40,924 nucleotides of DNA from a virus (lineage: Duplodnaviria; Caudoviricetes), in the IMG/VR virus record IMGVR_UViG_3300032092_000077, positions 1 through 40,924 of that record; one strand, written 5' to 3'. The notes beneath the pieces are model-generated. The model worked only from the letters and a program-made list of their open reading frames with translations. It searched no databases and was not told the origin of the DNA. Positions within the stretch are counted from its first letter, which is position 1. Each line of letters begins with the position of its first letter. Both the position numbers and the translations under genes were made by a program. This document shows positions 1 to 40,924 of this stretch, piece by piece.

Positions 1-127
1 TACCCATGCACACAACTCTTTGCGGTGCGAACGCACGGAGCAAGCGTCCACACGGCTAAGATAGACTGGCAAGGCGGTACTCTCTACTGGCTGCCGAATG
101 TGACCATCGCAGCGGTATTGCCGAACG
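1..127. repeat. Terminal direct repeat, identical to 40798-40924 (likely assembly overlap of a circular genome)
   Basis: First 127 nt match the last 127 nt exactly; 127 is a common assembler k-mer. The repeat lies inside the duplicated cassette C. Confidence 0.9.
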
Positions 128-179
128 GGGGAGTGGAGCTACCGCGTCCTACGCGGTTAGCTCCCACGACTGGTTCGCA
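120..179 (-). mobile_element. attC site 6 (belongs to cassette E, 126-496)
   Basis: Minus strand: TGCGAAC-CAGTC-GTGGGAGC-TAACCGCGT-AGG-ACGCGGTA-GCTCCAC-TCCCCC-GTTCGGC. R''/L''/L'/R' boxes, 5 and 6 nt spacers, extrahelical bases on the left arm. Confidence 0.9.
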
Positions 180-197
180 ACTGAATAAGGAGAAACC

Positions 198-503
198 ATG
201 ACAACACCTGAAACGTGGATGAACGAAGCCCGGCAAATCGCCGCCCAATGCTGGTGCGACGAGGAAACCAAAAACACCGCGATGGACCCGGTGCTGGCGG
301 AAGCGGTGGCCAAAAGAATCGCGGCGTGGATGGATACCGGGGCACAAGCACAACGGAACTGCGACTACTATCGCGGCCTCGTCGTGCGCTGCGGAAACGC
401 ACTCGGAGAAGCGGCCAAGACCTGTGACGACGGCAGCAAGAGTGAAGATGTGCTCTGCGCCAAAGTGCCAGAACTCGTAGAGGCGCTTGTTGCGAACAGG
501 TAA
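198..503 (+). CDS. Cassette E hypothetical protein (101 aa)
   Basis: AAGGAG RBS; ATGA overlap with the upstream cassette ORF; stop codon (AAC AGG TAA) lies beyond the crossover, in attI. Confidence 0.85.
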   Translation: MTTPETWMNEARQIAAQCWCDEETKNTAMDPVLAEAVAKRIAAWMDTGAQAQRNCDYYRGLVVRCGNALGEAAKTCDDGSKSEDVLCAKVPELVEALVANR

Positions 504-540
504 TTCAATGAACCACGTTGGGTTAATTCCACGTCTCAAA
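489..540 (-). mobile_element. Putative attI site (crossover at 496/497), overlapping the intI start
   Basis: GTTGCGAAC (489-497) is the reverse complement of GTTCGCAAC (173-181), closing cassette E. No attC hairpin follows; instead AT-rich short repeats GGT(T)AATTC and CCACGT. Right boundary is approximate. Confidence 0.7.
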
Positions 541-1464
541 CAGGCACTGGCAGAGCAAAGCTGCGGGCGCAACACCGTAGCGACTTACTGCTTTTGGGCG
601 GGCAAGCTGTACCGGTTTACCGGCAAACCGGCGTCGCAGTGGACCGGCAAGGATGTACAGGCGTGGTTGTGGTCATTGCATCAAGCCGACTACTCGGCCT
701 CCTCCCGCAAACAAGCGCTCTGCGCCGCGGCGTTCATTTTCAAACACGTTGTGAAGGTGGATATGGGGCGCCTTGAACTGCCGCCGTTGCCAGTGATCCG
801 CCAGACGCTGCGCACCGTGCCGACCCGCGAAGAAATCGGCAGGATCCTGAGCAGTTTGCGCGGGCAGGTCAAGCTGATGGCGGGCCTGCTGTATGGCGCG
901 GGCTTGCGCGTTCACGAATGTTGCACCTTGCGGGTTCAGGATCTCGACTTCGACCACCTTACGGTGCGCGTCGTGGCCGGCAAGGGCGACAAGTCGCGGC
1001 TGCCCCCGCTGCCCTCCTTGTTGGTGCCCGCTTTGCAACGACACTTGGCGGCGCGGCGCGCCCAGCACGACCTTGATCTGGCCAACGGCCACGGCCTGGT
1101 TCAGTTGCCCGGGCGGCTGGCGATCAAGTACCCCGCCGCCTCGCGCGAGTTTCGCTGGCAGTATCTGTTCCCCTCCACGCTGGTCCGCGGCCAGTACCGC
1201 TGGCACGCCACGGCAGAATCGGTTGGCAAACAGATGCGCGCCGCTTGTGGCGCGGCGGGGATCACCCGGCGCGTCACGCCGCACACGCTCCGTCACGCCT
1301 TTGCCACGCACGGCCTGGCGCTGGGAAACGATATCAAGACCGTCCAGGAACAACTTGGCCATGAAAGCATCGAGACCACGGCGATTTATCTGCACAAGGT
1401 CAGCGCCTGTGGCCTGAGTCCGCTTGACGCCAGCCCCCTGCGTCGCGAGGTCCTGCCGGTATGA
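508..1464 (+). CDS. intI: Integron integrase (IntI-type tyrosine recombinase)
   Basis: SASSRKQALCA, LLYGAGLR, GKGDKSR, the IntI-specific insertion (DLANGHGLVQLPGRLAIKYP...WQYLFPS), HTLRHAFATH, LGHESIETTAIY. ATG 508 preferred over TTG 487. Confidence 0.92.
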   Translation: MNHVGLIPRLKQALAEQSCGRNTVATYCFWAGKLYRFTGKPASQWTGKDVQAWLWSLHQADYSASSRKQALCAAAFIFKHVVKVDMGRLELPPLPVIRQTLRTVPTREEIGRILSSLRGQVKLMAGLLYGAGLRVHECCTLRVQDLDFDHLTVRVVAGKGDKSRLPPLPSLLVPALQRHLAARRAQHDLDLANGHGLVQLPGRLAIKYPAASREFRWQYLFPSTLVRGQYRWHATAESVGKQMRAACGAAGITRRVTPHTLRHAFATHGLALGNDIKTVQEQLGHESIETTAIYLHKVSACGLSPLDASPLRREVLPV

Positions 1465-1475
1465 GCGCCGCGCCC

Positions 1476-2597
1476 TCAATCCGGCACGGCCATCAACGTT
1501 GCCCGTCGCCGCTCGTCGGCCACCTTGGCGTACACCCGCACCATGTCGAGCGCGGCGTGGCCCATCAGGTCTTGGAGTGTCGCCAGCTCGTTGGGATGCG
1601 CCTCCAGGAACCGCGTGGCGAACGTGTGCCGCAAGTGGTGGAAAAACACCCGGCGGCGGCCCGTCACCTGGCGAAGCAGGGAGCAAAATGTCTGGCTGAA
1701 CTCGTTGAACCCCTCGGCGGTCGGCTCGCCAAACCAGTACACGGGATCCACGGGGGGGTAGGCCCGCAACGCCGCCTCCACCCGCGGGTGCATCGGCATG
1801 GTCCGGTCCTTGGCGTTCTTTTCCCGCAACACCAGCTGGCGCTGGCCAAAGTCCACATCGGCCACGCGCAAGCTGAGCACGCCCTCGCGCCGCGCCCCGC
1901 AATAGAGTGCCAGGCAAGCCGCGGCGGACAGGCGCGGGTTGCCGGCCAGTGTCGCCAGCAACCGGTTTTTTTCGTCCTCGGTCAACGGCTTGGGCGTGCC
2001 CTTGCCCACCCGCGGCCGCTTGATCGCCTTGGCGGGGTCAAAGGTCAACGGCCGATTGGCGGGGGGCACCCAGTAGCCCTCGGCAATCGCCCAGGCAAAC
2101 GCCGCCCGCAACTGGGTCAGCTCGCCGTACATGGTTTTGTTGACGCGCCGCTCGATCTCCCGCTCGTCGGCCTCGCCGCGGGCCGCCCGCGTTTTGAGCT
2201 CGGTCTCGCGCCCGACTTTGTACCGGCGCAACAGGTCCTCGCTGAGATCGGCAAACGCCGTCGCCCCGAGCTGGTCCCGCAACCAGCGCACCCAGGCCGC
2301 CACGTAACTCTTGTAGCGGGCCGCGCTCTTGGGGTCGAGCTCGCTGGCCTTCACCGCCAGCCAACGGTCAAACACCTCGGCCACGCCCAGCACGGTTACC
2401 GGCAACGCGCTCTTGCGGGCCCGCTTGATCTCGCGGGTCTTTTGCTTGGCCAGGTCGCGGGCCTGGGCGCACGGCTTGGCGTGGCCCGTGCAACCGCAAT
2501 GCACCTTGGTTTCGACGATCTTGCCCGCCGCGTCGCGGTACTTCACCCGGCACACCGCGTTGGCCGTGTTCTTGTAAGCTACCCGTGCAAATGCCAT
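1476..2597 (-). CDS. int: Phage integrase (tyrosine recombinase)
   Basis: ALYCGARREG, KNAKDR, HHLRHTFAT, LMGH...VY catalytic motifs; AAGGAGG RBS before ATG 2597; basic N-terminal arm-binding-like region. Confidence 0.9.
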   Translation of the reverse strand: MAFARVAYKNTANAVCRVKYRDAAGKIVETKVHCGCTGHAKPCAQARDLAKQKTREIKRARKSALPVTVLGVAEVFDRWLAVKASELDPKSAARYKSYVAAWVRWLRDQLGATAFADLSEDLLRRYKVGRETELKTRAARGEADEREIERRVNKTMYGELTQLRAAFAWAIAEGYWVPPANRPLTFDPAKAIKRPRVGKGTPKPLTEDEKNRLLATLAGNPRLSAAACLALYCGARREGVLSLRVADVDFGQRQLVLREKNAKDRTMPMHPRVEAALRAYPPVDPVYWFGEPTAEGFNEFSQTFCSLLRQVTGRRRVFFHHLRHTFATRFLEAHPNELATLQDLMGHAALDMVRVYAKVADERRRATLMAVPD

Positions 2598-2699
2598 GTC
2601 AGTTTCCTCCTTGAGTTTTTGTCGGCGGTCCGTATGTTCGGCGCCCATGAATCGAGCCCACCGCCCGCAACTGAGCAACGCTGCTCTGCCGTCCGTTTC

Positions 2700-2865
2700 T
2701 TGTCACCTTTCCCGTCACCTTTTTTGTCACTCCAGCGTTGTTTTCGGCTGCTCGCCTGTGCTCGTTCATGCCCGTTAAATAAGCCCAAGTGCACGGCAGC
2801 GCAAGCACAATCGGGAGACGGTAGCTCTTTTTTTCGTGCGGGTGTCACCCGTTTTGTCACCTTTT
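2700..2865. other. Putative attP with arm-type direct repeats
   Basis: (T/C)GTCAC(C/T) repeats at 12-bp period at 2701, 2713, 2725 and at 2843, 2855, flanking about 110 bp of non-coding core next to int. Confidence 0.6.
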
Positions 2866-2950
2866 GGCGGGCACGGTGTCCGCTGAATCCCTCGGGGCTT
2901 CTGCCCGGGGTGGGTCTGGTAACCAACCAACACACAGGAGAAATGTAGTC

Positions 2951-4363
2951 ATGTCAGAAACCACTCAAAGCGCAATGGGCACGGTGATGTTCGTGCCGCT
3001 GACGGCCATTCAACTCGGTAAGAACTGCCGCGTGGTGGATCTCACCACACCCGATGGCGAGCGATTCGTGGCCTCGGTCAAGGCGCGCGGCGTGATCCAG
3101 CCGTTGCTGGTCCGCCCGCTGGACAAGGAACTCAAACAGCTGGAGCTGGTGGCGGGGTACCGCCGTTACTTCGCCGCCCAGCAAGCGGGCTTGAAGTCAC
3201 TGCCCGTGGTCGCGCGGCCGATGACGGATGCCGAAGTGCTGGAGCTCCAGCTCATCGAGAACCTGCAGCGCGAGGACCTGGCGGCGATGGATGAGGCGCG
3301 GGCCCTGGACCGGTTGCGGGTCGAGCTCGGGTACAGCGTGGACGATATCCAGGCCAAGATCTTCGCCCAGACGGGCAAAAACGTCAGCCGGTCTCATGTG
3401 TACGACACGCTCTCCCTGGTCAAGCTCACGGCCAAGGCCGAGGCGGCCCTGCGTGAGGGCAAGATCACGCGCAGCCAGGCCATCGAGATTGCCCGGCTCG
3501 ATGCGGACCTGCAAGATAACGCGGTGACACGGTTCGCGCAGAGCGAGAACAGCCACCGCGACAGCCTGCGCTACATTCGCGACCAGTTCGCCACCGAGCA
3601 AGAAAAGAAAACGCGCTGGGCCAAGGCGGCCAAGGATGCCGCGGCGCGCAACATTCCCGTGTTGTCGCCCAAGGAGGCCAAGGCGCTGTTTCCGCAAGAG
3701 TGGAGCGACCGGGCCGATGCGGCCAGCGGTTACGTGGCACTGAGCCAGGTCCACTATGAGGACCCCAAGCGGCGCACGTTTAGCCAGATCCTGGGCAAGG
3801 CCAACGTGGCCAAGTCGCTGGTCAGTTGCCACGGCGAGCCGATGTTTGTGGTGAAGATTGGCGACGTGGCGCCGATCCTCAACAAGCTCAAGGTGCCCGT
3901 GCCTGGGGAAGCAAAGAAGGCGGCGGCCGACAAGGCGGCGGCGACGGAAACCAAGGAACAGCGGACCAAACGGCTGGCCGCCGAGGCGCTGGCCAACGCT
4001 GTGGATGAGAAGCTCGGGCCGCGGATGATTGAGCTGGCCGTGGCCAAGATCAACAGCAAGACGGCCATGAGCGCTCTGGTGGCGTGCATCGAGTTCGCCA
4101 ATGAGGCGTTCTATGGCCAGGTCGAGCTGGACAAGACTCGCACCTTGGAAGCCCAGACGGCCAACCTGGTGCGGGTGTTGTGCGGGGATATTGGCGATTT
4201 GCCCGAGCCGTTGCTTGAGCATTTCGGCATCAAGGAGCTGGCGGTGCGCAAACAGCTGACGGCGGAACTGACCGCGTTGCGGGACCAGGAACAGCAAGCG
4301 GTGGCATCAGCCGATGCGGCCACGGCCGGCAAGGGCGCCGCGAAGAAGGGCGGGAAACGGTGA
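2951..4363 (+). CDS. ParB/RepB/Spo0J-family protein
   Basis: SVKARGVIQPLLVR, LVAGYRRYFAA, LIENLQREDL motifs followed by HTH; ACAGGAG RBS before ATG 2951. Confidence 0.9.
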   Translation: MSETTQSAMGTVMFVPLTAIQLGKNCRVVDLTTPDGERFVASVKARGVIQPLLVRPLDKELKQLELVAGYRRYFAAQQAGLKSLPVVARPMTDAEVLELQLIENLQREDLAAMDEARALDRLRVELGYSVDDIQAKIFAQTGKNVSRSHVYDTLSLVKLTAKAEAALREGKITRSQAIEIARLDADLQDNAVTRFAQSENSHRDSLRYIRDQFATEQEKKTRWAKAAKDAAARNIPVLSPKEAKALFPQEWSDRADAASGYVALSQVHYEDPKRRTFSQILGKANVAKSLVSCHGEPMFVVKIGDVAPILNKLKVPVPGEAKKAAADKAAATETKEQRTKRLAAEALANAVDEKLGPRMIELAVAKINSKTAMSALVACIEFANEAFYGQVELDKTRTLEAQTANLVRVLCGDIGDLPEPLLEHFGIKELAVRKQLTAELTALRDQEQQAVASADAATAGKGAAKKGGKR

Positions 4364-4545
4364 GGCGCTCACCGGCGGCGTTGCAGGCGGAACGGGCGGC
4401 GCGCCTGGCGGATGCGGCGCGCTGGACCCAGGCCGCCCGCGTGGCGCTGGCTCGCGGGCTGGTCGAGGCGGCGAGTGCCGCCCTGGCCGCCGCGGGCCGC
4501 GCGCTGGCGGGCCTGCGCGCCACTTACCAGGGTCATCAACCATGA
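4360..4545 (+). CDS. Hypothetical Ala-rich protein
   Basis: GTGA and ATGA overlaps with both neighbours. Confidence 0.65.
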   Translation: MRRSPAALQAERAARLADAARWTQAARVALARGLVEAASAALAAAGRALAGLRATYQGHQP

Positions 4546-5330
4546 ATCAGGCGTTTATGGCGGAACGGGCCGCGGAGCTGGTCGAGCTCCTGGGCGGCTG
4601 TTGCGACCGGCTGGAAGTGGCGGGCTCGTTGCGCCGCCAGGCGGCCGACGTGGGCGATGTGGAGCTGGTGGCGGTGCCGCACCTGGCGCCGTCGCCTTAC
4701 GCGGGCGATCTGTTCGGCGGGAGCGGAGTGGCCGGCAAGATTGATTACCTGGCCGAGAAACTGCGCGAGCTCAAAGGGCGGGGCGTGTTGCGGGACCGGC
4801 CCGATAAGCACGGGCGGCCCGCCTGGGGCGAAAAGTTCGTGCGGGCATTGTACGGGGACCGGCCCGCGGTGGCCGTGGACTTGTTCATCGTGCGGCCCCC
4901 GGCCACCTGGGGCGTGATCCTGTTTATTCGCACGGGGCCCGCGGAGTACGTCAAGGCGGCCATGGGCCGATTGCTGGAGCGCGGGCTGAGCTGCGCCGAG
5001 GGGCGGATCGTCAACCACGCGGGCGTGCCGCAACCCACGCCCGAGGAGGCCGACGTGTTCGCGTTGCTGGGCTGGGAGCCCAAGGATCCCGCCGAGCGTG
5101 GCCGGCAACGGCCGCGGGCCACGGCACTGGAGTTGCCCCCGCAAGCGCCGCCCACGGCCGCGGTGTCCACGCGTCTGGACGACCCGCTGCCGGCCGCCCC
5201 GCCGCCGCGGCCACGGGCACGGGGTTGCCCGCCCCATGACTGGCACGGGGAACTGGCCGAGGCCGAGCCGGGCTGCTGGCGGCCCACCTGTACGCGCTGC
5301 GGCGAGACCATGGAGTCGCGGGTCGGATGA
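4542..5330 (+). CDS. DNA polymerase X-family / Pol-beta-like nucleotidyltransferase with Cys/His-rich C-terminus
   Basis: AGSLRR...GDVELV, VDLFIV, LFIRTGPAEY, EEADVFALLG...P..R motifs; C-terminal CPPH...CTRC. Confidence 0.85.
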   Translation: MNQAFMAERAAELVELLGGCCDRLEVAGSLRRQAADVGDVELVAVPHLAPSPYAGDLFGGSGVAGKIDYLAEKLRELKGRGVLRDRPDKHGRPAWGEKFVRALYGDRPAVAVDLFIVRPPATWGVILFIRTGPAEYVKAAMGRLLERGLSCAEGRIVNHAGVPQPTPEEADVFALLGWEPKDPAERGRQRPRATALELPPQAPPTAAVSTRLDDPLPAAPPPRPRARGCPPHDWHGELAEAEPGCWRPTCTRCGETMESRVG

Positions 5331-5710
5331 GCCCCGTCACAAGGAGGAAAGCCGTGGGGACCCCGCAACCGCACTGGACCGCGGCCCGGCTCCGCCAATA
5401 TCGGCGGCAGCTGGCCGCGCTCAACGACCGGGGACCGTACCCGGTGATCAACCTGGCGCGGGCGGCCGCCCGTGAAGTGCCGCTCAGTGAAGCGGCCCAC
5501 GGGGCGGCGGCGGCGGCGCTGCCCCATCCGCCCGCCAACGCGCTCGATGCGCTCAGCGCGGCGGAGTTTGTGGTCTGGTGCGCCCGCACGGCCGCCGATC
5601 GCGGCCTGCGGGCTTTGAGCAACAGCGAGCTGGCCCGCGTGCTCAAGGTCAGCGAAGCGCGGGTGCGCCAGCTCCACGCCAGCGCGGCCGGCAAACTGCC
5701 CGCGCCGTGA
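5327..5710 (+). CDS. Sigma-70 region 4-like HTH protein
   Basis: C-terminal SNSELARVLKVSEARVRQLHASAAGKL fits the sigma70 r4 pattern; ATGA overlap. Confidence 0.7.
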   Translation: MSPVTRRKAVGTPQPHWTAARLRQYRRQLAALNDRGPYPVINLARAAAREVPLSEAAHGAAAAALPHPPANALDALSAAEFVVWCARTAADRGLRALSNSELARVLKVSEARVRQLHASAAGKLPAP

Positions 5711-5717
5711 GTCGTGA

Positions 5718-8700
5718 TTACGGGGCGGTGAGCTCGGCCCCGAGGCGGGCGCGGGCCTGGGCCGCGGCGGTGGCATCCAACCGGCGCACGTACTCTTTGA
5801 TCTGGGCGCGGGTGTAGCCTTGCTGGCGCAGCGTGGCGATGTTGACCTGACCGAGGATCTCCTGGCGGGCCTGGCCCAGGGCCCGGTTCCACTCCCGCCG
5901 TTGGCGCCAGGTCAAGTCCGCCGGCGCGACACCCGCCACGGGCGCGCGCGGGCCGCGGTAGGTCAGCAGCTCGTTGGCGCTGAGTAGCTGGTGGACGGGA
6001 TCCTGCGTCAGACTGGTAAACGGCAGGGGCACGCCACTGACCGCGGGCACGGGCGCGCTGGTGTGAGTCCCCAGTTGCCAGTAGCGGACTTCGGGCTGGC
6101 CCGTGGTGGGGCTGGGCTCGTCGGGCAACAGGTAGGAGATCCCGGGCAACCGCGCGCCCAGGCCGCGTTGCGGCCGGGGATTGATCACGCTTTCCATCGC
6201 GCCCAGCAACGCCTGGCCCGGCACCAACCGGTTGAGCGTGTTGCTGGCCTCGGCCAGCACGGCATGGGTGCTGCCTTGTTGGGCGGCCAGCTTGACGCTG
6301 GTAAACAGGCTGCCCAGCAACCCGCCCGCCTCGCCGCGGCCGGCCAGCAACGCCTGCGCAAACGGCAGGCTGGCATACCGGGACAACCCGATCACGGCGG
6401 GCCGGTCGCCGCGCAACAAGCTTACCAGGAACAGCGCCGTGGACAGCGGCTCCACCCGCAACGACACGCGCACGCCGTCCGCGCCCACCCAGTCGCCGCT
6501 CTGGTAGTCCACATGGCCGCGGTCCTTGTCCTCATCGGGCGCGTCGCTGGGCGCAAACAGGGCATGGACCAACAGCAACCCGCCGATGCCCGTGGCGGTG
6601 CGGGTCAGGTAAGCGGCGATCTGCTCGGGCGTGGCCCGGCCGTCGCGCACGGCCCGCCAAAGGCGGGGATTGATCCCCACCATCTGCCCCGCCCACCGGG
6701 CCAGCTGGAACGGCCAGCGTCCAAAGGGAGTCACCAGCAAACGGAAAAACGTGTTGCGGGCAATTCGTTCCTCGACCGGGCTCAATGCACGGTTGAACCC
6801 CGCGGCGTTGCCGGCCGCGATGGCCGTCTCGATGGCGTGCGCGGGCGGGTCGGCCACGTATTGCTCGATGTAGTCCTGCGCGGCCGCGCCGCGCAACCCG
6901 TGACGGTCGGCGCTGGTGCGCGCCTCCTGGTAGAGCGCCGCCATGGCGGCCAGCCGTTTGGCGGCCAGGTCCGCCGCGCCCTTGGCGTAGAGCGGCGTGC
7001 CCACCAGCGCGTCGAGGCTCTTGCCGGCCCAGGTGCGGCGGGTGCTGAACGTGCCGCGGTCGCCCGTGGGGAACGCGCCCGCGCTGGGCGCGCCCAGAAT
7101 GTCGGTCTCGCCGCTGACGGTCCGGCCAAACGCTTCCTCCAGCCGCGCATCGAGTGGACGGCGGGCATGGCTGGCGCGGTGGCGCAGCGCGGCGACAAAG
7201 GCCGACGTGGCCGGCAAGCTCAACCGGCCCGTGCGCAGCGCGTGGACCAGGTCGTAGCCCGCGCCCTCGATGCGCTGGGCGGCCAGCTCGGCGGCGTTGG
7301 CGACAATGTCCAGCGAAAAGCTCGTGACCGAAAACAAGTTGAGCCGCCAGGCATCCACCAGGTACCGGCCCAGCTCGCGCGCGCCCTGCTCATCCAACTG
7401 GTGCACCTGGGCCAGCCGCGTGGCGATGGCGTTGTAGATGGGCTCGCGCACATGCGCGGCAATGTCGCCCGCCAACAGGTTGGCCAGCGCGGCCCGCTTA
7501 CCGGGATTGGTCTCCTGCTGGATCTTGGCGGCCCGGTCCCGCACCACGGCGGCCAGGGTCTCGTCGTAGGCGGGCAACCCGAGCTTGTCCTGCAAGGCGG
7601 TGTAGGCCGCCTCGGTGTCGAGCGCGCCCAGTGCGCTGGCCCGGAGCAACCGCTCCCCGGCGCTGCGCACGGCCCGCTTGACCTTGCCCTGCTGGGCCTG
7701 GCCGATCACGCGGGCCAACTCCCGCTGCTTGACGGCGGCCGTCTCCGCCTGCATGGCGGCGGCCACGTCCTGGGCCAGCTGGGCGGCCTGCAATTCGCCC
7801 AGGCCCGCTTGCGCGGCCAGCTTGGCGGCCAACGCCGCGGCGGTGGCGTCCGCGGTGGTGTAATGCTCATAGACCAACTGGCGGAGCTGGGCGCCGCGCT
7901 TGACGATCGCCGCGGCCGCCGCCGCGCGCAACGCGGGGCTGCCGGCCGCCAGGTACTGGGCCAACGGATCCTTGGCTTGTCGGGCCTGGCTGGCGCGCTC
8001 GGCCACGGGCGCCGCCGCCCTGGCATTGGCCTGCTCCAGGTTGCGCAACAGCCCGGCAATCAACGCCTGGTCGGCGCTGGGCAACCGCTGGCCGCGGGCC
8101 TTGGCCACTTGGCGCTGGGCGAACACTTCCCAACCTTCGGGAGTCAGGTACTGGAGCTGGTCCCAGGCGAACAGCTTGCGGGCATTGCTGACGGCGCGGC
8201 CCGTGGTCTCAAAGTAATCGGTGAGCCAAGAAAGCAGCTCGGCATGGTTGCGGCCCACCTGGGCGGCGCCGCGCCGATCGCCGTCGCGGGTCAGCTTGTT
8301 GTACCTTTCTTGGAGCAGGCGCCCGAGTTGGATCGCGGCCTCGGTGCGGACGTCGGGCGCGAGCTGGTTGGCCGTGTTGGTCACTTCCCGGTAGGCCTGC
8401 TCGACGCCGCCAACGCTGTTGATCCAGGCCGACGCCTCGCGGGCCATGGCATCGTCGCCTTTGACGGTGTAGCGCCGCTCGCCCTCGATGCGGGCGCGGC
8501 TGTGCGGGTCTACCTGGTTGTCGGGCTGGTCCAGGATCCGCCCCGCCAGCTTGTGCTCGCGGGTGCGGGAGAAACGAATGTCGGGGCGGTTTGGGTTGAA
8601 GCGTTCTGAGAGCGGAATTACTCGCCCTGCATCATCGCGAGTGATGGCGTCGGCGAGTTTGACATGCGCCGCACTGGTGGCGACGTGTACTTCGTGGCCC

Positions 8701-11700
8701 GGTCGTCCCCACGCATCGGTTTCGAGAATGCCGGTCTTGCCGGTAACCCTGTACACGGCTTGGTAGGTCAGCTCTGGGTCAGACCCGCCGTTGATCAAGC
8801 CCGCGACGAATGATGCATCATCTTGGGAATAGTTGGCCAAGTTGTTGGCGGCTTCCTCGATGACTGAAGGCAGTCCTTGATACGAAATATCGCCATAGTT
8901 CCACAGCGGGCTTGATCCTTCTTCGGCGGTTTCGGCTTCACTGTGAAGCACGCGCAGGATTTGCTTGATTTGCCGACGCGTGATTGTGAGACGCCGCGGG
9001 TCAAGCTGTTTGCCGCCGCGCAGATAAACTCGAAGAAGCCGCTCGCCGTGGCGCTCGGCATAACCTTTGGCCAGCGCTTCGTCATTGGTGAAGTAAAAGC
9101 CTTTGCCCTCGGTGGTGCCCTGGGCGCCCATCTTTCCCCAGTCGAAGACAGTGAATCCACCAGCACCGCCGTGCCACACGGGTCCAATCGTGAATCCTGC
9201 CTTGCGTGCAGCCGCGTCTACCATTTGCTGCGCTGTCGCTGTGTCGCCACGTTCAACAGCCGCCAAATATTGGCGGTCTTCCGCGGCTGTCACAGTGGCC
9301 CGCGATAGCCGCAGATCGCGGCGCTCGGTGTTGTCCCCTGAAAAGTGCTCGCGGGTGCGGGAGAGCGGCAAATCGAGTTGGCTGGGTTGCGGGGGCGGTT
9401 GCGGGGTTTGGTCGCCGCTGCCGCTCTCACGATTTACCAGGCGGAACCGCTCACCGGCAAAGGGGTCTTGCATCAACGCGGCCGCCTCGGCCGCGGACAC
9501 CGCCGCGCGCTGGTACGGGCCGCCGAGTCCGCGAATCTGTTCCTCGCTGAAACCGCGTTGTTGCATGTCCTGCACCGCCTGGGCGCGGGTGAGCGCGACA
9601 CCGCCCCAGTTGATCTTCTCGGCCATGAAGTCGTCGGCCAGATTGCGGCGGCGCGAAAGCATGACGCCCGGCGCGGTCAACGTGGCGTTACCGGCATGGA
9701 ACACACCCGCCTGGGCAGCGTCGCCTGCCTGCGTGCCCAGCGTGGCCAGGGCCTCGGTGGCGGCGGTGCGGACCCGCTCCAGGTTGGCGATGGTGTCGCT
9801 GGCGCGGCGGCGGAGCGTCCAACGGCTGCCGAGGGCCTGCAAACTGCGCTCCAACACGTCCAGCAACGTCTGCAACAGGTCGCGCACGGGCCCGGGAGCG
9901 CGCGCGGCCAGCCGCTGCCAGAAACCGGCATCGGCGGCCAGCTCGCCCACCAGCTCGGGGATAAACTCGTCGCGGGCCTCGGCGGCGCTGGCGGCGGGCA
10001 GGTCCGGCCCAAACTGGTCGTTGAATCGCGCCAGCCAGGCCTGCACGCGGGCGGGGTCGGCTTCCTGGAGGATCACCCGCACCAGCTCATTCCAAACGCG
10101 CGGGTTGGCTTGTTTCAGCCGATGCGTGGCCTCGTGGGTCACAGTCGACAACACGGGGTCGGCAAGTTCCACTGACAACCCGATGACGTTGGTACCCGGC
10201 AACTGCAGCCCGTTAATGCGCGGGCCGGTGCCGGTGCGCTCCAGCCAAACTACGCGCAGCCCGAGGGCTTGGGCGACGGCGTCAACGGTGCGGGCGACGG
10301 GGTGCTCGGTACTGACACGGGCTGGCCGGTAAACACGTTCACCACCAGGGCGTCCGAGGCGCATCTGCAAACGATCAGCGAGTTGGCCGGCGAGGGCTTC
10401 ATCGTGCTGGGCGGTGCCGGGAGCGTAACGCTGCGTGGGGCGGGCGGTTTCATCGCCCACAATCTCGCCCGCCAACGGGTGGGAGTCAAGACCGGAGTCG
10501 GCCTGTTGCGCCCGTGAAAACGGCACTGCCTCTTCGCTCTTTGCGGCGGTTTCTTCCCGCTCCACTTCCGCCTGCCAGTCGCGTTCTTCGGCGCGGCGCT
10601 CGGCGTCGGCCTCCAGTGCGTCCGCCGTGCCGTGATAGGCCGTGGGATAGTAAAAGCGCTGGCCGCGAAGCTCTTCATCGAGCGCGTTGTACAGGTCCGC
10701 GGGCGTGCTGCCCGCGGGCAGGAAACCCGCCTCGACGGCGGCCTCGACGTGGCTATCGGGCGCGTTGGCGGGCCGATTGGCCCGGTCAATCAACCCGCGC
10801 CGCTTGGCCAGCGAGTCCTGTCCCGCTACCAGCTGGGCAAAATCGGCGGCCATCTGCACCGGCCCGCCATCGGGCTTGGCCAGCGCGATGCCGCCCCGGC
10901 CGCGGACAAACTGGGTCAACGTCGTCGCGCCCGCCACGGGAGTGGCCACGGCGGCCGGCCGCGGGGGCGCGGCCACGGGCGCGTTGGGATCCCCGTTGCT
11001 GACCAGCAACGTGGCCAACTCGGCGGGGTCAACGGCCACGGGGGCGACGGCGGGGCGGGCCTCGGCCAGGGCGGCGGCGTCCAACTCGCGGGGCGCGGCG
11101 CCGTCGCGATCGGCCACGATGCTGGCCGTGGTCCGTCGGGCGTGCTCGTCGTTGAGGGCCTGGATCGTGGTCTCATTGGCCACGGCGAACTGGCGGCGGG
11201 TCTGGCCGCTGGCGGGGTCGCGGCGTAGTTTGTGCCAGGTGCCCTCGGCGTCGCGTTCGTACAGGTCCTGCTGCCAGGTCAGCAACGGCACGGGGCCCGC
11301 CAGGCGGGCGCGCAACTCGGCCAACCGAGCGGCGGCGGCGGGGTCGGCCACGGGAGCCGCGCCCAGGTCCTGGGCGGCCGTACCGGCTGCGTCGGACGTG
11401 GGAGTGAGTGTCGCAACTACAACGTCAGCGACGGGCGGCACTGTGCCGCCGCGGTCGGCGCCTGTTCCTGTGACGCGGGCATCTTCCGTGGTGGCGAAAA
11501 CTGCGGGGGCATTGGCCCCCGTGCTGCTCGCGGCGGCGCGGCTGTGCGCGGCGTTGATCGCAGCCAAAAATTCGGCATCGGTCCAGTCGTTCTCGGCGCG
11601 GGCCTGCAACAGGTCGGCCACGGCGGACGGGTCGGCGGCATCGAGCGCCGCCAACTGCGCAAAGGCCGCGGGCAACGGGTCCACCGCGCTGGCGGCGGCG

Positions 11701-12767
11701 GGGCGGGCGGCGGGCGCGGCGGGGCGGGCCGCGGCCGGCACGGGCGGGGGCGTGGCGGCGCGCTGGGTGCGGGCATAGCTGACGGGCAAGCCCAGCGCGG
11801 CAAACACGGTCGAGGCCGCTGCCGCGGGGCCCATCATTTGCTGGACGCGGTCCCACAAGGGCGGCGTGGGCACGTCGGCGGCCCGGTCCGCGCCCCACTG
11901 GCCCGCCTCGGTCACCAGCTCCTCGATGAACTCGGTCACGCCGATCCCCGCGCTGCGGGCGCTGGCCTGCAACGCGCGGCCCAGCCACGTTTTGACGGGA
12001 CGGGTCAGGGCGGCCATGGGTCGGCCCAAACCCGCCAGCTTTAATTGCAGCACATCGCTGACGGCTTCCACGCCGCCCTCGATCAGGCCTTGGGACAAGG
12101 CGTATTGCTGGCGGGCGTCCCCCGTCAAGGTGGCGGGGGCCGTCTCGCGGCTGCGGTCGTAGGTGCTGGCACCAAACAGGGCGCCCGCGACGGCGGCCGG
12201 GTTGCCCGTGGCCGCGCCCAGGCCCATGGCCGCCAGCGACGGCGTGGCCGTGCGGATGCCTTGTTGCAAGAAAGAAACCACGCCCGTGGCGGGGGCCTGG
12301 GGCAACGCGCGGGCCTCGGCGGCGCGCGCCTTGGCTTGCCAGTTGTCCTCCCACCACGATTGCCCGGGCAAACGGACCTGGGCCGCGGCCGGCCAGGCGG
12401 GCGGGCGCAGCGCGTCGTAATACGACGCCCCGGGCACGGTCCACGTCAAACCCTGGCGGGCCATGGACGGCGCACCGGCCAGGCCGCGCGCCACCAGCGC
12501 CATGGTGTCCAGGCCCGCGCCCTGCAACGTGCTGGGCCAATCGGCCGCCACGGGCGCCGCGGGGGCGGGTCCCGACGTCTGGACGGGCGCCGCGCTGTGG
12601 GCGGCGGCGGTCAGGGCGGGCAGGGGGGCCGCGGCCGCGGGCCACGCGGGGCGTTGCCGGGCGGCGGCGAAAATCTCATCGAGGTCGGCGGTGGTGGGGG
12701 GCGCCGCGCCGTCCCAGTCGAGTTGGAAGCGTTGGCCTGTGTGTTGGTCGGTGACGGCGTAACGCAT
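5718..12767 (-). CDS. Large polyvalent / internal virion (ejection) protein, 2349 aa, with zincin-like HExxH and ADP-ribosyltransferase-like domains
   Basis: Last gene of the late operon; VTHEATH motif; VWHGG...GKGFYFT...VYLR ART-like motifs; IPLSERFN...DIRFSR linker typical of phage polyvalent proteins. Confidence 0.75.
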   Translation of the reverse strand: MRYAVTDQHTGQRFQLDWDGAAPPTTADLDEIFAAARQRPAWPAAAAPLPALTAAAHSAAPVQTSGPAPAAPVAADWPSTLQGAGLDTMALVARGLAGAPSMARQGLTWTVPGASYYDALRPPAWPAAAQVRLPGQSWWEDNWQAKARAAEARALPQAPATGVVSFLQQGIRTATPSLAAMGLGAATGNPAAVAGALFGASTYDRSRETAPATLTGDARQQYALSQGLIEGGVEAVSDVLQLKLAGLGRPMAALTRPVKTWLGRALQASARSAGIGVTEFIEELVTEAGQWGADRAADVPTPPLWDRVQQMMGPAAAASTVFAALGLPVSYARTQRAATPPPVPAAARPAAPAARPAAASAVDPLPAAFAQLAALDAADPSAVADLLQARAENDWTDAEFLAAINAAHSRAAASSTGANAPAVFATTEDARVTGTGADRGGTVPPVADVVVATLTPTSDAAGTAAQDLGAAPVADPAAAARLAELRARLAGPVPLLTWQQDLYERDAEGTWHKLRRDPASGQTRRQFAVANETTIQALNDEHARRTTASIVADRDGAAPRELDAAALAEARPAVAPVAVDPAELATLLVSNGDPNAPVAAPPRPAAVATPVAGATTLTQFVRGRGGIALAKPDGGPVQMAADFAQLVAGQDSLAKRRGLIDRANRPANAPDSHVEAAVEAGFLPAGSTPADLYNALDEELRGQRFYYPTAYHGTADALEADAERRAEERDWQAEVEREETAAKSEEAVPFSRAQQADSGLDSHPLAGEIVGDETARPTQRYAPGTAQHDEALAGQLADRLQMRLGRPGGERVYRPARVSTEHPVARTVDAVAQALGLRVVWLERTGTGPRINGLQLPGTNVIGLSVELADPVLSTVTHEATHRLKQANPRVWNELVRVILQEADPARVQAWLARFNDQFGPDLPAASAAEARDEFIPELVGELAADAGFWQRLAARAPGPVRDLLQTLLDVLERSLQALGSRWTLRRRASDTIANLERVRTAATEALATLGTQAGDAAQAGVFHAGNATLTAPGVMLSRRRNLADDFMAEKINWGGVALTRAQAVQDMQQRGFSEEQIRGLGGPYQRAAVSAAEAAALMQDPFAGERFRLVNRESGSGDQTPQPPPQPSQLDLPLSRTREHFSGDNTERRDLRLSRATVTAAEDRQYLAAVERGDTATAQQMVDAAARKAGFTIGPVWHGGAGGFTVFDWGKMGAQGTTEGKGFYFTNDEALAKGYAERHGERLLRVYLRGGKQLDPRRLTITRRQIKQILRVLHSEAETAEEGSSPLWNYGDISYQGLPSVIEEAANNLANYSQDDASFVAGLINGGSDPELTYQAVYRVTGKTGILETDAWGRPGHEVHVATSAAHVKLADAITRDDAGRVIPLSERFNPNRPDIRFSRTREHKLAGRILDQPDNQVDPHSRARIEGERRYTVKGDDAMAREASAWINSVGGVEQAYREVTNTANQLAPDVRTEAAIQLGRLLQERYNKLTRDGDRRGAAQVGRNHAELLSWLTDYFETTGRAVSNARKLFAWDQLQYLTPEGWEVFAQRQVAKARGQRLPSADQALIAGLLRNLEQANARAAAPVAERASQARQAKDPLAQYLAAGSPALRAAAAAAIVKRGAQLRQLVYEHYTTADATAAALAAKLAAQAGLGELQAAQLAQDVAAAMQAETAAVKQRELARVIGQAQQGKVKRAVRSAGERLLRASALGALDTEAAYTALQDKLGLPAYDETLAAVVRDRAAKIQQETNPGKRAALANLLAGDIAAHVREPIYNAIATRLAQVHQLDEQGARELGRYLVDAWRLNLFSVTSFSLDIVANAAELAAQRIEGAGYDLVHALRTGRLSLPATSAFVAALRHRASHARRPLDARLEEAFGRTVSGETDILGAPSAGAFPTGDRGTFSTRRTWAGKSLDALVGTPLYAKGAADLAAKRLAAMAALYQEARTSADRHGLRGAAAQDYIEQYVADPPAHAIETAIAAGNAAGFNRALSPVEERIARNTFFRLLVTPFGRWPFQLARWAGQMVGINPRLWRAVRDGRATPEQIAAYLTRTATGIGGLLLVHALFAPSDAPDEDKDRGHVDYQSGDWVGADGVRVSLRVEPLSTALFLVSLLRGDRPAVIGLSRYASLPFAQALLAGRGEAGGLLGSLFTSVKLAAQQGSTHAVLAEASNTLNRLVPGQALLGAMESVINPRPQRGLGARLPGISYLLPDEPSPTTGQPEVRYWQLGTHTSAPVPAVSGVPLPFTSLTQDPVHQLLSANELLTYRGPRAPVAGVAPADLTWRQRREWNRALGQARQEILGQVNIATLRQQGYTRAQIKEYVRRLDATAAAQARARLGAELTAP
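8553..9364. repeat. 20-bp direct repeat pair GTGCTCGCGGGTGCGGGAGA (8553-8572 and 9345-9364) flanking the ART-like domain
   Basis: Exact match, 792 bp (264 codons) apart; both encode SRTREH on the minus strand. Confidence 0.9.
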
Positions 12768-12782
12768 AGTCGTGGGTCCCGT

Positions 12783-12821
12783 CCCGTGGCGCGGTCACCG
12801 GTCAGGGTGGCGCGCCACGGG
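12783..12821. other. Intergenic GC-rich stem-loop
   Basis: CCCGTGGCGCG...CGCGCCACGGG inverted repeat; no U-tract. Confidence 0.5.
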
Positions 12822-12835
12822 CGCGGGGGTGGCGG

Positions 12836-13240
12836 TTACCGGTTGGGGATGCCCCAGACTTCGACGGTGGCCGTGGTGGTGAGGTTCGTTGCGCCGCGGG
12901 TGTCGCGGGCAAAGAAATTGGTCACCACGTAGGGGCCTTTTTCCGCGTTGGCAACGGTCCAGCTAAACGGCGCGCTGGCGGTGATCTGGCGGTCGTTGGT
13001 GGTGGCGGCGCGGCCAATGGCAAAACACACATTGGTGGCCGGCACCACGTTGATCCGCGTGATCACGGTGCCCGCGGTGGGCACGGCGATGATCTGGGTG
13101 CTGGTGTTGGTGTCGTTGCCTGCCGTGATGGTGGCCGTGTAATTGGTCAACGGCTTTTCCACCCAATAGGCTTGCTGGGCGCGCACGGCGCCCGCGACGG
13201 CCAACACGCCCAACAGGGCGATGGCTTTGAGGATCCTCAT
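12836..13240 (-). CDS. Small Thr/Asn-rich beta protein with signal peptide
   Basis: AAAGGAG RBS before MRILKAIALLGVLAVAGAVRA-Q. Confidence 0.75.
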   Translation of the reverse strand: MRILKAIALLGVLAVAGAVRAQQAYWVEKPLTNYTATITAGNDTNTSTQIIAVPTAGTVITRINVVPATNVCFAIGRAATTNDRQITASAPFSWTVANAEKGPYVVTNFFARDTRGATNLTTTATVEVWGIPNR

Positions 13241-13287
13241 GGTTTGGTGCTGCTCCTTTCTCTTCGCTTGGCGAAGTTGGTTGCGGT

Positions 13288-14100
13288 TCATGGCATCGGG
13301 GACAAACGGTAGCGGCCCGCGCTCAACTGGCCCTGGGCCAGCGGCACGGAGCCCGACAACAGGCGGCCCAGCGCCAGCGCCTGGTCGTTGGGGTTGGTTA
13401 GGGCCGGGCCGGCGATCTGGGGCAGGGCGGCCGGGGGCAACGTGGGCACGCTCATGTCCGGCATCGGCAGGGGCGCGGCGCCCGGCACGGCCAGCATCGT
13501 GCCCGGCGGGGCGTACACGCCCGTGGACCGGCTGGCCTGGAGGCGGTCGAGATTGTCCTTGGCCTGCTGCCAGCGCCAGGCCAGGCCGCGCATTTCGGGG
13601 GTGACAGTCGGTTTGCCCGTCAAATCCCGCGGGGCCATGTTCTCGGCCTGGCTGTAGAGCTTGGCCAACAGGTCCACTTGCTTGATGTGTTCCTCCAGCG
13701 GGTCGGCGTTGGTCGGCTTGGCGCCGATCGGGTAGCGCTGGACGATCTGGCCCGTGAGCGGGTCGGCCAGGCCGACCTCGTTGCCCAGGTTCAACTCGAT
13801 CAGCCGTTGGCCGTGGCCTGTCGGCTCGGGCCCGATGCGGGTCTGCCAGCGGGTCTGGCCCGTGCGCGGGTCCAGGCCCATGGCCAGGCCGCCGTGCTGG
13901 AACACTTGCGGCCGTTGTCCCAGGGCCTGCTCGGCGGCGAACTGGTCGCGGCGCAGCCCGAGCTCCTGTCGCCCCAGCAACAAGCGGCCCAGCTGGAGCC
14001 GCACATCGTCCTCGGCGCGGGCCTGGCTGCCGGCAAAGGCGGCCGCGGCCAGGCCGTCCATGCCGTCATAGAGGCTTTCGGCGGGAATGGTGAATGGCAT
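13288..14100 (-). CDS. Putative internal virion protein
   Basis: AAAGGAG RBS; Gln/Gly/Pro-rich; position upstream of the giant virion protein. Confidence 0.6.
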   Translation of the reverse strand: MPFTIPAESLYDGMDGLAAAAFAGSQARAEDDVRLQLGRLLLGRQELGLRRDQFAAEQALGQRPQVFQHGGLAMGLDPRTGQTRWQTRIGPEPTGHGQRLIELNLGNEVGLADPLTGQIVQRYPIGAKPTNADPLEEHIKQVDLLAKLYSQAENMAPRDLTGKPTVTPEMRGLAWRWQQAKDNLDRLQASRSTGVYAPPGTMLAVPGAAPLPMPDMSVPTLPPAALPQIAGPALTNPNDQALALGRLLSGSVPLAQGQLSAGRYRLSPMP

Positions 14101-14112
14101 GGTGGATCTCCT

Positions 14113-15171
14113 TTAGGCGGCGGCGGGCAACTGGCGGGTGTAGGCGGCCATCTGGGCCAGCTGCAACAGTTGGTTGAGCTCGGCATTGCCGGTTTGATAG
14201 CTCGTGTCGGCCAAGATATTGGCCAGCACGCGGGCGGCATCGCCCTGGAGGCTGCCCTCCAGGCCCGCGAATCCCTGCGTGGCCGCGGCATAGGCCTGGC
14301 GGGCGGACTGGTTGCGATCGGTGGCGGCCAGCATCAGGTCGCGCCGCTCGCCGTTGCCCTGTCTTGCCATCTGCATCCGCAACAGGGCCACGGTGCGCGG
14401 GTCCAGCGCCTTGCCGGCCTGGGCGTACTGTTGCTGGAGCACGCTGATCGCGGCGTTGAATTGGGCGGCCTGCTGGTCCTGTTGGCGGCCCAGTAGGTAA
14501 TTGATCACCTCGGGCGAGTAGGGGTCGCTGCGCAGCCGATTGACGGCCCCCGCGAACTGCTGCATGGCGGGCCCGTTGACCTGGGCCTGCATCCGGCCCG
14601 CGGCCTGCACGGCCTGGGCGCGGTCGGCCAGGGCCCGCTGGCGGGCATCGGCCACGTTGGCGGCATGGCGGGCCAACAAGTTGTCCATCCCATTGGGGCC
14701 GCGCGCGGGCTGATTGCCGGCCGCGCCCAGGCGGCCCGCAAACTCGTCGGGATTGCCCTGGCGGAAACCCGAAGCGCGCGGGTTGGCCAGCGAACCATCG
14801 GCGTTGTAGATCCCCGATAACGCGAGGTTGGCGGGCGGATTACCCGCCACGCTGCCGGGCGTGGCCGCCAGCGCGGGCCAGGGCGACGGGGTCGGGCTTG
14901 CCGGCAAGGGCGCGGGGCGCCACGGGGTGAGCGGCGGCGGGCTCTGGGTCCACAAGTTGCCCAGCGCCCGCACCGAGTCGGCCAGCGAACGGTCGAGGTT
15001 GTCGGGCGCGAACTGGGGGTTGTTGTGGTAGTACTGCTGGGCCAGGGGCGCGTACACGTCCGCCACGGGGTCCCATGCGCCGCCCTGGTCGGCGTAGAAC
15101 GGGATCAGGGCGTCGGGGTCCTGCACGCCCTGCGGAAAGTAGCCTGCTTCTTCGCTGTAGTAACCGTTAGT
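14113..15171 (-). CDS. Putative internal virion protein, proposed non-canonical start at ACT 15171
   Basis: Frame is open upstream of GTG 15126 to a TAG at 15184-15186; AGGAGG lies 5 nt before in-frame ACT AAC; Ala/Gln-rich helical body. Confidence 0.6.
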   Translation of the reverse strand, partial: TNGYYSEEAGYFPQGVQDPDALIPFYADQGGAWDPVADVYAPLAQQYYHNNPQFAPDNLDRSLADSVRALGNLWTQSPPPLTPWRPAPLPASPTPSPWPALAATPGSVAGNPPANLALSGIYNADGSLANPRASGFRQGNPDEFAGRLGAAGNQPARGPNGMDNLLARHAANVADARQRALADRAQAVQAAGRMQAQVNGPAMQQFAGAVNRLRSDPYSPEVINYLLGRQQDQQAAQFNAAISVLQQQYAQAGKALDPRTVALLRMQMARQGNGERRDLMLAATDRNQSARQAYAAATQGFAGLEGSLQGDAARVLANILADTSYQTGNAELNQLLQLAQMAAYTRQLPAAA

Positions 15172-15219
15172 CTGAGCCTCCTTCTACGCCATCGCGGCGC
15201 GGGTTCCAAGTCTTTTGTT

Positions 15220-17241
15220 TCATCGGGGCGCCCCCGTGGGTTGGGCGATCAGGGTCACGCCGTTCAGTTGCCAGGGCTGGGCGGGGCCATCGGTGCCAAA
15301 CTCTCCCTGCCAGTTCTCACCGATGCCGTACTGCGCGGCCACGCACAGGTCCGTGGCGTTGACGGGGAGCAACGTCGCGTTGAGCGTCAACTGCCGCCCC
15401 CGCGCCCAGGTGTAGGGCCGCAACCAAAGGTTCGCGCCCTGTCCCGTGGCGGCGATGCTGGCCTCGCACCAGCGTTTTTGGCCGACTGTCTTGACGCTCA
15501 ACCGCGGCGTCTGCCAGTAGCTGCTGTACCCGCCCAGCATGATCTTGTCGCCCACGCTGACATTGGGCGACAACGCGCCCCCGTAATACGCCGTGTCCAC
15601 CGTCACCGTCTGGCCCGCGGCGGCGCTGATCAACCGGCGCTGGCCTGCGCCCGTGCCACTGAGCACGGTCAGGACTGCGCCCGCGGCGCTACTGCTGCCG
15701 GCTACGTCGTCAAACCACGCATCATCACACGTAATATCGTTCCCGTTCACGCCGCTGACGGTGCCGATGCAACTCATACCCTGGACGCCATCCAGGCTGC
15801 CGGTATCGCAGACCCAGACCCCGCCGTGATAGGTGCCGATCAACAAACGAGTCTCGTCATCGGAAAACTTCTCGGACCGGCTGCTCGCCGCGGGCAACCG
15901 GCAAATCCACCACTGGCACGGCCGCTCCCGCGTTGGCTGGCTGAAATCGGCAATCAACATGAGGTCGGTCACTGCCGTCTCACCGATCCGCGTCAACCAC
16001 AGCACGTACCACTTCCGGGGTTCGTACCATTGGGCATGGGCCATGTGGTCCCGGCCATGGTTCACGCCATCCCGCAGCAACGGCTCAATGTCCTGGCTGA
16101 TCAACTGGGGACGGTTCGTGGCCGTCTGGAACTCGCCCCCGTGCATCAGGTACACTCCCCCCGCGCCGCCGTACCACAAGGCGTTGCCGTTGCCGTCCTG
16201 CACCATCGTAGCGTGGCCCGCACAGCCAACTTCCGTGGACACGCAAACCGGTGTCCAGCCCGTCGAATCCCGCACCAGCAAGTAGGTACTGCGATGCTTG
16301 CCGACAACGACGTTGCCCCGGCACACGCCGAGCGCGGTAATCTCGTCGCCATCATCGCCGCCCACGTCCACCGAGTTGAACACGCTCAAGGGATCGTACC
16401 CCTCGATGTTGTCGGGCAACGCATTGGTGAAGTACACCGTGTTGGGACTGCCCATGATCCGATAGGTGGCATCAGTATCGGTGCTGCCCTGGTAATCGCC
16501 GTTCAAGGTCGCTGTCTGGGTCGCTTCGTCAAAGCTCTCGATCACGTAGCCGAGCACGGCGCCTGTCACCAGGAACGTCTTGCCCTCGACGGCACGGGTC
16601 AAATCGGCATTGGTGAACACCACGGTGTCATCGCCATTGGTCACGCTGGCCGTACCTTCGGTCCACGGCTTGGTCCCGCCCAGCGCAATCTGGGTTGGCA
16701 ACGCCCGCGCCACGGCGCACGCGGGTAAAAACTCGTTCTGGGTGGCCACGGTCAGCACGGTCAGGCTGCCGTCGCTGACGGTGATCTCGTAACTGGTGGT
16801 GACGTTGTCGGCCACGGTCGCCTGGGCTGTCACCCGATACAATTCCGTCCCGCCCGCCAAGGTCATGTAAACGACGCGGGCATTCACGGCCGCGTTGTCC
16901 GACAACGGCAGATTGCCAATGGTGATCTTGCCGTTGGCCGTTACCGGCACGGCCGCGGACTGGATCGGGCCGCTCTCGGCCAAAATCACCCCGCCCGGCG
17001 TGGTGACGGCAAACGTGACGGCGACGATATGCTCGCCCGCGGTCATGCTGCCGCCCGAGCCTGCCACGGTTGTCATCGCGGCGAGTTGCGCGGCGGTCGG
17101 GGGGCGCACACCCCACAAACGGAGCGCACTGCCCAGGCCAGTATTGCACCGGTTCGCATTGATCCCGTCGCAAATGATCTCGCGCCCACCCAAGCGGGCC
17201 GAACTTGGCAGCCAGTCAATCGGTATGTAGGTATCACTCAT
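15220..17241 (-). CDS. Tail nozzle / head-stabilisation-like protein
   Basis: Beta-rich; GDEITALG, VSTEVGC, GGVY and ISQDIEP motifs resemble podoviral nozzle proteins; ATGA overlap at 17241. Confidence 0.6.
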   Translation of the reverse strand: MSDTYIPIDWLPSSARLGGREIICDGINANRCNTGLGSALRLWGVRPPTAAQLAAMTTVAGSGGSMTAGEHIVAVTFAVTTPGGVILAESGPIQSAAVPVTANGKITIGNLPLSDNAAVNARVVYMTLAGGTELYRVTAQATVADNVTTSYEITVSDGSLTVLTVATQNEFLPACAVARALPTQIALGGTKPWTEGTASVTNGDDTVVFTNADLTRAVEGKTFLVTGAVLGYVIESFDEATQTATLNGDYQGSTDTDATYRIMGSPNTVYFTNALPDNIEGYDPLSVFNSVDVGGDDGDEITALGVCRGNVVVGKHRSTYLLVRDSTGWTPVCVSTEVGCAGHATMVQDGNGNALWYGGAGGVYLMHGGEFQTATNRPQLISQDIEPLLRDGVNHGRDHMAHAQWYEPRKWYVLWLTRIGETAVTDLMLIADFSQPTRERPCQWWICRLPAASSRSEKFSDDETRLLIGTYHGGVWVCDTGSLDGVQGMSCIGTVSGVNGNDITCDDAWFDDVAGSSSAAGAVLTVLSGTGAGQRRLISAAAGQTVTVDTAYYGGALSPNVSVGDKIMLGGYSSYWQTPRLSVKTVGQKRWCEASIAATGQGANLWLRPYTWARGRQLTLNATLLPVNATDLCVAAQYGIGENWQGEFGTDGPAQPWQLNGVTLIAQPTGAPR

Positions 17242-18500
17242 GGTGTGGCCACGGGCGTGATGGTGAGGATCTGGACCAAGGGCGACAGCCCCGAAATCGG
17301 GCCGAGTTGCACTTCCGCCCACGGCTGGCCGTCAACGGTCGCGGTGTAGCCACCCTGACCCGTAAACGTCCAGCGCCATTGGCCATTCACAATTCGCATT
17401 TCAATCTCGTATATAGATGGACTCGGCGGCGGCTCGGGCCACGTGCCAAGCCATGGACCACTTCCACCGCCTACTCCACCGCCTACCATAGTGAGGCTTG
17501 CCGGCAAATTGTACGGATATTGCCCCGGTTGGCTGGCTACCAGGTCAATCGTGAAGTCTCCCGAGGGTGTAACCCGCGCCGTGAACGTCGCCCACGCGCT
17601 GGCGACTTCGCAGCCTGGCGTGCCCACGGCCACGTCGCGCGCGGTCACTTGGTGTTCGTACTCGATGCCGTCGGTCAACAATGCACTCGGCACGGTGTAG
17701 CTGGGCTGGGTCAACACGCCGCTGGTCACCACCACTACCTGGTCGCTCTTGCGGCGGATCTGCCACACGTAGCCACCCGCCCCCGCCACGGCGTCACAGG
17801 TCAATGTCGGGGTCAGGCTGGTGTTACCCGTGGTCAAATTACTCGGCGCGGCCAGTTTGGTCGTCAACGGTCGCGGCACGTTCTGGGCCGCCACCATGGC
17901 ATTGTTCACGCTGGCGAACACCCAGATGAAATACTGGGTATTGTTCGCGGGCAACGTGATCGCCTTGCTCGTGGCACCCGCTGCCGCCGTCCCGCTGTAG
18001 CTACAGTTCGCCGTGTCAATCGCTCCCGCTTGCGTCGTCGGCAACGTCCGCGACGTGTGTGCCAGGATCCTGTACCCCGTCGCGCCACGGCAGGCCGTCC
18101 ATTCGACGGTGACACTCAACGGCTGGCACGTCGCCCCGCTGGCAGGGGACGTGACGAGGAATCGCGGCGGTTGCGTGGTCGGCGTGGTCTGCGTGGCGCG
18201 CGTGGGCGGAAACGTGGGCTGGGTACCGGGAAACAATAGGTCCTCGTCGGTCACCACCACGCCCTGTTGGTTGCCGACTGTGCCCGGTGAAAAGAATGAG
18301 AACCAGAATACCGGCCGTCCTTCCCCGGTATCCCACCACGGCGCGCACCCGCGCCGACTGACGATGCTGCCGCTGTCGCCGTGCACGTCGCGCGCATCCG
18401 GCGAGCGCGTGGCGCCGTCCAGCAACTCCAGCTCGCGGGGATCCGTGGATTGGTCCACGCCGCCGTCAAGCCGCTCCAGTCGTTGGGCGCGCAACGCCAT
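17238..18500 (-). CDS. Tail-associated protein with fibronectin-III-like repeats
   Basis: VEWTACRGATGYRI...NTQYFIWVFA and LTCDAVAGAGGYVWQI...YEHQVTA FN3-like patterns. Confidence 0.6.
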   Translation of the reverse strand: MALRAQRLERLDGGVDQSTDPRELELLDGATRSPDARDVHGDSGSIVSRRGCAPWWDTGEGRPVFWFSFFSPGTVGNQQGVVVTDEDLLFPGTQPTFPPTRATQTTPTTQPPRFLVTSPASGATCQPLSVTVEWTACRGATGYRILAHTSRTLPTTQAGAIDTANCSYSGTAAAGATSKAITLPANNTQYFIWVFASVNNAMVAAQNVPRPLTTKLAAPSNLTTGNTSLTPTLTCDAVAGAGGYVWQIRRKSDQVVVVTSGVLTQPSYTVPSALLTDGIEYEHQVTARDVAVGTPGCEVASAWATFTARVTPSGDFTIDLVASQPGQYPYNLPASLTMVGGGVGGGSGPWLGTWPEPPPSPSIYEIEMRIVNGQWRWTFTGQGGYTATVDGQPWAEVQLGPISGLSPLVQILTITPVATP

Positions 18501-18503
18501 GGT

Positions 18504-19445
18504 CTAGCAGCCTCCCGTGATGCGGACACGTTTGACGCCGTTGCTGCGCCCGCCCCGGCCGTGATGCGCCTGGGCCCAGGCCCGCAGCTCCTCGGTGGCC
18601 ATCTGCTTGCACGCGGCGGCCCGCGGCAACGTGGTCTCGCTCATGGCCAGCAATCGGGCCGCGGCACCGTACACCAGCGCCGCCTCCAACGACACGGCAT
18701 CGGGCACATCCAGGTCCGTGTCGGCGGCCAGGGCCAGCGTGTCGGCGTCGGCGTCCAGGTCAGCCAGGCCCGAGCAACCCCAGAAACACAGCGCCCCGGT
18801 GCGGGTGCTCTCGGCATACACGTCGAGCTCCACCTGGGCGGCCCCGCGGAAAGTGAACCCGCGGGGCGCGCCCGTGCTCTTGGTCCCCGCCCCGTTGTAA
18901 AAGGCGTTTACGCCCGCGCCAAAGCGGCCGCGGGGCGCCAGCTCGGTCAGCGCCGTCCATCTGTCTGGACTGCCGGCGGGCTGGTACTCGATCAGATCCA
19001 CGCGGCGCAGTCCCGTGGGCACGCTCACCAGGTCCTCACCGGCCACCAGGTTGGCCAGCACGGGCACGGCCAGCGCGCCCGGCGCGTAGCGCAACAGCTG
19101 GCTCTCGATATGCCGCAACTCGTCGTTGATCCGCTCGTCCACGTCCTGGTCGGTCCAGCCGCCCTGGCGCATCACCAGCTCGTGGGCCGCGCCGCTGGCC
19201 ACGGCCCCCAGCGCCTTGTGGAGGGTCAGGCTGGTGTCACTGGCCACGGCGATGATGGTGCGGACCACGCCGCCCACGCGCAACTCCTGGCCCGGGGCGT
19301 ACTCGGTCAGAAATAACGTGCCGGTGCCGGTCACGGTCACACTGTCGGCGGCGGCGCTCACGGTGCCGGTTTGGGTTTGGAACGTGGCGCCGCGTTCGCG
19401 GACTTCGCCGCGCACGGCCCAGCGCAGTTGACTCAAGGTTTTCAT
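18504..19445 (-). CDS. Head-tail adaptor-like protein
   Basis: TLSQLR..VR, WTDQDVDERIN, ALVYGAAARL patterns, with an inserted GTVS...VTGTGTLF beta module. Confidence 0.6.
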   Translation of the reverse strand: MKTLSQLRWAVRGEVRERGATFQTQTGTVSAAADSVTVTGTGTLFLTEYAPGQELRVGGVVRTIIAVASDTSLTLHKALGAVASGAAHELVMRQGGWTDQDVDERINDELRHIESQLLRYAPGALAVPVLANLVAGEDLVSVPTGLRRVDLIEYQPAGSPDRWTALTELAPRGRFGAGVNAFYNGAGTKSTGAPRGFTFRGAAQVELDVYAESTRTGALCFWGCSGLADLDADADTLALAADTDLDVPDAVSLEAALVYGAAARLLAMSETTLPRAAACKQMATEELRAWAQAHHGRGGRSNGVKRVRITGGC

Positions 19446-19449
19446 CGGG

Positions 19450-19947
19450 TCACCACTTCAACGACAAACCGCCTGCCAGGTACGGCCGCGCCGCATCGCT
19501 CTGGCTGCCGACGCTGACAAACCAGTCCACGGCTTCCAGGTTGCCGGGCAGCTTGCCGAGTAGGCCCGTGGCGTTCTTGGTGTCGGCCAACACGGGGGGC
19601 AATGCGCTCAACCGCCCGCACAAGCCCACGCCCACCAGGTGCTTTTCCGTCTCGGTCGCGTAGAGGTACACCAGCCCGGGCCGCACACTGGATTGGAGGC
19701 GCAATTTGCTCACCCGGATTTGCCAGGTGGCCACGTTGCCCTGCACGCCCACCACGGCGGAGACCTCACTGCGCCAGTGGTCGCGCGGGTCGGCCACGAT
19801 GGCGGCCCCGCCCATCAACTGGGTGTTGTCCCCGATCAACGCGATCAGGTTCCTGGTCTTTTCGACATTGGCGGGGGGCAGGTTGGTTTGCGCGCGGGCG
19901 GGGAGCGCGGCGCTGGCCAGGATCAGGCTGAGGATGAGCTTCTTCAC
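19450..19947 (-). CDS. Exported protein, possible small outer-membrane beta-barrel
   Basis: GTG start overlapping the upstream stop, with AAGGAG RBS; signal peptide; ends YLAGGLSLKW. Confidence 0.55.
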   Translation of the reverse strand: MKKLILSLILASAALPARAQTNLPPANVEKTRNLIALIGDNTQLMGGAAIVADPRDHWRSEVSAVVGVQGNVATWQIRVSKLRLQSSVRPGLVYLYATETEKHLVGVGLCGRLSALPPVLADTKNATGLLGKLPGNLEAVDWFVSVGSQSDAARPYLAGGLSLKW

Positions 19948-20189
19948 TTTGGATCTCCTTCGGGTTTGCGCTTCTCCATCCATTTGGAAAAGCTGTTGGA
20001 CGTGAACGCCAGCCCGGCATTGCAAATGCCGATGCCGGCCAGAAACAGCGTGATGGTCCATGAGACAGAATTGGGCCAGTCGCCTTTTTCGGCGTGGGGC
20101 TTGAGCAAGTCCACGAACGGCGTCAACAGCGGGATGCCGAGAAAGCAGGCCAGTTTCAGCAGCACCATGTGGCCCTCGGTGATTTTCAT
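19944..20189 (-). CDS. Holin-like two-TM membrane protein
   Basis: 81 aa, two hydrophobic segments, charged C-terminus. Confidence 0.55.
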   Translation of the reverse strand: MKITEGHMVLLKLACFLGIPLLTPFVDLLKPHAEKGDWPNSVSWTITLFLAGIGICNAGLAFTSNSFSKWMEKRKPEGDPK

Positions 20190-20779
20190 GCGCGCCTCAC
20201 GATCCGCCAGGCCCAGGCCACGCCGATCAACCCCAGGGCAATGGCAATGATGTAAATGGCGCGTTCCAACGCGATGCCAAGGCGCTCCAACACGCGGCTG
20301 AGCGTGGCGGCCAGCGTTTTGTACTCCCCGGCGGCCAGCGCGATCTGCTCACCGCTGCCGCGGACCGTCGCGGCCACGTCGGCCAGGGCCACGGCACCGG
20401 TCTGGGCCAGCTTGCTGTAGTCCTCCAGCGTGGTGTCGGCCTGGCGCACCACCACTTCCGTGCGTTTCCCCAGCCGCTCCGTGCGCGTGTTGGCCGTCTC
20501 CACCAGCGAGCACCCCGTCGCCAGGGCCAGCGCGCCCGCCAACAGGATCGGCGCCCCGCGGGGTGCCAACGCGCGGAGCGCGCCCACCACGATCGCGCCC
20601 AGCACCGTGCACAGGACCAGCATCCCCAGCGCCGCCTTGCCCGCCAACCGAAACACCAGTTGCGTGCCGTATTCCTCGATCACCTTGCGGGCCGCACTGG
20701 CCGCCACGTAGTCCAAACACACCCGCTGCTGGGGCGTGAAGTTCGCTTCCACCAAACGGTCCAGGTCCTTGTCGCTCAT
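20186..20779 (-). CDS. Membrane protein with internal lipobox and C-terminal TM (spanin-like)
   Basis: TM segment, LALATG-C, helical Ala-rich region, C-terminal TM; GGAG RBS. Confidence 0.45.
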   Translation of the reverse strand: MSDKDLDRLVEANFTPQQRVCLDYVAASAARKVIEEYGTQLVFRLAGKAALGMLVLCTVLGAIVVGALRALAPRGAPILLAGALALATGCSLVETANTRTERLGKRTEVVVRQADTTLEDYSKLAQTGAVALADVAATVRGSGEQIALAAGEYKTLAATLSRVLERLGIALERAIYIIAIALGLIGVAWAWRIVRRA

Positions 20780-20803
20780 CGTGATTTCTCCAAGTCCGCC
20801 ACG

Positions 20804-21574
20804 TCACAGCCCATAGGTTCCCTTGGTCAGGTTGTAGAGGTTGACGACCTCGTTGCTGGTCAGGGCGCGGTTGAAAACTTTAACATCATCCAATAGACCC
20901 TTGTATGCGTTGGCAGTCGTCGTGTCGCTCGTCCGTTCCGCGCCCAAGCTGTAGTAACTCGACGCGCCGTAGGTGTAACTTATGTTCGTCGTCGCCGCCC
21001 ATGCGCCGTTAAGGTAAATGGTCTTGCTGTCGCCGCTCAACACGACAACGACATGGTTCCAATTCGTAAAACCGCCTGAACAGAAAACATCTTCCGCGAT
21101 AAATGTGCGCCCGACCGACAGTTTGGTGTTTGAGTGGCTAAGAAAGCCGATGAACAAATCCCCCGCCTGATTGGTGCCGGAGTCGAAAAACATATCGTGC
21201 GTGCTCGCGCCATTTCCGGTTTTCTTGGCAAACAGCGACACCGAGCAGTTAGTCGAGTTAAAGCCGGTTCTGTTGCTTGATCTAGCCGACGCCGTTCCGC
21301 CGTCGAACACCGCCGCGCCGCCGACGGTATTTGTCCAGATGCTTGTCGCCGACCCGATGCCGTCATTGCTTGCCGCAGCGTCGTAGTAATTGGTGCCGTC
21401 GTTGGCGGAGTACGTGAGCCAAATGACGCAGTTGGTGAACAAGCTCGTCGGCATGACGCTGATCTTGCCGATCTGGTCGCGGTCGTATCGTTTCGCCGTG
21501 CGCGAGTAGCCGACCGTATTCTGCGCCAGCGCGTTGCCGGTCAGCAACAAGAGTATGGTGAGCAGGGCTTTCAT
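20804..21574 (-). CDS. LamG / concanavalin-A-like domain protein with signal peptide
   Basis: WNHVVVV...IYLNG...YKGLLDDVKVFNRALTSNEV..LY; lower GC than the genome core. Confidence 0.85.
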   Translation of the reverse strand: MKALLTILLLLTGNALAQNTVGYSRTAKRYDRDQIGKISVMPTSLFTNCVIWLTYSANDGTNYYDAAASNDGIGSATSIWTNTVGGAAVFDGGTASARSSNRTGFNSTNCSVSLFAKKTGNGASTHDMFFDSGTNQAGDLFIGFLSHSNTKLSVGRTFIAEDVFCSGGFTNWNHVVVVLSGDSKTIYLNGAWAATTNISYTYGASSYYSLGAERTSDTTTANAYKGLLDDVKVFNRALTSNEVVNLYNLTKGTYGL

Positions 21575-23466
21575 CTGTTCGGTAGTGTGTTCGTGTTGAC
21601 GCTGACGCCGTTAATGACGGTGATGAGATAGAGATTGCTCAACAGCGTATCGGCATAGGTAGTCCAGACGTAGTTACTGGAGTTCACGTAGGCGAAGAAA
21701 TTGGTGTTCAAGACGATGTTGACCGCGGTCGCGCCGTTGGTGACGGTCGCCAGATAGCGAGCGTCATTGGTCTGCACCAGCCCGCCGACTGTCACGCCGC
21801 CAACCGCGCCCGCGTTAGTCGCGTAGCCGCTGCTCGTCGAGTAGGCGATGTCGGTCAGGCCGCTGCCGTTGCCGTAGAAGCCGGTTGAGTTCAGCCCGCC
21901 GATCACCGAGAAGCTGGCGGTGCCGGTTGCCGGCGGGGCGCGCAGAAAATAGATGCCGTCGCTCGACGTTCCCCAGCCAGCCGCGACCATCCAGCCCGGA
22001 CGGTTGGTTTCGACGAGCTTCCAGTAAGAGTCACCACCGCCATAGCGGTAGGCGTTGCCGGCAAGTGACACACTCTTGTAGGCCGCGCTGAACGTCTCCA
22101 GAATCACTGATGCCTTGCCGCCAATCCAGAAGTGATGGTAATTCGGCTCGCGGGGATACTCCGGCGGTTTGCCGCCAACACCCGAGTCCGCCGTCAGCGA
22201 GTAGCTGGCAGGAATCGTGGCGTTCGCAATGTCAGCAGGGTTCGTGACCAGCAAGTAGCCCGTGTGTCGCAGTGAAGGGCTGGAGAAGCCGTAGGGCTGC
22301 ATCGTTGACCACGTGGCCCAGTTGTTGGTGGACTCGCTCCAATGCAGGCCGATGCCCTCCGAGTACGCGCCCGTGCTGCCGTACCGATCTGCAATTACCA
22401 CGTCGTGCCCGTTGGAAATAGACAACAGCTTGCCGGCCTCCCAGCCCGTTCCCCAGCCCGCCCAATCGTTTGTCTTTAGCGCCGTCCAACCGTTCGTCCA
22501 GCCCGCCGTCGAGTAGGCCATTTCCAAGCGGCCCGTCGTGCCGGTCGTCTGCCACTTGTAGAGGAAATAGTTGGTCCCGCCCCGGCTGAATGGATAGAAG
22601 TCAATCGCATACGGCAGCCCCGTCCAATTCACCGGCTGCGCAACCGTCCAATCCAGCATGTTGGTCGAGAGCGAGTAGTACGGCGAAAAGTTCGTGCCGT
22701 TATCGGTCGAGACCGGGAAGAACACCCAATTCGTCGTTCCCGACCGCAAGAAGTTCATGGCCCATAAGTGCGTCAGGCCGGTCACGTTGGTCGCCCACAC
22801 GCGGGTGTAGTCCGTGAAGTCCGTCAGCCGGTTGGTCGTGGTGCGCGCAATCCAAAAGAAGTTCGTTGTCTGGTAGTACGACACGCCCGGACGGACGAAC
22901 TCCGTGGCCGTGTAGTAGTAGCCATCCCCCGGCTCGTACAGCGGCAGCGCCTCAGCCCGTCCAATAGAGGGCAGATACATGGTCTTGCCGCCGAACGCTG
23001 GCAGCCACGATTTCAAGTCCTTCGACCACATCATCTGCACGCGGTTGGTCGTGAACGGCATCGCCCACGCCAGCCACACCGGGTCAAACGCTGTCGCGCC
23101 CGACAACTGGCCTGCCGTCGCCAGTCCGTTCGTGCCGGCGAGTGTCAGCCAGTTGGTGTTGCCGTTGGCCCAGAGCAGCCCCAAAATATCGTTGGTCGTC
23201 ACACTACTGGTGCCCAGCGTGTTCGTCGCGTTGCCGACGATCCACAGGAGATTGCTGCCGCTCATCTTCAATAAGCCATTGGCATTGGTCCCGCCCAGAC
23301 GCGCACCGCTGACAAAAAACTTGAGATCGTCCAAATAATTCGTGCCGGTCTCCTTGACCTGGTAACCCGGCCGCGCCGACTGGCCACGCGCGAACCACGT
23401 CAGCAACGCCGCCAACACGCATGTTACCCACAAGATACGGCCAAATGCTGGTGTGCGGCGCGTCAT
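21571..23466 (-). CDS. Tail fibre/spike-like protein with GH43-like beta-propeller
   Basis: HLWA, AIDFY, YFLYK, WEAG motifs; signal-peptide-like N-terminus; Thr/Asn/Gly-rich; lower GC. Confidence 0.55.
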   Translation of the reverse strand: MTRRTPAFGRILWVTCVLAALLTWFARGQSARPGYQVKETGTNYLDDLKFFVSGARLGGTNANGLLKMSGSNLLWIVGNATNTLGTSSVTTNDILGLLWANGNTNWLTLAGTNGLATAGQLSGATAFDPVWLAWAMPFTTNRVQMMWSKDLKSWLPAFGGKTMYLPSIGRAEALPLYEPGDGYYYTATEFVRPGVSYYQTTNFFWIARTTTNRLTDFTDYTRVWATNVTGLTHLWAMNFLRSGTTNWVFFPVSTDNGTNFSPYYSLSTNMLDWTVAQPVNWTGLPYAIDFYPFSRGGTNYFLYKWQTTGTTGRLEMAYSTAGWTNGWTALKTNDWAGWGTGWEAGKLLSISNGHDVVIADRYGSTGAYSEGIGLHWSESTNNWATWSTMQPYGFSSPSLRHTGYLLVTNPADIANATIPASYSLTADSGVGGKPPEYPREPNYHHFWIGGKASVILETFSAAYKSVSLAGNAYRYGGGDSYWKLVETNRPGWMVAAGWGTSSDGIYFLRAPPATGTASFSVIGGLNSTGFYGNGSGLTDIAYSTSSGYATNAGAVGGVTVGGLVQTNDARYLATVTNGATAVNIVLNTNFFAYVNSSNYVWTTYADTLLSNLYLITVINGVSVNTNTLPNR

Positions 23467-24086
23467 GCCCATTCTCCCAAAATCATCGTCAGTTCGGTCC
23501 AGCCGCCTTCGTCCACCAGGCGCACCAGGTACCTACCGGCATTGGTCCGTCCCGTCAGCACAATCCCAAACCCTGCCGCGGCAAATGCCACGTCGCCCGC
23601 CCGCAACGCGCTCGAATCCACCGGCACCATCTTCAACTGCGGGTTACCGGGATCCACGTCATCCACATGCACCCGATAACTCTTGCCGCTCGGTGATGCC
23701 ACCAGCACCAGGCCGTCCTGCGGACTGGCCAGCACCTTGTCAGTCCCGCGGATCGTGCCCGCGGGTTCCACCAGTGCCCCGCGCTCGCTCGGGCCGCCGT
23801 CATCCAGGCACGCCAACCGGTACAGGTTCCCGCGGGTCAACCCGCGAAACACCACACCAGCCAGCGGATCCGGGAAGTACCAGCGCGAATAGAGCAACGT
23901 CGCCCCGCCACTCGTGGTGGGCGTGGCACTCTCGCCACTGGTCGCGCCGCTGGCAGTCGAGCCGTCGCCCGCTACCGCCCCGTCCGTGGCCGCCGTCCGA
24001 AACCCGCGCGCCTCCAGCTCGGCGCGCCGCGCTTCGGTGAACGCCGCGGGCGCCGTGCCGCTTTCGAATGTCGGGTAATAGCCCAC
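23463..24086 (-). CDS. Hypothetical virion-associated protein
   Basis: Tiles the late operon; three similar repeats (G....g..G..YR..vdD.G). Confidence 0.6.
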   Translation of the reverse strand: MGYYPTFESGTAPAAFTEARRAELEARGFRTAATDGAVAGDGSTASGATSGESATPTTSGGATLLYSRWYFPDPLAGVVFRGLTRGNLYRLACLDDGGPSERGALVEPAGTIRGTDKVLASPQDGLVLVASPSGKSYRVHVDDVDPGNPQLKMVPVDSSALRAGDVAFAAAGFGIVLTGRTNAGRYLVRLVDEGGWTELTMILGEWA

Positions 24087-24093
24087 GGTGCGG

Positions 24094-24468
24094 TTAGTTC
24101 CCCCAAAGCTCGCGGACCAAACCCGTGCGGGGCGCGCCCGTGGTGCCGAGGCTGTAGGTGCCGCTGTCCATGATCGGGAATTTCTGTTCCCAGGTCGTGG
24201 CGGGCGCGATCACGGCCACGGGGCGGTCGTTGCTGCTGCCGGCGTAGAGCACCAGCGCATCGGCGGCATTGGTGTTTATCACCGCAAGCAACGCGCGCTC
24301 CTGGCCGACGATGTTGGTGGTGCACACGGTCGGCTGGTTGGTGTTGGCCGCGGCGGTCACGCTGCGGCTGGTCTGGGTGCGGACTTGAATCGAGGGCAGG
24401 TTGCCGGCCAGCGCGGCGGCGGCGCCGAGCACACTGACGGCCACGATGAGGCGGACATGACGTTTCAT
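24094..24468 (-). CDS. Small beta protein with signal peptide
   Basis: AAGGAG RBS; MKRHVRLIVAVSVLGAAAALA; C-terminus (VRELWGN) resembles that of 12836-13240 (VEVWGIPNR). Confidence 0.7.
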   Translation of the reverse strand: MKRHVRLIVAVSVLGAAAALAGNLPSIQVRTQTSRSVTAAANTNQPTVCTTNIVGQERALLAVINTNAADALVLYAGSSNDRPVAVIAPATTWEQKFPIMDSGTYSLGTTGAPRTGLVRELWGN

Positions 24469-24866
24469 GCTGTGACTCCTTGGGGTTGGCGGACGTGAAA
24501 ACGGATCTGGTCGAAGCCGCGTCGAAACGCGGCGGTGGATCCCACCGTGGGCCGCACGCACAGGTCGAAGCGCACGGCATCGGCCAACGCGGCCTTGCCG
24601 GCCGCGTCCTCGCGGGCGGCGTCGCGGTCCAGCGCGGCCTGGTGGGCGGCCTGCTGGCGGCGAAAGTTTCTCCAGAGGTCTGGATTCTTGCGGCCATCGC
24701 CCGCGCGCACGGCATCGAGCACATGCTGGCCCAGCGTGGCGGCCTCGCACAAGCGCTGCCGCTGGCCGTTGCCGAGCACGCGCTCGACGCGGTGCTGGCC
24801 GTTGGGCAGGCGGCGGGTGCGGAGGTGCGGGTCAATCGCTCGGAGGCGTTGGGCAAAATTTTTCAT
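24465..24866 (-). CDS. Hypothetical protein downstream of the capsid gene
   Basis: MKNFAQRLRAIDPHLR; ATGA overlap with the next gene. Confidence 0.65.
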   Translation of the reverse strand: MKNFAQRLRAIDPHLRTRRLPNGQHRVERVLGNGQRQRLCEAATLGQHVLDAVRAGDGRKNPDLWRNFRRQQAAHQAALDRDAAREDAAGKAALADAVRFDLCVRPTVGSTAAFRRGFDQIRFHVRQPQGVTA

Positions 24867-24890
24867 GGGGTGTTGTGGGTGTCGGGTTCG

Positions 24891-24927
24891 GCGTCCCCGC
24901 CCGCCCTTGCGAGCGGGCGGGGAACGC
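24891..24927. terminator. Stem-loop after the capsid gene (possible terminator or stabiliser)
   Basis: CCCCGCCCGC-8 nt-GCGGGCGGGG; no clear U-tract on the minus strand. Confidence 0.4.
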
Positions 24928-24940
24928 TTTACCGGGTGGG

Positions 24941-26443
24941 TCAGTACACGGTCATCGGCACGCCGCTGACTTCGACGTTGCGGTTGGGCATCGAGCAACC
25001 CAGCTCAAAGCTGGCGTACAGCTCGATGATGTAGAGCGGGAAGTTCGGCAGCTTTTGCAGCATGCCGCCCTGCGGGAGAAACACGGGCTGGAACTCCAGC
25101 GAGCCGTAGATATCCCAGTCCTCGGCCAGGCGCATCCCGAAGTACCGGCCGCACGGGCAATCGGAGTCGGCCAACATCGGCACGCCATCGGCCCAGAGGC
25201 CGACGAAACCGCCGCCGAGGTTCACGTATCCGCCCTGCACGCCCGGCGATGTCGGCACCTGGAACTGGCGGGTGGCCAGCAAGCCAGCGCCGTACTTGTC
25301 GTAGCCCTCGGGCGAGGTCAACCAGATAAACCCTTCCGGCTGGTTCGGGTCCATGATGTTGCCTTCGTCGCCGCCTTCCTTGAACGCCGCGCTCTTGGCC
25401 CGGCGCAAGGTGGCTTCCAGCGCTTCGCCCTGGGCGGGCGTCACGCGCATCGGCCGCCACAAGGCATTGGCCGCGGCCGTGCGGTCCAAGCCCCAGACGG
25501 TGCCGCCGATATCGGTGGCGGCCGCATGAGCGCCCAGCCAGGAGCTGATCCCGGTCACGGCCTGGTTGTAGCTGGAGCTGACGCTGTCCAGGTGGCCGAT
25601 CACCAACCAGTCGTTGTCAGCGGTGTTACCGTGCCCCGCGGCGCCATCGAGCGTGCCCGCGTCGGTCACGGTGATGGTGCCCGCGGTCTTGTCAATCGCG
25701 GTCACTAACAGCCCGTTCTGGCGGACGGCGCCCGTGTCGGACCGGATGGCGCAAACCGGCAACCCGACGTGGAAATACTTGGTCAGGTCACCGGCCAGCG
25801 TATTGATCAGCCCGTCGTTGTCGAGGGTGATCACGCCCGCGGCGGGCGAGCCGGCCACTCGGCCCAGCACGCCGCTCTTGGGCAGGTACAAGGCCTGGTT
25901 AATGATCTTGCCGGCGTCGCGCTCCTTGGCTTTGAGCTCCAACACCATCGCGTCCTGGAATACGACTTCGTTCGACCGGGCCCGATTGATCGTGTTCAAG
26001 TCGAACTGCAGCACGCTGAAGATGTTGCTCGGGTTCGCCTTCGGGGTGATGCCCGTGGTGCTGCCCGGCCGCGCCAGCGCGCCGCTGCCGTTATTCCAGC
26101 CAATGCCCATGATGCCGCCCGTCAGCATGCGCAGCTCAAAGTGCGTGCCGCCGACCAGCCCGATGGGCGTCTTTTGGCCGAGGCGGTTCACGAGGAACTT
26201 GCGCCGCTGCAGGGCGTTTTTCATGCCGCGCAAATACTGCGGCAACATTTGCCAGGTGGCCGAGCCCGTGGCGGGCGCGGTGCTGGCGTCGGTCAACGCG
26301 CCACCGGGGTAGGTCAGCGAGTTGCCCGTCACCGTCCAGGCGAGTTTCCAGCCGCTGGCTTGCAGCCATTGCGCGGCCACGGCCAGCAAGCCCGCGCCGA
26401 GCACGGTCAGCAACGCCGTGAGTTTGTAGAACAACCGTTTCAT
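24941..26443 (-). CDS. Major capsid protein with hydrophobic N-terminal leader
   Basis: ACAGGAG RBS; follows portal and scaffold; ARSNEVVFQDAMVLEL...INQALY, GLDRT and ADSDCP patterns of HK97-fold capsids. Confidence 0.75.
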   Translation of the reverse strand: MKRLFYKLTALLTVLGAGLLAVAAQWLQASGWKLAWTVTGNSLTYPGGALTDASTAPATGSATWQMLPQYLRGMKNALQRRKFLVNRLGQKTPIGLVGGTHFELRMLTGGIMGIGWNNGSGALARPGSTTGITPKANPSNIFSVLQFDLNTINRARSNEVVFQDAMVLELKAKERDAGKIINQALYLPKSGVLGRVAGSPAAGVITLDNDGLINTLAGDLTKYFHVGLPVCAIRSDTGAVRQNGLLVTAIDKTAGTITVTDAGTLDGAAGHGNTADNDWLVIGHLDSVSSSYNQAVTGISSWLGAHAAATDIGGTVWGLDRTAAANALWRPMRVTPAQGEALEATLRRAKSAAFKEGGDEGNIMDPNQPEGFIWLTSPEGYDKYGAGLLATRQFQVPTSPGVQGGYVNLGGGFVGLWADGVPMLADSDCPCGRYFGMRLAEDWDIYGSLEFQPVFLPQGGMLQKLPNFPLYIIELYASFELGCSMPNRNVEVSGVPMTVY

Positions 26444-26500
26444 TGTGTTTTCTCCTGTCTGCATTGTCGTGGTGCTTGGGTGTTGTCGTTGGTTGTCGGG

Positions 26501-27442
26501 TCAGGCGGCGGCGGGTTGCGGGGCGGCTTGCACCTGGGCCCGCAACGTGGTGAGCATGCGATGCGCGTCCTCAACCGATTGGGGCTCGCGTTGCATCAGC
26601 AACGGGCCCGTGGCCGGTGCCCCCGCCGTGGGGGCGCCGCCCGGCAACGCCGCGAAAGCACCGGCGGGCTGGCCCGCGGGCGTCACGCTGCGCTTGACGT
26701 AGTTGCCCAGCCGCGCATCCCAGCTTTGCTGGACGGCGCGGGCGATCTCGACGGGATCCACCAGGTGCGGGTTGCCGTAGGTCTGAACGGCCTCGGCGTA
26801 CCGGCGATTGAAGTCCTGGCGGGTGATGGCCGAAAAATCGGCATCCATCAAGATCGGGGCCACGGCGGCCTGCTGGCCATTGCCTTTGCCGAGATACTCG
26901 TACATCTGCTCGGCCTGCTGCCGCTGCATGGCTTCCTGCTGCAACCGATGCGTCTGGTTGATCGGGGCCAGCATTTGCTGGAGCGGCGTCAACGCCTGCT
27001 CCAACTGCTGGCTGAGCGCGGTGCTCAGTTCCTGGCGCAACGCCATCAATTCGGGGTCCTGCAACTGGGTTGCGGGGGGTGCCGTCATCGAGGGCGCGGG
27101 CAACGCGGGCATCATTCCAGAAGGGAGTGACGCGGGCGCGTGGCCCAGCGGCGGGTGGACCGGCGACGGCGCACCATGGGCCGTGCTGCTGGTCAACTGC
27201 TGCAACGTCTGCATGATCTGGACGTTGAGCTGTTCCTGCCGCTGCATCCGACGATTGAACTCGCCCAGCAAATTCTCCACGGGCGGCGTCGCGGGCGCGT
27301 TGGGACGCGCGGGCGCGGCGGCGGCCGAGAGGGCCCCGTTGGGCGGCGGGGTGGCAGGCGGAGATCCTGCGGTTGCTCCGGGATGGGGTGGGGTGGTTGT
27401 CGCTGGCGGGGCGACGGGTGCGCCGGGGTTGGTCGGGTTAGT
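26501..27442 (-). CDS. Capsid scaffolding-like protein, proposed non-canonical start at ACT 27442
   Basis: Gln/Pro-rich coiled coil between portal and capsid. Frame is open 54 codons upstream of GTG 27280; AGGAGG lies 5 nt before in-frame ACT AAC; in-frame TGA 9 codons further up. Confidence 0.65.
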   Translation of the reverse strand, partial: TNPTNPGAPVAPPATTTPPHPGATAGSPPATPPPNGALSAAAAPARPNAPATPPVENLLGEFNRRMQRQEQLNVQIMQTLQQLTSSTAHGAPSPVHPPLGHAPASLPSGMMPALPAPSMTAPPATQLQDPELMALRQELSTALSQQLEQALTPLQQMLAPINQTHRLQQEAMQRQQAEQMYEYLGKGNGQQAAVAPILMDADFSAITRQDFNRRYAEAVQTYGNPHLVDPVEIARAVQQSWDARLGNYVKRSVTPAGQPAGAFAALPGGAPTAGAPATGPLLMQREPQSVEDAHRMLTTLRAQVQAAPQPAAA

Positions 27443-27545
27443 CCTGACCTCCTGTTTGGTTTCGTGTCACCGCGGCCGTGCGGGGTGCTCGCGTATTATG
27501 CCCCGCGCGAGATTCGGGGAGCATGGCCGCTGCGTTCACGGAAAT

Positions 27546-27621
27546 TGGATGCGGGAGTCGGACTCGAACCGACGTTTCCTCGTGACTAACGAGGTATCCT
27601 GGTCCACTAGAAGATCCCGCC
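27546..27621 (-). tRNA. Atypical 76-nt tRNA, anticodon AGU, 1:72 mismatch, encoded CCA
   Basis: GGCGGGA-TC-TTCTAGTGGACCAGGAT-A-CCTCG-TTAGTCA-CGAGG-AAAC-GTCGG-TTCGAGT-CCGAC-TCCCGCA-T-CCA folds as a cloverleaf. Confidence 0.88.
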
Positions 27622-27643
27622 AGAAATGGTTGTGATTGTTGAC

Positions 27644-29680
27644 TCACGCCGCCCCCTTTGGGTTGGGCTGGCCGGGCATGGCTTGAGCGGCCATCATGCC
27701 GCCGGGGCGCGGGCCCTGGCTGGCCGGCAACGGCACGGGGCCGCCAACCGGCAGCGCCGCCTGCACCATCATCATCCGGTGCATGTCGGCATGGGCCATA
27801 ATCAGGCGCTGGGCCATCGGACCGGCTTCGGGGTGCTCCTTTAACCAGAGCACATGCTCGTCAATGTGGCACACGTGGTCATCCCAGGGCTGCGGCGCCG
27901 CCCAGCGGCCCTGTTCAAACAGCGCGTTCTCGGTCTGGGCCCGGTCAATGTCGGGCTGGTCGGCAAACTCGTGGCGGAAACCGCCGAGGTCGAGTTGCTG
28001 GTGCAACCACTTGACGTTGGGCCGGCCGGTGCCGTCCACGATCATGCCGTTGCGCCAGAGCTCGATCAACTGGCCGTTCCACGCCGCGGCATCGCGCGGC
28101 ATCGCGCTGCCTTTAACGACGTCCACGTCCGCATACAGGTTCTGCGCGGCCATCAGTGACAGCGTGTAGCCCTTGGTCTCGCCCACAATCCGCAACAGTT
28201 TCTCGGGCGGATAATACTGGCGGGCGAGCGCCAGCGTGATCCGCGCGTCGTCGGCGTCGGCCTGCTCGCGTTCGCTGGTCAGGGTGGCAAACTTCTGCTG
28301 GCCGCTGGCCAACAAACTGTTGAACTGCTGGCCGCTGCGGACCTGGGCGTCATTCATCCCGCGCATGATGTCGTAGAGGCCAAACTCGTCATCAATGTCA
28401 CGCAGCGTCTCGGCAATCTCCTGCGACGCGCCCGGCAACGCCTGCGCGCCGAGGATGGTCGGGGCCGCGCCGTTGGCGCCGAGCTGGCGCTCGTACTCAA
28501 TGAAGCTGCCGTGAATGTTGGTCACCTGGTCGGGGTCGGCCAGCGTGCCGCGCTCCACCAGGATGCGGTTGCGGCCCATGGCCAGGCGGTTCATCGTCTG
28601 GTCGGTCTTAATCCGGTTCAACCGGTTCTGCGACGGCCGCGCCGCCTCGGGGAAACCGATCCCGTAGAACTCGCCCGGCACCTGGATGCCACGGAGCCAC
28701 ACACAGCCCAGCTGCAACGTCTTGGGCGCCTCGGGCGGGAACAAGCCGACAAACGGGTTGACGTCGTACTCCACCACGGTGCGGTTGACGACCACCACCC
28801 GCCGCCCCTGGGGCCAACGCTCGCACGGCAGCTCGTAATACTCAAACACCCGCCCCGTGCCTTGCTGGCCGCCCTGCGGCCCCTTGGCGCCCGCGGGCGA
28901 AAACAGGAAGTCCAGACGTTCGGACATGCCATCGTACAGGTCCCGGTACTCATCCGCGCCGAGCTGGTCGGCAAACTTCGGATACAACTCGCGCAGCTCC
29001 TCCAGGGGCCGCCGCGCATCGAACAGCACCGCCCGCGCGTCGCGCGCGCTTTTGAGTCGCGTGGGGAACACGTGGGCGTGGTAAATCGAGTACACTTCCT
29101 TGCGGATCTCGGGGAACTGCACCGTGGCCGGGCCCTGCCCGGGCAGCTGCACTTGCATCGGCTGGCCGCCTTTGGGGTCGAGATAGGTCCGCACGCACAC
29201 CGTGCCGTCCATCACCCGCAACTCGTCGCTCTCGGCCTTGAGCCGTTCGGCGTTGTTGATCCGGCCAATGTAGTCCAGCACCGAGCGGGCGACCATGGCA
29301 AATTGCTTGTCGCGGGTCTGCCGCGTCGTCGGGATCGGCTCCACCTGGCTTTGGCCGCGGGCCAGCAACCCCAGTAGTAACCGCACGTTGGGCTGGATCC
29401 GGTTGGCCACTTCGCGCAACTCGCCCTCGGGATTCTCGACGTCGAGCAGCCCAAACGCGCCGCCGTCGAAGCGGGTCCACTGGTACCCGAGGTAGTAGGC
29501 CCGGTTGAGGTAGCTGTTGGCGTAGAGCCGCAACTTGGCGTGGTTGGCCGCGCTGTGGCGCTGGTGGATCTCGTCCACCAGGGCCGAGGCCTGGATCGTG
29601 GACGGCAACCGCACGCTCTCGCGCAGTGGTTCGCTGACGGCGCTTTGCTCGCGCACGGTGTTGGCGTCCTGGATCAGCAT
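27644..29680 (-). CDS. Portal protein
   Basis: 678 aa downstream of terminase; NRIQPNV..LLG.L, FYGIG..E..RPSQ..LN and DDH..HI..H patterns of P22-like portals. Confidence 0.8.
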   Translation of the reverse strand: MLIQDANTVREQSAVSEPLRESVRLPSTIQASALVDEIHQRHSAANHAKLRLYANSYLNRAYYLGYQWTRFDGGAFGLLDVENPEGELREVANRIQPNVRLLLGLLARGQSQVEPIPTTRQTRDKQFAMVARSVLDYIGRINNAERLKAESDELRVMDGTVCVRTYLDPKGGQPMQVQLPGQGPATVQFPEIRKEVYSIYHAHVFPTRLKSARDARAVLFDARRPLEELRELYPKFADQLGADEYRDLYDGMSERLDFLFSPAGAKGPQGGQQGTGRVFEYYELPCERWPQGRRVVVVNRTVVEYDVNPFVGLFPPEAPKTLQLGCVWLRGIQVPGEFYGIGFPEAARPSQNRLNRIKTDQTMNRLAMGRNRILVERGTLADPDQVTNIHGSFIEYERQLGANGAAPTILGAQALPGASQEIAETLRDIDDEFGLYDIMRGMNDAQVRSGQQFNSLLASGQQKFATLTSEREQADADDARITLALARQYYPPEKLLRIVGETKGYTLSLMAAQNLYADVDVVKGSAMPRDAAAWNGQLIELWRNGMIVDGTGRPNVKWLHQQLDLGGFRHEFADQPDIDRAQTENALFEQGRWAAPQPWDDHVCHIDEHVLWLKEHPEAGPMAQRLIMAHADMHRMMMVQAALPVGGPVPLPASQGPRPGGMMAAQAMPGQPNPKGAA

Positions 29681-29898
29681 CGCGCCACCGCCTTGCCGGT
29701 TCGCGGCTTGGTCGCGCGCTGGAACAGCCGCGCCAACCAGCCATCGGCCAGCGCCACCAGCGTGCCCGCGGGCATCCCCCAGGCCAGGTGCTTGGACAGG
29801 TTGCCCCGCACCGTCACCGGGAACTCCCGGCCGTCACGGCCCAGCACCCGCACCGTGCGGGTCTTGGGTGGCCGCGGTTGTTTCCAGCCAAACATCAT
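29674..29898 (-). CDS. Hypothetical protein
   Basis: Overlaps both neighbours in the late operon. Confidence 0.55.
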   Translation of the reverse strand: MMFGWKQPRPPKTRTVRVLGRDGREFPVTVRGNLSKHLAWGMPAGTLVALADGWLARLFQRATKPRTGKAVARC

Positions 29899-30191
29899 AC
29901 CGGCAACCCCGTGATGGAGCCCGGTGTCTGCTCGGGCGGTGGCGGCGGGCGCGGGGCGGGGGGCGGGGTGGGCACGGCGGGCTGGGTCGCCCGCAACCGC
30001 GCGATCTCCGCCTCGGCCAGGGCCCGTTGCGCCGTGGGCGCGGTCAACGCCAGCAACCGGTCATGCAACTCGCGGTTCTGCTGGAGCAACGCCGCGCACT
30101 GCGGGCAAGGGCGCGCCAGTAACTCGACAAGTTGGCCGTGTTTGGCCGGCACGCCTTGTCGTTGACGGCAAAAAAAGTCGATGAGTGTCAT
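29895..30191 (-). CDS. Hypothetical protein (CxxC, coiled coil, Pro-rich tail)
   Basis: AGGAG RBS; tiles the operon. Confidence 0.65.
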   Translation of the reverse strand: MTLIDFFCRQRQGVPAKHGQLVELLARPCPQCAALLQQNRELHDRLLALTAPTAQRALAEAEIARLRATQPAVPTPPPAPRPPPPPEQTPGSITGLPV

Positions 30192-30201
30192 GGGTAATCT
30201 C

Positions 30202-32070
30202 CTATGCCGCCAGGCCGATGATATCCGTGGGCCGCCGCAACGCGGGGTGGCGGTTGTTGTGGTTCACGCGGGCCATCCGCTCGGCTTTCATGGCCTCGTA
30301 CATGCCGGCCGCGGTCAACGGCAGCCCCGTCAACGGCCGGGCGGCCGCGGGTGCCACGGCCCGCCGCGCTGTCTGGTCGGGCCATTTCACCACGTCGGCA
30401 AACTCGCTGAGCATGTCGCACAAGTCGTCATGCGGCTTGGGCTCGGGCAACCGCACCAGCTCGTCGCGCAACTCGGGCATCGCGTCCTTGCGCAATCGCA
30501 ACTTGCCGTTCTTGGCCAGCGGGATCAGCCGCCGCATGCGCGCCACCTTGGCGATGCCGGCAATGCGCACGGGGTGCCAGGGCAGAAACTCGTGGTCGGC
30601 CTTGGCCCGTTGGTTAATGAAAAACGCCAGCACGCGGTCGAGCACCGCCTGCTGCAGCCCGATGCCCAGGATCGGCAGGCCCAGCGCCTTGTACCGGCCC
30701 CAGTAACCCCAAACGGTCTCCATGAACTCGTGCGGATCCACGCGGCCGCGGGTGTATTCCACCACGTCCAGGAACCCGTCCGGGGTCGCCGCTACCACGC
30801 CCACCGCCGAGAAATCGCTGCGCTGGGTCACGGCCAGGGCCGAGTCGCACAAGATGTAGAGGTTGCACCGCCGCAAGTCCTCGACGGTGTCCTCGTGGTC
30901 GCCAATGTCCTCGGGCGCCACGCCTTCGTCGTCGGCAATCGGCTGCTGGCGCATGACGGCGTAGTAGCTGCCCTCCAGCGTTCGCTTGGCCGAGGCCAGG
31001 CTCGCCGCGTTGTCCAGCTCGGGCACGCTCGGGCTGCCGTCCGGCAGCTCGCAATCGGTGATGCAGCACAGGAAATCGCCACCATTTTCGAGCGCCAACT
31101 CGTCGGCAATAACCTGGTGCACGTCGCCAAAATTCCAGCGCGTGCCGATCACCTGGGTGGGGCCGCGTTCCTTGTCGGGCAGCATCGCAAACGAATCGCG
31201 AAACGCCTGTTCGGCCACGCGGATGCGGTCGCGATTCTTTGAGGACTCCTTGCCGATCAAGTCGTCAAAGAAATTCTCATCCGGGTGGTTGCCTTTGAGC
31301 TCCATGCCCGGCGAAACCGCCCGCAAGGTCGGCTCCAAACGGTTCACCTTGCGGTTGGGCACCGTGAACTCGGTTTTATTGCCAAACTCGTGCGCGCCCA
31401 GGGGCGGGCAAAACGCGGGAAACAGCTGGCGGAATCGTGCATTGCCGAGAAAATGGCCTTTGATTTTCTCCAGCCAATCGCTCGACAACCGCTCAATCTC
31501 GGACCAAAGGAAAATGGCCGTGTCAGGGTTGCGGATGATCCGCTGGATGATCTTGGCCTCGGTCTTGAGCGTGCTTTTGAGCCAGCCGCGGGGCTCCAGC
31601 CACATCTGCCGCGGATAACGCGGGTCGCTCGCCAGGTCGGCCGCGGGCTTGTGGTACCGCCAGAGCAATTTGTTCTCGTTGGCGGACTTGTCGCAGAGCA
31701 CGTACTTGGCGAGAAAATACAGGTCCTCGCGGCACACCTGGGCGTAAAACTCGGTTTCCTCGATGCCCTTGGCCAGCCGCGTCTGCTCCAGCGCCTCCAG
31801 GTACTCAATCTCGGTGAACTCAAACGCCACCGAGTCGGCCCACACCAGCCACGGCGCCGCCGTCAACAAAGGATCACCCCGCAGCGCCTCCACGGCGCGC
31901 GGGTTCGGGAAAATTTTTTGGGAATTTTTTGGCGCGGTGCCAGTCAACACGCGATGGGTGTGTTTTCGGCCCGCCCCCCCCTGCGCCCCCATACCCCCCC
32001 CGACCGACGCCGCGGGCACCTGTCCGGGCGTCTGGACTGGTAGCAGGTCGAGTTGCGGGCTGGTGCTCAT
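30202..32070 (-). CDS. terL: Terminase large subunit
   Basis: PRGWLKST (Walker A-like), FFDDL (Walker B), IGTRW, CDSA...SDFSA and HDDLCD nuclease motifs. Confidence 0.9.
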   Translation of the reverse strand: MSTSPQLDLLPVQTPGQVPAASVGGGMGAQGGAGRKHTHRVLTGTAPKNSQKIFPNPRAVEALRGDPLLTAAPWLVWADSVAFEFTEIEYLEALEQTRLAKGIEETEFYAQVCREDLYFLAKYVLCDKSANENKLLWRYHKPAADLASDPRYPRQMWLEPRGWLKSTLKTEAKIIQRIIRNPDTAIFLWSEIERLSSDWLEKIKGHFLGNARFRQLFPAFCPPLGAHEFGNKTEFTVPNRKVNRLEPTLRAVSPGMELKGNHPDENFFDDLIGKESSKNRDRIRVAEQAFRDSFAMLPDKERGPTQVIGTRWNFGDVHQVIADELALENGGDFLCCITDCELPDGSPSVPELDNAASLASAKRTLEGSYYAVMRQQPIADDEGVAPEDIGDHEDTVEDLRRCNLYILCDSALAVTQRSDFSAVGVVAATPDGFLDVVEYTRGRVDPHEFMETVWGYWGRYKALGLPILGIGLQQAVLDRVLAFFINQRAKADHEFLPWHPVRIAGIAKVARMRRLIPLAKNGKLRLRKDAMPELRDELVRLPEPKPHDDLCDMLSEFADVVKWPDQTARRAVAPAAARPLTGLPLTAAGMYEAMKAERMARVNHNNRHPALRRPTDIIGLAA

Positions 32071-32078
32071 AGAGTTGG

Positions 32079-32663
32079 TTACTCTACCTCCGCAGCTTGC
32101 AATGCAGGCACTTGTGCTGGGCTGTCACCTTGCGAAGGGGTGACACGGGCCCGCAAATGCGCAATCGCGTCGCCTACCACGCCGCTGATCTGGACCGTGT
32201 CACCGGCCACGGCCACGGCGATCTGGGCGCCGCTGGGCTTCAATTCGCCCGTGTACTCGCCCGCCAGCTTCAACAAGGCGATCTCCTCGCCCTCCAGGCT
32301 GCGCCGACTGGCCGCCTCGGCCACGCGCTCGGTGGCGTAGCCCATGGCACGGCGGAAATCCTCACGGCACAAGTCTTTGCGCTCCAGCAAATAAGCCGCG
32401 TGAAGCTTGGTGAAGTCGTCCGTGTTCACCACGCGCGACAAGGTCGAGCGCGAGATCTTCAACCGCTCCGCCAGTTCGGTCATGTTTGCGCGTGGAAAGT
32501 CCACAAGTGCCTCAGAAACAGCTACTTGCACCCGTGAAGCCTTCGGAAACCGTCGCAAAACCCTGACCCAAACGAGGCTATGAGGCTCGACAGCGGGGCC
32601 TTGGCGACGGCTTGCCGCCTGATCTCCGCCTCGGCGTTGCATGGGACGCTTCTCTGGCATCAC
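32079..32663 (-). CDS. Terminase small subunit-like HTH protein
   Basis: MTELAERLKISRSTLSR HTH; directly upstream of terL; start uncertain. Confidence 0.65.
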   Translation of the reverse strand: MMPEKRPMQRRGGDQAASRRQGPAVEPHSLVWVRVLRRFPKASRVQVAVSEALVDFPRANMTELAERLKISRSTLSRVVNTDDFTKLHAAYLLERKDLCREDFRRAMGYATERVAEAASRRSLEGEEIALLKLAGEYTGELKPSGAQIAVAVAGDTVQISGVVGDAIAHLRARVTPSQGDSPAQVPALQAAEVE

Positions 32664-32816
32664 CGATAGCGCGGAGTTCGTAGGGCAATGCGCGTTTCAA
32701 CCGCCAATGACGCGGGTTTGCCCTTTGTCGCCCTCGAAGTTGGCCGTTGCACGCTACGTACCGTACCGGTAACGTATGTACTGTACGTAGCACCCCGAAA
32801 ACGGGCGGTGTCGGGC

Positions 32817-32977
32817 GTCAGACTGGTCGGAATCCGACCGCTCTGGTGGGTCAGACTGGTCGGAATCCGACCGCTCTGGTGGGTCAGACTGGTCGGAATC
32901 CGACCGCTCTGGTGGGTCAGACTGGTCGGAATCCGACCGCTCTGGTGGGTCAGACTGGTCGGAATCCGACCGCTCTG
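32817..32977. repeat. Tandem array, about 4.9 x 33 bp, each unit containing the palindrome GGTCGGA-A-TCCGACC
   Basis: Unit GTCAGACTGGTCGGAATCCGACCGCTCTGGTGG starts at 32817, 32850, 32883, 32916, 32949; no spacers. Confidence 0.95.
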
Positions 32978-33456
32978 AATCGTCTGACGCCGATGCCCAG
33001 CGCGATCAGCCATGCACTCGGCAGCGTTTCCGCCAACATGCGCGAATAGTTCAGCTCAGTCACGAGCGTCAAAGTGTTGGTTGAATCCAAGCCACGCGGC
33101 AACACGGGTTCGGGTTCGATCCAAAGAAAACTTCTGCCCGCTGCTCGGCGGATGGGTCGGCTTCCATGAAACTCGGCGACTGTGGTCCACTGTGGAAACA
33201 AGGACAGCGTCGCTGCAAATATCAGCCCACCCGCGATGGTCGCGCGGCCTGTCCAGTCGCATGTCTTGCCGATCCAACGGCGGCGCACTGACGGGGCTAG
33301 TTGGTTTGCATACTGCGTGATGAGGCTACTGGCAACGGTCTGGTCCACTGTACTGTAGGGGAATTTGGCTGGATAATTCAGTGCGTGCAATGCCTTGAAC
33401 GTCTCGGCTTGCGTCAATCCGCAGCGTACAGACAAGTCGGCCACGCTGATACTCAC
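32950..33456 (-). CDS. Membrane protein co-transcribed with the putative repressor
   Basis: GTGA overlap with 33453-33713; two hydrophobic segments; lower GC; stop falls in the last repeat unit. Confidence 0.6.
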   Translation of the reverse strand: MSISVADLSVRCGLTQAETFKALHALNYPAKFPYSTVDQTVASSLITQYANQLAPSVRRRWIGKTCDWTGRATIAGGLIFAATLSLFPQWTTVAEFHGSRPIRRAAGRSFLWIEPEPVLPRGLDSTNTLTLVTELNYSRMLAETLPSAWLIALGIGVRRFRAVGFRPV

Positions 33457-33713
33457 GGCTTGACCTTTGCGTTGTAAGCGGCCTTCGCCTCGGCCACCAA
33501 TCGTAGCTTTGTCTCGGTTCTGACGGCATCCAAGTCCTCGCGAAGCGTGTCCAGTTCGTCGTGACGAAAAAGCTCGGTCACCAACAGGTACACATCAAGG
33601 CAATGATCAGCTTGGCCGACGAAGGTGCGATTCTTTTTTTTGGCCAGTGTCTCGACCGTGTTTTTGAAGCGGGCCGACACGCGTTGCGACACTGATTTTA
33701 TTGCCTCTGACAC
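33453..33713 (-). CDS. Arc/ribbon-helix-helix-like regulator (candidate repressor)
   Basis: SVSQRVSARFKNTVETLAKKKNRTF strand-helix-helix pattern; divergent from the early operon. Confidence 0.55.
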   Translation of the reverse strand: MSEAIKSVSQRVSARFKNTVETLAKKKNRTFVGQADHCLDVYLLVTELFRHDELDTLREDLDAVRTETKLRLVAEAKAAYNAKVKP

Positions 33714-33759
33714 TCATCCCCCTGCTGACTTGGACAGTACACCTACTTTTCGTGCGCGC

Positions 33760-33796
33760 AATGTGCCACTTGACAACAAGTGGCACATTTTGTTAG
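33760..33796 (+). promoter_or_regulatory. Early promoter with perfect operator palindrome
   Basis: AATGTGCCACTTG-ACAA-CAAGTGGCACATT (33760-33789) containing TTGACA (33770-33775); TTAGAA/TAGAAG lies 17-18 nt downstream. Confidence 0.75.
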
Positions 33797-33807
33797 AAGC
33801 CCGCGCC

Positions 33808-33981
33808 ATGAAACCAGTCGGAGTTTCCATTGACGCCGCCACTCGACGGCGCAGTCGCGAATTAATGCGACAACGACGCATCACCAGCTTTTCGCAGTTG
33901 GTGCGTTGGTTGGTCGAGGAGGAGTACGTCCGATCCAAGGAGGTCAGTCATGTCACGGAATCTACGCCAGCGCATGGATGA
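33808..33981 (+). CDS. Small ribbon-helix-helix-like regulator (Cro-equivalent position)
   Basis: VGVSIDAATRRR...SFSQLVRWLVEEE; first gene after the promoter. Confidence 0.6.
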   Translation: MKPVGVSIDAATRRRSRELMRQRRITSFSQLVRWLVEEEYVRSKEVSHVTESTPAHG

Positions 33982-34153
33982 GTTACACCTGGCCGCCCAG
34001 CGCGCCGCCGCCGCGGGCCACGCCGCGGAGGTCGCCGAGTTACTGGAGCGCGCTGCTGAGTTGGAGCAAGAGGCCGACCGTCGCCCCGGTGATTTTGCCG
34101 ATGATGGTTGCGGCGATCCCACCTTGTCGTTGGTGCCCGGCTGGGCGTGCTAG
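33950..34153 (+). CDS. Hypothetical protein
   Basis: AAGGAGGT RBS. Confidence 0.65.
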   Translation: MSRNLRQRMDELHLAAQRAAAAGHAAEVAELLERAAELEQEADRRPGDFADDGCGDPTLSLVPGWAC

Positions 34154-34169
34154 CGGGCGAGGGTGGGGG

Positions 34170-35267
34170 ATGGACAAGGAGGACCTCTTGCGCTGTCTGC
34201 TGTCTGATAGTTTCGATGGCGCGGTTCGTGTCTTTGCGGCGGTCGAATATCTGGACGGTGGCGGGAAGGGGGTCGGTGAGGTTGCTGCTGTTGCCCGACT
34301 TAGCGTCGAGCGCACGCGCAAACATATCGCCGCCCTTCGCCGCACTGGCTTGGTCCAGGTCACCCGCCGCCAATACGGCCTTACTGTCCAGACGTCTGTG
34401 CCCGTTGGCACGCCGCCCTTGCCGGCAACGGCGCCGATGGCAGCGCCCGCTGTCAACCGCGATTCGGCGCCGTTGCCGGTGGATCCATCGCTGGCCGCGC
34501 CGTCGCCGTTGTCGGTCAAGGATGCCGTGGCCGCCGAGATCGCCCGCCAGCGCGCCCTGCGTCCGTCTGTGTCTCCTGCCTCCGCCCCGTCTCCCTCCTC
34601 CACGGGCGCGGAGCTCCCGGGCGGGGACGGTGTCCTAGCGCCGTCCCCGCTTCCCGGTGAGCTGCCGTTTGTCGGTCAACTGGAGCCCGAGCTGGTCCGC
34701 CTGGTCACCGTCATGCAACACGAGTTGGACCGCGTCGAACTCACCCGCCACAAGGTCGCGCCCGACAAGCTGCGCGCCCTGGCGATTGCCTTCCGCGCCC
34801 AGGCCGATCTCCAGGCCGTCACCAGCGCGTTCGTGGACTGGCTCACCAGCAACAAGAAATCCGCCGTTGCCAAGCGCAAGGTCATCGCCGCCAAGCCCGA
34901 CAAGTTTGACTGGGCCGAGGCCTTCGACAACCACGTCCGCTACTCGGTGAAGATCGCCCACGGCGAGCCGCGCCGCCGCAAAGGTGCCAGCGCGCCCGCG
35001 GCCGCCCCCACGTCGCCGGGGTCCGCGCCCGCGGCCGCCCACGCTGCCGACACGATTCCCGCCGCCGAGCAAGATGCCGCCTGGAACGCGCTCACCCAGG
35101 ACCAACGCGACGCCCTGGTCCAGATCAAACGCGATGAAATGCTGGGCGTGTTCGGTCCCGCCTCGCCCAAACTGGCCACGCTCGATTACCGGGCCATGGC
35201 CCGCCACGAAGCGGCCCTCTCCGCGCGCCGTCGCGCCAGCGCCGCGCCGTCCACCACTGCCCCATGA
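34170..35267 (+). CDS. Putative replication initiator (N-terminal wHTH)
   Basis: GEVAAVARLSVERTRKHIAALRRTGLV wHTH, Pro-rich linker; ATGA-coupled to DnaB. Confidence 0.6.
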   Translation: MDKEDLLRCLLSDSFDGAVRVFAAVEYLDGGGKGVGEVAAVARLSVERTRKHIAALRRTGLVQVTRRQYGLTVQTSVPVGTPPLPATAPMAAPAVNRDSAPLPVDPSLAAPSPLSVKDAVAAEIARQRALRPSVSPASAPSPSSTGAELPGGDGVLAPSPLPGELPFVGQLEPELVRLVTVMQHELDRVELTRHKVAPDKLRALAIAFRAQADLQAVTSAFVDWLTSNKKSAVAKRKVIAAKPDKFDWAEAFDNHVRYSVKIAHGEPRRRKGASAPAAAPTSPGSAPAAAHAADTIPAAEQDAAWNALTQDQRDALVQIKRDEMLGVFGPASPKLATLDYRAMARHEAALSARRRASAAPSTTAP

Positions 35268-36613
35268 AACCCACCTTCGACCGCCCGTTACCCCACGCCG
35301 AGGCCGCCGAGCAAGCCGTCCTCGGGGCTCTGCTGCTTAACCCTGCCGACGCGGGCGCACTGGTGTTTGATCGCCTCCAGGAAACGGATTTCTACCTCGC
35401 CAAACACCAGGTCGTCTTTCGCCACATGGTGGCGATCTACGATGCCTTCAAGACGATTGACCCCGTCACCCTCGCCCAGCGGATGGCCGACGCGGGCGCG
35501 CTGGCCGAAGTGGGCGGGCCCGCTTACCTGGCCGATCTGAGTAGCAGCATCCCGACGCTGGCCAACCTGGAGGATTACATCACCCTGGTGGCCGACAAGT
35601 CCCTGTTGCGCCGCGCCATTGCCCTGGGCTGGTCCATGGCCGAGGGCGCTTTCAATAATGACGGCGACGTCGCGGGCTACCTCGACACCATCAGCCAACA
35701 GGTGTTTGACCTGGTGACTCATTCCCGGGCCACGGGCGGCCTGGTCAAGGCCAGCGCGCACGTGCCCGCGGCCAAAGCCCAGATCGGCCACGAACTGGAT
35801 TGCACCGGCGTTACCGGCCTCACCACGGGCCTCGATGACCTCGATGCGCTCACGGGCGGCCTCAAGCCGCGCACCAGCTACGTAGTCGCCGCCCGCCCCT
35901 CGGTCGGCAAGACTGCCCTGGGCATGAACATTGCCGAGCATGTCTGCTGCGATCTCGGTCTGGCCGTGGGCGTGTTCTCCCTGGAAATGGGCAGCATCGA
36001 GCTGCTCAAACGGCTGCTGTGTGCCCGCGCCCGGTTCAACGTCCGCCACGTCCGCGGCCTGCAAGATCCCGGCCCCGCGCTCAACCGCCTCACCGATGCC
36101 GTCGCCGCCGTCTCGGGCGCCCCGCTGTTTATTGACGATACGCCCCGGCTGTCGGTCCACCAGATCCGCGCCCGGGCTCGCCGCCTGCACGCCCGCCAAC
36201 CGCTCGGCCTGCTTGTCGTGGATTATCTCCAGCTGGTGCGGGCGGCCGACAACCCGCGCGAGTTCAAGGACAATCGCCAGGCCCAGCTCACCGAGATCTC
36301 CGCGGGGCTCAACGCGCTCAAGGTCGAGCTCGGCATCCCCGTGGTGGTCATGGCCCAGCTCAACCGCAACTCGGAGTTTCGCGAGACGGGCCTGCCGCGC
36401 CTGGCGGACCTGCGCGAGTCGGGCGCCATCGAACAAGATGCCGACGTCGTGATCCTGCTCCACCGCGAGCGCATCGAGGATTCCGCGGTACTCGGCTCCG
36501 ATGCCACGTTGATCGTGGGCAAACACCGCAACGGCCCCACCGGTGAGGTCAAGTCGTATTTCGACGGGCCGCACACCCGCTTTTGCAACGCCGCACGGGA
36601 GAATCGCGCATGA
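35264..36613 (+). CDS. dnaB: Replicative DNA helicase DnaB-like
   Basis: AEQAVLGALL, AARPSVGKT, FSLEM, VDYLQL, AQLNR, DLRESGAIEQDAD, KHRNGPTG. Confidence 0.97.
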   Translation: MKPTFDRPLPHAEAAEQAVLGALLLNPADAGALVFDRLQETDFYLAKHQVVFRHMVAIYDAFKTIDPVTLAQRMADAGALAEVGGPAYLADLSSSIPTLANLEDYITLVADKSLLRRAIALGWSMAEGAFNNDGDVAGYLDTISQQVFDLVTHSRATGGLVKASAHVPAAKAQIGHELDCTGVTGLTTGLDDLDALTGGLKPRTSYVVAARPSVGKTALGMNIAEHVCCDLGLAVGVFSLEMGSIELLKRLLCARARFNVRHVRGLQDPGPALNRLTDAVAAVSGAPLFIDDTPRLSVHQIRARARRLHARQPLGLLVVDYLQLVRAADNPREFKDNRQAQLTEISAGLNALKVELGIPVVVMAQLNRNSEFRETGLPRLADLRESGAIEQDADVVILLHRERIEDSAVLGSDATLIVGKHRNGPTGEVKSYFDGPHTRFCNAARENRA

Positions 36614-37071
36614 TCCAAACCTACCAGGTCCACGGTCACACGTACCGGTACTATCGGGCCAACCAAACGCACTGGTGCCTCGACGTGTCGCGGCATGATA
36701 CCGCCGACAACAACGGCGCCAAGTGGGAAGTGGTCTGCTACGATCGCGAGCCGCGCGCCGTCCGCGCCGCCCTGGTGGACGCCGTCCTCTCGGACCTGCC
36801 GCTGCTGCCCGAGCTCCGCTACACCGCCGTGATCACCGGCAAGTCCAGCCCGCGGGATTGCCTGCCCCACGCGGCCACGCTGCGCGGCCACGGGTTTACC
36901 TTCGTGGATCATGCCGGCATTCGGCCCGCCGAGTGGATCAAGCCCGACTGCGATTTCGGCGCGCTCAACGATGCCCGCGCCCTGGCCGCCACCCTCGGCC
37001 TGCGTTATCTGCGCCGCGCCGTGGCGCCGCGGCCCACCGCCGCCGCCGCCGTGATGGAAGGGAGGCTCTGA
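36610..37071 (+). CDS. Hypothetical protein
   Basis: ATGA overlap with dnaB. Confidence 0.7.
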   Translation: MIQTYQVHGHTYRYYRANQTHWCLDVSRHDTADNNGAKWEVVCYDREPRAVRAALVDAVLSDLPLLPELRYTAVITGKSSPRDCLPHAATLRGHGFTFVDHAGIRPAEWIKPDCDFGALNDARALAATLGLRYLRRAVAPRPTAAAAVMEGRL

Positions 37072-37077
37072 CTCACC

Positions 37078-37263
37078 ATGTCCCGCCTGATCAACCGCTC
37101 GGCTGTCCGCGCCCTGGTGCTATTCGAGGCCACCCAGCGCCATCAATGGCGTAACGGCGCCCGCGTGGCGTCCTCTCTCCTGGACAGCATCGAGGCCGAT
37201 CTGCGCGCCACCATCCAGCGCCGCATCGCCACCTATACCGGCAAAGGAAAAACTCTCCGATGA
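37078..37263 (+). CDS. Hypothetical protein (61 aa)
   Basis: GGAGG RBS; ATGA overlap downstream. Confidence 0.7.
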   Translation: MSRLINRSAVRALVLFEATQRHQWRNGARVASSLLDSIEADLRATIQRRIATYTGKGKTLR

Positions 37264-37508
37264 ACACCATGAAATGCAAACGATTCAAGGGATGGGGTCC
37301 GAGCGAAGTCGTACACTTGCGCGAGTCGACCTATAGCGCGGCTTTGCGGTCATCGCACGAGCGCCCGCCCAGGTTTCTCGATTCTGACGATGAGCGCACT
37401 TTCGTTTTGGTCTTGAACGTTGGCCAATGGCGCGAGGACCTCGGGGTGTATGCGTTCAGTGAAGTGATGTTGGCTGAGTACGAAGAATGCGAGGTTCGCA
37501 CACTATGA
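37260..37508 (+). CDS. Hypothetical protein, lower GC
   Basis: ATGA overlaps at both ends. Confidence 0.65.
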   Translation: MNTMKCKRFKGWGPSEVVHLRESTYSAALRSSHERPPRFLDSDDERTFVLVLNVGQWREDLGVYAFSEVMLAEYEECEVRTL

Positions 37509-37741
37509 ACCCCGCCACCGCCACTCAATCCCCGCCGCCGTCCGTCCCGGCCGCCCCCGACCCGCTGGATGCCTCGCTCTGCCGGCAAGGCCTGCGCGAA
37601 CTGCTCCGCACCGAGGCCCGTTGCCTGGGCCACTGCAAAACGTACCGCGGCGAGATCCGCGACTCGCTGGTCCGCTATTTCACCGCCCGCCTCAAACTGA
37701 TCGCCCAAACCTATCGCCGCCAACCCCAACCAGGAGCCTAG
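37505..37741 (+). CDS. Hypothetical protein
   Basis: ATGA overlap; GAGG RBS. Confidence 0.6.
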   Translation: MNPATATQSPPPSVPAAPDPLDASLCRQGLRELLRTEARCLGHCKTYRGEIRDSLVRYFTARLKLIAQTYRRQPQPGA

Positions 37742-37748
37742 TCCCCGC

Positions 37749-38381
37749 ATGAAACCACTCACCTTGGCCGAGTTCGCCGCGCTGCCCGCGTCGGCGTCGG
37801 TCTTGTATTTCGACACCGAGACCACCGGCAAAGCCGACTGGCGCGCGCCCGCGTCCGCCCTGCACCAGCCCCGCGTGGTCCAGATCGGCGCCGAGCTGCA
37901 CCGGGCGGACACCTGCCTGGCCATGTTCCACACGCTGGTGCAACCCGCGGGCTGGACCATCCCCGCCGAGGCCACGGCCATTCACGGCATCACCGATGCC
38001 ATGTGCGCCGCCGATGGTTTGCCCGGGCTGGCCGTGCTCAACGTGTTTGTCGGCCTCCTGTTGGCGGCGGACGTGGTGGTCAGCTTCAATTTGGATTTCG
38101 ACGCGCTCATGCTGGAGATCGAGGGTCATCACCACCAGCGGCCCGACCTGTGGCGCGACGTGCGCGGGTTCTGCGCCATGCGCGCCGCCACGCCTTATTG
38201 CCGTCTGCCTGGTCATCGGCCCGGCCAATACAAATGGCCCCGCCTGGCCGAGGCCCACCAGATCCTTTGCGGCACCCCGCTGGTCGGCGCCCACGGCGCG
38301 CTGGCCGATACCCGCGGCTGCCGCAACGTCACCCAGGCGCTCTGCCAACGCCAGCGCCAGAACCTCAACCCCCAACCCTAG
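37749..38381 (+). CDS. DEDDh 3'-5' exonuclease (DnaQ-like)
   Basis: FDTETTG, IHGIT, FNLDFD, AHGALAD motifs. Confidence 0.92.
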   Translation: MKPLTLAEFAALPASASVLYFDTETTGKADWRAPASALHQPRVVQIGAELHRADTCLAMFHTLVQPAGWTIPAEATAIHGITDAMCAADGLPGLAVLNVFVGLLLAADVVVSFNLDFDALMLEIEGHHHQRPDLWRDVRGFCAMRAATPYCRLPGHRPGQYKWPRLAEAHQILCGTPLVGAHGALADTRGCRNVTQALCQRQRQNLNPQP

Positions 38382-38395
38382 AAAGGTCCCGCCCC

Positions 38396-39016
38396 ATGCC
38401 CACCATGTCCTGCCCCCGATGTTCCAAAACCATCAACAAAATCGGCAGCCACCGTCATCTCCGGTTCTGCAAGGGCCCCGGCACACCCCCGCCCGTGCCG
38501 GTCGCCGCGCCCTTGGCCGCTGCCGTCGCCGCGCTGCGCGCGCAAACCCCTGCGGATCACCGGCGCGGCATGGCCACGCTGGAGTTTGGCGCGTTCCGCC
38601 GCGAGTTCGCGTTTGCCGACCTGGCCGATCTCCGCCTCCAGCTCACCACCCTCCAGTTCGAGCTCGCCGATTCCGCGCAACTACTCGGGATCGCCGCGTC
38701 TGGTGGAGCGGCGCCCCGGCAAAACGCCGACGCCGCGCCCGCCCTTGCCGCCAGCGCGGCCCGCCCCCGCCGCACCTCGCGGATTATCCGCACCGGAAAA
38801 CCCGCCACTACATCCGCCCCATCCGTCCCATTGGCCCTATCCGTCCCCTTGGCCCCCTCCGCCTCGATCACCGAGCGCGCCCTGGCCCGCTGCGAAGCCG
38901 AGCTGGCCAACCCGCTCACCAACGACGGCCGCCGCGCCGTGCTCCGCACCGAGATCGCCACGCTCAAAACCAAGCTCGCCACCGCCGCCGCCCAGGCCGC
39001 CCGCGCCAAGGAGTAA
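38396..39016 (+). CDS. Hypothetical protein with N-terminal zinc finger
   Basis: CPRC...H...C; GAAAGG RBS. Confidence 0.65.
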   Translation: MPTMSCPRCSKTINKIGSHRHLRFCKGPGTPPPVPVAAPLAAAVAALRAQTPADHRRGMATLEFGAFRREFAFADLADLRLQLTTLQFELADSAQLLGIAASGGAAPRQNADAAPALAASAARPRRTSRIIRTGKPATTSAPSVPLALSVPLAPSASITERALARCEAELANPLTNDGRRAVLRTEIATLKTKLATAAAQAARAKE

Positions 39017-39023
39017 CCCCGCC

Positions 39024-39272
39024 ATGCCCACCACCACCGCCCCGCCCGTCCCGCCGCCGCCCACCGCGCCGCTGCTGGACGACGTCCCCTACACCCCCGC
39101 CGAGATCGCCGCCTACCATCGCGTTTCGCTCTGGACCATCCAGCGCCGCATGGCCGAAGGCCTGCTGCCGTTTTCCGCCGATGGCCGCACCAAACGCATC
39201 ACTGGCGCTCAATACAAACAGTTCCTTGCCAACACCGCCCACGGTGCCAACGAGGGAGTGCAGCGACCATGA
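39024..39272 (+). CDS. Excisionase-like HTH protein; C-terminus encoded by attC 1
   Basis: YTPAEIAAYHRVSLWTIQRRMAEGLLP...RI MerR/Xis-type pattern; AAGGAG RBS. Confidence 0.75.
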   Translation: MPTTTAPPVPPPPTAPLLDDVPYTPAEIAAYHRVSLWTIQRRMAEGLLPFSADGRTKRITGAQYKQFLANTAHGANEGVQRP

Positions 39273-39353
39273 GCCAGCCGCCCAATGCCGCAGCGAATCC
39301 AGAACCAGCCCGGCGCGGCTGGCTCATGGTTCGTCTGCACCGACTTGTTGGCC
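39245..39353 (-). mobile_element. attC site 1 (cassette A, 39251-39543)
   Basis: Minus strand: GGCCAAC-AAGTC-GGTGCAGACGAACCATGAGCCAGCCGC...GCGGCTGGCTCATGGTC-GCTGCAC-TCCCTC-GTTGGCA. Confidence 0.88.
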
Positions 39354-39607
39354 GTCTTCGTGGCGTGCTGACAAACCGATTCGACGCCCAATGGGAGGAG
39401 TTCGGACGCATGACGGATGACCAACTACTCGACGAGTTTGAGCGCCTACTCGATGCGCCAACCCACAAAGAGACTGACCGCTTTCGGCGGCTCTGCTACC
39501 GCATGGCTTTGTGCTGGTGGTCAGAGCGAAGACTGACGGCCAACGTGGGAGTGCAGCCACGGCGTCGGACGCCGTTGGCTGACACGACTGGTTCGACGGG
39601 AGAATAA
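39269..39607 (+). CDS. Cassette A hypothetical protein
   Basis: Starts inside attC 1 (ATGA overlap) and reads through attC 2. Confidence 0.75.
   Translation: MSQPPNAAANPEPARRGWLMVRLHRLVGRLRGVLTNRFDAQWEEFGRMTDDQLLDEFERLLDAPTHKETDRFRRLCYRMALCWWSERRLTANVGVQPRRRTPLADTTGSTGE
39538..39597 (-). mobile_element. attC site 2 (cassette B, 39544-39815)
   Basis: Minus strand: GTCGAAC-CAGTC-GTGTCAGC-CAACGGCGTCCGACGCCGTG-GCTGCAC-TCCCAC-GTTGGCC; 60 bp. Confidence 0.92.
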
Positions 39608-39612
39608 CGGAA

Positions 39613-39849
39613 ATGGCTGCAATCAGAACCGCCTTAATCAAACGACAGGTCGGCAGTGCCAAGCTGAAACTGGCGCTGGCGAGCATAGACCTGAACAAAG
39701 AACGGAAAACCAGACGGACGTGGCGATACATCGCCTCACGGCTCCGGGAAGCGCAACGGCTAGTCGGCGCGGCAAAATGGACTGCGGAAGCCAATGCTAT
39801 CCGCACTCCGTCGAACATGAAAGCTGACGCACGGGAGCAGAGCCGATGA
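39613..39849 (+). CDS. Cassette B hypothetical basic protein
   Basis: GGGAG RBS after attC 2; stop inside attC 3. Confidence 0.75.
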   Translation: MAAIRTALIKRQVGSAKLKLALASIDLNKERKTRRTWRYIASRLREAQRLVGAAKWTAEANAIRTPSNMKADAREQSR

Positions 39850-39915
39850 CAACGCCCATCACGATAACCGACGCCAACGGCTCTGCTCCCGTTGTCGTCC
39901 AGCGTCTGGTTCGGC
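39810..39915 (-). mobile_element. attC site 3 (cassette C, 39816-40123)
   Basis: Minus strand: GCCGAAC-CAGAC-GCTGGACG-ACAACGGGAGCAGAGCCG...CGGCTCTGCTCCCGTG-CGTCAGC-TTTCAT-GTTCGAC. Confidence 0.9.
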
Positions 39916-40145
39916 AATCCTGCGTGCCATGCCCGTACTGCGGACAAGACGTACACAACGACTGGAAACCAAACTCGGAATACGTGCTGCGATGCCCGTA
40001 CCCATGCACACAACTCTTTGCGGTGCGAACGCACGGAGCAAGCGTCCACACGGCTAAGATAGACTGGCAAGGCGGTACTCTCTACTGGCTGCCGAATGTG
40101 ACCATCGCAGCGGTATTGCCGAACGCGGAGGTCAGCCATGAGTGA
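39846..40145 (+). CDS. Cassette C zinc-ribbon protein (copy 1)
   Basis: CPYC...CPYPC; starts in attC 3 and stops in attC 4. Confidence 0.8.
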   Translation: MTTPITITDANGSAPVVVQRLVRQSCVPCPYCGQDVHNDWKPNSEYVLRCPYPCTQLFAVRTHGASVHTAKIDWQGGTLYWLPNVTIAAVLPNAEVSHE

Positions 40146-40192
40146 AGCGAGTCCGACGAGCGCAACGAATTGGCTGCACCGTCTGGTTCGGC
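40118..40192 (-). mobile_element. attC site 4 (cassette D, 40124-40614)
   Basis: Minus strand: GCCGAAC-CAGAC-GGTGCAGCCAA...TGGCTGAC-CTCCGC-GTTCGGC. Confidence 0.82.
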
Positions 40193-40329
40193 GATTCCGT
40201 TGCGCGATGGGAATGCACCACTGGAAATACACCAGCGAGCGCGGATTTCGATACCGGAACTGCACCGGCTACTGTCAACTATCGCAGTACCAAAACGACA
40301 ACCGCCAATGGAAGGAAGTGCCATTTTGA
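40138..40329 (+). CDS. Cassette D ORF1, Cys/His-rich
   Basis: GGAGGT RBS and ATG inside attC 4; C..G.H.W...C...C motif. Confidence 0.75.
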   Translation: MSEASPTSATNWLHRLVRRFRCAMGMHHWKYTSERGFRYRNCTGYCQLSQYQNDNRQWKEVPF

Positions 40330-40331
40330 CG

Positions 40332-40445
40332 ATGAGCGCCCGCAGCAAAACAGTCTCGCGATGGGTAGAATGCCTATCGGCATCGGGGTGTGTGTCAACA
40401 AAGAGTGACACCGGGAGGTTGCTCATCTCCAATCACGAAAGGTAA
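40332..40445 (+). CDS. Cassette D ORF2 (37 aa, uncertain)
   Basis: Fills the gap between ORF1 and ORF3 with 2-nt spacing at each side. Confidence 0.4.
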   Translation: MSARSKTVSRWVECLSASGCVSTKSDTGRLLISNHER

Positions 40446-40447
40446 TA

Positions 40448-40648
40448 ATGGACAAGGAACACATCTGCGCCAACTGCCAATGGTACAAACGCGACTACGG
40501 CGTGTTCACGGCTACCGGCTGGACAGGCATGGACAGGAACAAAGGCCAGTGCAACTACGAGCCGCGCCCGATACGCAAGGACGGCAAAGACTGGTGCGCT
40601 CGCTATACGCCGAACATGAAAGCTGACGCACGGGAGCAGAGCCGATGA
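40448..40648 (+). CDS. Cassette D ORF3, Cys-rich
   Basis: GAAAGG RBS; CANC...GQC...WC; stop inside attC 5. Confidence 0.75.
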   Translation: MDKEHICANCQWYKRDYGVFTATGWTGMDRNKGQCNYEPRPIRKDGKDWCARYTPNMKADAREQSR

Positions 40649-40714
40649 CAACGCCCATCACGATAACCGACGCCAACGGCTCTGCTCCCGTTGTCGTCCA
40701 GCGTCTGGTTCGGC
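40609..40714 (-). mobile_element. attC site 5 (second copy of cassette C, 40615-40922)
   Basis: Identical to attC 3 except in the R' box (GTTCGGC vs GTTCGAC). Confidence 0.9.
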
Positions 40715-40924
40715 AATCCTGCGTGCCATGCCCGTACTGCGGACAAGACGTACACAACGACTGGAAACCAAACTCGGAATACGTGCTGCGATGCCCGTAC
40801 CCATGCACACAACTCTTTGCGGTGCGAACGCACGGAGCAAGCGTCCACACGGCTAAGATAGACTGGCAAGGCGGTACTCTCTACTGGCTGCCGAATGTGA
40901 CCATCGCAGCGGTATTGCCGAACG
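40645..40924 (+). CDS. Cassette C zinc-ribbon protein (copy 2), continuing across the circular junction to a TGA at 199-201
   Basis: Identical to copy 1 up to ...LPN, then GGVELPRPTRLAPTTGSQLNKEKP through attC 6. Confidence 0.75.
   Translation, partial: MTTPITITDANGSAPVVVQRLVRQSCVPCPYCGQDVHNDWKPNSEYVLRCPYPCTQLFAVRTHGASVHTAKIDWQGGTLYWLPNVTIAAVLPN

What the first reader, a model, noticed from the sequence alone, without database searches (positions are those of the whole stretch)
15166..15223. Both ACT sites are also GAC-TAA ends of coupled upstream mini-ORFs, resembling a prfB-type +1 frameshift cassette
Seen: an 18-aa ORF (15223-15167, MKQKTWNPRRDGVEGGSD) starts by ATGA overlap with the tail gene stop and ends GGA GGC TCA GAC TAA C. 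A 69-aa ORF (27647-27438) starts by GTGA overlap with the portal stop, runs through the tRNA and ends GGA GGT CAG GAC TAA C. In both, the long gene continues in the +1 frame. Known: the prfB shift uses an internal SD just upstream of a slippery codon and stop. The tRNA loop holds overlapping AGU and GUC (Asp) triplets, so it could read GACU as four bases or re-pair from GAC to ACU. This competes with the ACU-initiation model; coupled re-initiation is a third option.
Basis: partly seen in the sequence, partly recalled or inferred. Interest (0 to 1): 0.8.

Follow-up and report, generated by a model that had tools for sequence, protein, structure and literature searches.

The report
Phage tRNA unlocks private start codon
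Two putative virion genes of this phage have ACT where a start codon should sit, matching the anticodon of the phage's own odd tRNA, and in a distant relative the anticodon and both codons have changed together (to AGT), so the tRNA likely gives the phage a private way to start these proteins, probably fed by ribosomes leaving short upstream reading frames.

Summary
One distant relative (L003, 44% capsid identity) has a tRNA at the same place with anticodon ACU instead of AGU, and both homologous genes have G-AGT-AAC instead of G-ACT-AAC. Anticodon and both sites co-vary, so the tRNA very likely reads them.

A prfB-type shift fails its defining tests: no CUUU slippery site, and an SD spacer of 4–5 nt rather than 3. 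In L003 the site-2 mini-ORF stops 11 nt early in another frame, though only one base off. The short ORFs still look selected: a conserved ATGA-AAA start, and an open frame of 177 nt in both lineages at site 1.

Best reading (0.55): ribosomes relayed by the short ORFs re-initiate at ACU/AGU with an initiator-like phage tRNA (1×72 mismatch in both). Main rival (0.25): the tRNA itself causes a +1 shift; the window's copy lacks G30. Only two lineages had DNA; nothing is shown experimentally. Earlier scan notes report start-type phage tRNAs with odd anticodons on other DNA (unchecked). My literature searches found no natural case.

The parts
27546..27621 (-). Phage tRNA: anticodon AGU, C37, G1xA72 mismatch, G2:C71, C3:G70, U73, encoded CCA; anticodon stem U29-C30-G31 (no 3GC, no G30)
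   Evidence: ARAGORN; Rfam tRNA 37 bits; six compensatory pairs in the anticodon and T stems against the L003 copy
27438..27647 (-). 69-aa ORF started by GTGA overlap with the portal stop, read through the tRNA, ending GAC TAA (upstream relay ORF, site 1)
   Evidence: poor codon score -0.43 per codon; same frame and same 177-nt distance in L003
27447..27453 (-). Shine-Dalgarno AGGAGGT of site 1, 5 nt from GGAGG end to ACT
   Evidence: 7-nt run, -11.0 kcal/mol
27437..27443 (-). Site 1, G-ACT-AAC (GAC TAA C in the upstream frame); G-AGT-AAC in L003
26501..27442 (-). 313-codon putative scaffold gene between portal and major capsid gene; no ATG/GTG/TTG for 54 codons after ACT
   Evidence: L003 homolog E=1e-10, aligned; position as in distant relatives; Atlas lead Phage-scaffold 0.87, 13% of members (lead only)
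15167..15223 (-). 18-aa ORF started by ATGA overlap with the tail-gene stop, ending GAC TAA (upstream relay ORF, site 2)
   Evidence: ATGA-AAA start kept in L003 but the ORF ends 11 nt before the site there
15177..15183 (-). Shine-Dalgarno AAGGAGG of site 2, 5 nt from GGAGG end to ACT
   Evidence: 7-nt run, -11.7 kcal/mol
15166..15172 (-). Site 2, G-ACT-AAC (GAC TAA C in the upstream frame); G-AGT-AAC in L003
14113..15171 (-). 352-codon putative ejection (internal virion) protein gene; first canonical codon is a GTG 15 codons in, without an SD
   Evidence: L003 homolog E=5e-18, aligned; Atlas lead P22_gp7 0.89, 22% of members (lead only)
27644..29680 (-). Portal gene, whose TGA overlaps the start of the 69-aa ORF
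   Evidence: PHROG 156 and Pfam P22_portal
15220..17241 (-). Tail/head-closure-like gene, whose TGA overlaps the ATG of the 18-aa ORF
   Evidence: PHROG 8040, E=6e-6; start from codon scoring

Best explanation
The phage tRNA's anticodon matches, and co-varies with, the ACT (AGT in a relative) codon that sits behind a Shine-Dalgarno site at the head of two putative virion genes, and the tRNA likely acts as a private initiator there, probably on ribosomes that have just finished a short upstream ORF.

Steps:
1. Shown in sequence: portal and tail genes are followed by short ORFs that end on or just before the site.
2. Inferred: the terminating ribosome stays, held by the SD, and has to move only 1 nt (window, both sites; L003 site 1) or about 14 nt (L003 site 2).
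3. Inferred: the tRNA enters the P site, pairing 34-36 with ACU/AGU and C37 with the G at -1.
4. Inferred and weakest: a host synthetase charges it and Fmt formylates it. ThrRS through G35/U36, or AspRS/GluRS through the shifted GUC/CUC triplet, are candidates from recalled identity rules.
5. Predicted result: scaffold and ejection proteins are made only once mature phage tRNA has built up, with a non-Met first residue and no fused leader peptide.
For: - Co-variation: window anticodon AGU with G-ACT-AAC at both genes; L003 anticodon ACU with G-AGT-AAC at both homologs.
- The stretch before the first ATG is coding. In L003 the conserved NLxGExNRRxQ motif of the scaffold lies upstream of the first ATG, and the 52 codons after AGT at site 2 score +0.97 per codon against -1.94 for the same frame upstream.
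- SD spacers are 5, 5, 6, 6 nt; nine ATG/GTG genes of the window have 6-11. The downstream GTG/ATG alternatives have no SD (runs of 2-3 nt).
- The acceptor stem is invariant at pairs 2-7 and keeps a 1x72 mismatch with different bases (GxA, CxU), while the anticodon and T stems change with compensation. The mismatch plus pairs 2:71 and 3:70 is the Fmt determinant (PMC5389676 introduction).
- On the same tRNA scaffold a 1x72 mismatch was found in 11 of 16 CAU loci against 2 of 41 Gln/Glu loci (one unparsed in each set; loci include near-duplicates). Of the 20 phage BLAST hits listed (59 in all; 3' part of the tRNA only, E 0.004 to 0.6), the 10 that carry an annotation all read tRNA-Met or tRNA-fMet.
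- Pairing of base 37 with base -1 is shown for initiators (PMC10018350 passages).
- Relay: the ATGA-AAA start is kept at the tail stop in both lineages although the peptides (18 and 11 aa) share nothing beyond MK. Its L003 version ends on the SD, which suits re-initiation but not a +1 fusion.
- Six distant loci without this tRNA start the pre-capsid gene at ATG behind an SD.
Against: - The 3GC pairs are missing. The window has U29-C30-G31, and mutants lacking G30 did not sustain E. coli (PMC5389676 results); L003 keeps only G30:C40.
- Re-initiation in E. coli needs the same initiator features as de novo initiation (PMC2268962 abstract). That a long SD can bypass the 3GC defect I saw only as a title in a reference list.
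- A tRNA with a 1x72 mismatch and an altered anticodon stem can act in elongation if formylated slowly (PMC6393288 passages).
- The window has U73 and both copies have U11:A24, unlike E. coli tRNA-fMet (recalled). No charging enzyme is known, and no synthetase or formyltransferase was detected among the ORFs scanned.
- C37 is not special to this tRNA: many ordinary-looking phage Glu/Asp tRNAs among the 85 loci have it.
- The L003 site-2 frame differs from the window geometry by one base only and rests on one contig.
- At site 1 all three arrangements fit a +1 fusion equally well.
- Only two independent lineages could be read.
Confidence: 0.55

Rival explanations
1. The phage tRNA is a +1 frameshift adaptor. 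It enters the A site at GAC/GAG using bases 35-37, and at the TAA-C pause, helped by the SD, the four-base duplex moves one base so that 34-36 sit on ACU/AGU. The product is a leader-scaffold or leader-ejection fusion.
For: - All four bases 34-37 match GACU (window) and GAGU (L003).
- At site 1 the frame through the tRNA is open and 177 nt long in both lineages (joint chance of being open about 0.27 x 0.45). It is fed by GTGA (window), by an ATG 5 nt after the preceding stop (L018) or by a 184-aa gene (L003).
- All four sites have TAA followed by C, as prfB has stop-C.
- The anticodon stem lacks 3GC, and 1x72 tRNAs can bind EF-Tu when unformylated.
- An offset anticodon by loop re-stacking has been proposed (PMC5009743 passage).
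Against: - The L003 site-2 mini-ORF is not in the GAG-TAA frame, and that frame has only an SD-less TTG.
- The 1x72 mismatch is kept in two different forms.
- The loop has 7 nt, and the same review says most suppressor tRNAs pair no more than 3 loop bases at once.
- The tRNA would have to outcompete host tRNA-Asp/Glu (inference).
- Leaders of 18, 62, 69 and 184 aa are unrelated and mostly poorly coding.
- TAA-C is common in this genome.
Confidence: 0.25
2. The tRNA initiates de novo at ACU/AGU on the SD alone; the short ORFs and the TAA are by-products of an AAC second codon.
For: The same tRNA, SD and co-variation evidence as the best explanation. RNase P cutting at the tRNA would detach site 1 from its upstream start (inference). 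The window's two SDs are as strong as any of the 18 window starts scored.
Against: It does not explain the ATGA-AAA start kept in both lineages (third-base A 5.9%), the fed open frame at site 1 in 3 of 3 arrangements, or AAC at 4 of 4 sites.
Confidence: 0.1
3. Classical prfB-type +1 shift by a host tRNA, with the phage tRNA irrelevant.
For: An internal SD, a stop followed by C, and a long +1 frame at both window sites.
Against: No CUUU slippery site; spacer 4-5 nt rather than 3; GAC to ACU and GAG to AGU allow at most one or two pairs for host tRNAs (inference); cannot explain the anticodon co-variation.
Confidence: 0.02
4. The tRNA is uncharged or has another role (decoy, processing site); the genes start weakly at ACT/AGT with the host initiator, or at downstream GTG/ATG.
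For: No obvious charging route; 3GC missing. Downstream GTG/ATG codons exist and are what gene callers pick.
Against: The matched change of the anticodon and of two separate codons would be coincidence. The downstream starts lack SDs and would cut off a conserved motif in L003.
Confidence: 0.08

Closest known systems
Engineered anticodon-mutant initiators, e.g. E. coli i-tRNA(AAC) for GUU starts (10.1101/2021.05.25.445580, passages; PMC11744186, introduction and passages)
   Same: Initiator-type acceptor stem, an A34 anticodon absent from the host set, a matching non-AUG codon behind an SD; such tRNAs start translation with a non-Met, formylated residue.
   Different: Those are laboratory constructs that keep the 3GC stem and A37. 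This one is natural, phage-encoded, lacks 3GC, has C37 facing a G at -1, and has switched key between lineages.
Bacterial tRNA-fMet and phage CAU initiator-type tRNAs
   Same: 1x72 mismatch, G2:C71, C3:G70. The same GxA and CxU mismatches occur in phage CAU tRNAs on the same scaffold.
   Different: Anticodon AGU or ACU instead of CAU; no 3GC; C37; U73 in the window copy.
prfB programmed +1 frameshift (PMC12421855, PMC10798248, passages)
   Same: Internal SD, a stop followed by C, a long +1 frame.
   Different: No CUUU, spacer 4-5 nt instead of 3, TAA instead of the usual TGA, no re-pairing for a host tRNA, geometry not kept at L003 site 2, and a dedicated tRNA gene that co-varies with the site.
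Translational coupling by termination and re-initiation (PMC2268962, abstract and introduction)
   Same: Overlapping stop and start, an SD aiding re-initiation, use in phage structural operons.
   Different: A 5-nt overlap (NNT-AA) that ATG/GTG/TTG starts cannot form, throw-away relay ORFs, and a start codon that the host initiator does not match.
Four-base pairing of initiator base 37 with mRNA base -1 (PMC10018350, passages)
   Same: Base 37 is complementary to base -1 at all four sites.
   Different: C37:G(-1) rather than A37:U(-1); the C37 variant of E. coli tRNA-fMet was too toxic to test in that study.

Membership tests
prfB-type +1 frameshift cassette | Slippery sequence (CUUU or a U run) that lets the P-site tRNA re-pair in +1 | tested here: not met
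   Sites read GACU and GAGU; definition
prfB-type +1 frameshift cassette | SD-like sequence 3 nt upstream of the shift codon | tested here: not met
   Spacers 4, 4, 5, 5 nt to GAC/GAG (values minus one); definition
prfB-type +1 frameshift cassette | In-frame stop followed by C | tested here: met
   TAA-C at 4 of 4 sites; TAA rather than TGA; C follows 3 of 5 other TAA stops
prfB-type +1 frameshift cassette | A translated upstream ORF in the frame of the stop, conserved | tested here: inconclusive
   Site 1: 3 of 3 arrangements. Site 2: 1 of 2 lineages; L003 is off by one base
Bacterial initiator tRNA | 1x72 mismatch with G2:C71 and C3:G70 | tested here: met
   GxA in the window, CxU in L003; pairs 2-7 invariant
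Bacterial initiator tRNA | Three G:C pairs at 29-31, at least G30 | tested here: not met
   Window U29-C30-G31; L003 A29-G30-A31, so G30 only
Bacterial initiator tRNA | CAU anticodon, charged with Met | tested here: not met
   AGU and ACU
Bacterial initiator tRNA | Charged, formylated, bound by IF2 and placed in the P site | not testable with these tools
   Needs acid-urea gels, pull-downs or toeprinting
Frameshift-suppressor (four-base) tRNA | Enlarged (8-9 nt) anticodon loop | tested here: not met
   7-nt loop on a 5-pair stem in both copies
Frameshift-suppressor (four-base) tRNA | Four loop bases complementary to the shift site | tested here: met
   AGUC with GACU; ACUC with GAGU
Coupled re-initiation | Upstream translated ORF stops on or within a few bases of the downstream start | tested here: met
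   Overlap at window sites 1 and 2, L018 site 1 and L003 site 1; stop 11 nt upstream at L003 site 2. Translation of these ORFs is inferred
Coupled re-initiation | Downstream expression depends on upstream translation | not testable with these tools
   Needs a reporter

The most novel reading that the evidence does not exclude
A natural orthogonal start code: a phage carries its own initiator-like tRNA and keys two virion genes to a start codon the host initiator does not match. Lineages re-key the lock by changing the anticodon and both start codons together (ACT with AGU, AGT with ACU), while throw-away ORFs hand ribosomes to the site. If the rival holds instead (about 0.25), the tRNA is a natural four-base decoder with a 7-nt loop, which would be as new.
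Probability: 0.62. Interest if true: 0.93.

Novelty: categorically new. Interest (0 to 1): 0.87.

Why it matters
Non-AUG initiation by a matching tRNA is, as far as my searches reach, known from engineering only. A natural case would show that phages can recode starts as well as stops, and could time or gate capsid assembly through one small RNA. It would also offer a ready-made orthogonal pair with a C37 that was toxic on the E. coli initiator. The two natural keys make the claim directly testable with a 2 x 2 swap. Gene callers truncate such genes, so more cases could be hidden in viral catalogues.

Tried and rejected
More relatives. Scans with capsid and portal alignments gave one informative lineage (L003) plus near-identical strains (L001, L018, L019) and 14 distant loci. 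A scan with the next capsid group found none, and neither genome-collection scan found any. Cultured-phage records hold no close relative. Proteins of at least eight further relatives exist but I could not get their DNA.

Other carriers of this tRNA type. Of 85 loci with this D-arm and C37, only the two known ones have the 1x72 mismatch with G2:C71 and C3:G70. A looser scan covered 15 of 64 parts of the collection. Twenty loci tested for SD+G+cognate-codon starts, two of them the known ones, gave no convincing new case.

Seven-base pairing of the loop (GUUAGUC with GACUAAC) holds in the window only, not in L003: rejected. Demand for the codon in elongation is rejected: ACT is 21 of 7989 codons in the window and AGT 11 of 4163 in L003. 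An attachment-site role is unlikely, since the integrases lie 25 kb away. GAG TAA C at the end of the small terminase gene in both lineages is out of frame with the large terminase: not a site. Folding shows no consistent hiding of the SD (mean unpaired 0.45-0.59). No sigma-70-type promoter was found in 24500-33500. No RNA holder was listed among public runs. Strain variation at site 2 in public runs remains unexamined.
Full report
Setting. The window is a whole 40,924-nt phage contig of 66.6% G+C. It has terminase, a P22-like portal, a major capsid gene, tail genes, two tyrosine integrases, ParB and DnaB. One tRNA gene lies between the portal and the next gene (27546-27621, minus strand, anticodon AGT).

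Observation. Both short ORFs are as described. In each case ACT AAC, one base on from GAC TAA, opens a long frame: 313 codons (putative scaffold, between portal and capsid) and 352 codons (putative ejection protein, after the tail gene). The gene names rest on position and on Atlas leads under 0.9, not on family hits. GACTAAC occurs four times on the minus strand; the other two are internal codons without an SD.

The decisive comparison. Collection scans gave one informative relative, L003 (capsid 44%, portal 46%, large terminase 39% identical). It has a tRNA at the same place with anticodon ACT, and both homologous genes carry G-AGT-AAC behind an SD where the window has G-ACT-AAC. Anticodon base 35 and the middle base of two separate codons have thus changed together. 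The frames are translated from these codons or earlier: the scaffold motif NLxGExNRRxQ lies before the first ATG in L003, and the 52 codons after AGT at site 2 score +0.97 bits per codon against -1.94 for the 14 codons before it. The proline-rich scaffold leaders score near zero (-0.20 and +0.08), so codon scoring says little for site 1. The first downstream GTG/ATG codons have SD runs of only 2-3 nt. In six distant loci (22-31% capsid identity; about four lineages) the pre-capsid gene has 319-331 codons stop to stop and an ATG behind an SD near its beginning, and their tRNAs are ordinary.

The tRNA. The two copies keep acceptor pairs 2-7 unchanged, differ by compensatory changes at three anticodon-stem and three T-stem pairs, and both leave 1x72 unpaired, as GxA and as CxU. 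That mismatch with pairs 2:71 and 3:70 is the formylation determinant (PMC5389676, introduction read). Among 93 viral loci sharing the 5' motif, 11 of 16 CAU loci had a 1x72 mismatch against 2 of 41 Gln/Glu loci (G-U counted as paired, one unparsed in each set, near-duplicates not removed; the other 36 loci had other triplets or were not tRNAs). Against an initiator role: the window's stem is U29-C30-G31 and lacks G30, which E. coli needs (PMC5389676, first third of results read); L003 keeps G30 only. The window's two SDs are 7-nt runs of -11.0 and -11.7 kcal/mol, matched only by the integrase gene (-11.4) among 18 window starts scored. A paper titled as showing that an extended SD bypasses this defect was seen only in a reference list. 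Both copies have C37 and all four sites have G at -1, which fits the 37:-1 pairing shown for initiators (PMC10018350, passages). However, C37 also occurs in many ordinary-looking phage Glu/Asp tRNAs among 85 loci; only 2 of those 85, the window's and L003's, combine it with the initiator-type stem.

Are the mini-ORFs conserved? At site 1, yes. The distance from tRNA base 2 to GAC/GAG is 177 nt in both lineages and that frame is open in both (chance 0.27 and 0.45 in 5000 shuffles each); the other two frames are closed in the window, and one of two is closed in L003. The frame is fed by the GTGA overlap in the window and by a 184-aa gene in L003. In the near-identical strain L018 the portal-coupled ORF is a 125-aa gene that stops before the tRNA, and an ATG 5 nt after that stop feeds the same frame. 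The 125-aa and 184-aa proteins are weakly alike (E=0.008). Both alleles occur in one public run, and a diverged copy of the window allele keeps the frame open. At site 2 the ATGA-AAA start at the tail stop is kept in both lineages, though third-base A is 5.9% here. In L003 that ORF has 11 codons and stops at a TAA overlapping the SD, 11 nt before AGT and in a different frame from GAG TAA. A single base separates that state from the window's, and it rests on one contig.

The prfB test. In prfB a CUUU slippery site lies 3 nt after the SD and precedes a stop plus C (PMC12421855 and PMC10798248, passages). Here there is no slippery site, the spacers to GAC/GAG are 4, 4, 5, 5 nt, and the spacers to ACT/AGT are 5, 5, 6, 6 nt against 6-11 for nine ATG/GTG genes of the window. 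Stop plus C is met but common. It is not a member of that family, and host-tRNA slippage cannot explain the co-variation.

Mechanism. Two models survive. (A) The tRNA is an initiator for ACU/AGU, and the short ORFs relay ribosomes to the SD-anchored site. This explains the 1x72 mismatch, the spacing, the unrelated leaders of 11, 18, 62, 69 and 184 aa, and L003 site 2. It must overcome the missing 3GC, since re-initiation has the same needs as de novo initiation in E. coli (PMC2268962, abstract and introduction). Engineered A34 initiators do work and carry a non-Met formylated residue (10.1101/2021.05.25.445580, passages; PMC11744186, introduction and passages). (B) The tRNA enters as an elongator at GAC/GAG through bases 35-37 and shifts the frame by one. 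This explains site 1 fully and is allowed by the finding that a slowly formylated 1x72 tRNA binds EF-Tu (PMC6393288, passages). It needs L003 site 2 to be an error or to take a second slip, and four-base reading by a 7-nt loop has little precedent (PMC5009743, passages from the first 300,000 characters). I put 0.55 on coupled initiation, 0.10 on uncoupled initiation, 0.25 on (B), and 0.10 on the rest. The sequence features and their co-variation are shown; every step of translation is inferred. The charging enzyme is unknown; no synthetase or formyltransferase hit was found among the ORFs scanned.

Novelty. Six literature searches for a natural phage tRNA that reads a non-AUG start or a four-base codon (listings only) returned engineering papers and reviews, and no such case. 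The library lacks most subscription papers and I opened no supplements, so this is not proof of absence. Earlier scan notes (unchecked AI notes) describe start-type phage tRNAs with odd anticodons in other genomes, one said to match an AAC gene start; none covers this genome or this tRNA. The main limit is that only two lineages could be read.

Noticed in passing
window 24086-24099 (-): Possible third site: the 124-aa gene ends AAC TAA C and ACT AAC CGC ACC GTG opens a 211-codon frame. Base -1 is A, the G-rich SD-like run abuts ACT and lies 12 nt from GTG, and L003 lacks this gene.
   Followed up: partly
window 32070-32091 (-); L003 835-849: The small terminase gene ends GAG TAA C in both lineages. 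In the window, ACC AAC lies in frame with the large terminase 7 nt after a 6-nt SD run and 9 nt before its ATG; this is not kept in L003.
   Followed up: partly
window 27622-27689; L018 273-720: Two alleles between portal and tRNA in near-identical strains: a 68-nt stretch, or 448 nt with a different portal end and a 125-aa gene. One public run holds both.
   Followed up: partly
window 24941-26443, 24094-24468, 20804-21574, 19450-19947 (-): The major capsid protein and several late proteins begin with basic-then-hydrophobic, signal-peptide-like segments; close capsid relatives share the N-terminal extension. Judged by eye only.
   Followed up: no
window 5718-12767 (-): 2349-aa protein with an ART-PolyVal (ADP-ribosyltransferase in polyvalent proteins) Pfam hit, E=2.4e-7, at residues 1197-1262.
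   Followed up: no
window about 32817-32977: Tandem repeat with a 33-nt period, about five copies, seen as off-diagonal BLAST matches.
   Followed up: no
window 487-2600: Two convergent tyrosine integrase genes next to a ParB-like gene.
   Followed up: no
L038, L054, L070, L081: Viral CAU tRNAs with G1xA72, three G at 29-31 and U37.
   Followed up: no
L313 near 301 (-): tRNA-like gene with anticodon AAT, C37 and a full anticodon stem; only short flanks were held.
   Followed up: no

Follow-up and report, generated by a model that had tools for sequence, protein, structure and literature searches.

The window (the whole stretch of viral DNA analysed, 40,924 nt) was found to contain the complete genome of a temperate tailed phage with a 127-nt terminal repeat, an integrase, a terminase, a P22-like portal protein and a major capsid protein. 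A single tRNA gene was present, situated between the portal gene and the gene preceding the capsid gene (Table 1). The pre-capsid gene was annotated as a putative scaffold gene from its position intermediate between portal and major capsid and from a weak Atlas lead (0.87). The internal virion gene probably encoded an ejection or pilot protein, with a weak Atlas lead to P22 gp7 (0.89; family on 22% of members). The start of the major capsid gene was most likely its ATG backed by a Shine-Dalgarno sequence (SD) rather than position 26464. The virion region also contained a 2349-aa protein (5718-12767) with a match to ART-PolyVal (ADP-ribosyltransferase) at residues 1197-1262.

Table 1. Coordinates of the tRNA gene, the two ACT sites and the neighbouring genes in the window.
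Feature	Coordinates	Strand	Remarks
Portal protein, P22-like	27644..29680	(-)	upstream neighbour of the tRNA gene
69-codon frame	27438..27647	(-)	from GTG overlapping the portal stop, across the tRNA gene; ends at TAA in GAC-TAA-C
tRNA, initiator-like	27546..27621	(-)	anticodon AGU, C37, G1·A72, G2:C71, C3:G70, U73
Shine-Dalgarno AGGAGG, putative scaffold gene	27448..27453	(-)	
G(-1)+ACT, predicted private start, scaffold gene	27440..27443	(-)	complement of tRNA 34-37
Putative scaffold protein	26501..27442	(-)	313 aa from ACT
Major capsid protein	24941..26443	(-)	downstream neighbour; SD-backed ATG at 26443
18-codon mini-ORF	15167..15223	(-)	from ATGA overlap; ends at TAA in GAC-TAA-C
Shine-Dalgarno AGGAGG, internal virion gene	15177..15182	(-)	
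G(-1)+ACT, predicted private start, internal virion gene	15169..15172	(-)	
Internal virion protein	14113..15171	(-)	352 aa from ACT

Nucleotides of the window tRNA

ARAGORN reported one tRNA-Thr(AGT) of 76 nt in the window (score 107), and the gene scored 37 bits against the Rfam tRNA family (RF00005; gathering score 29), with a cloverleaf and CCA. The acceptor arm was found to contain GGCGGGA/TCCCGCA with a G1/A72 mismatch, followed by the presence of a Glu-like D-arm with U11:A24, the anticodon loop TT-AGT-CA and a variable loop of 4 nt. The anticodon-stem pairs 29-31 were TCG/CGA (C30:G40), without the three G:C pairs (3GC) and without G30. The mismatch, acceptor, loop, D-arm and missing 3GC pairs had been pointed out in a first-pass annotation of this DNA and were all seen.

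The 1:72 mismatch, G2:C71 and C3:G70 were shared with initiator tRNA-fMet, whereas the CAU anticodon, 3GC/G30 and A11:U24 were absent; the paired 1:72 and purine 37 of ordinary Thr, Glu or Asp elongators were absent as well. Because the anticodon, the 3GC pairs and the 11:24 pair differ, the tRNA lies outside tRNA-fMet proper, and it would work like an engineered orthogonal initiator. The first-pass view that a pyrimidine at position 37 is unusual in bacteria needed correction for phage Glu/Asp tRNAs: many phage tRNA-Glu and tRNA-Asp (L100-L217), collected by a search that selected for a pyrimidine at 37, were found to contain U37, with loops CT-TTC-TA and CT-GTC-TA.

Two genes with ACT at the predicted start position

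At their predicted starts, the putative scaffold gene contained AGGAGG-TCAGG-ACTAAC (ACT at 27442) and the internal virion gene AGGAGG-CTCAG-ACTAAC (ACT at 15171). As described at first pass, no ATG, GTG or TTG occupied the ACT position and an in-frame stop lay just upstream, at 8 and 4 codons, respectively; the first in-frame ATG/GTG/TTG downstream was found at +54 and +15 codons. The spacing after GGAG was 6 nt at the ACT sites, compared with 7-8 nt in the canonical late genes. A strict window-wide scan for a strong SD before a coding-like frame without a usable canonical start gave three orphan frames, the two high-scoring ones being the genes at 27442 and 15171; outside the window, known cases (L003 gene 2, L226, L241, L348, L350 and L351) were missed through its thresholds, and the scan is therefore no census. 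The codon-usage score favoured the ACT frame in the gene at 15171 (3.2 versus -7.3 and -22.8) and was -9.2 in the ACT frame versus -6.5 in another frame in the scaffold extension.

Both ACT sites were present in a 99.9%-identical assembly (L001), and the scaffold site was present together with the tRNA loop in another (L098). A strain contig (run X12) contained 17 differences over 27437-28145 and none in 27437-27629. The tRNA and both AGGAGG-N5-ACT sites are real by ARAGORN, Rfam and these two assemblies, and the ACT sites are no assembly errors, since L001 contains both and L098 and the strain contig agree for the scaffold-tRNA region.

The GACTAAC reported at both sites was found there, and further copies without an SD occurred at 21820 and 21254. 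An ACT-AAC at 24098 was rejected as a third site, lying 1 nt from an SD-like run with A at -1 and a GTG 4 codons on. The two short frames that end at the sites (Table 1) are possible coupling ORFs. A short hairpin was noted at 27431-27449, with the scaffold-start ACTAA in the loop and the end of the SD covered; it was not evident at the other sites.

A relative with exchanged codon and anticodon

Among 16 loci from a major-capsid alignment scan, the sole true relative was L003 (44% identity in the major capsid and 46% in the portal protein). Capsid, portal and alignment scans for further relatives of the tailed lineage gave only L003 and near-identical copies, and the GenBank phages gave one distant portal and no match for the L262 target described below. 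L094 and L046 were not accepted as family members.

The sister tRNA of L003 lay in the same place and contained the same acceptor pairs 2-7 as the window tRNA, a C1·U72 mismatch and the loop CC-ACU-CC. Both orthologous genes of L003 were found to start with G-AGT-AAC, 7 nt past the SD core, followed by the next canonical codon at +52 in each; a TTG was present 54 codons upstream of gene 2, inside the preceding gene. A reciprocal swap was thus seen at both orthologous genes, AGU being matched with ACT in the window and ACU with AGT in L003. The co-variation was restricted to tRNA positions 34-37, the L003 loop starting with CC while AAC stays. The pairing of GACTAAC with tRNA nucleotides 31-37 put forward at first pass was narrowed to these 4 nt, which co-vary, and the 7-nt form was rejected because the match at 31-33 is lost in L003.

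A motif conserved in the scaffold protein, ENLLGEFNRR in the window and QNLVGELNRR in L003, began at the window GTG 27280, which was aligned with a non-start codon of L003, and no canonical codon was found in L003 until past the motif. The position of the L003 motif upstream of the first canonical codon was in favour of the alternative-initiator reading of the first-pass annotation.

A G-AGT-AAC before terL (window 32079-32091; L003:834) mimics the L003 motif and was rejected, being the terS stop; in both genomes terS ended with GAG-TAA-C immediately ahead of the ATG of terL, which was read as a conserved C-terminus. A tandem repeat with a 33-nt period (self-matches) was present at 32817-32977 of the window, and L003 also contained a tandem repeat upstream of terS.

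Similar tRNAs in other phages and prophages

A GTDB pattern scan gave one match, an inovirus-like prophage in a Faecousia MAG with a rolling-circle Rep and a small membrane coat-like ORF, in which an AGU/C37 tRNA lay directly before SD-N11-ACT. A second prophage of the same genome contained a UUU/C37 tRNA with G-AAA. A broader pattern, run on 10 of the 64 parts of the viral set, gave 120 viral loci, out of a total estimated at 800 matches. It also matched 7 of 401 Oscillospiraceae genomes.

Among 107 unique viral sequences, 100 contained clean stems, 89 with CAU and 11 with other anticodons. The non-CAU tRNAs included that of the window, three with SD-anchored targets and one with a target without an SD (L310). 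The SD-anchored pairs were CUC with GAG (L241), GUU with G-AAC in an unrelated tailed phage (L262) and UAC with G-GTA at a short Gly-rich ORF (L332). The L262 target gene was situated behind the tail genes and three genes ahead of one for 2193 aa, which is also the position of gene 15171. For two further clean non-CAU tRNAs no target was found in the available sequence, which was a 10.7-kb fragment for L236 and had a replaced 3′ side for L271.

In the Oscillospiraceae genomes, G266 and G382 were near-identical and counted once (CUC tRNA with GAG), and G295 and G098 were ordinary CAU initiators. G364 and G235 contained CUG/C37 tRNAs, and SD-N8-CAG with G at -1 was found at the start of the coat genes, which lay at distances of 2.5 and 4 kb; these non-adjacent starts had been predicted from the tRNA and were found as predicted. 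A second sample of 401 genomes gave only two more matches, host-type tRNA-Gln with paired 1:72.

In L253, L261 and L310 the cognate codon was codon 5 of a small basic ORF preceding a PAPS-reductase-like gene (label by eye), the -1 base matched base 37 and no early canonical start was present; these cases contained no SD and were left out of the counts. In L253, L261, L403 (L310) and L402 (L332), the initiator-like tRNA was noted close to an ASCH-like gene or immediately preceding a small ORF, basic or Gly-rich, that lay ahead of a PAPS-reductase-like gene; the cognate codon was present close to the 5′ end of the small ORF, with a -1 base that matched. The terminase large subunit of L403 also seems to be without a canonical start and has G-GTT.

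Rejected as members were L230 and L295 (paired U1:A72 and G73; the candidate genes of L230 have GTG at normal spacing), L355/L356 (host-type tRNA-Gln), L243/L269 and L239 (poor stems, no target), and L121 and L212 (no target found). L230, L295, L243 and L269, taken as ordinary or ill-formed, make up the rest of the 11 non-CAU viral tRNAs. The L212 tRNA (290-362) was ochre-suppressor-like, with UUA, C37 and a Gln-like acceptor, and that of L121 (9991-10062) was a GUU tRNA with A1·C72 and U37.

Inovirus coat genes

A coat alignment matched 22 of 401 genomes with 31 matches, from which six already known and three weak matches in long ORFs were left out; 21 loci were examined, and the one match without a locus, read separately, contained a GTG start. 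The aligned N-terminus was canonical in 18 of the 21, with SD and ATG in 17 and SD and TTG in one. No canonical start was found in the remaining three, which contained ACG (G332), G-CAG (G149) and T-CAG (G090).

In G332 a CGU/U37 tRNA was present 55 nt upstream of the coat gene. For the wider regions of the other two, CUG/C37 was expected in G149 and either CUG/A37 or AGU/C37 in G090, and CUG/C37 and CUG/A37, respectively, were found. Each of the three thus contained a C1·A72 tRNA with the matching anticodon, and no such tRNA was found in 13 regions of 10-20 kb around canonical-start coats. The first-pass proposal that relatives without the tRNA should carry an ordinary start was borne out in the inovirus branch, where tRNA-less coat homologues had ATG, TTG or GTG. 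A second coat copy of G090 was found to start with ATG despite the tRNA.

In the coat leaders of L219, L226, G266, G364, G149 and G090, an ATG, GTG or TTG, either in frame or out of frame, was often noted touching the SD at its 3′ end; it is too close for normal use and may be a decoy or a fallback start that is leaky.

Co-variation and conserved nucleotides across the family

In-frame codons 5-12 nt past the SD core were tested, and the cognate codon was found in frame 6-11 nt behind the core in all 13 loci with an identified SD-bearing target, the codons being ACT, AGT, AAC, AAA, GAG, CAG, ACG and GTA. Shuffling of the tRNAs gave a mean of 3.2 matches and a maximum of 11, and none of 1,000,000 shuffles reached 13. 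Since the 13 are only those loci with a named target and nine of them are related inovirus coats, the fairer figure is that for one locus per distinct anticodon (eight), which is 1 of 40,320 permutations. Of the 15 sites, 13 showed complementarity between base 37 and base -1 (11 C:G, one U:A and one A:U); the complementarity failed in both CUC/A37 cases (L241 and G266).

A 1:72 mismatch of four different kinds was present in 12 of the 13 family tRNAs, positions 1 and 72 not being fixed in the search patterns, and in 4 of 53 phage tRNAs with a Glu/Asp body, two of them family members. G2:C71 and C3:G70 were within the search patterns except for L003, L226, G149, G090 and G332, and G090 contained U3·G70. 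G30 was conserved in all but the window tRNA; the 3GC pairs were intact in one of the 13, and U11:A24 occupied the place of the initiator purine-11 pair in 10 of 13.

At 7 of 15 sites, the stretch from the upstream in-frame stop to the cognate codon contained no canonical codon. At another 7 of 15 a canonical codon was present in frame 1-7 codons upstream of the cognate codon: a TTG at 5 nt in L226, an ATG 5′ of the SD in G235 and L332, and a GTG, ATG or TTG touching the SD in G266, G364, G149 and G090.

Proposed role of the tRNAs

From the sequence evidence, the phage tRNAs are very probably (about 85%) natural orthogonal initiators that gate structural genes. A private start signal is likely because the anticodon of the tRNA and the codon at the start position change in step across phages. 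This co-variation with the post-SD codon among relatives was the check proposed at first pass for the alternative-initiator reading, and it came out in favour of it. Host ribosomes would then likely read the private start only with the phage tRNA present.

It is also probable that the tRNAs form a widespread natural class, in which tailed phages, Firmicutes inoviruses and probably Bacteroidetes-type phages use their own start codons (ACU, AGU, AAC, AAA, GAG, CAG, ACG, GUA and GUU) for key structural genes, with a formylatable tRNA, a four-base anticodon contact, a non-methionine start and virion production conditional on one small RNA. In-frame GAG, CAG and ACG need no special elongator, and a tRNA that tracks them at start spacing is therefore best read as an initiator.

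In the proposed mechanism, the tRNA would be cut from the late transcript and charged by a host synthetase. G35/U36 are threonine identity elements, and threonine is a guess for the AGU tRNA. The 1:72 mismatch with G2:C71 and C3:G70 would lead to formylation by the host Fmt and delivery by IF2 to the 30S P site, and the strong SD and a fourth pair (C37 with G-1) would offset the missing 3GC pairs; the short upstream frames that terminate there may provide translational coupling in addition. The tRNA would act in trans to license a few structural proteins (the scaffold, the ejection protein and the inovirus major coat) and to control their dose, would keep leaky prophage transcripts silent and would uncouple the structural proteins from the host fMet-tRNA pool.

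According to the accessible text of PMC5389676, the Fmt determinants are the 1:72 mismatch with 2:71 and 3:70, G30 is the key anticodon-stem base, and a mid-CG tRNAfMet mutant cannot sustain E. coli, yet enters 70S. The absence of G30 from the window tRNA, alone among the 13, is a counterpoint to the initiator reading. Base 37 of tRNAfMet is described as pairing with mRNA -1 in initiation, as a quadruplet (PMC10018350, as far as accessible), and engineered anticodon-mutant initiators as starting at the cognate codon with another amino acid (bioRxiv 10.64898/2025.12.21.695813, accessible part). The phage family fits the Fmt-determinant, 37:-1 pairing and anticodon-mutant findings.

A natural +1 frameshift (quadruplet) suppressor, reading GACU with 34-37 so that -1-frame ribosomes enter the gene and do not stop at UAA, is an improbable alternative. 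SD-assisted +1 frameshifting is known from prfB, and a shift at GAC-UAA had been the second model of the first-pass annotation. All four window and L003 sites contained GAN followed by TAA-C with an upstream canonical codon in that frame, two of the four -1 frames began at a stop/start overlap, and bases 35-37 were Asp/Glu anticodons on a Glu-like body in four tRNAs. A -1-frame start was present at 8 of 15 sites but was missing at the other 7, the CUC tRNAs (L241 and G266) had no 4-nt match, and no stop followed the codon in the inoviruses or L262, so that the shift is disfavoured family-wide but possible in the window/L003 lineage. Even there, the ATGA-coupled mini-ORF of L003 gene 2 ended at the SD and not at GAG-TAA (a 1-nt error in the C run of this mini-ORF would place it in the GAG-TAA frame and favour the shift), and the would-be leaders, with 69 versus more than 180 codons, were unrelated and ran through the tRNA gene. 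The anticodon loops of the family were of 7 nt, and the 4-nt match at 13 of 15 sites is expected under initiation as well. An elongator has no need of the 1:72 mismatch seen in 12 of 13.

That host fMet-tRNA starts at a canonical or near-cognate codon situated close by or downstream, with the phage tRNA as a booster or an ordinary elongator, is more improbable still. In-frame canonical codons near the SD at 7 of 15 sites, the choice of GTG 15126 and an internal ATG by gene callers and the GCGGGA acceptor of ordinary host tRNA-Gln would suit it, but those tRNA-Gln have paired 1:72, the downstream GTGs are without an SD, the scaffold GTG is not conserved in L003, and the 13 of 13 anticodon matches at start-like spacing and the 37:-1 co-variation are left unexplained. 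The slightest probability was given to a T-box-like or loop-loop switch, in which the RNA pairs with the mRNA outside the P site and opens or marks the site but gives no amino acid. In its favour, the SD end is covered by a short hairpin with the scaffold ACTAA in its loop, and several tRNAs are without clear synthetase identity; against it, neither 15171 nor L003 showed an evident hairpin by eye, 7 sites would still be left without a start codon, and the matched codon was always in frame at start-codon spacing.

Relation to known systems

Bacterial translation starts with fMet-tRNA at AUG or a near-cognate codon, and to our knowledge tRNAs with another anticodon serve as initiators only in engineered systems. 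No natural phage initiator with a changed anticodon was found in the open-access literature. Near-cognate starts read by host fMet-tRNA, such as the AUU of infC, share a non-AUG start behind an SD and are likely regulatory, whereas ACU, AGU, AAC, AAA, GAG, CAG and GUA differ from AUG at 2-3 positions, only ACG is near-cognate, and the phage codons track a phage tRNA. Phage suppressor tRNAs recode stop codons and gate late genes, likewise a phage tRNA licensing late-gene translation, whereas a private initiator would act at the start and not at internal stops, with one codon per gene. The prfB frameshift and quadruplet suppressors share with the window and L003 the SD, short spacer, codon and stop followed by C; the phage family differs in its 7-nt loops, its spacing of 6-11 nt and many sites without a stop or an upstream frame.

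Engineered orthogonal initiators (i-tRNA-AAC for GUU starts; bioRxiv 10.64898/2025.12.21.695813, accessible part) share an initiator-type acceptor and a non-CAU anticodon with the phage tRNAs, and start at the cognate codon with the amino acid set by the anticodon, as is proposed here. The phage tRNAs are natural, have Glu-, Gln- or fMet-like bodies, mostly without 3GC and A11:U24, and cover at least eight codons, base 37 co-varying with the -1 base. With bacterial initiator tRNA-fMet, as given in the accessible text of PMC5389676, the family shares the 1:72 mismatch, G2:C71, C3:G70 and, in 12 of 13 members, G30, whereas it is without CAU, has 3GC in 1 of 13 and C30 in the window, and serves one or two genes. 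The 37:-1 quadruplet pairing of tRNAfMet (PMC10018350, accessible part) has its phage counterpart in the complementarity at 13 of 15 sites; that system tunes AUG starts modestly and A37C is toxic there, whereas C37 is commonest in the phage family and the codon is non-AUG.

If the reading of the tRNAs as private initiators is true, start-codon recoding would be a new layer of genetic-code variation, phage late genes and prophage silence would be under a switch of a new kind, and evolved orthogonal initiator/codon pairs would be ready for synthetic biology. These structural genes would be missed by gene callers or given wrong starts, and the labels Thr, Ser, Glu, Gln, Lys, Asn or Val that tRNA scanners give to the tRNAs would be wrong.

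The 89 clean CAU initiator-like phage tRNAs (L227-L346) were found to contain complete 3GC pairs in 12 and G30 in 88, followed by the presence of A (64), U (13), G (10) or C (2) at position 37, in a sample that is biased because the pattern selected for C at 37 or 38. A possible role of these tRNAs is private initiation at AUG codons in certain -1 contexts.

Follow-up and report, generated by a model that had tools for sequence, protein, structure and literature searches.

A predicted complete integron with inverted, frame-locked cassette genes in the early region of a podovirus-like phage

The integron locus and its phage setting

The window, by which we mean the whole 40,924-nt stretch of viral DNA that was analysed, consists of a 40,797-bp circle and a 127-nt terminal repeat. 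The repeat that closes the circle (positions 40798-40924 are the same as 1-127) falls inside a duplicated gene cassette, here called C. The sequence is a virus record with direct terminal repeats, to which CheckV gave a completeness estimate of 38% despite the terminal repeat. Matches in PHROGs and NCBIfam identified genes for terminase, portal, a podovirus-type major capsid protein, tail fibre, ParB, DnaB, an exonuclease, an excisionase-like protein and a tyrosine integrase, and by this gene content the phage is a temperate, tailed, podovirus-like phage. Verrucomicrobiota bins were the nearest genome entries, which is a lead only as to the host.

From about position 33950, a run of plus-strand genes leads through DnaB, the exonuclease and the excisionase-like gene xis into a cassette array and on to the integron integrase gene intI, which stands tail to tail with the phage integrase gene int (Table 1). 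The label 'early operon' is taken from the gene content of this plus-strand run. A promoter scan located no early promoter, no sigma-70-like site was seen in 1-3000 in a scan of little power (0.2 sites expected), and no plus-strand terminator-like site was found in 33000-40924, where counts were at chance level. A search with two LexA patterns gave no match to a LexA box with either.

Table 1. Features of the integron and its flanking phage genes, in the order in which they lie on the circle (CM, covariance model)
Feature	Position in window	Strand	Details
Excisionase-like HTH gene (xis)	39024..39272	+	phrog_66, E 1.6e-6
attC of cassette A	39245..39353	-	Distal, weak, atypical bulge positions; CM 15.3 bits, E 0.18; fold z -7.35
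Cassette A, 293 bp	39251..39543	+	ORF 39269-39607 (112 aa), start inside own attC; 10-nt end complement
attC of cassette B	39538..39597	-	CM 41.2 bits
Cassette B, 272 bp	39544..39815	+	ORF 39613-39849 (78 aa); 9-nt end complement
attC of cassette C, copy 1	39810..39915	-	CM 25.7 bits
Cassette C copy 1, 308 bp	39816..40123	+	ORF 39846-40145 (99 aa, Cys-rich)
attC of cassette DE	40118..40192	-	CM 38.8 bits
Cassette DE, 491 bp	40124..40614	+	ORF D 40138-40329 (63 aa), ORF E 40448-40648 (66 aa)
attC of cassette C, copy 2	40609..40714	-	CM 26.5 bits
Cassette C copy 2, 308 bp	40615..40922	+	Identical to copy 1; contig break and terminal repeat within
attC of cassette F	120..179	-	CM 36.2 bits
Cassette F, 371 bp	126..496	+	Adjoins attI; ORF 198-503 (101 aa), stop codon from attI
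attI	495..526	-	Identified by sequence; predicted crossover between 496 and 497
Integron integrase gene intI, 318 aa	508..1464	+	Co-directional with cassette genes; start 4 nt past the stop of F
Phage tyrosine integrase gene (int)	1476..2597	-	phrog_1, E 7e-46; convergent with intI; integron boundary, outside the integron

The original prediction, made from the sequence alone, was of a complete integron inside a phage early operon, and the analysis upholds it: intI, attI and six attC sites lie in the usual geometry between xis and int. The six attC hairpins were recovered on the minus strand at the predicted positions and took ranks 1 to 6 in a covariance-model scan of the window, in which the next of the 16 matches scored 11.3 bits. 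The model was built for this analysis and is not that of IntegronFinder; it rests on 30 short attC sites from bacterial contigs and from the host-type integrons of two reference phages, picked by a rule scanner whose strand calls match the annotated gene strand in reference integrons. The canonical attC anatomy held up, the sites sharing a strand and having R and L boxes with an unpaired spacer and extrahelical bases, with five of the six above 25 bits, and the alignment structure covaries, 87% of its cells being paired vs 28-40% when it is slid. The rule scanner itself returned six matches at the five sites other than 39245 (one of them on both strands), vs none or one in 200 shuffles of the array; it missed the weak site at 39245. 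Bottom-strand DNA folding z-scores of the six sites were -7.4, -3.1, -4.8, -1.7, -6.5 and -3.3. An unusual bulge base (a bottom-strand C) was considered as a novelty and dropped, both forms occurring in class 1 sites.

The ends of each cassette had been described as complementary, as expected of units that excise as circles. The complements are as described, with lengths of 10, 9, 10, 8, 10 and 9 nt vs 3-7 nt for non-cognate pairs, the cognate complement being the maximum in all six rows of the comparison. The predicted count of six cassettes is right as a count; only five are distinct (39812-40125 is identical to 40611-40924), and one of them, DE, holds more than one ORF. Between D and E in this cassette lies a linker ORF of 37 codons (40332-40445), read by eye; E is Cys-rich and has 48 relatives.

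Inverted cassette genes in a fixed frame

A trait that the original prediction overlooked is that the cassette genes lie on the attC bottom strand, inverted relative to bacterial cassettes, and are locked in frame. The order is xis, A, B, C, D/E, C, F, intI, and every cassette ORF reads towards intI; the canonical layout, with genes on the top strand of attC and pointing away from intI, does not occur in the window. Wherever an ORF reaches a crossover point, AAC is read there as an Asn codon, and the receiving site completes the ORF with a tail, of 7, 21, 11, 7, 11 and 25 residues for the six attC sites and 2 for attI. The phage gene xis is included: its last codons pass through the distal attC, giving the tail NEGVQRP, and its stop codon shares bases with the ATG that opens the ORF of cassette A. 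The stop lies next to the following start at all junctions, with an ATGA overlap at four; a fifth has an overlap of 8 nt, and the other two have gaps, one of 5 nt and one of 4 nt, the latter just before intI (an automated count gave five ATGA overlaps in the window, one of which is a GTGA in another frame, and we report four). In four of the six cassette genes the start lies within the gene's own attC hairpin, and the attC of C copy 1 bears, on the opposite strand, the ribosome-binding motif and start codon of the C gene. The attC sites double, in this array, as ribosome-binding sites, start codons and stop codons.

Because the tail is set solely by the receiving site, any order of cassettes gives closed, coupled ORFs. 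The two copies of C illustrate such order-independent closing, with one core and two different tails, the ORF of copy 2 ending at 201 with a tail unlike that of copy 1. The inversion has a further consequence, in that a Pc promoter within intI or attI would be antisense to the cassette genes.

The same design recurs in other phage loci. An alignment scan of viral contigs gave 80 loci, about 35 of them with an IntI-type protein. The model detected 63 sites in 22 viral loci, with an inverted cassette gene at 56, a canonical one at 2 and no call at 5; among 136 clustered sites from 23 integrons of bacterial or captured type, 82 were canonical, 7 inverted and 47 uncalled. The full frame-and-coupling pattern, defined as an ORF of at least 50 codons entering in frame 0 with a tail of at most 30 residues and a next start close by, was present at 31 of 57 viral vs 1 of 136 bacterial sites when the same rule scanner was applied to both sets, in counts that are not independent, the phage sites being related to one another, and with genes called by a simple home-made script. 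Entry in frame 0 was seen at 38 of the 57 viral sites, and at nine more the ORF ends on the TAA of TAAC. These figures leave out the duplicate loci L011, L017 and L033, a site in L013 that is not upstream of its intI, and two genome-bin contigs (L081 and L111) that group with the viral sequences. Several of the relatives have genes for transposase or transposition upstream and are Mu-like, so the integron module sits in unrelated phage backbones. Judged by these predicted sites, the inverted, frame-locked design is general among phage loci.

Cassette movement, the integrase and the cargo

The original prediction that the phage captures and shuffles cassettes finds several signs in its favour: a duplicated cassette, the cognate end complements, homologues with swapped termini and a population joint at a crossover point. 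All four C homologues found share a common core up to the crossover Asn, followed by unrelated tails, and one protein joins the attC-encoded N-terminus of A to a D-like body. A scan of viral contigs found no relative of cassette C, and a 23-nt stretch of its attC had no exact copy. A homologue of F occurs in 13 viral loci and lies between attC matches in three of them (two distinct); in one, L168, it lies in an attC-bounded cassette whose core ends match those in the window. This 73-kb phage record is rated 100% complete and has ten inverted attC matches near the F homologue.

Assembly graphs of public sequencing runs (X1, X2, X3 and X9), of which X1-X3 may come from the sample that yielded the window, bear on whether C is truly present twice. 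In X1, a single unbranched unitig covers 37500-39841 at 63.7x and the C repeat stands at 112.5x; C is about 1.7x deeper in both X1 and X3 (in X3, 23.9 vs 13.7-15), and in X3 cassette DE is at backbone depth. A single unitig in X2 spans F, attI, intI and the 3' end of int, and the depth of the F-intI part relative to the backbone is about 0.7 in X2 and X3 and about 1 in X9. Gaps in coverage of DE in X1 and of int in X3 carry no weight here, since X1 was covered in part and filtering removes records. All four edges of the two-copy order (B-C, C-DE, DE-C and C-F) are present among the unitigs. We regard it as very unlikely that the duplicate and the closure of the circle are products of a collapsed repeat in an otherwise real integron, the sample mixing arrays with one C or holding a separate C-DE circle. 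Such a collapse would fit a contig that breaks inside the repeat, the lack of any single record that spans the whole array (the two-copy order is unphased), and X2, where the C unitig at 64.9 is only about 1.2x the backbone of 52.5 and the exit to DE (28.2) is lower than that to F (38.3). Against it stand the depths of C in X1 and X3, the backbone depth of DE in X3 and the existence of all four edges; a mixture of arrays would, moreover, itself indicate shuffling. On the reading with two copies, C was likely reinserted by copy-and-paste, after which F was captured. The class 1 integron is known to duplicate cassettes in this way, and in active integrons such duplication is followed by loss of the redundant copy, as described in Souque 2021 (PMC8024014).

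A candidate for such a loss is a joint of 39811 to 40120, with a 5-nt overlap (CGAAC), that lacks C copy 1 and occurs in X3 and X9, both from one study. Its depth is 5.2 in X3 and 3 in X9, vs 12.8 and 6.2 for the B-C edge, and the predicted crossover falls inside the 5-nt overlap. The joint was not seen in X1, and its support is weak, with 25 nt on the short side, a call at 90% likeness and the fact that such joints can stem from other organisms. It may be the mark of a sister strain rather than of ongoing excision. This genome lends itself well to testing, as it has a duplicated cassette, and public samples contain a candidate variant that has lost one cassette. None of the public runs listed for this sequence was of RNA.

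The gene at the end of the array had been called an IntI-type integrase, an assignment that we can endorse. Its six catalytic residues (R134, K159, H259, R262, H285 and Y294) align with those of IntI1 and of the Vibrio enzyme, and the IntI insertion is present; past its second helix it is about six residues shorter than that of those two enzymes. TIGR02249 was the best of 11 families, at 256.8 bits vs a cut-off of 265 (one member of the same IntI clade reaches 278 bits), and the best PDB match was 2a3v, the Vibrio VchIntIA (E 2e-52). The proposed attI-like site at about 497 also has good grounds: it adjoins the 5' end of intI, matches the attC of the first cassette by a 9-nt complement, and its motif is kept in 16 of 16 aligned members of the clade, with AACAG invariant throughout. 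The conserved motif reaches into intI, and its second half forms the first intI codons in this phage.

Whether this enzyme moves the cassettes may be asked, since the array could be real and mobile and yet be moved in trans by the IntI of a host or helper phage, the phage's own intI being a passenger or a weakened relic. The attI motif of the clade lacks an adjoining intI in four of eight viral contigs (three without a TIGR02249 match and one with short end fragments only), which suggests that the phage's own IntI may be dispensable; the complete 73-kb record with its inverted attC matches has no IntI match; and the shortened insertion and the score under the TIGR02249 cut-off point the same way. 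Movement in trans is nonetheless unlikely in our assessment, given an intact intI ORF with all catalytic residues, 14 close homologues that align over their full length at a mean column identity of 73%, and an attI conserved directly against intI. Recombination of the array by the phage's own IntI, as the sequence leads us to infer, is the reading that we retain.

In an IQ-TREE phylogeny of 40 hand-picked sequences, the IntI of the window falls in a clade of 16, of which 15 are viral (support 100/100), and FastTree recovered the same clade from 120 sequences. At least three changes are needed to account for the viral sequences on this tree, which means that the IntI proteins of phages belong to more than one lineage. 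Cellular matches had at most 47% identity, except for one 2.4-kb contig (57%) that is nested in the viral clade, in the 9 of 64 genome parts scanned. A single-protein scan of viral contigs with IntI returned no relative, and the alignment scan did find relatives; a metagenome scan (2 of 64 parts) gave only three close IntI loci.

These data make it exceedingly improbable that a host chromosomal integron was captured at a prophage edge or misassembled into the phage, as in Vibrio and Shewanella prophages. Such captures are documented in Qi 2023 (PMC9892861), the GC content of the array (0.587) is lower than that of the upstream early genes (0.683), and a closer cellular IntI may exist beyond the 9 of 64 genome parts. 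On the other side, the array lies within the phage between xis and int and is joined to xis in frame, and nearly all members of the IntI clade are viral; the unbranched unitigs that link xis to the cassettes, and those that link intI to the phage int, also make a chimera with host DNA, which the original prediction had named as a possible flaw, unlikely. An IntI and array near a cellular one and in canonical orientation, as would mark a captured host integron, were not found in those nine parts. The captured examples are themselves canonical, unlike the window: on re-examination of Va_90-11-286_p16, M16-3, P1 L-II and TJE1, the genes at the detected attC sites were on the top strand.

What the cassettes encode is likely to be small accessory genes. 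A host-takeover or anti-defence role had been proposed for them, for which the cargo of this phage offers no support: the seven cassette ORFs matched no Pfam family above cut-off and no PADLOC family, two Atlas look-ups gave nothing usable, and six of the seven, compared with PHROGs, gave one weak match, to a family of unknown function. DNA methyltransferase genes lie in or beside the array in 12 of the 18 relative loci scanned, and 113 hand-picked genes from these 18 loci include 12 DNA methyltransferases and three PAPS-reductase-family proteins, only some of these genes being placed between two attC sites. The methyltransferases would fit anti-restriction, and an anti-defence role for this class of cassette is plausible.

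A probable phage-native integron and its relation to known systems

By its intI, attI and attC sites, the locus is predicted to be a true integron, though not one of the canonical Pc-driven type. We consider it probable, from its sequence features, that the phage carries a complete integron with genes opposite to the bacterial strand, in which its own IntI likely inserts, copies and excises cassettes, and in which the fixed frame keeps any order translated. The cassettes and intI would be transcribed from a phage early promoter rather than from Pc; IntI production would therefore fall in induction or lytic replication, a time at which single-stranded DNA could let attC sites fold. Newly captured cassettes would join the array at its promoter-distal end, opposite to the gradient of expression in bacterial integrons. 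More speculatively, a replication fork moving with transcription would make the attC bottom strand the lagging-strand template; opposite attC placement limits excision, according to Loot 2017 (PMC5371416).

The integron of the window resembles the class 1 integron (IntI1, attI1, Pc) in its catalytic residues, IntI insertion, attC bulge positions and intI-attI-array geometry; it differs in an IntI of 38% identity and in having inverted genes, for which expression of the Pc type is impossible. ORF-11 and short ORFs inside attC are earlier examples of translational coupling over a crossover, as reported in PMC8876359. What is coupled at each junction of the present array, by contrast, is the cassette genes, which lie on the bottom strand, and intI takes part as well. 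Sedentary chromosomal integrons, represented by the Vibrio VchIntIA (PDB 2a3v), provide the best structural relative by sequence and likewise carry small genes of unknown function, whereas the array of the window is short, viral in location and inverted in its genes, its attC sites are heterogeneous (60-109 bp), and neither LexA pattern gave a match.

The statement in the original prediction that integrons are mostly described on chromosomes, plasmids and transposons overlooked phage integrons that had already been published. Among 10,705 phage genomes, Qi 2023 (PMC9892861) reports 17 CALINs and three integrons that are complete, all three of host type (Vibrio, Shewanella and class 1), and phage attC sites that were recombined by IntI1. 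The window shares with these an intI, attI and attC cassettes inside a tailed phage, and DNA methyltransferases in the cargo, here in relatives of the window. Unlike the integrons described there, it has an IntI of a viral clade, inverted genes and an array fused into an early operon. We found no account of inverted, phage-native integrons in the openly accessible full-text literature, where the other CALINs of Qi 2023 may include inverted ones.

The integron is regarded as a device of bacteria, and the phage cases in print resemble captured host arrays; the integron of the window is built into phage gene expression. The double role of its attC sites is relevant to the open question of where cassettes and attC sites come from and what constrains them. 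We lean towards a broader view, in which phages run an integron system of their own. It would comprise IntI clades and a conserved attI that are viral, and the early operons of unrelated phages (podovirus-like here, Mu-like among the relatives) would draw on one common pool of backward, frame-locked cassettes. Shuffling during replication would then change gene content and rewrite C-termini, and the mirrored orientation would mean two separate gene pools with one recombination chemistry, because a phage cassette would not be expressed in a bacterial integron, nor a bacterial cassette in the phage. For the phage itself, the likely benefit is that small accessory genes can be swapped without breaking their expression. 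Such an integron would offer a site-specific route to the rapid turnover of small accessory genes in the early region, beyond homologous or illegitimate recombination.

Integron parts in other viral contigs

The clade's attI motif also stands at the end of a co-directional gene run in four viral contigs (L261, L264, L265 and L268, position 3001), with attC upstream in at least two. No intI adjoins the motif in these contigs, one of which holds intI solely as short end fragments. At least 10 inverted attC sites, with cassette genes on the attC bottom strand, lie at positions 474-5160 of L168, a 73-kb phage record in which no IntI match was found; they obey the same frame rule as those of the window, whereby the reading frame enters the crossover with AAC as Asn and takes its tail from the next site. 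A deposited phage, Virus Rctr41k (L161; KX853513), carries an IntI-like gene annotated as xerD (4680-5678) among small genes, all co-directional, with no attC found directly upstream.

The intI start and neighbouring features

Within the window's IntI subclade, the start of intI is shifted into the conserved attI motif (window 508-528). IntI homologues P0002-P0008 begin with MN, as does the window's IntI. Because the start lies inside the motif, IntI bound there would cover its own first codons, and autoregulation of intI by this route is possible.

Four TGTCAC repeats are likely arm sites around attP, and a stretch at about 2815-2830 may resemble the 5′ end of a tRNA. The tRNA predicted elsewhere in the window is possibly spurious.

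Further features of the window
Feature	Position	Context
TGTCAC repeats, four	2701, 2725, 2843, 2855	Within 2700-2862, flanking a non-coding spacer between the int start and parB
2,349-aa virion-region protein	5718-12767	Sole PHROG match, a family of unknown function
tRNA-Thr(AGT)	27546-27621	Between portal and the next gene; ARAGORN prediction
33-nt tandem repeat, perfect, 4.9 copies	32817-32977	Just upstream of small terminase-region genes

Cassettes and backbone in public runs

In sequencing run X2, a separate 2,458-nt contig carries an attC near-identical to window 123-176 with a loop of 37 different letters, starting ATG, which suggests a local pool of such cassettes. Unitigs of the same run break at the int end (window 1478-1507), stepping from 38.3x to 52.5x; those of run X3 break near 1468, and run X12 covers int and leaves intI uncovered. 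The phage backbone may be common to a relative without this integron.

Follow-up and report, generated by a model that had tools for sequence, protein, structure and literature searches.

An integron in a temperate phage whose cassettes carry their genes on the attC bottom strand, with a shared reading frame at the crossover

The choice of strand at attC sites is explained as pointing captured genes away from intI, under Pc. Cassettes usually lie opposite to intI, and in the 'reverse' integrons of Treponema it is intI that is inverted, as set out in the available part of Cury et al. 2016 (PMC4889954). Integrons are known to rearrange with both copy-and-paste and cut-and-paste outcomes (available part of PMC8024014). 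With respect to translation, an attC hairpin blocks ribosomes, and translation through the hairpin relieves the block (PMC8876359, section 3.2). The accessible text of the same paper describes ORF-11 of attI1 and short attC ORFs that overlap the crossover, take their stop from the incoming cassette and are translated in a coupled manner. Phage genomes carry attC arrays, CALINs and a few complete integrons, according to the available sections of Qi et al. 2023 (PMC9892861).

The window analyzed here, the whole stretch of 40,924 nucleotides, is a circular tailed temperate phage. Its integron shares with classical integrons (class 1 IntI1/attI1; Vibrio IntIA) an IntI-type recombinase, an attI by the intI start, attC R and L boxes, spacer asymmetry, extra bases, the polarity of attC relative to intI, and copy-and-paste duplication (available part of PMC8024014). 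It differs in that the bottom strand carries the cassette genes, which run in the direction of intI, and that the crossover falls within the gene 3' end; starts and stops lie inside the hairpin, no Pc was seen, and the integrase carries a deletion of 5-6 aa. Since the attC polarity is the same and the genes are reversed, the recombination site must double as coding sequence. In the Treponema type, intI and the cassette genes also point the same way, but there intI is flipped relative to attC, whereas in the window intI is canonical and the genes are flipped. ORF-11 is a top-strand leader peptide found in attI only; in the window the part is played by the cargo genes, on the bottom strand, at each of the junctions.

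Unlike the window, the complete integrons reported in phages in PMC9892861 are captured bacterial ones, and the available text of that study describes no inverted genes, frame rules or phage integrase clade. In its three scorable phages, the Vibrio and Shewanella phage arrays and one TJE1 site gave canonical gene orientation with our polarity detector; TJE1 had one convincing site, and P12002L had no usable CALIN by the detector (2 sites, with 3-5 in shuffles). A literature search, mostly of open-access papers, returned no paper on inverted, frame-locked cassettes or on a phage IntI clade. We conclude that the window holds a real integron variant whose layout has no match in the literature searched.

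Position and parts of the integron

A 127-nt terminal repeat, present as the overlap of a circular assembly, joins the contig ends, and the array crosses them, running from 39249 over the end to 503. Terminase, portal and major capsid genes lie on the minus strand. A tightly packed run of + strand genes extends from about 33900 to a xis-like gene and includes DnaB (35264) and an exonuclease (37749). Between xis and the phage integrase lies a complete integron, consisting of an intI-like gene (508-1464), attI at 495 and six attC sites. The cassettes measure, in order, 293, 272, 308, 491, 308 and 371 nt (n=6); five are distinct and one is duplicated, contributing two of the seven junctions. The array has a GC content of 0.587, compared with 0.67 for the rest of the window. 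The features are listed below, with attC cores given from AAC to GTT.

39024..39272, + strand: xis-like HTH gene, last of the early/replication run; exits as GAN, stop inside attC1
39249..39349, + strand: attC1, bottom strand on +, atypical bulge position; contains the xis stop and the cassette 1 start (ATGA 39269)
39269..39607, + strand: cassette 1 ORF, 112 aa; tail read through the whole of attC2; no family
39542..39593, + strand: attC2, short, canonical bottom-strand site
39613..39849, + strand: cassette 2 ORF, 78 aa; ends PSN plus attC3 tail
39814..39911, + strand: attC3, three extra bases on the 3' arm; opens the 308-nt cassette that is duplicated and partly excised
39846..40145, + strand: cassette 3 ORF, 99 aa
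40122..40188, + strand: attC4, GGAGG-like ribosome site and ATG 40138 within the hairpin
40138..40329, + strand: cassette 4 first ORF, 63 aa; own stop
40332..40445, + strand: cassette 4 second ORF, 37 aa; own stop; probably coding, judged from the 2-nt gaps on either side
40448..40648, + strand: cassette 4 third ORF, 66 aa; TPN at the crossover, then a tail; the next attC is another one in run X14
40613..40710, + strand: second copy of attC3
40645..40924, + strand: second copy of the cassette 3 ORF; runs over the circular junction, stop at 199-201
40798..40924, equal to 1-127, no strand: terminal repeat, 127 nt
124..175 (124 = 40921), + strand: attC5, short, canonical bottom-strand site, 81% like attC2
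198..503, + strand: cassette 5 ORF, adjoins attI, 101 aa, helical; ends VAN-R-stop in attI
495..520, + strand: putative attI, AAC crossover at 495, frame-0 stop at 501-503; 3' limit approximate
508..1464, + strand: integron integrase, catalytic residues intact; IntI insertion present, 5-6 aa deletion
1476..2597, - strand: separate, ordinary phage integrase, convergent with intI; context, outside the integron

The xis-like gene matches phrog_66 (excisionase, E 1.6e-06) and, below the cut-off of that model, HTH_17 (E 0.001). It is the phage's own gene, not a cassette, and acts as the first donor, with 225 nt from its start at 39024 to the first AAC, in frame 0. None of the cassette proteins matched a Pfam or PHROG family, and Rfam gave two chance-level matches only. 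The cassette 5 protein belongs to a widespread family of 366 homologues and is predicted at a pLDDT of 96; it had no fold match in PDB or BFVD, and its Atlas matches stayed below 0.9. Among the 120 homologues listed of the 366, several of the closest diverge directly after 'AN', one close homologue carries the window's attC-coded 'NAEVS', and most distant ones end otherwise.

To assign polarity, each hairpin was scored as bottom or top by its spacer lengths and bulge side, with criteria from the available part of PMC2727003. Four of the six attC sites show the textbook bottom-strand pattern on the + strand, with a 6-nt spacer after AAC, a 5-nt spacer before GTT and extra-helical bases on the 3' arm. 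The remaining two are atypical: attC4 has a 5' spacer of 5 nt, and attC1 scores 11.0 for bottom vs 10.5 for top. The detector called the intI strand 'bottom' at 6/6 sites, narrowly at attC1. It made the same call at 15/15 array sites in four annotated classical integrons used as positive controls (L277-L280), where the annotated genes lie mostly on the strand opposite intI and two extra detector matches fell outside the array. The detector misses sites, finding 4 in the Vibrio array.

Relative to intI, the attC polarity in the window is canonical, and it is the cassette genes that are flipped onto the bottom strand. The intI gene lies on the attC bottom strand as in the controls, without the inversion that marks the Treponema type. 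The cassette genes occupy the same strand, whereas a classical array carries them on the attC top strand, opposite intI. Nor is the array a CALIN, which has no integron integrase nearby, since intI adjoins it.

In relatives an AAC-led motif lies 30-42 nt before intI and was located by position in 29/34 loci; the donor genes are variable right up to its AAC. This conserved site probably acts as attI. The same motif occurs without intI in some viral loci.

Reading frame and stops at the crossovers

An earlier note on this DNA had claimed that incoming ORFs cross every recombination point with AAC in frame, as Asn, and find their stop in or just after the next site. Both points stand in the window. 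The seven junctions read GAN, TAN, PSN, LPN, TPN, LPN and VAN with no earlier stop, and the stop-to-start gaps are -4, +5, -4, -8, -4, -4 and +4 (the last to intI). The further statement that ORFs have no stop of their own applies to the last ORF in each cassette; the first two ORFs of cassette 4 stop on their own. Absent from the note are the identity of the first donor as xis, the duplication behind two of the junctions and the presence of three ORFs in cassette 4. Because the frame-0 stop of every receiving site lies between -8 and +5 nt from the next start, permuting the cassettes is trivially safe here, and all seven sites keep the stop/start geometry with any frame-0 donor.

How much this says by itself depends on the chance expectation. 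A null of 1/3 per junction was rejected as too generous: AAC is in frame in 203/324 cases (63%) in twelve core genes and in 161/444 (36%) in the cassette gene bodies of relatives. For the six independent junctions, all in frame, p is about 0.06 under the 63% null or about 0.002 under the 36% null. The frame rule, as a regularity of sequence, is secured by the relatives and not by the window alone.

The survey of relatives covered 46 loci, comprising 34 with an IntI homologue, 10 of 24 with the attI motif and 2 of 13 further loci. The 34 IntI loci were picked from 239 by excluding four duplicates as well as distant integrases and loci short of upstream DNA (a few with short upstream sequence were kept); from the 24 attI-motif loci, six duplicates and eight chance matches judged by eye were dropped. 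We found attC sites in 37/46 loci, and 91 of the 94 sites have the polarity seen in the window; shuffles gave 2 sites.

Of these 91 sites, 72 receive a donor ORF of 150 nt or longer (4/17 in the controls) and the other 19 have none. Fifty-one of the 72 donors cross in frame 0, 12 carry a crossover TAA, and the other two frames hold 7 and 2. Random frames in homologous arrays, an outcome that would speak against the claim, were not what we observed: 51/60 read-through donors are in frame 0 and 9/60 outside it, giving p values of 1e-14 against the 36% null and 1e-4 against the 63% null, which overstate independence because the loci share ancestry, although the donors are non-redundant. Frame 0 holds the majority in 21/25 relative loci. 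A second, composition-based method gave a similar division, with 55 donors in frame 0, 11 with TAA and 5 and 2 in the other frames (55/62 of the read-through donors).

The receiving site also supplies the stop in the relatives. A frame-0 stop is present in 86/91 attC sites vs 47 and 42 for the other frames, a count made without the window's own sites, and the controls show 11, 10 and 11 of 17 across the three frames. By the intI start, a frame-0 stop is found at 27/29 attI sites vs 13 and 16 for the other frames, in several sequence variants. The protein tails added after the crossover have a median of 8 aa and range from 1 to 55 aa. A companion rule had been proposed for ORFs that start inside an attC, namely that they exit with GTT in frame. 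It fails in the relatives, where frames 0/1/2 account for 19, 20 and 13 of 52 internal starts. No frame lock is needed at this exit, because rejoining always involves the AAC side and never this one.

Proposed transcription and translation through the hairpins

In our main reading, to which we assign a probability of roughly 0.75, this is a phage-resident integron whose bottom-strand genes cross as in-frame Asn and receive their stop from the next site; IntI likely swaps at AAC, read-through from the early operon likely transcribes the array, and the hairpins would pass ribosomes. The module, placed between xis and int, would close the replication operon at its 3' end, where the only transcript crossing it would read the bottom strand, so that useful cassettes must carry their genes backwards. 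The newest cassette would be farthest from the promoter, and intI would be the last gene of the same message. With the crossover at the gene 3' end, donors share a convention, AAC in frame for most and TAA at the crossover for a minority; and because receiving sites keep a frame-0 stop, shuffling alters a short tail only. For starts within the hairpin, the ribosome site would be base-paired, and an incoming ribosome would open the hairpin and reinitiate.

Transcription of the array by read-through from the early operon is likely. A promoter scan gave no candidate near the array on either strand, performing at shuffle level and giving none near any gene start either. A terminator scan, also weak and at shuffle level, gave no + strand terminator-like site in 32000-40924.

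The coupling of translation is best weighed against a simpler account, in which the frame rule only guarantees a stop and so avoids non-stop or fused proteins, downstream genes initiate by themselves, and the overlaps are phage compaction. We consider this account unlikely, although several observations agree with it. ATGA overlaps also occur throughout the operon outside the array (35264, 36610, 37260 and 37505), so the tight gaps need not be an adaptation of attC; 12 donors already stop at the crossover TAA, and the tails vary widely. The outgoing starts in relatives point both ways. Of these, 29/81 lie beyond the hairpin, most of them far from the frame-0 stop, as self-initiation would have it, but 52/81 lie inside attC, where 42/52 lie between -20 and +15 nt from the frame-0 stop and 22/52 form an ATGA.

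Predicted RNA pairing in the window is similarly divided. The start regions inside attC1, 3 and 4 are 6-17% unpaired, which argues for coupling, whereas those beyond attC2 and attC5 are 67-73% unpaired and leave the ribosome sites free. The stop/start coupling proposed in the earlier note is common in its geometry but not universal: it fits the 42/52 internal starts near the stop, and does not extend to the 29/81 starts beyond the hairpin or to the 12/72 donors with their own TAA. On these models, the attC hairpins of our main reading are predicted to pass ribosomes from gene to gene.

Coding strand, natural rearrangements and integrase lineage

A far less probable account, which the substitutions described here largely refute, treats the cassettes as ordinary minus-strand ones expressed from a Pc in intI, with the + ORFs as shadows kept for ribosome passage and a 313-aa minus-strand ORF (39324-40265) as cargo. 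Such an ORF exists, and classical geometry predicts top-strand genes (available part of PMC4889954). However, it spans four cassettes, is broken by an observed excision and has no Pfam match. In the cassette 3 variant of run X14, 7/7 listed substitutions fall at third codon positions and 6/7 are silent on the + strand, whereas the same 7/7 alter a residue of the minus-strand ORF. The + strand cassette 5 protein, in turn, belongs to a conserved family and its fold is predicted with confidence. Counting against the + reading is X10, one depth-3 contig, where non-silent changes make up 4/6 of those in the 63-aa ORF.

In the relatives, a composition-based donor call that allowed the top strand placed 10/87 donors there and found none at 4/87, compared with 9/17 on the top strand in the controls. 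Taken together, the detector calls at the six sites and the substitutions uphold the claim that all cassette ORFs lie on the + strand, antisense to attC polarity and co-directional with intI.

The array has also been rearranged in nature. The duplicated unit is identical over 39812-40125, with the hairpin first and the gene second, and it diverges right after AAC at both ends. A canonical cassette on the + strand would repeat gene then hairpin, so the observed order is evidence for polarity that is independent of the bulge logic; the mobile unit on this strand is C-hairpin-gene-AA. The duplication is real, because the depth of the repeat is nearly double, about 1.75-fold, in both X1 (112.5 vs 63.7) and X5 (23.9 vs 13.7). 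Contigs from X5 and X9, two of four public runs examined, contain the joint 39811>40120, which skips exactly 308 nt (the first copy) with 5 shared letters, at a depth of 5.2 in X5 and 3 in X9. X9 shares its study with X5, and X5 is possibly the window's own sample.

A second set of four small-share runs came from four other studies. In X12 the cassette 5 gene end is joined to attC3 (one contig), and in X14 the 66-aa gene is followed from 40616 by another attC-like arm (one contig); X13 and X16 had no array junction. The duplication ends and the three natural junction types map to an interval of at most 5 nt that holds AAC, and the junctions breaking at AAC are drawn from three studies. Uncovered stretches in public-run contigs were not counted as evidence. 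Three further joints, 38194>39011 and 38605>38867 (X14) and 39001>39275 (X1), were set aside as resembling GC-rich DNA of other organisms.

The integron is real and active-looking, with precise excision and two other junction orders in public runs, and IntI probably makes these junctions by folded bottom-strand recombination. That polarity was misread or the array is an assembly artefact, with canonical genes, a cut at the 3' GTT or graph errors, is the least probable account: the ambiguous attC1, the short spacer of attC4, contig ends within a repeat and the shortened integrase hairpin would fit it, but the hairpin ahead of the gene is the same in both copies and the one behind it is not, repeat depth is nearly double in two studies, AAC junctions come from three, and the detector calls the positive controls correctly.

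The integrase residues R134, K159/K162, H259, R262, H285 and Y294 are invariant in 46 homologues, and the protein matches PF00589. The IntI-specific insertion aligns to IntI1 and IntIA and is absent from Xer-like rows; the hairpin that follows it is 5-6 aa shorter. TIGR02249 was the best of 11 families (256.8 bits, E 3e-76; curated cut-off 265), the best solved match was VchIntIA (PDB 2A3V, E 2e-52), and identity to IntI1 is about 38%. In a quick tree of 51 rows, the window enzyme groups in a 31-row clade (SH-aLRT 99) made up of 16 viral rows, 11 metagenome rows (unchecked for phage), 3 binned contigs and the window, all 31 sharing the 5-6 aa deletion where IntI1 has DPRSGVV. By this tree, the integrase is part of a separate clade whose members are mostly viral. 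Searches of 50,697 GenBank phages and of PLSDB turned up no clade member, the best matches reaching about 38-42% identity. A single-sequence IntI search of viral contigs found none; an alignment-based search found homologues.

We put forward more tentatively a phage-owned integron lineage with its own IntI clade and attI, a community-wide pool of mirror-image cassettes and one frame standard. Each hairpin would combine three roles, as the site of recombination, a switch for translation and the donor of tails. Cassettes from bacteria would stay silent in this setting, and so would these in the integrons of bacteria; early-operon transcription might displace the bottom strand, make IntI and trigger shuffling at induction.

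The reading-frame convention, now shared by many phages, supplies a mechanism for some of the mosaicism seen among small early phage genes and explains a class of odd protein tails. Reshuffled orders would likely stay translatable on the early message of the phage itself. The layout also provides a natural design for gene shuffling that is independent of order and translationally coupled. Annotation pipelines will put such genes in the wrong cassette. The window is a good test case, as it combines a complete integron and a duplication with excised and reordered variants in public data.

With respect to the host, integrases of the same clade occur on binned contigs, two assigned to Chthoniobacteraceae and one to Bifidobacteriaceae, which gives a weak lead.

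Cassette lengths and the composition of cassette 4

The six cassettes of the window (39251-40924 plus 128-496) measure 293, 272, 308, 491, 308, and 371 nt, and all six lengths equal 2 modulo 3. For four of them, this remainder follows from the ATGA overlap; for the remaining two, it has no obvious derivation from that overlap. Across the surveyed relatives, the spacing between neighbours, taken modulo 3, is distributed 10/18/24 (n = 52), and a length of 2 modulo 3 is therefore no strict rule.

Cassette 4 carries ORFs of 63, 37, and 66 aa. Comparison of positions 40327-40615 with a public sequencing run (X14) shows a relative in which the 37-aa and 66-aa ORFs lie shortly after an attC-like end and the 63-aa ORF is absent. 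Cassette 4 may therefore have arisen by fusion of two cassettes, with loss of one attC.

Inverted cassettes and attI loci in relatives

At locus L020, an inverted junction in frame 0 (7123-7213) adjoins an integrase that falls outside the phage clade and has the full-length hairpin. The inverted frame-0 layout may thus not be restricted to one integrase clade. Several inverted cassettes elsewhere look, by eye, like candidate DNA methyltransferases (L001 ~5710-6270, L005 ~6580-7270, and L019 ~7100-7670).

Nine viral contigs (L253, L254, L257, L260, L265, L266, L267, L270, and L276) carry the attI motif with no adjoining intI, and most of them have attC sites upstream of the motif; their arrays are possibly served in trans. 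Additionally, attI variants at L015 7957 and L016 1811 are each followed by a AACTTTGTTT stretch, which may resemble the class 1 attI1 core.

Other features of the phage genome

5718-12767, minus strand, 2349-aa ORF in the virion block
32660-33013, minus strand, ORF lying between the early gene block and the late one
32797-32988, 33-nt tandem repeats, five to six copies
2690-2870, short direct repeats with TGTCAC, four copies

The 2349-aa ORF has no NCBIfam match. The 33-nt repeats, contained within the 32660-33013 ORF, possibly represent an origin or a low-complexity protein repeat. The TGTCAC repeats, located between a ParB-like gene and the start of the phage integrase, are candidate attP arm or regulator sites.
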